The position numbers and the translations under genes were made by a program. Below the pieces are notes generated by a model. The model made no database searches and was not told where the DNA came from. It worked only from the letters and a program-made list of their open reading frames with translations. Shown here in pieces: positions 1 to 64,000 of a DNA stretch of 64,000 bases. Origin of the DNA: the human T2T-CHM13v2.0 reference genome, Homo sapiens; the NCBI RefSeq assembly GCF_009914755.1, contig NC_060940.1; one strand, written 5' to 3'. Each line of letters opens with the position of its first letter. The stretch's first letter is position 1.

Positions 1-469
1 CCCCAACAAGCTTGAGCTGCCACCCCTAAGTGCCAGGCTTCCTGGAGGGCCCCTGCCCAGGCAGCAGGCCTGAGCTCCATGGGGATGGTGGCCTGTGCCC
101 TCCGACAGACACGGGGTTGGCCACTACTGAGGGTCAGCAGCGTGTGAGGCTGGCTGGTCACTGTGAGGCTCAGGAGGGCAGGGGGCCCAGGCCTCCATGG
201 AATACAGGGCCACTGGGAGGCCGGGTTCACGCTGCAGGGACAGCAGTACTGGAGCTATGGGGGGACTTGGGGCCACTGGGAGGCCAGGTCCACGCTGACC
301 ACAGGGATGGCACTGCTGGAGCTACAGGGAGGTTGCTGGGGCCGCTCTGGCTGAGCTCCCAGGTGCCAGGCCCCAGGCTCCAGGAGACAGCACGGCCTGT
401 TGTGCACACGAAGGAACCAGGAGCAGGGAAGGTCACTCGTGTCCTCGGGGTCTCACGGTTGCTGGGGTA

Positions 470-918
470 TGTTCAAGTCAAAATAAAAATGTAGAGGCGA
501 ATTTCCAAGTTTAACGTTTTATTTGGGAAGAAAGGATTGCATCTTGGGGCATATGTGCCGACCAGGTAAATGGTGGAGGTTGGAGAAGCAGTAGAAGGTT
601 GGTGGTTTTACAAGAAAGGAGAAGGTTACCTATTGCTCTTTGAGAAAGTTCACTGGCGCTGGGAAAGTTCTGAGGACCTGGGACGTGCTGGTCAGTGTGA
701 CAGCTGTGAGCAGAATTCCTTCTGGAGTTGGAGCAAGTGACCTCAGCAGCTGTGGATAAAACTGGTCCCAGGTGACAAAAGGCAGTTTCAGCAGCTGGAC
801 TTGCAGAGAATTCCATTCTTGGAGCAGTGTTGTGCCCTGAGTACTTTTCCCCTGCCTTCCGAAGGCAGTTTTAGTTGGTGTGACAAGAATGACACACTTT
901 GTATGATCAGTGTTTATA
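470..918 (-). mobile_element. ERV1 (MER4-group) solo LTR
   Basis: Starts tgttcaagtcaaaataaaaat...ttttatttggg (reverse AATAAA) and ends ...gacaagaatgac...tgtatgatca; ~450 bp; resembles MER4-group LTR consensus; subfamily not assigned. Confidence 0.7.
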
Positions 919-1789
919 GGTGTGAGCTTGGTGGTGGGGGCATCCTCTGCAAACTCATCCCAGCCATAACCAGGGGGGCCCTGGAGCAGCAGCCCCCGCC
1001 AAGGCCTCGGGAACTGGATTCCAGGCGCTCCGGGTGCCCGGCAAGAGGACCTGGGTGTCCGTGGGTCAGGACTCTGGAGCTCACTCTATCTGCCTTCTCC
1101 CTGCGGCTCACACTGGCCGGTGGCACCCTCCATTGGCGCCCTCACTCTCTGCATGTGGTCTGTCCGTGTCACTCATCTGCCCCTGTCACTTTGGCTTATT
1201 TATACCTTGCTGCCGAGGGCTTGCTCCTGACCGTGGCTGCCATGGAGCCCCACCTCCACCCGTCACCACATCGATTCTTTCCCTGTGGCCCCGTTTAAGT
1301 GCCCCAGGGAGGAATCTGGCCCAGTGCCTTCTTGCCCAGCCTCATTTCAGTGCCAGTCGCGAAAGCCCAGGGATTGTCTGCCCGGGAGCCCGGCGCACAC
1401 CCCTGGACACAGAAGTGCTGTCCGTTCAGACGTGGTAAGGAGGGGTCCGGGGGCCAGCTCTGCTCATCTCCTCATGCCCAGGGCTGGCCCACCATGGGCA
1501 CAGAGCAGCACATGGTCAGTGAGGCTGGAAATAAAGAGCCTACTTTTCCCGGCTGAGCTGAGTCCCTTTTGGTTCCAAATGGATTCTGTGTTCCTCCCTC
1601 TGGGGCAGGCTGGCCTGGCAGGAGGTCACCACACAGGGCCCCCAGGTGTGGAGTGGGTCCCTGGGGGATAAGGGCTGAGTGGAAATGGAGGGGAGGGTGC
1701 ACCTGTTGGGGGATTGACTTACCCAAGTCCAGGAGGAGGCTGTGCTGGAGGCACGGGGTCAGCAGGGACACCGTGGCTGTTTGCAGGTC

Positions 1790-2750
1790 GGGCTGTTTGG
1801 GATAATGCAGCGATGAGTGTCCGGTATGTTTCACTTCACTCACATAGATTCCTTGGGGTGGCACTGCCAGGTCCTGAGTAAGCCGACCTTTCACCTTTTA
1901 ACAGCACCAGCTGGCTTTCCAAAGCGGCTGAGCCATTTCCCATGCCCCCCGGCAGCAAGGGAACCGATTTCTCCACATTCTTACCGGCTCCTGCCATCCT
2001 CTGGGTTTTGATCAGGGTTATTCCAGCAGGTGTGCAGTGGGCTTCGATGCGCTTTTCCCCTCTTCATGGAGGTTGAGCTCCTTTGGATGTGTTTATTTGC
2101 CATTGACATGTCGTCTTTGGTGAAATGTCTATTCAAGTCTTTTCCCTATATTTTAAACATAAACTTTTTACTTTGGAAGAATTTTCTATTTCTAGGACAG
2201 TTGTGGCATGAGCCCTGCGTTCCCATGCCCCGTTGTCAGTCTCCCCCTCGCTGGTGTCTTAAGTCTCCATGGTGCATTTGGCTACCCTGAGAAGATGACG
2301 TTGGTCTGTACGTCAACAACATTGACTGACTACAAACAAATGTCAGACTTGGTTCTGATTTCAGTCATTTTTTCACCAACATCTCTGTTCTGTCCCAGGA
2401 CCCCGTGTGACACTCCATCCCCAGGGCCTCCTCTCAACTGAGACCATTTCTCAGAATTTCCCTATTTTTGAGGACCTTGACAGTTTTGAAGAGGACCGGC
2501 TGAGTATTTTGTGGACTGTCCCTCAATTTGAGTTCTCCTGGCGTTTTTCTCCTGGGTAGAGCGAGATCCTGGGTTTTCAGGAAGAACATGCAGGGGTCAA
2601 GTGCTTGGTGCCTCACATCCCCGCAGGGGTTGGCACCGCCAGCAGGACGTGTGGCTGTCGACACTGACCTGGGCCGCTGGGCTGAGGTCACGCTTGTCAC
2701 ACTGCTCTACTCTGTTCTTTGGAAGCAAGTCACTAAGCCCGGGCCACCAT
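1790..2750 (-). mobile_element. Old L1 fragments (L1M ORF2 3' end plus L1MC-like 3' UTR), antisense
   Basis: ...gtttatttgccattgacatgtcgtctttggtgaaatgtctattcaagtcttttccc... and ...gaccttgacagttttgaagaggaccggctgagtattttgtggactgtccctcaatttgagtt... match antisense L1M/L1MC consensus. Confidence 0.7.
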
Positions 2751-3169
2751 AACATTTTTATTGAGGTAAGCCTGGGAGGGTGCCCCAGACACTCGCTTGA
2801 AGTACATCAAATGTTTTCTGTGTGGAAAATGCCCAGCCCGGCCCCCATGAGCTGTGGGATACCAGGCAGGTCACCTCCCCTCTGTGAGCCTCCCCTGAAG
2901 AGGGAGGGGATCCTTGGACATATAGAGCCCTGGGCCTGGGCAGTGACATCACATTTAGGCCCTTGGAAGGGCATGGAAGGTCACGGGCTGCCGGGAGGAG
3001 AGATGGTATTTCAGTTGACCTAGGAGGGCCTGGGCCATGCAGGGGCTGGGTGAGGGCTGGGTGTGCTGGGTCCCTCTGCTCAGCCCTCCCCTTTCTCACA
3101 GCCCAGTCTTTCCATGAGGAGCAGGTGAAGGCGGGGCAGGCAGGGCAGGCAGGAGCTGGGCTCCACACC

Positions 3170-3280
3170 AGTGGAACTGGGTTTGAGTCTTTCCACTTTC
3201 CACGGCCGGCTGGGGCAAGCTGCATAATTTCTCTGCGCCTTAGCTTCTTTCCCTGCAAAATAGGGATAAAAACTGCACCC
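3170..3280 (+). mobile_element. MIR fragment
   Basis: ctggggcaagctgcataatttctctgcgccttagcttctttccctgcaaaatagggataaaaac = degenerate MIR core. Confidence 0.65.
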
Positions 3281-3440
3281 AGGCGGCCTGGCCTGTGACA
3301 GGTGGGTGCACCCGGGCAGCCGGGCCTATGACAGGTGGGTGCACCCGGACGGCCGGGCCTACAGCAGGTGGGTGCACCCTGGTGGCCGGGCCTACAGCAG
3401 GTGGGTGCACCCTGGCGGCCGGGCCTGTGGCAGGTGGGTA
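3275..3440. repeat. 33-bp GC-rich minisatellite, ~5 copies
   Basis: Unit ~gggtgcacccgggcagccgggcctatgacaggt; explains the GAPTCCRPG repeats in ORF 2758..3570. Confidence 0.9.
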
Positions 3441-3819
3441 GAACTGGTGTTTCCCACAGGAGATGAATATCACCCTGCAGCACATTCTTTTTCTTTTTCT
3501 TTTCTTTTTCCCAATCCTCATCTTTATTTTTATCTTTTGTCAACATCTTACTATGTGACTTTCCAAACACACGGACCTCTTAAGACCCCTGCACACACTG
3601 TGGGCCCCGCCTCCACCTGGGCTGCCCTGCTTCCTCCCACCATGTCTGTGTGGCATCCTCCCGCCCATCCTTACCGGGACGCTTGTTTAAATCACGTCTT
3701 TTGCACCTGCTGGTTGGTATTCTGCTCTCGGGAACTGCTGACCAATCCCCCCAGCACACAGTTGCTGGTTTTTCTGTCACCAGGATGGCCTTGTGAGTTG
3801 CTACTCTATTCCATGAGTT

Positions 3820-4180
3820 ACAACCTCAGTGGCTTCTGATGGCTCCTGAGGTGGTCAGGAGTGTCCCCACCTTTTCTGAGTGTGTCTGACTTCCCGGCAT
3901 AGATGCTCCAGGTGCACCCAGTCATTCTCCTGCCCACGCCCTGGACTCAGCCACTTCTCCATGGAGCCCCGGCTCCTTTAGAGCAGAGTGTTTTCTAGAA
4001 ACCACCATCCAGGATCTAGGTTCGCGTCCTGCATTTCTAGGTGGTTGTGACATCAGCACTGCCTCCTGTAGACAGGGCAAGCCATCATCAGCTGGAGACT
4101 GGCATTCGTTAGTAGCTTTTTTTCTTCTTGTAGGTAAATTGCGCCTGCAGTGAAATGCCAAATCTTCATGGACCGGAATT
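3820..4180 (-). mobile_element. L1MC4/5-like fragment
   Basis: agccacttctccatggagccccggctcctttagagcagagtgttttctagaaaccaccatccagg matches the antisense L1MC 3' region. Confidence 0.6.
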
Positions 4181-5034
4181 CTGGCATGCATCCTCCTGGA
4201 TGACCCCAAGCCCATGTGGGTAGAGAGAGGGTCTGGCCAGGGCCCTGCTCCCCACCCTGGGCCCAGGGGACTCCAGTTCCCTGACCTTCAGCCTCCCAGC
4301 CCTGCCACCCATCCTTCCCACCCATCCTTCCCAAGGACGTTGAGGGTGAAGGGGAGGAGATCTGGTTGGCTGCTCACAAACCAGCTGGGCCTTTCAGCAC
4401 CGTGAGCTGATGGCTGTGTGTGTCCATGTGGCCGGCCAGCTCGCCACGGTCCTGGACGCTCGCACCTGCTGCCTGGAGGGTATGGAAAATGGGGACAATC
4501 AGAAGCTCAGGACAAGGCCGGACTCCACGTGGCTGCTCAGGGCCTGCTTATCATGCAGACTCCCTGGGCATTTGTGTGCATGCTTCTGTGCCTGAGCTTC
4601 CTGGACAGTGACGTTCCATCCGTCTGCAGCATACAAAACCAAAGGCTTTTACCATACTCGATGCTTCGCAGACTGTGCCCAGATTCCAAGTATCCAAAGC
4701 AATCATGCTCACTCCACGGGAAGATTCTCCAGGCTGCTTTCCTCTGCCTCTTGTTTTTCTCTTGGCTTTTGCCTTCTTCTCATTCCTCCTCTCCAGGAAG
4801 GAAAAGTCCGTCGCTGAACACTTCTGTGTGGTGTTCAAGGCTTTCTGTGGAGGGCTAACCGCCGAGAACTTCTGGGCTTTGAGATCAGTGCCGTTGGCTT
4901 GAGCCTCCACCCATTTATTCTATCATTTATTCATTCATTCATTCTTGTTTCCAGTTCAGGAACAGACAGTTCAGGTGTGGGTCCCCCGTCTCGGGGCTGG
5001 CATCCAGGCTGAGGATTCATGGCCGGTCCACATC

Positions 5035-5260
5035 CCAGCTCTGGAATCAGACAGGCCTGGGTTGGGATTCAGCTCAGTTGTTCACTGTGTGACTTGGAGT
5101 GAGTCACATTCCCTCTCTGAGCCTCAGGGGTCCTCCTCTATAAGAGGGGGATGGTAACAGAACCTGCCTTATAGGGTTGTTGAAAGGATTCAGTGAGATT
5201 CTGCACAGAATGTTCGAGCCCAGGCCTGGCTTCCGGGAGAGCATGGTGACGTTAGTCACC
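5035..5260 (+). mobile_element. MIR
   Basis: ctctggaatcagacaggcctgggtt...tgtgtgacttgga...ctctctgagcctcag...atagggttgttgaaaggattcagtgagatt. Confidence 0.8.
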
Positions 5261-5851
5261 GTCATCATCTTTGTTGGTAATAACAGACCCTGCGGAAAAG
5301 CTATTGTGCAGAATTTGGACAAAGTACGTGGGAATGTGGCAACATGTGCAGCTGCTCTTCCCCAGGGAGGGGGTTAGGGCCGGGGCCGGGGCCAGAGGCG
5401 GCTTCGCAGACTATGAGGGTGATTTGTGAGAAGGTGGCCTAGGCTAGAACAGCCCAGACAGAGGCATGAAGTGTGGGGAGCCGTGTGAGTTCACAGTGGG
5501 CGGACTGGCTTCCAGGGCTGGGCTGCAAAGGTCTCAAAGGCCTCAGTAGGACGGCATGTGTGGCACGTGGAAAGGAAGCCGCCTGATGACGCTGCTTGCT
5601 CCCAACAGGGTCTGAGACTAGAGCATCCAGGGGGCCAGGCCCCAACAGCAGGAATCCCCACGGAGCTCAGAGCAGAGCTGCATGCAGGAATCAACAAAGG
5701 GTCAGAGCGAAGGTGAGGCAGGGGAGCTGAGTCACCACAGCAGGCAGGTCCAATGGAGACTAAGTAGGAACTGACCATCAAGAACTCAACAGACTTGGGA
5801 ACAGACAGGGCTGGGGCACAGTGTCAGATTCTAGACATGGCAGGGCTCTCA

Positions 5852-7365
5852 GGGTGGGTGGATGGATGGTGGGTGGGTGGGTAGATGGATGAATTGTGGA
5901 TAAATGGGTGGGTGGATGGATATATGAATGAGTGAGTGGATGGACAGATGGATGGATGGGCGTATGGCTAGATGAGTGGGTGGATGGATGAATTGTGGAT
6001 AAATGGGTAGGTGCATGGATAGATGAGTGGTTGGGTAGTTGAATGGGTGGACAGACCAGATGGATGGATTTATGAGTGGGTGAATGAATGAATTGGGGAT
6101 AAATAGGTGGGTAGATGGATAGGTAAATGGGTGGATGGATGAATAGATGAGTGGGTAGATGGATGAATTTTGGGTAAATGGGTAGGTGGATGGATAGACG
6201 AGTGGGTGGGTAGATGGATGGGTGGGTGGATGAATTGCGGGTTGTTAGATGGATGGATAAATGGATGTGTGGATGAGTAGATGGATGGATGAGAAGTAAT
6301 GAATGGATATGTGGATAGACGAATGGGTGGGTGGATGGATGGGTGGGTGGGTGGGAGGATGGATGCATGCTGGGTGGTTAGATGGGTGGATGAATGAGTG
6401 GGTTGATGTAGATGGATGGATGGGTGGGTAGGTGGATGGATGGTGACTGGATGGATGAATGGTGGATAAATGGTGTGGATGGTTGTATGCTGGGTGGTGA
6501 GATAGATGAATGAACAGGGGGGTGTATGGATAGATGAGTGGATAGATGAATGAACAGGTGGGTGTATGGATGGACGAGTGGATAGATGAATGAACAGGTG
6601 GGTGTATGGGTAGACGAGTGGACAGATGAATGAACGGGTGGGTGTATGGATAGACGAGTGGACGGATGGATGAACGGGTGGGTGTGTGGATAGACGAGTG
6701 GACGGATGGATGAACGGGTGGGTGTGTGGATAGACGAGTGGACGGATGGATGAACGGGTGGGTGTGTGGATAGACGAGTGGACGGGTGGATGAATGGGTG
6801 GGTGTGTGGATAGACGAGTGGACGGATGGATGAACGGGTGGGTGTGTGGATAGACGAGTGGACGGATGGATGAACGGGTGTGTGTGTGGATAGACGAGTG
6901 GACGGATGGATGAACGGGTGGGTGTGTGGATAGACGAGTGGACGGATGGATGAACGGGTGGGTGTGTGGATAGACGAGTGGACGGGTGGATGAACGGGTG
7001 GGTGTGTGGATAGACGAGTGGATGGATGGATGAACGGGTGGGTGTGTGGATAGACGAGTGGACGGATGGATGAACGGGTGGGTGTGTGGATAGATGAGTG
7101 GACGGATGGATGAACGGGTGGGTGTGTGGATAGACGAGTGGACGGATGGATGAATGGGTAGGTGTGTGGATAGACGAGTGGACGGATGGATGAATGGGTG
7201 GGTGTATGGACAGACGAGTGGATAGATGGATGAACAGTGGATAAATGGGTGGATGGATAGATAGACTGGTGGGTAGGTGGACAGGCAGGCACATGGCTGG
7301 ATGAGTGAGTGGGTGGATGGATAGCTGGATAGATGGATGGATGGGTGAGTGAATGGATACATGAA
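5852..7365. repeat. (TGGA)n-type simple repeat with a homogeneous 40-bp VNTR core (~6500-7240, ~18 copies)
   Basis: Core unit ggatagacgagtggacggatggatgaacgggtgggtgtgt; degenerate ggat/gggt flanks. Confidence 0.95.
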
Positions 7366-7545
7366 TGAAGTTGCCAGTTGAAGCCACTTGCTGCAATCCT
7401 GTGTGGTGTTATGCTAGGAAAAGAATGACCTTCAGAGGAAAACAGTCATGGTTCTGTCCCTCACAACCACATTACTCTGCAGTAGTTCCTCAATAATATC
7501 CATCCAACAAAGGATTTTTATATAGAACTTATTTTACAAAGTCGT

Positions 7546-8305
7546 GCACATGAAAAGACGCACAATATCACTAATCATTGGGAAATGCAAATCAAAACCA
7601 CACTGACATACCACCTCACGCCCATTAAGATAATTACCATAAAACACAAAGCTAAACCAGAAAATAACATGTGTTGGCAAGGACGTAGGGACGCTGGAAC
7701 CCTCCTGCACGGTTGGTGGGAATGTAAATGGCACCGCATCTGTGGAAGACGGTATGGAAGTTCCTGAAAAAATTAAAACTATGTCTGCTTTATGATTCAG
7801 CCGTCCCACTTTTGTGTACATACCCAAATGAACTGAAAGCTGAGGTCCAAAGAAACATCCGCACACCCATGTTCACAGCAGCACTATTCACAACTGCTAA
7901 AAGGTGAAAGCAATTCAATATCTGTGGACAGGTGAATTGATACATACAATGTGGTGTATTCACACCATGGAATATTTTTTATTCAGCCTTAAGAAACTCT
8001 GACACATGCTACCACATGGACGGACCCTGAGGACCATCCTGCTCAATGAAATAAGCCAGACAAGAAAAGACAAAAACTGTCTAATGCCCGTGGTGTGAGG
8101 TCCCTAGAGCAGTGAGATTCACAGGGCTGGGAAGTTAGTCTTTAATGGAGACAGAGTTTCAGTTGGAAAGCTGAAGAGAGTTCTGTGGATGGTGGTGGTG
8201 ATTGCACAATGCCGGAAACGTGTTTGATGCCACTGAACTGCTTACTCAGAAATGGCTAAAGTGGTAAATTTTATGTTACATGTATTTTACCACAATAAAA
8301 GATAA
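7546..8305 (+). mobile_element. L1MB-type 3' fragment
   Basis: gaaatgcaaatcaaaaccacactgacataccacctcacgccc (ORF2 end, MQIKTT..YHLTP) through gtggtaaattttatgttacatgtattttaccacaataaaa (L1MB 3' end with polyA signal). Confidence 0.9.
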
Positions 8306-10539
8306 AAATATAAGTCTCATAAACATGGTGTTGCATGAAGTCACATGCTTCTGGTGTGACTGCACCAATAGAAGTTTCACAACAGATCAGTCCACCCTCT
8401 GCCTTCAGAAGACAGGCTGGTGTCCGGGCGGGGCCCCCGGGGAGGGCAGGCCGTGTCCTGATCCTGGATCAGGCTCTGGGTTCATGTGTGTGCTCTGTGT
8501 GAAAAGGCTGTGGGGGTGTGCTTGCTTGCTCATTTTTCTGTGTTTCTGTTATCCTTGGAAGAAGGTTTTAAAACTACAGAATTCAGTCCAATTCTGCTAT
8601 TCAGTTATTAGAGTAAAGGACACTTCGTTCACCATAGCTTCATGGAGGACTCGCCGTATTGCCTTAGCCCTCACTCATGGCCATAGGATCCTGAGAACCT
8701 TCTCATGGACCTGACATGGTTCACAGATGGACACTGGCAAACATTGCTTATGGGGTAGAACTGGCCCCCAGGCAACAGCGGAGCTGTTTTACAAACAGCG
8801 TATACCCGCTTGGACACTCGCTCGCACACATGCCAACACTCTGATTTAAAAACTAAAAAGGAGCAAACTTGCCTTAAAGACAGAGTGAGTGTGTGGGAGG
8901 GGGTTTTCGGGAAGCCTGGGTGTCCCCACCCCCACGTCTGTGGGCTGGAAAGATAGGGCACAAATGCTCCCACGAGCTCTGCGACCTGGAAACGATTAAT
9001 TAATTAGACAGTGGAGACGGGAGCCTGCCGCGCATTTGGCCTCTGCAGGCAGCTGCTTTTTTATGTCTTGCTGACAGTCCGAACGATCCTACATAAAATG
9101 GGGAGGGGCCGGCGAGCACCTGGGGAGGCTGAACAGTGGATCCCAGCAAGCACAGCCATCATGCAAAGACCCCAGCCTCCAGTGCTCTGCACTTTTACAT
9201 GTAAAACATCACCAGAGACAAGAAAACATGTCTTTGGAGATTACCTGGGTTAGTTGGAGTCATGGGTGCTGAGTTAGCTGGAGTTAGCTGGGGTGACGGG
9301 TGCTGAGGAAGGCACCAAGAATCCAGTGCTCCTGAGATCCCCTCAGAGCCACAGCTCCTGCCGCCACCCACCTTCCGGGGCATTGATGGCGGGAGGGTGC
9401 CTGGAGTGGCTCGGGCCCTCACAGCATCCTTCCACCTCTGTCATCACCCCAAGAGGGAGGCGCGGCTTTCTCCTCATGACTAGAGTGGGTACACTGAGGC
9501 ACTGAAAGACCAGGCTGGTGTCCAGGCTGCTGGCTCTGAATCCCATGCAGCTTCTAAACCGGTGTTTGTCACGAGCCTGATTTCCTCCTTCCCCCAAACC
9601 CCAAAGCCTCACAGGACCCTGGTTAGGGAAGGAAGTGTGGGGCTGGCAGCATGGTCCTGACTCTTGTTGCGGCATGGTGGAGGGGATAAGACCCCCCCAG
9701 GAGGCGGGGCACAGGGGAACAGGGGAAGGTGTCTCCCCAGCCCCTGGCTCACACAGCCCAAGTGAGACACAGAGTCCTGTAAGATGGAGACCAAGGGGCC
9801 GGAAAACACGGGAACAGGCCCATAAAGTGCAGAGTCCATCCTGGGAGGCCGAGGCAGCGACCCCGGCAGGACCACAGTGCTGCAGTCCTTCCCCCAGCAT
9901 GATGCCGCCTGGCACCCTCCAACCGGCTCCACATGGGCCAGCAAGTGGACACCCCTCTGGGGCACAGTGCAACGACCAAACAGAGTGATCCAGACTTAGA
10001 TGCCATCCTGGGGGTGGGGGATGGGGTGAGAAAACGAGGCCCCTGCACAGGAGTCAAGGCCACAGAAAGCCAGATGGGCAGGTCCTGGGATGGCCAGGCC
10101 CCTGTGCGTGTAAGCGAGTGTGCAGAAAACCATCCAAGCACGCTCGCTGGATATGGAGTGGGGGTGCAGCAAGCAGTGGGGACTGGGAGGAAAGTCAGTG
10201 CATTTCAGACAAGTGCCATCAAGCGGGCCCCTCTCCTCCACGGGGCCTGGCAACTGCCCACCCTGGGGGGCTGCACCCTACTGGTTTCCCCAGCACCCCC
10301 ACCGAGCACCTCAGCCTAAATGCCTGTGTGTGATTTGCAGAGTCCTCCGGAGGCTGAGAGCAAACGGCTGCACTAGGAACCCAGCAGTCAGACCGGCCCC
10401 CACCCTGGAGTGAACACATCGCCACTGCCAGGCATCGCAGGGGTAAGGAGCGGTTTTCTCTTCTCTTTAAAGCTTGATTTCACGTCATGTCCTGCCTTTT
10501 TCCTTATGTTTATTGTCACGGGCTGTATCGCATGAAGAC

Positions 10540-11977
10540 AGTGCACGAGTTAGTACTGGAATCACAGCAGTGCATGGGTCAGTGCTGTGCCACACTGACA
10601 CTTGGTCAGTACCATGCACAGTTAGTGCTGTGCCACGCTGACTCTCGGTCAGTACCATGTAGATATCAGTGCACGGTTAGTGCTGCGCCACGCTGACGCT
10701 CAGTCAGTACTATGTAGATATCATTAGTGCTGCGTCACACTGACTCTCGGTCAGTACCGTGTAGATATCATTAGTGCTGCATCACACTGACACTCGGTCA
10801 GTACCGTGTAGATATCAGTGCACGGTTAGTGCTGCGCCACGCTGACACTCGGTCAGTACCGTGTAGATATCAGTGCACGGTTAGTGCTGTGCCATGCTGA
10901 CACTCGGTCAGTACCGTGTAGATATCAGTGCACGGTTAGTGCTGTGCCACAGTGACAGTCAGTATTGTGTAGATATCAGTGCACAGTTAGTGCTGCGCCA
11001 TGCCGACACTTGGTCAGTACTGTGCTGATGTTGGTGCACAGATCAGTGCTGTGCCACACCAACACTTAGTCAGTACCTTGCACAGTTTAGTGCTGTACCA
11101 CACCGATGCTTGGTCAGTACCGTGTTGATTTTTGTGCACGTGTTGATTTTCGTGCACGTGTTGGTGCTGTGCCACCCTGACGCTTGGTCAGTACTGTGCT
11201 GATGTTGGTGCACAGGTTAGTGCTGTGCCACACCAACGCTTCATCGGTACCATGTAGATATCAGTGCATGGGTTAGTGTTGTGCCACGCTGACGCTTGGT
11301 CAGTACCATGCATGGGTTAGTGCTGTGCCACACCAATGCTTGGTCAGTACCATGTTGATTTTGTTGCACGTGTTGGTGCTGTGCCACCCTGATGCTTGGT
11401 CAGTCCCATGCCGATGTCAGCACACGGGTTGGTGCTGTGCCACCCTGATGCTTGGTCAGTACTGTGCTGATGTCGGTGCACAGGTTAGTGCTGTGCCACA
11501 CCAACACTCAGTCAGTACCATGTAGATATCAGTGCATGGGTTAGTGTTGTGCCACGCTGACGCTTGGTCAGTACCATGCATGGGTTAGTGCTGTGCCACA
11601 CCGATGCTTGGTCAGTACTGTGTCAATTTTGGCACACAGATTAGTGCTGGGCCATGCTGACGCTTGGTCAGTACTGTGCTGATGTTGGCTCACAGGTTAG
11701 TGCTGTGCCACACCAATGCTTTGTCAGTACCGTGTCAATTCTGGTGCATGGGTTAATGCTGCACCACACTGATGCTTGGTCAGTACTGTACTGATGTCGG
11801 TGCACAGGTTAGTGCTGTGCTATGCTGACACTTGGTCAGTACCATGCACGAGTTAGTGCTGTGCCACAATGATGCTTGGTCAGTACTGTGTCAATTTTGG
11901 TGCATGGATTAATGCTGTGCCACACTGATGCTTGGTCAGTACTGTGCTGATGTCGGTGCACAGGTTAGTGCTGTGTC
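10540..11977. repeat. Complex minisatellite, 43/44-bp and 55/56-bp variant units, ~27 copies
   Basis: Shared core gttagtgctgtgccacgctgacgcttggtcagtac plus a variable 9- or 21-bp segment (e.g. cgtgtagatatcagtgcacg). Confidence 0.95.
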
Positions 11978-12535
11978 TCATTGGAATAAGAAGGACAGTA
12001 GCTCCTGACTGTTGGAAGCAGGGAATAGTAGACTGTGTCTTCATTCTTGTTCTTGCCTTTTGTCCATAGTTTTGGTCTTGGTGTGCTCATGGCTTTGATT
12101 TGTACTTCAAAGTGTGTGGGGCCTCATCATTCAATGACTAAGCTGCCAGCTGGGTCAGAGAAACAAGTTGAGCGAAAATGGACCTAGCATGGGATCTGTT
12201 TGTCCATTAAGGGATTTAGTTAGATTCTTAATCAAGAGTTTAAATTTCTGCTGTGTATGCATTTGATAATTCTTACAAAATGTGACTGATCCTACACATA
12301 AAATGTTAGGTACTTCATTTCAGTGGGGGAAGGATTGTCGTTGAATTCTAACTGAATTATTGCCAGGAATTGGTCCCATGGACTTCCCAGTCAGTAGAAT
12401 GACTTACGTGGTAGCTCTTGGTGATGCTGGTGAAGGCTGGTGAGGCACAGCTGGGAGAGTTGGGCAGCTGTGAGAGCTGTCAGCTGTGGCCATCCTGCAG
12501 CTGCTACTGGCACGCTGTGCTGACCTCGTTGTCCC

Positions 12536-12815
12536 AGACCTCGTTGTCCACAGAACGTCAGCCATGCACGTGGAAATAAGAACATGTAGCCACACTGCTG
12601 TGCGGATTTACAGACCTCACAATGTTAGCCGTGCACATGGAAATAAAAACATGTAGCCACCCTGTGCTGTGCAGATTCACAAACCTCGCAGTCCACAGAA
12701 CACCAGCTATGCACGTGGAAAGGAGAATGTGTAGCCACGCTGTGCTGTGCAGAGTCACAGACCTCGCAGTCCATGGAATGCCATTCATGCACATGGAAAG
12801 AACATTTAGCTACAA
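12536..12815. repeat. ~77-bp diverged tandem repeat, ~4 copies
   Basis: agacctcgcagtccacagaac...tgcac(g/a)tggaaa...atgtagccac...tgctgtgcaga repeated. Confidence 0.85.
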
Positions 12816-14560
12816 ACATGCCTCGAACATTTATTTACAGAATTCATCTTATGTAAGTGTTTTTAACATAAGCGCCGTATGTGTGAGGTAACAGGGAAAC
12901 ACTTTTTCATGGCAGTCCTGAGTTGATTGCTAATAAGAGTAGGACTGCAGAGAGAGAAGTGATCACAATAAAACCAAGGGAAGCGGGAGACAGCAGTTTG
13001 AGAACAGTCGCGGCTCTGAGTGCCACAGAGCAGCCAGAAGGGCAGTCTGGGGAAGTGAGTGGGGGTGATGGCGTCTCAGCAGCTTGGGTTGAGTTTCTGG
13101 ATGCACAGCCTGTGCCCCAGGATGGAGGTGTCGGGAGCAGTCTTGACCCATGGCAATGTTGGTGCTGAGCAGTCAGGAGTTCACCCAGGCTCCTCCCCAC
13201 CACCTCCCCCACCCTGAAAGACGCCCTTTCCATCCCTGCCCTGTGAGACCAGACACTTGGAGAGCAAACTTCTCAGGTGCTAGAGGCGCTCAGCTCTCCA
13301 GAGCTCGGCCGCCGATTGGTGTTGGACTTGGGTTCTCTGCGTGACCCGGAGGCGCAGGATCCTTTTAACTCGGTTAAATTATTTTTCACTTTAAGAAATG
13401 CTTAAGCATTACAGGCAAAATCTTTACAATAGAATTGTTGATGGAAAACAGCCCACTCAAAAAGACAAACAAAATAAAAGTAGGCCACACCAAAAAAGTA
13501 TTTTGAAAGAAAATGGTAGTGTTCCATTTCTAAACTGAGGTCTCTGTAATGTGTAGCTTGTGGAATGTCAGTGTTACAGGTGTCTAAAATTCTCAAATAC
13601 GATGTCACATAATCATAAAGTCCCTGATTTTAGAGCGAGGCCACCCTATCAGGAGCCCACCTGGTTTTCAAAGTTGTCCTCCAGAAGTGTGCACTTTTTG
13701 CTGTTCAGGGTACCCCCCTCTTCCTCTCCCCTCCCCTTTTAATCTTTCTGCTCCCCTTTTCCCATCCCAAATATTCATTAAGCATCCACTAGTACCTGAT
13801 GGGAATGGAGGTTCTTTTGAAGCATCCGTATGTGACATCATAGACATCTAGCCAGCAGATGGCCAGAGTTGGCGTGTTTGGGACAAATGTTGCCTTACCT
13901 TTATAGGGTGTCCCTAGTCCCCAGGATCCTGGCATACCCCAACACATTATATTTTCTTGTGGGGCAAATAATTATGAGGAGCCCAACAGATAAAATGTCT
14001 CATGCATTCCACATAGAATTCTTATTCTCTACGTTGAATAGGAGAGATGAATTATTGACAGTTATGTTTCATCACGTCCTGGTGCTGGAAGCATTTTGAG
14101 CCGTGATGTGTGTAACGACACAGCCCGGTGCTGCCTTTAGGTTTGAATTCTGTGTGGGTTTGCTCTGTGTTATCCATTGTTGGAACCATTTATTTCATTT
14201 TATGCAGAGTTGCTTTTGAAATTCATAAACAGCTTGAGTAAGCCTTTGCAAAAGCCGGATGAAAATTAATTTTTGGCATGGATGGCATATCTAACGTGAA
14301 TCTGTTCTCTGAAGACTTACCTGGAGATGGTGAGGCTGACCTTGAACTGAACTGACATGGAGTTGGTTGTGTTGTGGAAATTAACACCACGCTATAAGGC
14401 TTTGAACAACCGTGCAGCCCAGTGACTCGCAAAGGATGGCCTTCTGATTTGTTCACTGTCCTGCTGGAGACGGAAATCCGGCATTCGTCGCCTCTGTGAC
14501 TGCAGGGGACTAACGTGTGGAATCCCAGGGACAGGAACACTCTGAGCCATTGCCTGAAAA

Positions 14561-14634
14561 GTGACCCTGGAGCTGCGCTTCCCAGGATGTTCATGGAGTG
14601 ACCGTGGAGCTGCGCCTCCCAGGATGTTCATGGA
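14561..14634. repeat. 37-bp direct duplication
   Basis: gtgacc(c/g)tggagctgcgc(t/c)tcccaggatgttcatgga at 14561 and 14598. Confidence 0.9.
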
Positions 14635-15484
14635 AGTTAGGGCTTCGGTCTTGGACAACACAGATAACATTTATGGGAATTATTGTTTCATCTGTTCTTG
14701 GAAAGTCAGCATTCAAATGAAAGTAGGAGAGAGAGGGATCTTAAAAAGATTGTATTTCAATTATTGGTTAATTCCTTTCTATAGACTGCCTAAGAAAAAA
14801 GGATAAATTGATAACTATTCACTGTGGTGTGACAGTACAAATTCCAGGCTGGGAGTTTAAGTCATCGTTTTGTTCCCCTTTTTCCCCCCAGTAGGGAATT
14901 CTGAATGTACAAAAAGTTGAGTAATACAGCAAATTATATCAGGAAGCAGGTATGAGACAGTGCCTTCCATTTCAGTGTAGTAAAGGCATCATTTAAACTC
15001 GGAGTCTTTGAGGATTCTAGGAAGAGACACTAGAAATGTGTGAATCACTGGTTGTTAGTAGGCAGGGACTTCTCATGGCCTAGAGCGTTTGCCTCCATTC
15101 CCAGTCTGCCTCTCACTTGGCCTGCAACCTCGATCAGAGTCATTCATTTCTGCAGACATCTGAGCGCCTCTCCTGTGAGATGGATCATGGGCTGGCTCAG
15201 CTGCTGGGGTTACTGTGGGGACTGAGGAAATGAGGCCTCTGAAGAGACGGAGGTGTGGAATCAGGAGCCTGCCCGACAGGACGGGTCCTCCCTCAGTGCA
15301 GTGTGACGTGGGCCTGCCCCATGCCTAGTCCTTAGACTGCTGCCCGCACCCATCAGAGCTCAGCAGGCCTTTGTGCTCTCCTGGTGCAGGAGGTGCCAGG
15401 AGTGGTGTCCTTCATGGTCTCTACACATGGGGCCCTCCTTGCACAGGTCAGAACCCCCTTGCCTCAGAACCTCCTTGCTAAGCA

Positions 15485-15597
15485 GGGCCCACCCCACAGC
15501 CTCTGATTGGTTGGGCCCGAGAATGAGCATTTTCAGGAAGTTCCCTGCCACTGCTGATGCTGCTGGTCTGAGAACATGCCTGAAAATCTCTAGTACT
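15485..15597. mobile_element. MER5A-like hAT fragment
   Basis: gggcccgagaatgagcattttcaggaagttccc...ctgatgctgctggtctgagaacatgcctgaaaatctctag resembles the MER5A end. Confidence 0.65.
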
Positions 15598-16732
15598 TAG
15601 AGGAGTGAGGTGGGAGTGATGTTGTCAACAGGAAATCCGTGGACACAGGTGTGGATGGGAACCAGTAGACTGGGGTGGGTCAGCACTCATAATGTGGCTG
15701 TGCTGAGCAGGAAGCACAGGGTGTGGAGCTGTGAGCCACAAACACAGGCCAGCACAAACTGGGTCCTGCTGGACGCTCCAGGCGGGAGATTCCTGGGAGC
15801 ACAGGCCAGGTGGCCTTTGGGTAACTCTGGTGGGGCAGAGTTTAGAGTCGGAGTCTCCTGCGGTGCTGAAAAAAGGCCAGGAAGAAGTGTTGAGGCCTGG
15901 ACGAGGCCAGTGGTTGTGGAGGGAGGGTTCGTTGTGACCTGCGGTGCAGGAGGAGTCACCCAGAGCTGGGGCAGCTCCATGTGGGGTGGAGGGCGCGGCC
16001 AGCCTTGGTGCACTGGGTCTGGACATTTGCACACCGGCCTTCGGTGGGTCCTGAGCCTGCGAGAGGATGAGCTCAGTGGCTGCCCCGACATTGCCTTGAG
16101 GTGGAGCCTGGGGAGGACAGAGGTGGTGGGTGGCAGCCCCCCCAGGAGCTGGCTGTCACCCTAAGTCAGGGAGGTTCTTGGTGTGGGCATGGAGAGCCCA
16201 CGTCATCCCTCCTGGAGGGTCTCAGTGACACTTTGACATGATTTTGACTCATGTTTGAAAAACAACTCTGAACTCTTATCCAGTGTTTACTTTAAAAATA
16301 CTATCTCACCACAGAGAGCTCAGCTAAGTGTATTTCAGCACTGTTATTTCCTGAGAGAGGCTGCAGGGATCTTTAGCAGCTTGGTGGCTACAGCTGAGAG
16401 CCCCTGCCCATCGTCCCCACACCATCTTCGCACTGGTCCTGCATCACCCACATCCCGGTGTGGGTGGGTGATGGTGGGGGAGGCCGGTGGCTCAGGATGC
16501 TGCTGCCCTTCCTGCTGCCTGCCTCGGGTCCTCTGCTTGTGATCTCCAGGTCCTAAGTCCAGCTTGGTGTCGCTGGAGACCACCCTCATGTACCCAGAGT
16601 TCCCATTAAATGAGCCTCAGTGCTGGGAACCCTGGGAAGTTTAAAGACAGTGGGTCTCATTGTGAGCCCTACTGACACCAGGCCCTCGGCTATTCCTGGA
16701 TTACTGAGCAGCTCTGTAATCAGCTGCTCACC

Positions 16733-17298
16733 CCCTCTGCCCGTCCCTCTGCCCGTGCCCCCTCAGCTCATGCCCTCTGCCTGTCCCCTCTGCCCATCCC
16801 TCTGCCCGTGTCCCCTCAGCTCATGCCCTCTGCCTGTCCCCTCTGCCTGTCCCTCTGCCTGTGCCCCCTCAGCTCGTGCCCTCTGCCCGTCCCCTCTGCC
16901 CATCCCTCTGCCTGTCCCTCTGCCCGTGCCCCCTCAGCTCATGCCCTCTGCCCGTCTCCTTTACCTGTCCCCTCTGCCCATCCCTCTGCCCGTCCCTCTG
17001 CCTATGCTCCCTTAGCTCGTGCCCTCTGCCCATCCCCTCTGCCTGTGTCCTCTGCCCATCCCTCTGCTTGTGCCCTCACCCTGTGCCCCTTCAGCTCATG
17101 CCCTCTGCCCGTCTTCTCTGTCCATCCCTCTGCCCATGCCCTCTGCCTATGCCCCCTCATCTTGTGCCCTCTGCCCATCTCTTCTGTCCATCCCTCTGCC
17201 CATGCCCTCTGCCTGTGCCTCCCTGCCTGTGCCCTCTGCCTGTGCCCCCTCAGCTCGTGCCCTCTGCCCGTCCCTCTGCCAGTCCCCTCTGCCTGTGC
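16733..17298. repeat. C/T-rich degenerate ~12-bp repeat (ccctctgcccgt) interspersed with cccctcagctcatg
   Basis: Direct reading; source of the P/L/C-rich ORFs 16620-17708. Confidence 0.9.
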
Positions 17299-20200
17299 CA
17301 GTTCAGCTTGGACCACGCTGGGCGTGGGTGCCTGCTTTCTGCCCAGGTGACCGGGCCCTGCTCAGTTCTCCACCCTCCCCTGTCCCTCGTCTGCCTTACG
17401 TTCCCTGCTCTGGCCACGCTGGTTCCCTTACCTTCCTGGAGCATGTGGCCCCTCCTGGCCCAGGCTGGTCCTGCTTCCCACTCTGGAATGTTCTCTGGAG
17501 TTCTTCCCCTGGGTGGCTCCTTCCCGCTTCCCTGCTTGGGGTCACCCATTCTCGTCTGAGGTCAGCTCTACCCCTGCCTGTCTCCCTGTTCGCTTGCAGG
17601 CCACTGTCCCTGGCACTTGGGAGTCAGGAGGAGCGGGGCCAAGGTCTCGCGCTCCAGGAGCTACCAGGCAGCTGCCGCAGGGACTCAGGTACTCAGGTGC
17701 TCTTCTAGCGCCTCAGCGGCTTTCACTCCATTCGTGCTCCTTTACCTGGGGCTCTGTACCAGTGCTGCCAGGAGGCCTGGCTGGCCCGGGCTGGGAGCCC
17801 ACATTGAGCAGCATCTGTGTGGGATCGAGGCTGATTCCCGCGGCCCCGGTTCACATTGGATGGCATCTGAGGGTGTCACCTTGGCCTGAGCCCAGCCCGG
17901 GTGTGGGAGTCTGGGAGACCTTGCAGTGGGACAGTTCCCATTTGCCAGCATGGGCCTCCGCAGCCTCTGCTTCCCAGCCACCAGGGGCCATAAGCAAATC
18001 TCTGCCCCTTGCCCAGGCCCCAAGGCAGAACATTTTAAAAAATCCTCCCTTCACAAGTACAGACACAGGGAAGGATTCAGCCCCTTAGGTTTAATCTGAC
18101 CAGGAAATCTGTGGCATGGTTTAAGGTCAGCACAAGTGGGGAGCTGTGTCTGGGGCCTCCCGTCCATGCGGGAGAAGCATGCGGCGCTGGGAAATGCGTG
18201 GTGCAGGTGCCAATGCTCCAGAGCCGCCTCGGCCACTGTCCTCCCACATCTTGGGTTTCCCCTGCAGATTCCCATTTAGATCTTCAGTCCCATGGAGTCC
18301 ATGACCATCTCTAGCCATGGTGTGACCAGCATGTGGCTTCAGATCTTGGAGACTGGACCACTCCTGCCTTGGCTCACACGTCCCCTCTGTTTCCCCTTCC
18401 CCTCCCCATGGCTTCCTTACTGGACTGCTGCTGACCAGGGCCTGTGCTGCTGTGTTCGATGACATTGACCTGTGACTCTGAGCAAGAGCTTAGATGCAGA
18501 GCTTTAGACCCAGCGCCAGGCCCTTGGGTGTCCCGTAAGGATTCGTAGATACATTCATAGAATCCCCGGAAGCTGGAGTCTCGTAGCTTTGCAGCTGCGG
18601 CCTTTAGACAGCTCTTGCCATGAGACTCCATCCATTAGTCTTGAGGTCACGTGTTTCCATTTTGCTCCTCATATACAGGTGGAATGTAATAGTGGCCGAC
18701 TGACGGATGTTCTGAAAAAATGCACGTCTGAGCGTATGTTCCTAGCAGCATCCCTGTACTTCTGAACCACCTCTGAGCATCGATGCTTCTTAATCATCTC
18801 TGTCCTGAATTTCAAAAATTAGAGCTGTTTTCTATCCTTAGCTACAGCCAAGAGCCCAGCCACACTGCCCTGCCCCTGTGACAATGTGTGTTTGAAGACA
18901 GGGTGACCAGCCCTGCCCTGATATTTCATGGAAATCTTATATTTCAGGGAATGGGAGAGGCTGCCTGTGGAGGGAGCTGTGCACGCTAGGAGCACACGGC
19001 AGCCACAGGCTTCTCGGCTGTGCTCCAGGCTTACTGGCCCACGCTCCAAGCTTCCTGGCCCGGCAGGCAGGGCTGGCTGCCCTTGTAGGAGCCGGAAAGT
19101 CAATATTGGGATATTTCAGAATAAAGCTCACAGACGTTCTGAGGCAGCGTTGCCCAGGGTGGCATGACTGTAGCCAGCCCTGGGCCTTGGAGACTCTGGC
19201 AGAGCGTGGTGTCCCTCCTAGGTCCCGGCCCCTCGTGGGAGGTATTCAGGTTTCTACCTTTCCACAGGGGAGGACGTGCTGGGGGAGGGGAGACTCTGGC
19301 AGCCTCCCTTTGGTTCAACTTCAGGGTCAGAAGAGATTGTTTGGGAAGCTGCTGAGCTTCCAAGCAGGAGTGTGAGTTTTCCTGTTTATGATCATGTGTG
19401 GAGCTTTCTTCCGTCACATGGGGAGGCTTTGAAAAGGCAGCCTTTCACATACTGTACTTGGTCAACCTGAGGACAACCCGGAGATGCCGTTACACAGAGA
19501 AGGAGTCCATGGTTCAGAGAAGACTAGTGACTTGTGAAGGGTCAGCTAGGAAGCTGAGAGGCCACGCTTGGGTGGGAGGGAGGCAGAGAGGTGTGGAGGG
19601 GCTGGCGGGCATCATTGCCTGGGCAGGCAGGTGGGAAGTCCCACTCCATCATCACAGGAGTGTGCTTTGCAGGCAACCTCAGGCCACTCCAGGTGCCTGG
19701 CCACCCTGTCTCCTCCGTGTGGAGCATGGGCCTGTCCACGGGTCCTTGCTGTGGCCTCACTGACAGCAGAGAACATGGCGCATTCCCACACCTGAATGTG
19801 CTGCTCTGGGCGGCTGCATTGTAACTGCCCTGAGAATGCTGGCATCCGGGGCATGCTGTGACTTACACTGTGCAGAGGCAGGGACTGGCATTGTGTGCAT
19901 GGGGGCGATGCCAAGCCGGCTGCTGATGCTAGAGCCCCTCACCTCTGCGTCTTTCTTGGTGGGAGTGGCTGGCCAGTGGGAGAGCATGGCTGGCAGTGAG
20001 GTGTGAGGGGCTCCAGGGAGGGTTCCGCTCTGCAGATGGCTGGGGCAGGTACCAACTGTGTGCAAGGATATCGGTATTGCTGGGGTCCCAGGTCCAGGAT
20101 GAGCAGAGTGTGTGACCGTGTTGGCGCTCAGGTCCCAAGGCCCTGCAGCCCCACAGGCACCTGGCCGCTTCTGGGGGTGGTGGGATCGTTTCTGTTCCAC

Positions 20201-20388
20201 ATCAGTTCTTTCTTGGGCAGCAGTCGGAGGCTCCAGCGCTCTTGGTGACTGCATCACAAGTTAGGAGGGATTTGCCCAGCCCTGTGTGGAGCACCTTTCC
20301 CGGGTGTGTCTGAGCAGAGCGCTCTGCTGTCCTGAATGTGAGCTTATTTGAGCCTTGGCCATCTGAGGACCTGTCTTCTGTTTTTCAG

Positions 20389-20628
20389 AGGATTACCCCA
20401 ATGGCACCTGGCTGGGCGACGAGAACAACCCCGAGATGCGGGTGCACTGCGCCATCATCCCCTCCGACATGCTGCACATCAGCACCAACTGCCGCACGGC
20501 CGAGGAGATGGTGCTCACGCTGCTGGACTACCTCTTCCACCGCGAGGTGCAGGCTGTGTCCAGCCTCTCGGGGCAGGGCAAGCACGGGAAGAAGCAGCTG
20601 GACCCGCTCACCATCTATGGCATCCGGT
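20389..20628 (+). pseudogene. BANP: BANP-like exon A (240 nt), N-terminal part of BEN domain
   Basis: tttttcag|ag gat tac ccc aat ggc acc tgg ... atc cgg t|gtaagt; overlaps ORF 20436..20699 (MRVHCAIIPSDMLHISTNCRTAEEMVLTLLDYLFHREVQAVSSLSGQGKHGKKQLDPLTIYGIR); CpG-rich codon usage. Confidence 0.95.
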
Positions 20629-20772
20629 GTAAGTCGGGCCCCATCTTGGGGGACTGGGGTGTGCGGGGAGCTGGGTCAGGACCCACATTTCACTGCTGAG
20701 GGTGCTGGCATCAGTAGCACTGGCACGGGGCTGCGTTTCTCCAGGCGGTTTGAAATCTCAGCCCGAGGATCA

Positions 20773-20897
20773 GTGCTCGAGGGGATGGATGCCCGGTTGA
20801 CCCTGATGTGCTCATTACTCATGGCATGCCTGTACCAAAATACCTCATATACCCCATCATATATATACCTACTGTGTACCCTTAGAAGGTAAAAAAC
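20773..20897 (+). mobile_element. L1MA1-3-like 3' terminal fragment
   Basis: gaggggatggatgccc...catgcctgtaccaaaatacctcatataccccatcatatatatacctactgtgtaccc. Confidence 0.75.
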
Positions 20898-21484
20898 TCC
20901 TCGCCTCCTGTCTGTAGGCCACTCTTGAGGAAGAGAGAGGAGGAGGAGAGCCAGGGCCTTCCCTGCTGTCCTGGCCACGCTGACCCAGGCCCCGCTGAGC
21001 CTCTCCTAAGTGGGTGGAGTGCCGCCTGCCTCCTTCCTTCTGAGAGGGCTGGGCCTCAGCAGCCATGCCAGGGCCTCAGCGCTGACCTGGCTGTGATGGG
21101 AGCCAGGAGAGCTCCAAAGCCTGATTTTCGTGCCCAGCCCGGCCTGTGATGTTTCCCTCCCCTCTGAAGAGCGGGACTTGCTCCAGGTGGCGATTGCGGT
21201 ACTGCCCTTCAATGGCGTTTGATGGGCGCTCAGGTCCTCTTTGCCAGTGTCCATGGTCCATTTGCTCCACAGAGCCCGTCTGCTTCAGAAGCTGTCCTCC
21301 TGGCTTCTAACAAAGATGTAAAGTGAAGCAGCAGCAAACGCAAGAGACACGAGGCCCCTGGCGGGAGGGTGTGGGAGGGTACAGCAGCCTCCGGCAATCT
21401 GGGCTCTGGAGAGTTGCCTCAGGGGATCGTGAATGGAAATCTGATCTTGAAACAGGGCGAGCGAGGTGGAGCACTCAGCGTCTG

Positions 21485-21582
21485 GGATCTCAGCGTGCGG
21501 GGGGCCTCCGGGATCTCAGCGTGCGGGGGGCGTCCAGGATCTCAGCGTGCGGGGGGCATCCGGGATCTCAGCGTGTGGGGGC
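21485..21582. repeat. 26-bp G-rich minisatellite, 4 copies
   Basis: ggatctcagcgtgcggggggc(c/g/a)tcc at 21485, 21511, 21537, 21563. Confidence 0.9.
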
Positions 21583-23843
21583 TGCTGTTCCAGCAGGAAA
21601 GAGCCTTGCTCCTCTGGGAAGCACGGTGTGGCCCGTGAGCCTCTGTCAAGAGCAGTGGGGGAGTGGAAGGGCTCAGCTGTTCCGTAGCTGCTGTGAAAAT
21701 GGGGTCTGAGTAAGACTGGGGTGTCATGCTGACTGCAGGTTTTTCTGGAAGCTGCTGAGAGGTGGGTCCAGGTCCCACCCACGTGTGTGTGAGCAGGTCA
21801 TGGCATCTTCCCATGTGCCATGTCTTGTTCCAGGCGTGTGTCCCAGCTGTCAGACACTGGCGGGCACCCATCCTGGACCCTGAGGGTAGTCTCAGATAAC
21901 TGCCTGGGAGACCACATGTGGGGCCTCCTCACAGCTTCTCAGCGGTGGAGTAAAGCAGGTCACGAGGATCAGAGGGTCATGGGGCAGGGGTCACCCGCAG
22001 CCTTCTGAAGGGCCACATGGCAGATGTTTCAGGCTTTGCAGGCCCTGGGGTCTCTCTTCAACTGCTCAGCTCTGAAAGCAGCCACAGACGAGGTGTCACA
22101 GGAGTGTCAGGCTGGGCTACAGGTTGGAGGCGCAGCCTGGACAGAGAGGAGCGGGTGATCTTTGGAGAGGATGGTGGCATGTGGGATGAGCGTGCTGTGC
22201 TGTGTGGGGCAGTGGCATTCGGGGCTGGGCCCTGTTCCCAGGTGAGGAGTCCCTGCTCCTCCAGGGAGATGACAGGGGCCTTGGATGTGAAGCTGGAGGC
22301 CGGCTGGCTCTGCTTTGGAGACAGTGCCTTGGTATGTCAGGCTAAGGATTCGGGCTTTCAGGGCATTGGCTGCGATTGGTCTTTTTATTAATCGAGCACA
22401 GGGAATGTTCCAGTGAGGTGACAGGGGCATGGCAGGGCGATAGAGCAGAGCCCATGGCGGTGGGGTGGCTGTGTCTGTATTCAGCGAGTCCGTGTGGGGT
22501 GGTGGAAGGCACTGCGTGGGGCAGAATGGGGCAGGCCCCGATTCCCTGCATGTTGTGGCTATGAGTTGACCTTCCCTGCTGAGCTTCTCCTTGCTTGGGA
22601 AGTGCTGCCAACCTCGATGGGGGTCTGGAGGCCAGAGAGGGGAGTGGGAGCCTGGCATGGGCTACCACCCTCTCCCCTGGGCCCGCTGGCTTCAGGGCCA
22701 TCCTCCAGACAGCTGAAGTCATTGGCTCTGTTCACCAGGCTGCTGGACCTCATGGCTTGGGGCCCACTGGCCCTGCCTCCCCAGGCTCTGAGCTGGGCTC
22801 TGGAGCACGGTCCCCTGGCAGGGGCGTCCGCTAGCACCGTCATTCTGCTGGAAGTTCCTCCGGGGCGGGGGTCCTGGGCTTGCTCACAGCGCCCGGCCCC
22901 TTGGAGATGCCCAGTGAATTCTGGTCTCTAGAGCCGAGCTTTGGGAAGGTCATGGTGTGGCTGACCTTCAGGGTGACTTTGCATGAGGAAGGCTGGCCTG
23001 TCCACCGGGCCGTGTGGAGGGGCCTGGAGCAACTGCTGGGTATGGACCAGAGCTGGGCCTTCTCCCCCCACCTCAGGCCAGGCATGCCTGTGTGGCTCGT
23101 GCTTAGATGGAATTGCTGAAATGTTAAAAGCATGGCTTTACCTTTTCTCCCTGTGGCCCAGTTTCATTCTTATTGCTGATCGTTGCCCAAAAAACCAAAA
23201 CAAATCAAATAAATACATGGACCAAACCTCCCAGGCCCCAGCTTGAACAGCGGCAGGAATGGAATTGGCCGCATCACTGCATCTTACTCTCTGCTGTTGC
23301 TTCAGAGCCTGCAGTGATGCCTGTAGCCTCAGCAGTCAGAGGTCTGCGGCTGTCCTCACTCAACCCAGACAGCTCACGAGGGAGAAGATTTTGATTTAAG
23401 TTTCTCCTTATTTGTCAGCAGAAAGATTTTCTTTCTTTTTCTGGAGAAAAAAGTCTACATTTTGAAACACACAGTAGGTAAAGTCTCTAAGTACCACCTT
23501 CTCAAAATGAGGAAATGAGGTTATTGAAAGAGGGAGAGAGAGAAATTTGCTTTTTGGGGTGTTGGCTTTCTTAGGGTTCCCAAGGATTGGTGGACCCCCC
23601 GAATTTGGGCAGCTAACCAAATTTGTGTGTTTTATGCAAAAGTAGCCTATCATTGCAACTTGGAAAACCTTGGAACATTTTCCTAAGGAATGTGCTCTCA
23701 GGACAGCAGCATTTGCCTGTTTTCTCTATGAAGAGAAATTGGTTTAGTTCTTAGGATTTCTATCCATGGCTTGCTCACGCCTCTGCTTGGACTGTGCATC
23801 CAAGCCGGTGACCCCGGATCTGAGGGCTTTTCTAAAGAATGCT

Positions 23844-23888
23844 GTCTAAGGCCATGCCACCCTGAACACACCCGATCTCATCTGATCT
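23844..23888 (+). pseudogene. 5S rRNA retrocopy, 5' 45 nt only (3'-truncated, no poly-A), with target-site duplication
   Basis: gtctaaggccatgccaccctgaacacacccgatctcatctgatct vs 5S 5' end GTCTACGGCCATACCACCCTGAACGCGCCCGATCTCGTCTGATCT (5 mismatches); flanked by aaagaatgct at 23834-23843 and 23889-23898. Confidence 0.9.
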
Positions 23889-24136
23889 AAAGAATGCTGC
23901 TGTGGATGGCCGATCCCCATGAGACCTCCTAGCAGTTACAGAAAGACTGGATTCATTTGCACAAAGTAAAAAGTTATGCTTTCAGAGTTGCCCTGTCAGA
24001 TGATTGTAGTTCTTTTCAAATCATTCACTCCAAGCGCAGGTGGTGTTTCCTAGCGGGAAGCAGCGGGGGCCACTTCACCCACACCTGTCCCTGTGAGTGC
24101 AGGTGTGCGACCTGGCCCCATTGTGTCTTGCAGGGT

Positions 24137-24536
24137 GCCTCAGGTTCCTGTGGCCACTGGGACAAAGCTCACAGCCTGGCTGGCTTAGAACACAGGCTTG
24201 TGTTCTCGTGCAGGTTTGGAGGCCAGATGCCTAGGATGAAGATGTGGGCAGGGCCACGCTGCCTGAGAAGGCCCTTTCCTTCTCCCAGCTTCTGGTGGTG
24301 GCCGCATCCCTCCAGTCTCTGCCCGCGTCCCCCATGGCTGTCTTCCCCCCGTGTCTCCCTCTGTGTCCCTCTCCTTACAACGACAGTCACTGGATTTGGA
24401 GCTCCCTCTCCTGCAGGATGACCTCATTACAACCTAAGGAATCACATCTGCAGAGACCCTAGTTCCCAGTCAGGTCACATTCTGGGGTCCTGGGCCAGGA
24501 CATGAGTTTTGTGGGGACACTGTTCAGCCCAGTACA
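24137..24536 (-). mobile_element. MLT1 (ERVL-MaLR) solo LTR, MLT1C-like
   Basis: ggcttagaacacagg...tggaggccagatgcctagg...cagggccacgct...acatctgcagagaccctagttccc...aggtcacattctggggt...ggggacactgttcagcccagtaca. Confidence 0.85.
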
Positions 24537-25819
24537 CAGGACACGGGTGGTCAAGTGCTGTCTCTTCTCCAAGTTCTCTGTGAGGTGAAATGGTGAGGCT
24601 GACCTATATGTGTCCTTAAGGCAGAATGTGGACTCCACGCAGGGGTGGGTGTTTGTCTGTCTGTCTTGGGACATTGAGTGCCTCACGGTGACTGAAAGCT
24701 GGGAGGAAGGTGTGGTCAGTGTGGGCTCCAGGCAGAAAAGTGAGCAGAGCCTCCTTCTCAGCAGGTCACCCAGATGCTGTGACCTGGAGGTAGTCCTGCA
24801 GGTGGCTGTGAGGGGCTCTCTTGCTAACAGACTGAGGACAGGTGTCTCTCCATCATTTTTTCTCATAAAGGAATGAGTCAGCAGGCTTGAAGAAGGTGGC
24901 CGGCTTGGCCTGGAGGCTGCACATGTGAGGTGCACGGGGTGTGGGCTGTGCGTGCTTCCCCCGGGAGGGAGCATGTCAGCTGGCTTCCATCGGGCAGAGG
25001 CTTCGAGATGCCTTTTGTTTTTCTAGGCAGCGCTGTCACGTCGAGTCTGTAATTTGAAGAAATCAGTTGTTGGCACTCGGTTTTGTGCTGCCTTCCCTTG
25101 CACATGAGAGTGCGTTAGCAGGTGGTGCTCTTCATTCCTTTGTGACTGATAAAGCCACATGCCACCCACCAAGGCACAGGATGACAAGCCCTCCTGGCTC
25201 TCTTGTCTCGCTTCCCACAGTGCCTCTCATGGCCCCACAGATGGAGAGCTGGGAATCGGCTTGTGATTTGAACCACCAGAGTCAGTAACGGGGGTTCTGG
25301 AAAGTGGGAAGGCAACTAACGGTGTAATGGAGACTCTTTAGCTCTTTGGGGACTGCAGGACAGCTCGCCAGGAAAATAGAGGCGTGCACGGTGGCAGGGA
25401 TGCTGCCTGGCTGAGCCTGGAAGGCAAGCCCGTCCTGGCCTTGAGGGGCCTCAGTGGGCATAGTGTAGGGATATGGCTGGGGAAAGCAGGGACTGAGGCC
25501 AGACAGGGTGTTCTCCTCCCAGGTGACGCCACGCTGTGGGGATCCCATGAGCCTCAGCAGCCGGATGCCGAGCACTTCTGTTCCCCTTGTGTCCTGGGCA
25601 CTGCTCAGGGGGGAGACTTCTGCCTCGATTGAAGTCCGACTAGGCCTCCCAGAGCAGGGGCTGCGGGTGCCTTGGGCTGAGGGAGCTCAGGACAGCAGAG
25701 GCACGTGTGCGGGGCTGTGCGTGTTCTTCCCGTCTCCCTGAGCACCTCTCATGGGTTCCTAGGATCCAGTGAGGGCCGCTGCTTCTCCACCTGGTGGGCC
25801 CAGGAAGCTTGCACTTTAA

Positions 25820-25980
25820 GGCCGGTGTTCACTCCTAACTAGTAATTGGACTTGGACACATCACTTCTCCTTTTTCTGGCTTTTGCCTCAAAACCAAAGT
25901 GATGAGAGTAGTGACATTCCTACTTCATGAGGCTTTTTAAAAAAAGTCCATCAAATAACATGAGATCAAATGCTTAAAGT
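25820..25980 (+). mobile_element. MIR fragment
   Basis: actagtaattggacttggacacatcacttctcc...cctacttcatgaggct...ataacatgagatcaaatgcttaaag. Confidence 0.55.
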
Positions 25981-28037
25981 GGAAAATGGCAGTTAAATTC
26001 AAGGTGATCTTTTGATCCCATCATGATAGGATTTTTCCCACTCCCTGTTAAGTGCGGCTGCTCAGTGCTGTCAGAAAAGGTAAAGGAATCCGAGCCCCGA
26101 GGGCTGCCCAGAAGTGGGCGCTTGCCCCAGCTGCTGTCCAGTAGCATCTGCGGGCAGCACCTGCACCCATCTGTGCATTTTCAGATCCTCGCCCTCCTCA
26201 CCCGCCGCGCTCTGCGGGCAGCACTTGGGCGGCTGGTCCATTCTCTGGATCTCCTTGGTGGCCGGCAGGGGGCATTCGCCCAGGCTGGGGCCTGGAGCGC
26301 AGACGGAAGGAATTAGATAATTTGATGTCTGAGGACAGTGGAAACTCGGTGGCGGGTAACCAGATGAATATATATTTTTTATTTAATAAGTATGAGTCAG
26401 GGTTTGAACTGGCAACTTAATTTTTACAAAGTTGAATTTAAATGTGAATGTTTTCACTCATTTCTCTTACCTATACACCTGGGTGTTTTAGATTTATCTT
26501 CTTTCCTGTTACTAACCCGTTTTTAAATTTTGTGTGGACTCATTCATCCTTCAAAGTCTATGGAATTTTTCTCCTGGAGTGTGAAGGTCGGAGGGTCACA
26601 GGAGGGCGGTTCTGAGGATGTTTCTTTTTATCGACTCGTGCTCCAAAGACGTTTTCCTGCTGGTGGGATGGCTGTTTCTTTCTTGCCTCCCGGTGGCAGC
26701 AGCTGGGCTGCTTTGTATCTAAAGTCAGTAGTTGGGCTCTCATGAAACTATTGAAGTGCAGTTTGAAAGCTGGGTTTTCCGGTAACTATGGTGCAACCTC
26801 TGGCAGCAGCTGGGCTCTCCTGTAAGGATTTCCTAGTGATTTTAATGGTTAGGTTCCCCCATGACCACAGCCAGCGGCTGGGTTCCTCTGTGAGTCACTA
26901 AAGTTGCTCAGCCTGGGGCTTCCTGAGGCGCCCCAGTCACCCAGCCAAGATCTGAGGGTGACTTGGAGTATTTTAGAGATGACCCGAGAATTGGAAGCCA
27001 AAGAGCGGCTGCTTCCTGTATGGCTTCTTTATGCATGAGGATGAAAATGTGCTGCCGAAACGACTTTAGGGTGTTCTTCCCTCTCATCCTACAAATCCCA
27101 CTGTCCTGGCTGGTTTCTTTTTGTCTGTAGCACAGACAGGTTTGTTGTGATTATACAGAGAGTCAAAACGTGTCTCAAGTATCTACTGATAAAAAAGTCA
27201 AGAGGCATGTTTCCAAAACCCGAGGGACTTTTGATACCTAATAGAGTACTTAAAAAAACCCAAACACTTCTTTCTCTGTTTTAATTATTTCCACCATTTT
27301 AGTCTCAATGGGAACAGATTTTTAGGGTTTGGGCAGTAGAGTCCAAACTTGAGGCTCTTGGTAGTCAAAACAGGACGCTTTTCAGCTTAATCTTTTTATT
27401 ACTACAATTTTGGATTCCATCCTGTATTTTCCTGTAAATTAGTGAAGTTGCATGAGCCAGCTAGAGAGGCCACTGCATTGAAGAGCCCTTCCCATCATGC
27501 CCAGATTCGTCATCGCTACAGGGATGGGGTCCTGTGGCCTAGTGGGAAGTGGCCAGGCATGCAGTGGGGCGCTGGCTCCATCCTGTCACCTGCTCCGCCG
27601 TGGCCTTCGGATCCTCAGTTTTCTCCCTGTTGAATACAGGGCATCTCTGGATGCTGCTCAGGGCGTGCTGAGAGCTCTCCATAGCGCAGGTGGTAGAGAC
27701 CTGGGGGTCCCAAGACAGTTCTCTGCGTGTGCACGGTGAGCCCCAGGAAGACAATGCACCTGGCTTTGGCCCCACAGTGAGAGTAGGTTGTGCCCACTCG
27801 GCTTGTGGTATAGGGACTCCAGGGATGAGGACACAGGCCCTGTCCGTAAGGAGTTTGTGCTCTAGTTGAGAAAGCACGATGGAGAGGCATTGGGAATGAC
27901 ATAAGCAAGCCCCGGACCTGAGCAGCGATGGGAGGGTGTGTTGCAGTCCGTTGTAATCACTATTTACACAGGAGCAGCCACTGTGCACCAGAATGTTCTG
28001 GGTGCCTGACATCCATGGGTGGACACAACAAAGGCCC

Positions 28038-28382
28038 GTGTTTATGAGGGGGACAGTAACAATACATACGTGAATTCTCCAAACTGTGTTTGCGAGGGGA
28101 ACAGAATAACAATACATAACGTGAATTCTCCAAACTGTGTTTGTGAGGGGGACAGAGTAACAATACATACTTGAATTCTGCAAACTGTGTTTGCCAGGGG
28201 AACAGAATAACAATACACACGTGAATTCTCCAAACTGTGTTTGCCAGGGGAACAGAATAACAATACACACGTGAATTCTCCAAACTGTGTTTGCCAGGGG
28301 AACAGTAACAATACACACCTGAATTCTCGAAACTGTGTTTGTAAGGGGGACAGAGTAACAATACACACATGAATTCTCCAAA
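28038..28382. repeat. 50-bp minisatellite, ~7 copies
   Basis: gtgaattctccaaactgtgtttgccaggggaacagaataacaatacacac (period 50 at 28221/28271). Confidence 0.95.
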
Positions 28383-28966
28383 TGCCAGAAGGTGGTCAGT
28401 GCTCTGACAAAACAAGTGGGAGGAGGGTGGGAGCCCAGGAGGGCGGGAGGGTCAGGTGGTTATCCAGGGGGATGGTGAAGCCAAGACATGAAGGAAGGGA
28501 AGGCGGTGGCCGAGCAGGTCTGAGTAGGCGGAGGACCAGCGAGTTCTGATCCAATTGTTGAGGTCCCTGATCTCACCCTCTGGGCATTCAGGACCTTAGG
28601 TGCTGCTGCGAGTTCAGGGCAGAGGGAAGTTGGAGCATGGAAGGTCTGGGAATCTTGTGAGCGCCCCAAGTGTGCACCTGGTATGGGCCGACCAAGTCAG
28701 AGGGATCAAGAACTTAAGTAAATGGAAAGAGTGTGTCATGACACCTTAGTGAGAATTTATATCTCGTGGGGAGCCCCGCCTGTGGGCCAGCTAAGCACCT
28801 TCTGTGCAGTGGGCCTTTCCAGACCCTTGCAGGAAGATGGGGCCGGCCTGGTGGGCTGGGGTGCCTGGGTGAGGCCTCTTCAGTGGGCCCTGACCCTGCA
28901 GCCAGGCAGCTCCTGGTGGCTGTCCCAAACAGGCCTCACCCCTTCTCCTTGGATGTGTCCTTCCAG

Positions 28967-29134
28967 GTCACCTTTTCTATAAATTTGGCATCACAGAATC
29001 TGACTGGTACCGAATCAAGCAGAGCATCGACTCCAAGTGCCGCACGGCGTGGCGGCGCAAGCAGTGGGGCCAGAGCCTGGTGGTCAAGAGCTTCTCGCGG
29101 AGAATGCCCAACTCATCCTCCTACTGCCCCTCAG
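28967..29134 (+). pseudogene. BANP: BANP-like exon B (168 nt), C-terminal part of BEN domain
   Basis: ttccag|gt cac ctt ttc tat aaa ttt ggc ... tgc ccc tca g|gtaggc; translates HLFYKFGITESDWYRIKQSIDSKCRTAWRRKQWGQSLVVKSFSRRMPNSSSYCPS; phase matches exon A (t+gt = Cys). Confidence 0.95.
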
Positions 29135-30477
29135 GTAGGCCTCGTGCTGCAGGAGAGGCCGCCCTCCCCTGCTCGGGGCAGCTGGCCTGGTGGCACCCTC
29201 AGGGGCAGCCAGAGCGTGGCCGGCGGCTCCACCAATGGCCGGGAGCCGAGGCCAGAGGCTTGTGAGGTGCACACGGAGCAGTGGAGCTGCAGGACCTGTG
29301 CCTGGCCCTGTGCGCCCTTCACACAGACAGCCTCGGGCCTGCTCCAGGCTCCTCTGTGAGGGACAGAGGGCCTGTTGGGCCTCCTGGAAGTCTTCTGGAT
29401 GGGGGCAAGGAGGCCGAGGCCTTTGTGTAGGGCTGCCGGCCATTGTATTCTCACGATTTGCCTGGTGACTCCGGGTGAGGAAGTGGGGTGGATTCTGAAT
29501 TGTGCTTTATTTTTACTTTGAGTTCATGGCCTTAGTTGGATTTATCCACAAGATAATGGAAACAGTTCTCTTTGAGTTGCCTCTCAGGCATTGCTGGGGA
29601 GATTGTTCTCCTTGGAGAATTTTCACTAGGAATGACAATGTGACTTGATACTGCCTTTTACCCAAGACATCTCAAAATATTTTAATACGTATTTGAATGA
29701 AAACTATTCTCTTAAAGCTCCCCACAGTAGCTGCATTGGCAGTGACTCTTGGAACTTGAGCTCTGACTGGGGCTGGGGTCAGGATGCGAGGGCAGCTGTG
29801 GGCAGGGCCAGCTCTCCTATTCAGTGGAGTCTTTGTCGGCCGGAACCCTTTGTTCTGGAAGTCCTGGGAGTTACAGACCAGATCACCTGGAGTTCTCCCG
29901 GGGCCTCGTTCTTTCTGAACCGGACTTCAGGAAGTGGTTTTCCCGGGCTGTTTTGGTAGTTATCAGATACTCGGCCTCAGCTGCTGCCCAGGGGCTTGAG
30001 GATGGGAGGTGGCTGCCTGTAGTGGGCCACACAAGTTGTGTCCCTAAAGCAGCACTTTATTGAGTGACCTGTGTTGAAGAAGCTCTTCTATTCTAGGCCT
30101 TTCTACTACAATGAGGAATTCTGCCTTGGGACTTGAGAGAGGTAGCAGTCCTAGGGTGTGGGTTAGGGGCATTCACTGAAATACCATGTAGCAGCGTAAC
30201 CTGTGGCTATTGAAATGTGGCTGTAGGAATATTGCTCATGACTTGACTTCTCTCTTGAATATTCATAGCTGGGCAACAGAGAGCGATGTGAGGACTATAC
30301 TTATGGCATGATACCATTTTTATTGCAAATATATAGGTATATGTGGAAGTTGATTAAAAATTTATGTGTGATCATTTTTACAGTGCCTATCTCTAGGTAG
30401 TAGGATAATTTTTATTTTTCCCTTTGTCTTTTATTGTAGTTTCTCAGTTATTTCCAATAAGCACTGCATTAGTTTTA

Positions 30478-30812
<335 letters not shown>

Positions 30813-30826
30813 GTCAAGGAGAGGAG

Positions 30827-30874
30827 ATTTCTGTCAGGCACAATTTCTGTCAGGCACAATTTCTGTCAGGCACA
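30827..30874. repeat. 16-bp perfect tandem x3
   Basis: atttctgtcaggcaca at 30827, 30843, 30859. Confidence 0.95.
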
Positions 30875-30879
30875 GTAGC

Positions 30880-31615
30880 AGGAACCAGATTGAATTCTCT
30901 TGCCATTGAAATCTGGACAAAAATCTGTGAATCGGCTGTCCTAAGACATTAGACAAGCAACAGCACAGGACCGTGATCCCGAGAGAAGGAACACGAGAGG
31001 AGGGGACAGGGAGATGCCAGGCAGAGATAGCTACATCACTGCATGGAGGAGATGGGTTGGAGTTGAGAGAGGCTGAGGCAGCAGAAAGTTGTGGAATCAA
31101 GTTCTTAAGAGCAGAGGGTTACACGGGGGCCATCTTGGGTGTTTGGGGGATTCCAAGGCAGGCATGAGCTCAATGGCTCCTAAGCTCACCCCAGGCTGGG
31201 TGGTGGTTGGATTCCCACTAGCCAGAGTCCTCAGTGATCAGTCACTGCACTAGCTGGCCATGCCTACTGGCAGGCTAAACTGTCCCTAGAATAAAGGCAG
31301 AGCTTAAGAGAGCCTGAGAAAGATCACATTGAATCACAAGTAACAACACTTTTAAAAGAAAGACAACAAAACCTAGACACCCAACAAAGTAAAATTCACA
31401 ATCTCCAGTATCTAGTCCAGAGTACCAGGAAGCAGGAGATTGTGACCTATGATCAGAAAATCAGCAAATAGGAAGGGACCCTGTCTGGAATTAACTGACC
31501 AGGACATTGAAATCTATTAAAATTACATTCAGGAATTTAAAGGAAAAAAGGAACATAGCAAGGAGCGAAATAGAAGACATAAAAAAGAACCATATGGAAC
31601 TCCTAGACTCGAAGA
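30880..31615 (+). mobile_element. Old L1M 5'/ORF1-region fragment
   Basis: A-rich ...aaaattcacaatctccag...aagcaggagattgtgacctatgatcagaaaatcagcaaatagga...aaatagaagacataaaaaagaaccatatggaactcctagac typical of L1M ORF1 start. Confidence 0.6.
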
Positions 31616-32539
31616 GCGAGGAGAGTTGTTGCCAGGCTTGCCTTCCATGTGTTTCGGGTACGTGCATTTGGTAAGGTTAGCGGTCTGCTTCATCCAATGG
31701 GGAATCAAAACCCAAGTTAAATGACTTGCCAGGTCCTTAGTGAGCAAGAAGCTGCTGTTATATAACCTGACGACTGCCAGATATGTTGGCCTGCATCATT
31801 AGGATACCAGAATCTTGAAAGGGTAAATTTAGTGAGCTGAAATTTCATAGCTGGAAATGTAGACTAAGAGCATTTGCACAGTAGTAGACGGTGGTGTAAC
31901 AGCATGTGAAGCTGAGTGTTTTGCTGGCTGCGCTGGTGTGCAGGAGCTTCCTCAGAGCCCTTGTGGTTGGAAGGTGCACTCTGGAGCACACCCATTCTTA
32001 GCTTGTCTACCCTGTGGCCCCAGTGGAGCGTTTTGGAGCTGCTGGGAGGAGCTGTCCAGGGACAGACTGTCATGGTGGCAGTGGGCTGGAAACTTGTCTT
32101 TGGGGAAACGGTTAGAAATTGAGATTTCACAAGGTTTGATAACGGTTAGATGCCTGGAGAAGCAGTGCATAAGTGAAGAATTAGGCTGGTTTTGTAGGTG
32201 CTAAGAGGGTCAGTGGAGGAAAAGCAGCTCCGCGGAGGTGGGCTTCAGCCCAGCTGGGATTTTGTCATTTTCTTCCTGGGGTGCACAAGGCTTGCTCGAG
32301 GACCTGTGGTGGTGAGTGCTCTGTAACTGCTCAGGCAGACAGGAAACCGCCATGGAGCACGCAGCACTGCCTGGCGGTGGTTGCTTTGGGACATGACCCA
32401 TCACTGGAGGTGCTCAGGTGGAGTCAGGGTCTTTGGCTGGAGCCAAGCTCTCCACGTGCAGCATGCAGGTGGGCATGTTGAATCTCCTTTGAATCTCATG
32501 AATTTCAGATTCTGATTTAGTGTAGCTAGGCAATTTCTA

Positions 32540-32917
<378 letters not shown>

Positions 32918-32961
32918 CTATGTACTATGGCAATTTAATACCTACCATTAGCTATTGGTAA

Positions 32962-33386
<425 letters not shown>

Positions 33387-33500
33387 TGCTTCTCTTTAAT
33401 AATCAGAAATTTTATGTCTTTCATTTTTCTCCTTTCATTCATATCAACATTCTACTTCTCTCACAGAATTTCATCTTTCTGCTTCCCTCCCCAGTCCCCC

Positions 33501-33782
33501 CGAGATGGAGTCTTGCTCTGTTGCCCAGGCTGGAGTGTAGTGGTGCCATTTTGACTCATTACAACCTCCGCCTCCCAGGTTTAAGTGATTCTCCTGCCTC
33601 AGCCTCCTGAGTGCCTGGGATTACAGACCCCCACCACCACGCCTGTCTAATTTTTGTATTTTTAATAGAGATGGGGTTTCACCATGTTGGCCAGGCTGGT
33701 CTTGAACTCGTGACCTCAGGTGATCTGGCTGCCTTGGCCTCACAAAGTGCTGGGATTACAGGTGTGAGCCACCGTGCCCAGA
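33501..33782 (-). mobile_element. AluSx-like
   Basis: gagatggagtcttgctctgttgcccaggctggagtg...gagccaccgtgccca. Confidence 0.95.
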
Positions 33783-34385
33783 CTACATTTTTACGCTTAA
33801 AAGCTTTTTAAAATTAGTCATTATAATTCTCTGCAACAAAACTATGTGTATACATTGAAAATTAAAGTTTTTCTGCGCTCTTAATATTCTAAGAGTTTAA
33901 GAAAATTATGATTGAGACATCATTACAGTGAAAATTAATACACAGTACATCAAAGCAAATGTATCTCATTTTGATTAAACACAGCAAGTAAAATTTGTTG
34001 GAAATGTATCTTTAAGTGCGTGGATGAGACTTTTGCTCTATTAGTTTAATTACCCATGGACAAATATTGCCAGCCTGAAACAGCTTTTAATGTCCACTTT
34101 AAGAACTTCATTCATTTAAATAAGTTGGGGACTAGAAGGGGTTTTGTCATAGCATCACGCCACTCTCAGGCCCTTCTGCATTCCACGTCGGAAAACTCAG
34201 TTCCTAAGACTCACTCATAGTGACCTCTGCAGAAGAGTGGAGATGCAGTGAGTCGAGGAAAAATGAAGCATTTCCTCTTCTCTGCTGTGGGAGTCGAGAG
34301 TGAGGGACGGGGGTGCACACATGCTGCACAAGGCAATGCCTAAGAAACTTCTCGTTCACCCCGTTCACACCTGTTGCCTCCACAG

Positions 34386-34522
34386 AGCCGATGATGAGCA
34401 CCCCACCTCCTGCCAGAGAGCTCCTGCAGCCACAGCTGCAGCCGCAGGCCCTGCACTACGCGCTGGCCAACGTGCAGCAGGTGCAGATCCACCAGATCGG
34501 AGAAGACGGACAGGTGCAAGTA
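34386..34522 (+). pseudogene. BANP: BANP-like exon C (137 nt), P/Q-rich region
   Basis: ctccacag|ag ccg atg atg agc ... gtg caa gta|gtacgt; EPMMSTPPPARELLQPQLQPQALHYALANVQQVQIHQIGEDGQVQV (inside ORF 34313..34693). Confidence 0.93.
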
Positions 34523-36076
34523 GTACGTACCCTCTCCACCTCGCACCTTGGTAAAGGGGGCTGTGGGGTGGGCCACGGCGGGGCCATGGCGGCTTCCACC
34601 AGTTCCGCTGTGTTTCGGGAGCACAGTGATAGCTTGGGAGGAGGCACAAGGTTCCCATTTAAAGTAGAGGTCATCGTGGCCATGAGCTCTTAACATTTCA
34701 CAGGTGGGGGCGGCTGCTGCAGAGCCTAGGGATTGAAGCACATGGTGGGGTGGGGCATTCAGTCAGCTCACCTCAGTCCTGCCAGCAGGCAGGCGGGCAG
34801 TCAGCTCCAAGGGTCAGGCCGTGCAGTGGTCCCTGCCCCAGCTCGTGCTCCTGGGAAGCAACGGAAATATTTCTCAGCTCAGAAGTGCAGGCGTCCTCTT
34901 ACTGAGGGAAAGAGTAATTTCCTTCTAGGATCAGTGGCAAAAGCTTGAGGTCATTGTTCCCATGCAGCGTTTCCCTTGGAGTTACTCAGCACACCCAGGT
35001 TGGGCGGGCACTGTCCCAGCAGCAAGTCAATGTCCTGCCTTGCCTGTGCGGAGTTCTCTGTTGGGGTTTTGTGACCCAAGCTGTGGTCAGTCTGATGCGC
35101 CTAGGGGCTCGCTCCCGGGTGAAGTCCCTCTACAAACACCTCCTGGATTCTGTGGCACGAGAGTAGGGGGCGGCTGAGAAGAAGACTTTTCTGGAAGCTT
35201 TGCTGAGTGACTAGAAATTTTACATGTACCACTAGACCTAGCCTATGTTTTTAGTGGCACCAGCCCCCTTGGGCCCTCTGAAGACAGGTCATCGTGTGCC
35301 TCCGTGTTACCAGGGCTTTCTCCTGGAAACAAGGTCCTCCACTATTGAGAGTGGGTCGTGGCTCTCATGTCAGTGTGGCTTCAGCGTGCTGTCTGGAAGA
35401 GGGAAGGCTTCCAGAAAATTCTGGGGCTTTTAGAGGGGGCATTCCCTTCCTCTTCCAAAGGAGATGAGACAGTTATGAATAGTGAATCTTATTTAATAAG
35501 CTTATTAATTTGTTTGGCATTCACAATGGCAGTTCCTCTCATCTTGTTAGTAAGAAGTTCTTTGAAAGCGTTCCAGAGTAGATAACTTTGTCATAAGGCT
35601 TACATAGAACTTTCTACAGGAGTTTAAGATCCATTTCAACTAAGAGAGAATTTCAAATAAGATAAGGAGTATTCATTTCATTTACAGGTTTATAGGAAAT
35701 ATTTGTCTGCCCGTATGTATAAACAGTGGATTCTTTGATTTTTTTTGAATCACATTTGTTAGTGTTTCCTCAAACTGTTTAAATAGTCATATGAGTGTTT
35801 CTTTGATTTGAAAAACGTTGCCTGCCCTGTTGTGAGTGTAGGCACGCAAACAGCTCCCCTGCTTCAGCCACACACTGCTTGTGTAGCCTCCCAGCATCCC
35901 CAGAGAGCTGAACGTATCATTTGAAAAGAGGCGTCATTGTGATTTTCTATTTCCCCTCTTTTCTGTGTGTCATGCACATTTTAAAATTTACTTGTTTAGT
36001 AACATTTAAAGATGTATATATCTTTCCTGGGACCTATTGCTCCTTTGTGAAGTACTGGAACATGTTCTGTGTTACA

Positions 36077-36416
36077 CAGTACCCCCCCTTACCCATGCTT
36101 CCACTTTCCTAGGTTTTAATTACCCACAGTCAACTGTGATCTGAAAATATTAGATGAGAAATTCCAGAAATAAACAATTTGTAAGTTTCAGATTGCATAC
36201 TCTTCTGGGTAGTACCATGATGAAGTCTGGTCGTCCTGCTGTGTCCAGCCCGGGATGTGAGTCATTCCTTTGTCCAGCATGTCCAAGCTGTGTGGCACGT
36301 ATGGGCAGGAAAAAGCATAGCATATACGGGGTTCAGCACCATCCACGGTTTCTGACGTCCACATGGTGGGGGGAGGGGGCGCTTCTTGAAACCCTCATGG
36401 ATGAGGGGGACTACTG
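36077..36416 (+). mobile_element. MER44A-like (TcMar-Tigger) MITE
   Basis: Terminal inverted repeats cagtacccccccttaccc ... ggatgagggggactactg; internal gaaattccagaaataaacaatttgtaagttt. Confidence 0.85.
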
Positions 36417-36600
36417 TGAACCAAAAGCTTAATTTAAAGAGGTGACCACAGACTATATTGCACTATTCAGGATTTAGTTATCTTTTTGAATTGTAAACAG
36501 ATAATCAAGAACAAACATTCCGGAAGATGTTTCTTGTTTCCTTTGCTTTTTATTTTCTTCTGATGCTTCTTGGTGTCTTTTCTTACTGCGGATCCCACAG

Positions 36601-36663
36601 GGACACCTCCACATCGCCAAGGTGCCACAGGGGGAGCAAGTCCAGATCACGCAGGACAGCGAG
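36601..36663 (+). pseudogene. BANP: BANP-like exon D (63 nt)
   Basis: Long pyrimidine tract, then atcccacag|gga cac ctc cac atc gcc aag ... agc gag|gtgagt; GHLHIAKVPQGEQVQITQDSE. Confidence 0.92.
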
Positions 36664-38849
36664 GTGAGTCATCTCTCGCTGCAGCCCTGTCCCTGCAGGC
36701 ACTGTGCCCGCATGCTCCCGACCTTCATCAGTGTCACAGTGTGAGGGCAGCAGGGAGCCCCCAGGATGGGGAACGTGGGCGAGGGCTGCAGGACTCCGCT
36801 TCCAGGGTGCACATAGCGGGCCTGCAGTCTCTGTGGCCTCACTGCCTCCCCCTCCTGTCCGTTGGTCTCCACAGCTTCTGGTCTGTCTTGGCAAAGATCT
36901 CCTGGGTAGATGTTTCTGCTCCTGGCTGGAAGTGCCCTCTGAGTACCCTTCTCTCCCTGTCTGGCCCTGCCCTTCCTGCCAGGGGAGGGCCCCAGTGTGG
37001 CCGAGATGGGGTCTGCCCCTGCACAGGTGACCTGACATACCCCCTCACCTGCCATGTGGCCCCAGCTTCCTGGTGGCCTCTACAGGATTAGTGCCGATTT
37101 CATAGGATGGTGGGGAATCCCACAAGGTGATGCTGCCAGTCCTGAGAGCTGGTCATAGCCCTGACGCACCTGCCGTGTCTGTGATTGTCTCAGTTTCTGG
37201 AGCTCTACCCAGCCACGCACTCAGAAGTGCGGGCTCAGCTGCTGTTGGGGTCTGGAATGTGAAGGCGGGAGTGACAGTCTGAGTTCTTGGAAAGCCGAGG
37301 CCGGCCGGTTGCGATGCTCCGTGTTTGCGTACCAGAGCAGGACTGTCTTCCGGGTGGCTGGTGACCGTCCTTCGACTCTGGGCTGTTTCCTGCAGCACAG
37401 GCAGCAGCAGGCACAGGGCACTAAGCAGCACACACGTGTTGTACTGAGTGACCGTGGTGCGCTCTGGGGGATGAGGAACATGGCTGTTTCTAGGTGGTGA
37501 CAATGGCACCAGCTTTGTGTTTGGTGCATAGTAGTGTGTCGCTACGAAGATCTCAGGCTTCCCCACACACACCAGCAGCAGAGACTAGGAAGCCCAGGTG
37601 CTGAGGTCAAGGGGACTCATGGACATGTTGGCGTGCGAGGCCTCCCGGGAGCTCATGCTGGGTACAGGTGCTGTGGGGGAGCAGAGGAGAGAGAAGCCCT
37701 GCCTTCGGGGACTCACAGTGGGCACAGAGCCTCCTGCCCAAGTGCCCGTGAGCAAGACTGTGGACACATGCACGCCGTGGCACGTGGAGCACCAGGGACT
37801 TAGGTGTGTCTGCTGGCAGTGGCTTTAATTTGGACACCAGCAGTTCCCAGTGGGTTATCCTGAGAGGGGAGCACATGCATAAGGGTTCCAGGGGTGGAAT
37901 GAGGATGAGGTGAAAGGGGAGGAATGAATTCATGTGGGGGCCATGAGCGACTGGGAATGAGTGGGCTCATCCACACAGCGACATGACCAGGTCACTAAGA
38001 AACATGTGGTCAGATGGATGGATGGAAGGAAGCACCAGGGCGGGGAGCAGGTAGGGGACGGTCCCAGGAGGCCAGAGTGTCCAGGAAGGGGCAGGGCCTG
38101 GTTCTGTGTCTGTGGGTGGGTCAGGGACCATCTCCCTGGAGATGTCGGGAGATGCGCCTGTCAGCTCAGCAAGGTCAGGTGCAGGAGTTGGGGGCCTGAG
38201 CGGCTGCGAGGTGCAGGATCCCAGCAGCACCTTCCAGTGCAGGAGCTGCCTTTGAGGGGCAGGGGAAGGTTTGCTTCTCAAGGCACAGACAGGTTGGGGC
38301 TGGGAGGCTAAGCTCACTGCCAGAGACCTCAGCCAGAGTTCTTGAATACCTGGAAGCCTATGAAGTTCGTCGGAATGCTTAATTTCCTTAGAGTCATTGA
38401 AAATGCAGGAAAATTGAAACAGCAGCAAAAGAAAAAAATCAACACACATTTGCTTTTTATAGTTTATGCTAAAAAATCTTGACTACTGGAATTTCAATTT
38501 TTTATTATTAGTTTTATCCTTCAGTTTTCAAAACTGAATCCATCTTGTATAGGTGATTGTCTTTCATTTTCATTAGGAATTGAATGCAGTAAGTTAGAAA
38601 TTGCTAATAATACTAACGATGGCTTTGTGATAAGTGACAGTATGCAGTCTCCTCACCATAAATTCATACCATGTTCATTTAAAATTATTTTGTTAAAACA
38701 GGATATCTGCAAATAAACATTTAGCAGGGTCTAACAGACATAAAACAGTTCCTTTTTACAACAAATGAAAATGAATTTCTAACTGGAGAGCTCTTAGTAG
38801 CTCTGTGGTTGAGTGAGTTGGTTCCTTGCGTGCAGCCCGTGACCTGGCG

Positions 38850-38972
38850 TGGTGATGCCGCACAGCTCAGCAAGGCGTCCCCCTTTGGGGAAGCTGGGTG
38901 ACATGCACATAGGACCTCTCTCTGCTACTTTCTGTACTTTTTGTGAGTCAGATTCTTTCAAAATAAAAAATG
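38850..38972 (+). mobile_element. L1MC-like 3' end fragment
   Basis: ggggaagctgggtgacatgcacataggacctctctctgctactttctgtactttttgtgagtc...tttcaaaataaaaa. Confidence 0.7.
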
Positions 38973-39166
38973 AAGTAAAAATGACATTTTCATTTGGGGT
39001 CAGGGTGGGGGAATGGGTACAGTGCTTTTTGAGTTGTTTGTTCACCTTTAAAATAATAAATAGTACCTAGAAATCTAAATATTTTGTTTTGGGGCTTTTG
39101 TTGCTACTGGAGGTTGAATTTTTGCAGAACTAGTGTTTTTCTTGTTATTCTCAAGTGGCCTGTGAT

Positions 39167-39240
39167 GTGTCTTGGCGTGTTTGCCGTGTCTGCGGGTGTC
39201 TTGGTGTGTTTGCTGTGACTGCGGGTGTCTTGGTGTGTTT
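39167..39240. repeat. 29-bp GT-rich tandem (~2.6 copies) just upstream of exon E acceptor
   Basis: gtgtcttgg(c/t)gtgtttgc(c/t)gtg(t/a)ctgcgg repeated. Confidence 0.8.
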
Positions 39241-39275
39241 CTACTCATGACCGTTCCTCCTCTCGTTCTTTGTAG

Positions 39276-39314
39276 GGCAACCTCCAGATCCATCACGTGG
39301 GGCAGGATGGTCAG
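39276..39314 (+). pseudogene. BANP: BANP-like exon E (39 nt) with mutated splice donor (CTGAGT)
   Basis: ctttgtag|ggc aac ctc cag atc cat cac gtg ggg cag gat ggt cag|ctgagt; GNLQIHHVGQDGQ. Confidence 0.9.
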
Positions 39315-39550
39315 CTGAGTGTCCCAGTCCCCATGCACATGCGGGCGTTGCGCTGCCAAGGGGTGGGGTTCTCAGGGGAGGGGGTGGGACGGTCAGGTGA
39401 GTGCCCTGGTCCCCATGTACATGTGGGCATTGTGCTGCTGAGGGGTGGGGCTCTCATGGGAAGGGGGCGGATGGTCAGGTGAGTGCCACAGTCCCCCTCT
39501 CACATATAGGCCATTGTGCTGCCAAGGAATGGCGGCTCTCATGGGAGGAA
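39300..39550 (+). repeat. 82-bp tandem repeat (~3 copies) whose unit spans the exon E end and donor site
   Basis: gga(t/c)ggtcag|(c/g)tgagtg with the +1 position at 39315, 39397 and 39479 (period 82). Confidence 0.85.
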
Positions 39551-41661
39551 GCAAGGGTGCAAAGGCCTCTCAGTGTGAGCCCCAGAGCAGGACTGGCTTT
39601 CCTCACCATGGCAATGCACAGGCCTGGAAGGGGGAGGGCGGGGCTTGGGGGTTACATTTGCTGCTCCGTAGGATTTCAGCAGCTTTTGCATTATGGCGGA
39701 AACATGCCCTCCCACCCCCACCACCCCACCCCCTTCAGATGGTTATTTTCTGCACACGCATGTGTATGTTGATGGTGGTCATATTTGCACAGATAACTCT
39801 GTTAGAAAAAGGTGGTTTCGCTCCTGTGTATTGCCATCAAACTCACAAACTTGCCTGCTTTCTAATCCTTGACAAAAAGAGTGACCATTGGTTGAACACC
39901 CCAGTACGAATGGTCTTTACAAAATGATGTGCTCCGACGGTGCGGGTCCTGGGGAGGGTGTTGCTGTGCAGGACAGAGTCAACTCGCTGGTGGTTTTGAG
40001 GCTGTGTGTTCCTAGGTCCTGGTGAAGACCCTTTCTGTTCAGGAGATGGCTGTCACCTCTGGATCATTGAAGAATCTGGGTGATCTTCCCATTTCATAAA
40101 ACAGAAGCTGGGAAGTTGACAGTGAGAACCATAAACAGAGCTCACTGTGTAGAAAGATAATACTAATTTTTCAAAACCACAGCGCACTGTCCTATGAGAA
40201 ACCTGCATGCGTTCCCTTTGTCAAGGCCAGGCCCTGCAGATCTCTGACCCGACTGAGCCTGGGGCACCCCCAGAGTGAGGTGCTTTACACAGAGGGGGAC
40301 AGAAGGGCATGTGCTCCCGTGGGCTTTCTGTTGACCCCTCAGAGGCACCTTGGGAGAAGGGCTGCAGACCCTCCGAAACTGGTTTATGTCAGAGTTTCTT
40401 AGTTGGAAAGTTTCATCTTAAAGATCAGCACGAGGTTTTCTCAGGTAGTCCTGCAGCATCGCTCGTCTGTAAGTATGAAATTGCTGCTCTGGAAAAGAGC
40501 CAAAGGAATGCGCAGCTTTTAAATCCACAGTTGTGGCCTTGCGCTCACTCCACTGGGGTAATGAGGCTGCGGCGGGCGCAGTGCAGGTCAGTTCTCCGCG
40601 CCTTTGTCCCCCGTGGTTCTCACGGTCACGGGGGCAGCAGAGGACAGGGCTCATAGCTGGCGGTCCGTCTTAGTTTTCTGCAACATAGTGGTTTATGGTT
40701 CTGCTGGTAGTGGAACTGTATCATAGTTGAAACGCTGCTGGACGTTTAATTCCTAGGAAAAGTAAGGCACGTCACCTTCGATATTCCCTTGTTCCTGTCT
40801 CTACCCCTGAACAAAATCCACTTGGAATTTTAAAGATAGAACCAGGCTTTTACACTGTATCACTGCAGTGCTTCTGTTTGTGATTGTAGACAGAATTCTC
40901 CCAACTCTACTGTGGGGACAGAGATTCCAGCTTTTCTCAGCAGGCATGGAGGCCCATTGGCTCCAGCACAGATCTGAGTTCAGGAAGGACTCAGGGCTGA
41001 TGTCGGAGGAGTTGCTGTCTGGATTTCTCTGAACAAGATTCCGTTCTGGTGTCTCTCGTTCCTCCGTCACTGCTGCCGCCCCACGTGCCTTTGCACTGCA
41101 AGCAGGGTCGCAACTGCTGCTCATTCCCGCCTCTTCCGTGGCCCCTCCGAGTTCCCACTGTCTCTAAGTGGCCTCACCGCAGAATGAATAAAGCTGCCGT
41201 ACTACCACTTTTTATGTGAAACAAATAATAATTTATAAATCACCTGTTTTTTTTTCCCCTTGTGAACTCTCATACGCTCCTGATTCCTATTATCGGTCAC
41301 ATTTCTGGGACCTCAAATCAAAGATGGCTTCAGGAGAGGCCGGTGCTGCACTCAGGGTAACGGGCGGAATCTTGGTACATGGCCCCTGCTTCTCTTGGGA
41401 AGGAAACTGCTGTGTGATTTAAAGAAACCACTGTGTTCAACTGAAGCTGCCTTTTCTGGTAAATCTGTGTAGTGAACCCCCTCGTTTTCCATTTGTGGAA
41501 ATTCTTTTTTTTTTCCATCATTTGGCCAGTTCTCATTCCTGCTGAGCTACACCCTACTCATGCAGGCTTTGTCCTCCGGGCTGGCCACACGTTTGGGAGA
41601 CAGAAGGATGTTTCAGAAAGCACAGAGAAGCCCACTCGCCTCGATGTTGTTGACTGGGCTA

Positions 41662-41923
41662 AGAAGCCCCGAGCCGTGGGGGGGGTCACACAGCCCATTT
41701 GCTCTCCTCCCCGTCCCAGTGCCTACAGAAGCCCCGAGCCGTGGGGGGGGGTCACACGGCTCATTCACTCTCCTCCCCGTCCCCGTGCCTACAGAAGCCC
41801 TGAGCCGTGGGGGCGGTCACATGGCCCATTCGCTCTCCTCCCCATCCCCATTGCCTACAGAAGCCCCGAGCAGTGTGGGGGTCACACGGCCCATTCCCTC
41901 TCCTCCCCACCCCCATGCCCACA
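41662..41923. repeat. 65/66-bp minisatellite, 4 copies
   Basis: agaagccccgagccgtgggggg(g)tcacacggcccattcgctctcctccccgtcccc(a/g)tgcctac at 41662, 41727, 41793, 41859. Confidence 0.92.
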
Positions 41924-43226
41924 GGAGGATAGTGCATGCAGGTCTAGGGCTCTCTCTTCTCCAGCCAGACTTGATCTCAGAAGCATCCTTCATGTGACAC
42001 TGCAGATGGCTCAGCTCCCCGTCCTGTCCCAGAGGCCCTTGGCCTGCCCTGGTGTGAGCACTGGCTTGATTGATGGGAGACCCTGCAGCCCACGCTTGTT
42101 CCAGGTAGTTGGGGGAAGGCGAGGAACAGCACCCCAACCGGAGTAAGAGAACACAAAGAAATGGACGCGGCTGCTTTAAGTTCCTAGATCACTGAGGATT
42201 GGCTTAGTATTCCCTTCTGATTCCCTAGTTCCAACTGTCATTTAGGAGTGGTTATGTGGCAATAGACTCAGAATCTGACAGAGCAGCTAGAAATCCTCTT
42301 GGGAGGGTGGCCAGGCCTCCCCTCTTCCGGCCGTCCATTTTCCATCCTGGGGCCGGGGCCTGTGCCCTGCGCCCTGTGCCCCACATCCTGCACACCACCC
42401 CCTTTCCTTGTGCTGGGCTCACACTTGTTGCTGTTCTCCTCCTATTCCACTTCTGAGATGATTGTTGCTATTACTTCTTGTAGTTAATTGATTATTTTCA
42501 GAATTAGTGGACAGCTTCTCTGAAAATAGCCTCCATTCTTAGTTCCACGGAGGGAGGGATGTACGCTGTGCTTGTGGATTGCTGCTGGGGCGACGGGTTT
42601 GAGGCCACGTCTGCGGCCAGCAGCAATGTCAGTTCCAGGAGGGCCTTGGTGGCTGCGGTGCTGGGAAGCGCCATTGTGCTGCGTTGGTGTGACCCTGTGG
42701 CACCTGCTGCCAGGGGACCATTCTTTTTGAGTCATGTTTTCTTCAAATTAAATATTGAGAGATTCTAGTGACATCCCACAGTTGCCATTTGCTGTCTGAG
42801 TAGAAAATATGAAGAATCGCCTGATTTGAAGCTATGTGGTCAGTTTCATGTCCATAGCAGCCTTGCTTTTCTTCCTTGCTGAGAGATGGACTGCCCCGTC
42901 TCACGCTCTTTCTGCTGTTATGTCTCTGTCCGCTCTGATACTGAGGTTCCAGGAGGGCTGCCTTGGCCTCCTTTCCCTGTAGCCCACGACACCCGCATCC
43001 TCTGGCTTCTTTGCTGACAGTTGTGGTGTGCGCTTACATCTGGTGCTGGGTTGCAGGCAGGGTGGGACTCACAGCTGTTCGTTGACTCTGGGAGGGCTCC
43101 CCTGGCTGAGGCTGTCTGCTGACAGGTGCTCTGCAGGTGAGCATGAGCCTGCACTAAGGAATGCTGATTAGAGTCCATTTCAGGCCCTGTTGGGCACACT
43201 GGGAGTGCGCAAGAACCACAGAGCCT

Positions 43227-43345
43227 GAGAGACACAGTAGGAGGGTGGGAGATGCAGTAGGAGGGTGAGAGACGCAGTAGGAGCATGGGAGACACTGTAG
43301 GAGGGTGGGAGACACAGTAGGAGGGTGAGAGACACAGTAGGAGAG
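43227..43345. repeat. 20-bp tandem, ~6 copies
   Basis: gagacacagtaggagggtg(g/a). Confidence 0.9.
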
Positions 43346-43974
43346 GTCGGGAGAGCCACCTGCACCAAGGCCTCAGGACAGCGAATGGCACAGCCATGGG
43401 GAGGGTGACTGCCTGTGCAAGGCCGGAGGCCATGGGCACCCAGGTCCAGTGAGGTCGGACGGAGCCCCCGGTGCTCAGCCTCCTGTGACCAGTGTTGGGG
43501 GGTAGCAGTAGCGGACAGTGCATCCCAAATGTGGGCAAGAAGTTTGGAAAGATTGGCAGAGCACCAGAGGCTTCATAAAGAGCCATTTGGGAAGACAAGG
43601 TTCGGGGGATGGTGGTGGGTGCGCAGGTGTGGGGACGCACTGGCTGCATGGTGCCCGCTTCCTCCTCCCCGAGCCGTGCTCTCCAGCGCTGTGTCTCAGC
43701 CTCCCCTCCAGGAGCGCTCACTTCCTCTCAGCTCTGGGCCCCTGTGGCCTCTGCTTTGCCAGCTGCCCAGCCGTGATGACTAGTTTCCACTCCAGTGCTA
43801 TCTCTGTCTTTATTGTTCTTTTTGACCTCTAAGTGCACATGCTGTCGTGCCTCAGTGTTCCAGCATTGCTGACTGGGAGAGGGAAGAAGAGGTGAGGGAG
43901 AGGGAAGAAGAGGTGAAGGGCTTTCTTAGAACACTGACATTGAAATTGCAGCTGAATCTTTAAAAAAAATGTTT

Positions 43975-44271
<297 letters not shown>

Positions 44272-45587
44272 TCAATGGTTTTTCAAAAAATTAAAATACT
44301 TAAAAAATTATTTGGAACCACTTTGGCTGGTTTCAAAGGTTGTGTATTATCTTTCCTCCTGAATAACAACTTTACATAAGAGTGGGCATTGAGGTCACTG
44401 TGGGAGGTGCCTAAGTTAGAGTCTCAGTCTCGGGCTTTGTAGAGCAGAGCCCCTGTGTGTGTGTGGACGTGTGCTGCCCTCCTCGCCTCCTGCCCTCCAC
44501 CGCGTCCTCATCATGCACCTAATCTGCTGCCTTCCAGGGAAGCCAAATAGCCACTGCTGTTGGAGTTGAAATTAAAATGCAGTGGCTGGTTCTGGTCATG
44601 GCTCCAGGCATGGGTAGCTCCTTCGGGTGAGCTACGTAGAGCTGAGCCTGGGTCTTTGGCTGTTTAGATGCATTTGTGGCTGTGTTCTGGGTGCTTCTTC
44701 GTTGAGAGTGGAGTTGTGGAGAAATGGCTCCTTCATCAGCTGACTACACTGTGCTGATTTCTTTTGTCCCTGCCTCACTGGGGGTGTGAGGCATCCGGGC
44801 AGCATTTTCCTTTACTGGACAATCCCCTAGTGTTGGCTTTGTTGCTCAGTGAGTATTTGAAATTAATTATTTGCTGCCCTGGGCATGAAGATCAAATGAT
44901 ATCATAGCAGAAATTTGGAATGATTTAAGTAGAGGTGTTATTGTATTGCCCATATGGTTAACTTAAGGGATTGCAGAATTGGTTTGAGTAGAGGACAGGC
45001 CTTGTATGGTAAATTAGACCAGAATCAGGGGCATCTGGAATTCCCTGAAATTCCCTGGAGCAGGGAGAGGCAGTCTGGTGTGCCAGCGATTCACAGAGCG
45101 AGAGAGTACATTCAAACAGATGGTGCCAGGAGTGTAAAATAATGTATTGTCTAAGGAATTTCAATTTTCAGTTAGTGGTAAGGATAATAAAATCTTTAAT
45201 TTGGTGCAGATTTTCAGAAGATTCTGAAAAACAAAAAAAGCCCTTAAAAATTAAGAGTTGTAAGGATTGAAATTTGCAGGGAGGTGGATGACTTTATTTT
45301 TGAGTGCATTTTAAATGAAAATTGATGGGTTTTTTATGAGGTCATGGGAACTTTTGCATAAGGTGGATAGACCAGTTGGCCACTTCAGGGGGCTGACAGG
45401 GGAACCGCTGGTTGGTCATACCTGCATCTTGGTGCAGCTGCTTTGCTGCCGTGGGTACCCTGAGCCAGTGCTGCATGACCTGGGCAGACTCCCTATAAAG
45501 GCGAACTCGCATTCTGCGGCGATGCTGCCTCTGGAGTGATGAGTGCATGCGAGCTGCATGGCTGGACTCTACCAGCATCTGCGCAAG

Positions 45588-45780
45588 CCACAGCAGGAAG
45601 CAGCTTTCCATCGCGGTTCTAGAACCCTCCTCTCTCACTCATGCGTGTGCACACACACAGTCGGAACAGGTCCACAGGACAACAGGCTACAGCGAGAAGG
45701 CAGCTTTCCATTGTGGTTCCAGAGCCCTCCTCCCTCGCTCACATGTGTACACTTACACGGTCCGAACAGGTCCACAGAAT
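45588..45780. repeat. 100-bp diverged direct duplication
   Basis: cagctttccat...ggtt...ccctcct...aacaggtccacag at 45601 and 45701. Confidence 0.85.
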
Positions 45781-46052
45781 GGTATTACTGTGTGCTGATT
45801 GCACTAATATTTTTTATTCTGTTTTCTGTTCTGCTTTTCGTTTCTCTCCCTTTTTGTCTCTTTGAAAACTGGCTATGACACATTGCATTGATTTTGCAAC
45901 CCACACTTCGAAAAATACTGGAATAGATGATCGCTAATGTCTCTTTCTTAAGAGTTTGTAGTTCTAAAAGTTGTAATTGCGTAGCTGGGACTATAGGTGT
46001 GCACCACTGCATCTGTGTAATTAAGTAATTTTTAAAAATTTACAACTATATA

Positions 46053-46377
<325 letters not shown>

Positions 46378-46517
46378 TTAATATTCTTCCTCTCATATTT
46401 TGATAAATCAAAAGATAATTGTTCTTGAATTGGGAAGCTTTTTAAAAAATCACATTCAATCTAAGAAAAATGATTATAAATGTGCTAGTTAAAAAAATGT
46501 TTAGCGTGCTTCTCAGG

Positions 46518-46718
46518 GCTTTTCATCTAGATCAGGAAAATTAGGATTATCCATGTCACTTGGGCATTAGAGTGAAGTTTCCCTGCTTTTCATCTAGATC
46601 AGGAAAATTAGGATTATCCGTGTCACTTGGGCATTAGAGTGAAGTTTCCCTGCTTTTCATCTAGATCAGGAAAATTAGGATTATCCGTGTCACTTGGGCA
46701 TTAGAATGAAGTTTTCCT
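46518..46718. repeat. 67-bp near-identical tandem x3
   Basis: gcttttcatctagatcaggaaaattaggattatcc(a/g)tgtcacttgggcattagagtgaagtttccct at 46518, 46585, 46652. Confidence 0.95.
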
Positions 46719-47717
46719 GAGAACTGCAGTCAGGTTTTTGGCATGGCTGACCTTCTGTTGGTCATATGGTGGGCATGGAATGGAAGATGGCTCGATGTTT
46801 GCCGCGGCTGTCCATGCCCCTCTACGCCATCCACAAGCCTCTGACCGAGTTGTCCATGCATGCATTTGAGCGTTTCTTGCAGGAGAGGCCGGGGCCAAAG
46901 GAACGCTTCAGTTGCAGCTGGGCTGTGCCAAGGGGCCTCAGCAGGAGCAACCCTTGGGGGCCAGAGCCCAGGCTCTTCCAGCAACAGGAAGGACCTTTCT
47001 TCCCTCTGCAGCACCTGTCGAACATAACATGCTGGACTCCCTTGTTCATTCCCGGCAGAGAAGCGCTCCCCTCACCCCCCACAGAGCCCTGCTATGCCGG
47101 GCACTCAGACCAGCCAGGGGTGGGGGAGCCTGTGAGTAAAGTGGAGAATTGGAGGTGTGGTGCCACCCTGACCACAGCACCTTTCTTCTCCCTGAGGCCA
47201 CCTCCTCAAATACTCTTCTTGGCCACAGATGAGGGCCCAGCTGTGGTTGGCAGATCTTTTGGGAGATAACTGGATGTGTGGGGTTGAGAGAGTTGCCATG
47301 GGTCCCAGTCTCAGGGCGGCCGCTCCCTCAGTGTCTGTCATCTTGGGATGCAGCAGTGTCGCTTCCTCGTGCTTCAGTGCCCTCTTCACTGCAGTGGGAT
47401 GGCAGCAGCACCTGCTCAGGAAGTTGGTGGGTTTTGCTGGGTGCACACGGCCCACCTGACACTCACCAGCCTCTGGGCTGCCCTTGGCAGGTGCCGTCCA
47501 CACTCCAGCACTCAGGGAAGGGTGGTGCAAATCCTGAAAAAATGACCACACAGACACTGGCACCCAGGTGGTGAGTAGGCAGGCTGTGGTCTGCAGACAG
47601 AAGCTTTACCCTGTATACGTACAAGGAGTAACAGCTGCTCATTTGAGTGAAGTCACTGGACTGCGGCCCTTAGAGCCTCCTGACGCGGAGGTGGGCCTTT
47701 CACTTCTGCCTTTTGCA

Positions 47718-47720
47718 TGT

Positions 47721-47755
<35 letters not shown>
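47718..47755. repeat. (TG)n microsatellite
   Basis: Direct reading. Confidence 0.95.
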
Positions 47756-47988
47756 ATTTTAGAGATACTGTTTTAAAACTGTGTACTCAAAGCATTAGTT
47801 AATTAACTAGGAAGTTTTGTCTTGTGAAAATGATGACCAGGACTGAACCTTTTAAAACAGATCATCTGAACCTCATCGCTGTAAAGCAATCTGGACTACA
47901 AAGTTCATTCTTTCCGTGAATTAAATGGTTTGGTAAAGAAATACTGAGCGTAACATGGACGTGCTCTAGTGATCTTAGGGAGCTGTGA

Positions 47989-48350
<362 letters not shown>

Positions 48351-48352
48351 TT

Positions 48353-48646
48353 GGTACTTGTGATATTTTGATACATGCCTAGAATGTGTAATGACTTTGA
48401 ACAGATGTTTGCTTTTTTTTTTCTTTCTTTGAGCAGTCTCCCGGGGCTAGGGTAAGTTCAGAGAGGCTCCTAGATCTTTGTTTCTTGTTTATTTCACCAG
48501 TTAGTCATTTTCAGAAATGAATCAAAGATCTAGGAGCCTGAGCCTACTCTAGCCCCCAGAGACTGCCCAAAGAAAGAAAAAAAGAAGCAAAGATCTGTTG
48601 AAAGTCATTACACATTCTAGGCATGTATCAAAGTACCACAGGTACC
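48353..48646. repeat. Long inverted repeat: arms 48353-48480 and 48523-48646, 42-bp spacer
   Basis: The left arm ...tttgatacatgcctagaatgtgtaatgacttt...ggctcctagatctttg is the reverse complement of caaagatctaggagcc...aaagtcattacacattctaggcatgtatcaaa. Confidence 0.93.
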
Positions 48647-48706
48647 CTATAAATATGTACAAATATTATGTATCAATAAAATAATTTTAATAATTTTTTT
48701 TAAAAA
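48601..48706 (+). mobile_element. Severely 5'-truncated L1MA insertion with TSD
   Basis: cattacacattctaggcatgtatcaaagtaccacaggtaccctataaatatgtacaaatattatgtatcaataaa = L1MA 3' end; TSD aaagatctgttg at 48589-48600 and 48707-48718. Confidence 0.8.
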
Positions 48707-48719
48707 AAAGATCTGTTGG

Positions 48720-48939
<220 letters not shown>

Positions 48940-49299
48940 TCAGGGACTACTTCAGTCCTCATAGAAATCACTGCCAATGGCTTTGGCCACCTCCTGTGTC
49001 CTGGATTATGTCTCTGCAGCTTCCCATCTCCCGGACGCCTCCTTGAGTCCCTGTGTATGAGTGATTTAGTGTTACAGGCTGGGTGAGGAGCTTTGCAGGG
49101 ATTTAGCTTTTCTCAGGGCCACCTGCCCTCAGGCTTCCTGGGCCCTCATACTTCTTCTTGTTTATATCTTATCTGCCTTTGGGGGAATGACCTTAGAGGA
49201 ATTGGTGTGAGTAAGCCATGAGGTTCTTGGTCCACCTCCATCCAGCCAAGGGCAGCTGGCAGCTGGGCACTTACATCCAGCAAGGCAGAAGCAACCCTG

Positions 49300-49480
49300 G
49301 CTTTGAAGTCAGACTGCTAGGGTGAGTCTGAATGGCCTCGGGGAAAGTTCCCTCTGAGCCTTCGTTTTTTTCACTTGTGAAGGCGATAGTCTCGCCTAGC
49401 TTGAGGGTTTGTCAGGGGGATTCAGTGAGAACCTCATTTGAAGCAGCTGCTTTAGTTCCTAACACCTAATAAATGTTTAA
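49300..49480 (+). mobile_element. MIR
   Basis: ctttgaagtcagac...ccctctgagccttcgttttttcacttgtgaa...ggattcagtgaga. Confidence 0.7.
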
Positions 49481-49830
49481 CCACTTACCCTCCTCTCCCA
49501 CCACCCTTTCAACTTTGAACCTCTTCCTCCATGTCATCCCTTCTTAAGGTGCTGACCTTTTGGCCACAAAGAATGGCTCTTTTTGTTCCCATCAGGACTA
49601 GAATTCTTATCTTTTTGTTGCTTGGCCCTGGTAATCAAAGAACCACCAACACATTTGCAAGGCATCTCCAGCCTTCTCGTTCTGGCCGCCCCTCTCTGTC
49701 TTAGGGAGAGTGCTATACTGGCATGGTGATGAGATGAACGAAAGGGCAGTCTCTGGCTGTTTTCTGCTGATGAGGATGTGCTGAGCAGCCTCCTGCAAAT
49801 GAGAAGCAGGGAAAAGACCAAACTAGCTTA

Positions 49831-50064
<234 letters not shown>

Positions 50065-50114
50065 TCATCGTCATACCATATTCAGTTTTCTGTATATCCC
50101 ACGATGTAGCATGC

Positions 50115-50220
50115 TTTTTTGAAAGCAGGACACCGTGTTTGTTTACTTTCTCTTGACGCCTAGCATAGTGTCTGCCACTACACAGGTTGTTCAATAAAAT
50201 TATGTTCACTAAACAAATAC
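50115..50220 (+). mobile_element. L2 3' end
   Basis: gaaagcaggacaccgtg...gcctagcatagtgtctgcc...ttcaataaaattatgttcactaaacaaat. Confidence 0.65.
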
Positions 50221-50528
50221 ATCTTGGTTGGAAGGAAGGGCATTATTCATTGCGTGCAGTACTGTATTTCATGGTTCCCGAGGTACCATATACCAGGATC
50301 ACTACAGCTTGCTACAGGGAAAGTGATTAATTTTTAAGGAACAAAGCAAAAATTAATGAAAAGCGACCCAGAGCTCTACACAGACTTGGCTTGCTGTCTT
50401 TGTAGCCACTGGAAACCCAAGTAGCCAGTACAGAATACAGTATGGAAAAATGAATTATTTTCCATTCCACTTGGGAAAGGAGAAAGAACCACTGCTGTTA
50501 TTGGCGTTTGATGCATTTGATGGCATGA

Positions 50529-50836
<308 letters not shown>

Positions 50837-50959
50837 GGAATTTGATGTTCTTTTAATCACTGATATATCATCATCAGGTTATAGATTGGCAGTCAATTAC
50901 AAGGTGATCGGGGCCATTCAGAATATACCAGAGACACAGTTACTGTTGCTGAGCTGCCT

Positions 50960-51930
50960 GTAAAATTGAAGTCTAATCTTCCCTGTCTGTTCGGCAGCCT
51001 TGGGCATCGAGGATCTTCTGACTTTGAAACACTGGCTTCCCTTGCTTTCTGTGATGCCATAGCCTATTGGCACACTTTCTTCTTTTCTGATCCTTGTTGG
51101 CATATCACTTCCATACCCTCAAATATTATTCATCCTTGGATTCATTGTTGGCTCTTGTTTCTATGCATACTGTTTGGATTCCTTGGTGAAGTTGCTCTGT
51201 ATGTGCCTGTTATTCTTAGTCATACCCACAGCCCAGAGCACTTCCTCGAACTCTGTCTCATGAATGTCTCTATTTGGTGTACAGCACGGGCTTGTCAGTC
51301 TCCAAAACTGAATTCTGATCTTCATCCATATGTGTTCCTGTGTTTCTTGCTTAGTAAATGGCTCTGCCCTTTACCCAGGTCCCCTGGACAGCTCTTGGGC
51401 TTCCTCCCAGCCTTCTCCTTCTCCCTTTCCTCTGCCCCAAAACCAGTCCCACAAAGAGCACTGTTTTCTGTCTCTCACATGGGTCCCTGAGCCACGCGCG
51501 GTTCCTCCATCGTCAGTGAGTTCTCTTCTTTCTCCCCGACTTGTGTTTTCCTGCCTTCAGTCTTGATCAGCTCTGACGCACTTTGCATATCACGGAGTGG
51601 TCTTCTTTAATTACCATCCCACTCCCCCACTTATTCCCCATAACCCCACTAACTTAAAGCTCTTCCGTGGGTCTCTTGTAGAATTGGGACAAAGTATCGA
51701 GTGCTTGATATGGCTTCTTGGGCTCTCTTCCCTGCTGGCTGTGTCTGTCTCTGTTCTACCTCTTATGCCGTGCCGTACGCCAGGGCTGACAGGCAGCGGC
51801 AGGTCCAACATCACAACTCTTTCATCCAGTTTGCAAATAAATGATGGCCTGAGTCCCACAAGCTCCCCTCCTGCCACACCCCTGCCTTGGGACTCTTGAG
51901 ACCTCTCCATAATTCAGCAGCTAAAGCACT
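50960..51930 (+). mobile_element. Degenerate L2 body
   Basis: ctttgaaacactggcttcccttgctttctgtgatgcc; tctccaaaactgaattctgatctt; cttagtaaatggc... Confidence 0.6.
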
Positions 51931-52018
51931 AATGCCAGATCCTGTGTGGGGCAGGGCCTTCAGTGCCACTGCCTGTGCTTTGCTTGGTGCCTCTCAGTAA
52001 TTTAGATGATTCAGTTCT

Positions 52019-52330
52019 GTTTTTTTTTTGTTTTTTTTTTTTTTTTTTTGAGACAGTGTCTTGCTCTGTTGCCCAGGCTAGAGTGCAGTGGTGTGATCTC
52101 GGCTCATTGTAGCCTCTGCCTTCTGGGTTCAAGTGATTCTCATGTCTTGGCCTCCTGAGTAGCTGGCACTACAGGTGTGTACCACCATGCTGCCTAATTT
52201 TTGTATTTTTGGTAGAGATGGGGTTTCCTCATGTTGGCTAGGCTGGTCTCGAACTCCTGGCCTCATGTGATCCACCTGCCTCAGCCTCCCAAAGTGCTGG
52301 GATTACAGGCGTTAGCCGCTGTTCCTGGCC
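52019..52330 (-). mobile_element. AluS
   Basis: Antisense Alu with T-tail. Confidence 0.93.
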
Positions 52331-52482
52331 CAATCCTGTATTTTGAACAGCTCTCCTGGTTTCTATTGTCTTGAAACTCTTCAAGTCTGGCAGTTCTTTC
52401 CCTTCTGCTACCTTCCTTCCTTCCCCAGCTCTCACCCAAGCTCCTACTGGCCAAACTTCTATTCTCTCTTAAAAAAAAATAT

Positions 52483-54440
<1,958 letters not shown>

Positions 54441-54454
54441 CTCTTCTCTCTTGA

Positions 54455-54872
<418 letters not shown>

Positions 54873-55718
54873 CATCCTTGTAGCTCTAGTGTCTTGCAAG
54901 GTACCTGGCCACCTGCACAGTAGAGGCCACCAAAGGACTGCATTCAAAATAACCACTTGAAGACCCTGACTTCAGAACATGCTGCTCATTTTCCCGGGAA
55001 GCCAAACCCCTACTCTCAGTGGTCTGTATGCATCTTTAGTCAGTGGGAAGCGGTGATAATATACCCACAACTGTAAAGTGAGAGAGACCGACTTCCTTAA
55101 TCTTCAGTGGGGATTTTTGAAAATGGTTGATTGCACTCAAAGCAGAATTTGTATTTTGCTTCATTGGGTCACCTTGGGCAACAATTTCATTTCTGTAGAA
55201 AATTAATTTTGGAGGAAGCTGCATGTGCCAGGGGAGCCCTGGGTCCATCCTTTTGATGGTGAGGGGAAGTCCAGTTCCTCACTCGCCCATCCCTGCTTTT
55301 GGTTCCCTGTTGGTGATTTTCTTTTGTATTCATGCACGTGCAAATCAGCTGCTTTTGGTAAGGGAAGCCTTGGAAGGATGTCTGCTAAAGGTGCAGAGAA
55401 AATGCAGAGCTCCGTTCAAGGTGAAAAAAGTGGTTGACAACTGGCAGAAAGAAGCTGGCCTTAAGGAGGAAGTCAGAAGCCAGGGTGCTGTACCCCTTGG
55501 GCTGTGTGTTATCCTGGGTCACTGGATCATGGGGATGTCCACAGGGTCCCTCGAGGGTGGGTTCTTGACACCCAGGGTGGCAGGGACCTGGGCCAGTGGC
55601 TATTTACTAAGGGGTATGAATGTGTCCCAGCATGTTAAGATCTAGTGGAGCTGGACTGATACCTATTGGCCGAATGTGACCTCTGCCTGTTTCAAAGGTG
55701 TTTAATCCTGATGTCTCA

Positions 55719-56036
<318 letters not shown>

Positions 56037-56187
56037 TCAGTTTTTAGATCACAGTTATCCAGCCTGAGTTCCGTGGGTCCTTTGCTTTGCTCCTTTCAGA
56101 ATGTAAATGACTCTTCAGCTCATGATGGCGTATGCCCCTAAAAGGAAGTGAGATACAAGTTTTAGAAGTCCTTCTTAGAAATTTCCC

Positions 56188-56396
<209 letters not shown>

Positions 56397-57042
56397 TAAA
56401 CTCTTGTAGGATGCGGGTGTGTTATGCTGAGCCCTGGTTCTGGAAGGCAGTCTTGTGGCTAGTTGGAAGTTGGTAGAGTGACAGAGCTCAGCCCCTTTTT
56501 GGCACTCTGCTCTGCCAATCCATTTGTGCCTTGCAGTCAGGCTGGTTCAGTTTGGGATGTGACAGATTTGGGAGCACTTGTATTCACTGAGTTCTCAGGC
56601 TGGCACATGAGTGAACTTGGTTTACCTTTGTTCCTGGCATGGCTGATACCATGTGTGGCTGATTCTGTTAGAGTGTGCCCTCAGATTCATCCCTCTGTCT
56701 TCTTTGGCTTTGATAGAACCCAGATTTTGCTTGAGGCTGTGGTATGTACTCCTTTATCTCGGTGAGGGATTAAGCCAGTTTTGAGTTTTGTTCTTTGCTT
56801 TCTCTGCTCCCTTGTGATTTTCTGGGATTACTTGTTCTTTCCTGATAAAAGGGGCGATAAAGCTGGCTTCATCCCATTCCCTTTCTTCCTGCTCAATTGT
56901 AAATGAGATGCCCAGAGTTAGGACAGTCCTCTGGGACAGCGAGGTCAAAAGGTTGGAGGTTTTGGCCTGACATAGCCTTTGTATCACTGGCCTATTTCCA
57001 GACTAGCCCAGCTCCATGGGGTTGGATTTTCTTTGTGTGTGG

Positions 57043-57598
<556 letters not shown>

Positions 57599-57789
57599 CG
57601 GGTTTTCTGTTTTTTTGTTGTTGTTGTTGAGCAATGCATTGTTTTGGGGCAGTGTTGTCACATTGATGAGACACCCCTCACCCCCCATGGCTGTGGAGCA
57701 CAGGTGTTGCTCAGCACCTGGTGTGTTCTTGGTCTTCTATAGATGATTGTCAGATGACTGAAGAACATGCCCTGTCTCACTGCATTATT

Positions 57790-58570
57790 TCCTGTGGTTG
57801 CAAATGATAGAAAATTCTTTAGATTGATTTAAGAAAAAAAAAGATGAAGAAAATTAATTTATTTATTGACTCAAGTATCTAAGAAATCATCTTGGAGTTG
57901 AGCTGGATTCAGGGGGCCTGCCTTCTCCCAAATCTGTCTCCATCTGTCATCCCTCAGCACCGCTTCTCTGTGGTTGGGTGTCTTTCCGGGTGGGGGGTCT
58001 CTACATGATGGGGTGGAAAATGGCCCCAAGTAGCTCCAGGTTTCCAGGATGATGAGAGATCCTACTTCTAGGACGGGGTCGGCACACTCCCTCCTTATGG
58101 GTCGTATTATAGGGTTTGTGAGCCATGCAATCTCCATCGCAGTGACTCAGCTCTGCCACTGGAGCAGAAACTCAGCCACAGACCATATGGGAGCAAATGG
58201 GTGTGGCTGCGTTCCAAGAACACTGTGCTTACAGAAACAGTTTGGAGGCCAAATTTGACCCCCAGGCCGTTGTTTGCTGACCTCAGCTTCTGGAGGAGAC
58301 AAGGCCTCTTTTCTGGTGGCTCTGGTAGAACTTGTGCGAAGGGACCCTGTGGTCCAGGGCTGAGACTGGGGTGAGGTTAGTGACACACTCACTTTGGCCA
58401 CAAAATTGAAGGCGGTACCAAAAAACTTATCAATCAAGATAAATACTATTTTTATGTAATATTAAAAAAAATGAAAGTTGCATATGCCATGGTTCCGGCC
58501 AGTTAATTGCCTGCCCTGGGTTAGCTGTCCACCCCTGCAGTAGGGGGAGGTTAGGATAGTGCTGAAGGAT
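57790..58570 (-). mobile_element. Old MLT1 LTR (J/K-like) with nested MER58A (58073-58285) and a hAT-Tip100-like MITE (~58355-58500)
   Basis: ggttgcaaatgatagaaaatt...aaaatggccccaagtagctccagg; MER58 ggggtcggca...actcagctctgccactggagcagaaa...gggtgtggctgcgttccaagaa...tttgctgacctc. Confidence 0.7.
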
Positions 58571-58631
58571 CCCAGTGGAATGTGTTTCCCATAGGAAAGA
58601 GGGGTGCTCTTACTAGAAGAAAGGGAAAGGG

Positions 58632-58949
58632 ACCAGGCTCGGTGGCTTACGCCTGTAATCCCAGTGCTTTGGGAGGCCGATGCTGGATGATCATTTGATT
58701 CTAGGAGTTCAAGACCAGCTTGAGTAACATAGTAAGACCCTCGCCTCTACAGAAAAAAAAAAATTAGCCGTGTATGGTGGTGTACACCTGTAGTCCCAGC
58801 TACTCATGAGCCTGAAATGGGAAGATCGCTTGAGCCCAGGAGTTCAAGACTGCAGTGAACTATGATCGTGCCACTGTGCTCTAGCCTGGGTGACAGAGTG
58901 AGACCTTGTCCCCACCCCACCCCTCAAAAACAAAACAAAACAAAAAAAA
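58632..58949 (+). mobile_element. AluJ
   Basis: aacatagtaagaccctcgcctctac; gatcgcttgagcccaggagttcaagactgcagtg. Confidence 0.9.
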
Positions 58950-59054
58950 ACCCAAACAAGGAAAAGGAATGCTGTTTGGTGCACGTGTAGTAGTGATATT
59001 AATAGTTGGTTTTCATTGAGCACCAATTATATGCCAGGTATGTTAATAACTATG

Positions 59055-59250
59055 GCTAACATTTATTCACTGCATTTATTGGATACACTTTACATGTATT
59101 CCTTTTTCTCATTTTTCCCTCATAGCAATCCATACACATAGGTACTGTTCTCCCCACTGTACAGATGAAGAAAGTAGAGGACAAAATAAGTTTCCCAAGG
59201 TCACACAGTGCCTGAACTAGAATTTGGGACAAGGTTTTTGTCTTCCTTGT
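59055..59250 (-). mobile_element. MIR
   Basis: ccccactgtacagatgaagaaagtagagg...tttcccaaggtcacacag. Confidence 0.8.
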
Positions 59251-60159
59251 GGTCCCCAAGGTATGAATTCTTGGGCATCGGTGATAGTTAAGGCTTGATA
59301 GAAACTTTCCCAAAAGCCTGGTGCTGTTAGTCATCCTCTGTTAATAGGTGTCCCGGGGCAGCTGTTCTCAACACCCCTTCCTGGCACTTGTTCTTGTTGG
59401 CATTCGGCTTTCAGGTGTTTGGAGAACCAGAAGCCCTTGCCTGCTTTTTGACTTAACCCCATGTTTCAAAGCAGATCAATGTATATCCCTAAATTAAATT
59501 ATGGACACCGCAGGCGCTAATTGGCAGGTGAGCTGCACTTTAAATAGACCACATTAATTCTGGCAGTGGAAGCGGAACCCTGCTGGGATAATTCTTATCA
59601 TCAGCAGCATCACCCTGACAAGCTTTAAAAGGATTCTGTAGCAGTAAGCAATTTTGCAGAATTGAAAGGTGAAAACACACTTTAAAGCGTTCATGTAGAT
59701 TCAAGGTCGGAGGGAGGTGACTGCATTTTTCAAGACAGGCTGCAAGTGAGAGTCACTTGACTGGAAATGTGATGGACGTACCGACAATGGTCTGGGGTAT
59801 TTTGAAATACGTTGTTGGCCAGCTGGCCCAGGGCGTTGTTGTCGCCAGATTCCCCGTCCTGGTTTCTGAGTGAGGTGGAGAGTGGAAGGAAGGCTGTTTT
59901 GTACAGTTGTGTGGATTAGACTGATCGGATGAGCTTGGGAAGTGGATTAGTTTGACATTTAGGGATCGAGACAGAAGACAGTCTTGAGGGACCTGCCCTC
60001 TTGCTGGTTTTTGTTATTCCTGGGAAGTTTATTCTAAATGATCCCAGTGATTGGCTTGATCCACAAATACTTATGCACGCTCATACGGATGTATACATTT
60101 AGATGCTGCTAACACAAAAAGGAACCCACGCGAATGCCCTCTGCTGTGAAGGGAATTAA

Positions 60160-60920
60160 TTATTAAGCAAATGCTGATTGGTCATCATGGACTGGGCACT
60201 GTGCTCGGTGCTTTCCTTCCCTTTCTAGTTACCCTAGTAACCCTGGGCGATTCTGCACTTTTGTGTTGATTTTATGGGAGAGGATTTTCAGGCTTAGCAT
60301 GGTTGAGTGACTTGCTCAAGGTCATTTGGTTGAATGGACTTTTTCTCTGTTGTCCTGCCTGCTAGACTGGAAGCCCCTTAGGGACGAGTTCTTGTTGTCT
60401 CTAGCTGGTGACACATAGCCTAGCTCGGTTCACAGCTCCCAGGAAGAATGCAGTGGATCCTAGTGAAGTTGAATTGAAACATTAGAGTGAACTTAACTAG
60501 CCTGCCATGCAGTTTCTGGAGATGGGTGTACTTGCCTCCTTCTGGAAGGCAGGTTCAAAGCCTTTGTCATGTTTCAGAGGGGACTGTGAGCCTGTTTAGC
60601 TCCTAGATTGGAAGCCAGGTCCGACTGCAAAGACTCAGCTTCCCCCACTTGGAATATTAAACAGTTGTGAACGTGATCATTTTGAAGAAGGCCAAGTCCC
60701 CTCATTTTGCAGGGCAGTGTGATTTAGTGGTTTGCAGTGAGCTCTGGGGTCCCTTTCTGCCATACTGTTTACTAATTGTGTTGCTGGGTGAGTCGCTTCA
60801 CTTGTCCTGGCTTCAGACCTTGTCTTTCACATGGAGATGGCCTTGGTTGTGATGATGTCAGATGTAAAGTGTTTACTGCAATGGCTGGTGCAAAGTTAAT
60901 GCTCAGTAAATAGTAGTTGC
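60160..60920. mobile_element. MIR(-) 60160-60330, L2 end 60350-60480, MIR(+) 60720-60920
   Basis: gagtgacttgctcaaggtca; ctagactggaagccccttagggacgag; ctgggtgagtcgcttcacttgtcctggcttcag...gctcagtaaatagtagttgct. Confidence 0.6.
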
Positions 60921-61038
60921 TGTTGCTGCTGTTATTATTATTGCCAGCATGAAAAACTGTTAAAGAGCCAATGTTAAGTGAAGAAAATTGATCACAAAAT
61001 TATGTATACACTAGCATTACAACTATGAAAATATCTGG

Positions 61039-61325
61039 GGTTGGGCATGGTGGCTCCCGACTGTAATCCTAGCATTTTGGGAATCTCAGGCAAGAGGATC
61101 GCTTGAAGCCAGGAGTTTGGTACTAGCCTGCACAACATAGCAGAATCTCATCTCTACAAATAAATAAAAATTAAAAAATTAGCTGGGCATGGGGGTGCGT
61201 GCCTGTGTCTCAGCTACATGGGAGGCCGAGACAGGAGGATCACTTGAGCCCAGGACGTTGAGGCTGCAGTGAGCTCCAGCCTGGGTGACAGAGGGAGAGG
61301 CCCTGTCTCAAAAATAAATAAATAA
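61039..61325 (+). mobile_element. AluJ
   Basis: gaggatcgcttgaagccaggag; ggatcacttgagcccagg. Confidence 0.9.
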
Positions 61326-61776
61326 TAATTAACTTAAAATGTATATAAAAAATTTTAAAAATCTGTGTACATGTGGATAAAAAGTGGTGGGATGTGAGGA
61401 GATACAAGTAGTTGTAGGAATGACTGTCTTATGGATAAAAACAAACTTTCTTAGGTTTCCCATAACGCCTTAAATCTGTTCCTATCCTCAGACTGAGTAA
61501 TTTGACATGTGGAAATCTTTCCTAAGGAACTAGGAATGAGGACAATTATTTATGTATAGGGGTGTTCTTTACTGTACAGAGGGAAAGTTGGCCATGTGCC
61601 ATGCCCTTAGCAGTATGGAAATAGTTGTTTTACTGGAAAGCCATCAAAAATCATCTTTGAAAGACTTTTAATTGTAATAGGAAAATGTTCATGCTCTAGA
61701 CAAGAAAATAAATGAATCAGGATCCAAATTACACATACAAATATGTATGCGTATACACTCATACAATATGATGTGG

Positions 61777-62822
<1,046 letters not shown>

Positions 62823-62910
62823 CAAATGTTGATTTTATTATAAAAAAGAAAAGTGCAGTAAAAAAGACTGAAAATTCTTGAAAATGTCAATATTGGTCTT
62901 TTCTGGATGA

Positions 62911-63700
<790 letters not shown>

Positions 63701-63834
63701 TTATCTCCTACCTTTTCCATGCTAAGGGGATACTCTGTTACAATCTCCAACATCGCCTAGAGGCTTTGTGTGTTCCTCTCCCAGTGCTGAGTGCCCCAGG
63801 CCGAGTGCCAGGCACCTGTGCCCTCTCTCCGTAG

Positions 63835-64000
63835 AGCCCGTGTTCTGGTACTACGTGAAGGAGGTCCTCAACAAGCACGAGCTGCAAGCGCTTCTACTCC
63901 CTGCGCCACATCGCCTCAGACGTGGGCCGGGGCCGCACCTGGCTGCGCTGTGCCCTCAACGAACACTCCCTGGAGCGCTACCTGCACATGCTCCTGGCCG
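63835..64000 (+). pseudogene. SNX29: SNX29 (RUNDC2A)-like internal RUN-domain exon with +1 frameshift; runs off the window end (SNX29P1/P2-type copy)
   Basis: ctctctccgtag|ag ccc gtg ttc tgg tac tac gtg aag gag gtc ctc aac aag cac gag ctg = EPVFWYYVKEVLNKHEL. An extra A at 63886/7 (ctgcaagcgc) shifts the frame, after which RFYSLRHIASDVGRGRTWLRCALNEHSLERYLHMLLA continues in another frame. The GRGRxWLRxALNE motif is typical of RUN domains. Confidence 0.9.

What the first reader, a model, noticed from the sequence alone, without database searches (positions are those of the whole stretch)
39300..39550. Dead exon donor backed up by intact donor copies inside an 82-bp tandem repeat
Seen: the exon E donor is GGTCAG|CTGAGT (G+1>C). 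The repeat unit containing it recurs twice at 82-bp spacing with perfect donors: GGTCAG|GTGAGT at 39397 and 39479. Using donor 2 extends the exon by 82 nt with no stop and ends in phase 1 (TCA G|), exactly the phase needed by the SNX29 exon; the original phase-0 donor would have been out of frame with it. Donor 3 ends in phase 2. Inference: a minisatellite acts as an array of splice donors in three different phases, and the point mutation may switch the locus to the one in frame with SNX29.
Basis: partly seen in the sequence, partly recalled or inferred. Interest (0 to 1): 0.75.

Follow-up and report, generated by a model that had tools for sequence, protein, structure and literature searches.

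The report
Inherited spare splice donors in pseudogene
An old 82-base repeat, copied from the BANP gene into a human chimeric pseudogene, carries two spare splice signals behind a mutated one, but the reference transcript leaves the exon out and a second mutation blocks the proposed fusion protein, so this is likely ordinary pseudogene decay.

Summary
Exon E (39276-39314) has a G+1>C donor, followed by perfect CAG|GTGAGT copies at 39397 and 39479 in a 3.0 x 82-bp repeat. The repeat and both spare donors also lie in the parent BANP intron and in the sister copy SNX29P1, where donor 1 is intact. So they are inherited, and only the G>C is specific to SNX29P2.

Donor 2 does enter the SNX29 exon in frame, but for only 17 codons. 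An extra A at 63886, shared with SNX29P1, then shifts the frame to a stop in the next exon. None of the four routes into that exon stays open.

RefSeq NR_002939.3 skips exon E, and a published read matching SNX29P1 includes it at donor 1. A hit at some GT/AG is expected by drift in about 17% of such lineages. The anatomy is a known kind (F7 intron 7 minisatellite), where loss of the first donor gives next-site use or skipping depending on distance. Minor use of donor 2 is not excluded. Interest is low.

The parts
39276..39314 (+). Exon E: 39-nt BANP-derived exon, phase 0/0, last BANP exon in the duplicated piece; skipped in NR_002939.3
   Evidence: annotation table
39312..39320 (+). Donor 1, destroyed by G+1>C at 39315; G in BANP and in SNX29P1
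39299..39548 (+). 3.0 x 82-bp degenerate minisatellite; unit 1 spans the exon-intron boundary (16 exonic bases); inherited from BANP
39394..39402 (+). Pseudo-donor 2, CAG|GTGAGT, +1 at 39397; would give a 121-nt exon, phase 1
39476..39484 (+). Pseudo-donor 3, CAG|GTGAGT, +1 at 39479; would give a 203-nt exon, phase 2
39360..39384 (+). Four G-runs (G-quadruplex-type motif) between donors 1 and 2; would become exonic if donor 2 were used
39442..39467 (+). Second four-G-run motif, between donors 2 and 3
36601..36663 (+). Upstream BANP-derived exon (63 nt, phase 0) whose donor joins 63835 directly in NR_002939.3
   Evidence: annotation table
63835..64000 (+). First SNX29-derived exon (ends at 64016, beyond the window); 182 nt against 181 in the parent
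63886..63886 (+). One-base (A) insertion shared by SNX29P1 and SNX29P2; breaks the RUN-domain frame after 17 codons
48059..48258 (+). Overlap where BANP homology ends and SNX29 homology begins, inside masked repeat 48017-48380 (Alu-like, label recalled)
11971..48258 (+). BANP-derived duplicated segment (92-96% identical to chr16:94.08-94.12 Mb) with five BANP exons, including BEN-domain exons

Best explanation
The 82-bp repeat and its two spare donors came into SNX29P2 with a duplicated piece of BANP, and the G+1>C change is likely a neutral mutation whose main effect is likely skipping of the 39-nt exon, with no BANP-SNX29 fusion frame gained. Shown: the array is in BANP, SNX29P1 and SNX29P2; G>C is in SNX29P2 only; all four routes into the first SNX29 exon hit a stop; the RefSeq transcript skips the exon. 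Inferred: with donor 1 intact the most upstream site wins (F7-type selection). With it gone, the next site is 82 nt away and lies behind G-runs that would become exonic, so exon definition mostly fails. Any donor-2 product would end in a premature stop and would be predicted to be degraded by nonsense-mediated decay (50-55 nt rule, recalled).
For: Three loci hold the region; the repeat and donors 2 and 3 are in all three, and donor 1 is G in the other two. Extra A in both pseudogenes against the parent. Entry phases 0, 1 and 2 stop after 7, 63 and 69 codons. NR_002939.3 joins 36663 to 63835 (annotation table); my exon model sums to 1585 nt (last acceptor corrected by one base), the length listed. 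The supplement of PMC13122177 lists one read with exon E joined at donor 1 (100% match to NR_045011.1, SNX29P1, marked validated) and one skipping read. P2-only substitutions are 98 of 14108 columns, so P(at least one hit in 26-28 GT/AG bases) is about 0.17. Amino-acid changes: 12 observed against 8.6 expected in the BANP part and 7 against 7.6 in the SNX29 tail under a neutral pseudogene branch. In F7 minigenes skipping rises with distance to the next live site (PMC1557585). G-rich elements may silence when exonic (PMC545594, passage).
Against: No RNA-seq junction counts were available. One RefSeq model and two published reads cannot exclude minor use of donor 2 or 3, and decay would hide such products. 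The skipping read is identical in P1 and P2 over its whole length, so it cannot be assigned to a locus, and the paper lists it as not validated. In F7, loss of the first donor alone gave only next-site use at +37 nt, and CAG/gtgagt is the perfect sequence that did compete there. Raw pN/pS is below 1 (0.35 and 0.17; binomial p 0.014 and 0.0003); I attribute this to selection on the parent branch and high synonymous divergence, but without an outgroup the branches cannot be separated. Only one haplotype was seen.
Confidence: 0.82

Rival explanations
1. F7-like activation without function: most SNX29P2 pre-mRNAs would use donor 2, but the product is frameshifted and degraded, leaving the skipped form to be cloned.
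For: Donor 2 is a 9 of 9 consensus match. In F7 the next site took over after loss of the first. The resulting 121-nt exon is of ordinary size. Decay would mask the product.
Against: The skipped RefSeq form also has a stop about 475 nt before the last junction, so decay does not obviously favour it. The distance of 82 nt is in the range where F7 constructs began to skip. G-runs lie between the sites. No donor-2 read appears among the 2 BANP-SNX29 junction reads listed in the supplement, which keeps only the longest read per gene pair.
Confidence: 0.1
2. Frame rescue by another route: donor 2 or 3 would join a later SNX29 exon, bypassing the frameshifted one, and yield an open BEN-SNX29 chimeric protein without the RUN exon.
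For: 3 of 16 donor-acceptor combinations stay open to the end of the last annotated exon: donor 2 to the third or fourth SNX29 exon, and donor 3 to the second. The BANP frame is open from an ATG before the BEN domain.
Against: It needs extra skipping of one to three exons with intact splice sites. No such transcript was found in the annotation or in the papers searched. About one in three joins is in frame by chance. BANP exons show no fewer amino-acid changes than neutral expectation. An out-of-frame upstream ATG precedes the BEN ATG.
Confidence: 0.04
3. C39315 is a rare allele or an assembly error, and most people keep donor 1 in SNX29P2.
For: Only one genome was examined. The exon-E-containing read is identical in P1 and P2 and could come from a P2 haplotype with G.
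Against: The curated P2 transcript skips the exon while the P1 transcript matches the including read (annotation table), as expected if the change is common. P2 has many private substitutions, about 0.7% of sites.
Confidence: 0.04

Closest known systems
F7 intron 7 37-bp minisatellite with 5' pseudo-sites (PMC1557585; read parts 1-4 of 6: abstract, introduction, results, start of discussion)
   Same: The first unit spans the exon-intron boundary; the donor is reiterated in the intron; the upstream site is the authentic one; loss of it forces a choice between the next site and skipping.
   Different: 82-bp unit with only 3 degenerate (80%) copies; the donors are perfect consensus rather than CV 74; the natural inactivation sits in a pseudogene copy; the reference transcript shows skipping; length polymorphism was not tested.
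IFI6 (6-16), CBS intron 13, lamin B2 (100-bp) and PDGF intron 4 (81-bp) boundary minisatellites (known to me only as summarised in the introduction of PMC1557585)
   Same: Repeat arrays of donor copies; lamin B2 and PDGF have similar unit sizes and use only the authentic site.
   Different: Those have 10-25 copies, and IFI6 and CBS use two pseudo-sites. No use of a pseudo-site is shown here.
BANP-SNX29 chimeric pseudogenes SNX29P1/SNX29P2 (PMC13122177; passages and supplementary table rows)
   Same: This is that locus pair: BANP 5' parent, SNX29 3' parent, complex intron fusion, junction reads reported.
   Different: The passages and rows I saw do not mention the repeat, the G+1>C change or the frameshift; I did not read the whole paper.
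Reported SNX29P2 protein (PMC11087800; passages and part 1 of 3 of the supplement)
   Same: Same gene name; a 241-codon SNX29-derived frame starts at ATG 63988.
   Different: That frame lies downstream of the frameshift and does not depend on exon E. The paper used tagged constructs, had no antibody, and the construct sequence was not in what I read.

Membership tests
Boundary-spanning minisatellite with 5' pseudo-sites (F7 intron 7 type) | First unit spans the exon-intron boundary | tested here: met
   Unit 1 is 39299-39380 and the exon ends at 39314
Boundary-spanning minisatellite with 5' pseudo-sites (F7 intron 7 type) | Donor sequence reiterated in the intron | tested here: met
   Two further CAG|GTGAGT sites in each of three loci
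Boundary-spanning minisatellite with 5' pseudo-sites (F7 intron 7 type) | Most upstream site is used when intact | tested here: inconclusive
   One published read and the SNX29P1 RefSeq match use donor 1; only donor 1 keeps the BANP frame; no junction counts
Boundary-spanning minisatellite with 5' pseudo-sites (F7 intron 7 type) | Next site is activated when the first is lost | tested here: inconclusive
   The RefSeq model shows skipping; no donor-2 read found; minor use not excluded
Boundary-spanning minisatellite with 5' pseudo-sites (F7 intron 7 type) | Copy number varies between people (VNTR) | not testable with these tools
   One genome only; paralogues differ by one 56-bp partial unit without a donor
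Transcribed chimeric unprocessed pseudogene | Intron-containing pieces of two parent genes joined in DNA | tested here: met
   BANP homology 11971-48258; SNX29 homology 48059-48520 and from 50180 on
Transcribed chimeric unprocessed pseudogene | Disabling lesions and near-neutral coding change | tested here: met
   Frameshift at 63886, dead donor, amino-acid changes at neutral expectation; no outgroup
Transcribed chimeric unprocessed pseudogene | Spliced transcripts across the fusion | tested here: met
   NR_002939.3 in the annotation table; junction reads
In-frame fusion gene (BANP-SNX29) | Open frame from BANP through the first SNX29 exon | tested here: not met
   0 of 4 routes into that exon stay open
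In-frame fusion gene (BANP-SNX29) | Translated product | not testable with these tools
   No proteomics or ribosome profiling at hand

The most novel reading that the evidence does not exclude
Loss of donor 1 diverts part of the SNX29P2 transcripts to the repeat's spare donors, and some of these bypass the frameshifted RUN exon (donor 2 to the third SNX29 exon, or donor 3 to the second). This gives a young chimeric protein of about 435-486 residues that joins a BANP BEN DNA-binding domain to the SNX29 middle region through repeat-encoded residues.
Probability: 0.04. Interest if true: 0.55.

Novelty: new member of a known kind. Interest (0 to 1): 0.13.

Why it matters
It matters little biologically. 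The one useful aspect is a natural three-way comparison in a single genome: BANP and SNX29P1 keep donor 1 and SNX29P2 has lost it, with perfect-consensus spare donors at +82 in all three. Junction counts could test upstream-first donor selection and its distance limit on native chromatin. The case also shows that a strong spare donor nearby need not rescue a +1 mutation, which bears on how splice variants are interpreted. If BANP itself used the spare donors, it would make a frameshifted C-terminus predicted to escape decay.

Tried and rejected
Frame rescue through the first SNX29 exon: rejected. Repeat arising in the pseudogene or after the mutation: rejected, because units pair one-to-one with BANP units. 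Stop-free extension as a sign of selection: rejected, 49% of shuffles are also open. Purifying selection on the pseudogene frames: raw pN/pS is below 1, but counts match a neutral pseudogene branch; not resolved without an outgroup. RNA structure hiding donor 2: inconclusive, mean unpaired probability 0.15-0.47 depending on G-quadruplex settings against 0.24 for donor 1. Recursive splice sites at the AG|GT copies: unlikely, since upstream sequence is G-rich rather than pyrimidine-rich. Other GT/GC donors near the exon score at most 6 of 9 consensus matches. Minus strand: no donor motif copy, only short open frames, no annotated gene. Literature: searches listed no paper whose title or abstract describes the BANP repeat or this donor change; the library lacks most subscription journals. 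Supplements of PMC7419210 (3 files) had no BANP, SNX29, RUNDC2 or 16q24 rows. Supplements of PMC10078293 (10 files searched, file 1 not searchable) had one unrelated, non-significant BANP row. Earlier scan notes were not available. SpliceAI and MaxEntScan are not available here.

Full report
Observation. A 3.0-copy, 82-bp array lies at 39299-39548, with units about 80% identical. Exon E is 39276-39314, 39 nt, phase 0 at both ends; its donor has C at +1 (39315); CAG|GTGAGT recurs with +1 at 39397 and 39479. Donor 2 would give 121 nt (phase 1) and donor 3 203 nt (phase 2), both without a stop. Two copies of the 9-mer in 64 kb are not rare by count (36 of 100 shuffles), and an open 82-nt extension at 68% G+C occurs in 49% of 20000 shuffles. 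The register of the sites is due to the repeat.

What the locus is. A genome search with 39200-39600 found three places on chromosome 16: the window, 21.29 Mb (98%) and 94.11 Mb (94%). The first SNX29-derived exon likewise matches 21.31 Mb and 12.08 Mb. I call these SNX29P1, BANP and SNX29. The labels rest on Pfam BEN and RUN matches for window exons (2 of 5 pieces matched), on PMC13122177 listing BANP and SNX29 as parents of SNX29P1, and on recalled map positions. BANP homology covers 11971-48258; SNX29 homology covers 48059-48520 and 50180 onward. The overlap lies in a masked repeat that looks Alu-like (recalled label). The next BANP exon is 27 kb downstream in the parent, beyond the breakpoint, so exon E is the last BANP exon carried over. 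RefSeq exon 1 comes from a third source at 94.34 Mb.

The array is inherited. The repeat and both downstream donors are present in BANP and in SNX29P1, and donor 1 is G in both. Units pair one-to-one across loci; BANP has one extra 56-bp partial unit without a donor, which puts its third site at +220. In the 99 bases around exon E, G>C at +1 is the only difference between P2 and P1.

The frame argument fails. The first SNX29-derived exon is 182 nt in both pseudogenes and 181 nt in the parent, because of one extra A at 63886. Entering in phase 1 (donor 2) follows SNX29 for 17 codons, leaves the frame, and stops after 63 codons in the next exon. Phase 0 (donor 1 or skipping) stops after 7 codons; phase 2 (donor 3) after 69. 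With donor 2 the stop lies about 305 nt before the last annotated junction, which predicts nonsense-mediated decay by the 50-55 nt rule (recalled). Because the insertion is shared by P1 and P2 and G>C is not, parsimony puts the frameshift first; gene conversion or polymorphism could blur this. Of 16 donor-acceptor combinations, 3 stay open (donor 2 to the third or fourth SNX29 exon, donor 3 to the second); all need extra skipping and lack the RUN exon. Lengths of 435 and 486 residues for two of them follow by adding the 166 residues upstream of the 63-nt exon.

What transcripts show. The annotation table has NR_002939.3 joining 36663 to 63835, skipping exon E. My exon model, with the last acceptor corrected by one base to 72728, sums to 1585 nt, the length listed for that record. 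The supplement of PMC13122177 lists two BANP-SNX29 junction reads from ovarian tumour data. One includes exon E at donor 1, matches NR_045011.1 (SNX29P1) fully and is marked validated; the other skips exon E, matches NR_002939.3 and is marked not validated. Compared by eye, neither read contains a base that separates P1 from P2. They fit 'intact donor includes, dead donor skips' but do not prove it. The table keeps one read per gene pair, so the lack of a donor-2 read is weak evidence.

Is the change special? P2-only substitutions are 98 of 14108 aligned columns in three blocks. The chance of at least one hit among the 26-28 GT/AG bases of the shared exons is about 0.17 on the P2 branch and 0.3 on either branch. 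Against the parents, pN/pS is 0.35 for the BANP exons and 0.17 for the SNX29 tail, both below neutral in a raw test (p 0.014 and 0.0003). That test pools the selected parent branch. Taking half the mostly intronic divergence as the pseudogene branch gives 8.6 expected against 12 observed, and 7.6 against 7, so there is no sign of constraint; an outgroup is needed to be sure.

Mechanism. PMC1557585 (parts 1-4 of 6 read) describes the same anatomy in F7 intron 7 and names IFI6, CBS, lamin B2 and PDGF as further cases. There the most upstream live site wins; loss of the first site alone activated the next at +37; loss of more sites gave increasing skipping; only the perfect CAG/gtgagt competed with the upstream site. 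Here the next site is 82 nt away, close to the distance at which F7 constructs began to skip, and six G-runs, including a four-run quadruplex-type motif, lie between donors 1 and 2. G-rich elements act as intronic enhancers and may silence when exonic (PMC545594, one passage). I infer mostly skipping, with perhaps some donor-2 product that is degraded. The perfect consensus of donor 2 argues the other way, and folding gave no clear difference in accessibility.

Relation to the reported SNX29P2 protein. PMC11087800 (passages, part of the supplement) reports a tumour-suppressive SNX29P2 protein from proteomics and tagged constructs, without an antibody. A 241-codon SNX29-derived frame starts at ATG 63988, after the frameshift; it does not need exon E. 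Whether this is their construct could not be seen, and the unread supplement parts may bear on it.

Verdict. A real feature and a new instance of a known kind; I found no description of the BANP repeat in the listings. The proposed switch into frame is contradicted by a lesion 24.5 kb downstream. Allele frequency of C39315 and real junction use remain untested. Interest 0.13.

Noticed in passing
L013, G000:C16:94109105-94109363 (BANP parent): Both spare donors in BANP (+82, +220) are phase 1. Their use would frameshift the C-terminus with a stop 19 nt before the last junction, predicted to escape decay. No evidence of use was found.
   Followed up: partly
window 9400-10660: This stretch, with RefSeq exon 1, is 96% identical to chr16:94.343 Mb, so the locus is a mosaic of at least three sources. 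Exon 1 begins directly after an acceptor-like AG, suggesting unannotated upstream exons.
   Followed up: partly
window 30096-30522: SNX29P1 homology starts only here, so P1 lacks the BEN-domain exons that P2 retains.
   Followed up: partly
window 20389-36663 (exons): The BANP frame is open in NR_002939.3 from an ATG before the BEN domain, giving a possible 194-residue product that stops early in the SNX29 exon; 12 residues differ from BANP.
   Followed up: partly
window 39167-39240: A 29-bp repeat just upstream of the exon E acceptor differs in copy number between P2, P1 and BANP.
   Followed up: no
window 48521-50179: About 1.7 kb between the two SNX29-homologous blocks had no match to the fetched BANP or SNX29 stretches; it may be the intergenic insertion mentioned in PMC13122177.
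   Followed up: no
L010, window-equivalent 73103: The RefSeq transcript ends exactly at a donor; the 241-codon frame stops only by reading through it. A published read continues from this exon into other sequence.
   Followed up: no
window 69404 equivalent (L010): In-frame 3-base deletion in the third SNX29-derived exon, shared by P1 and P2.
   Followed up: no
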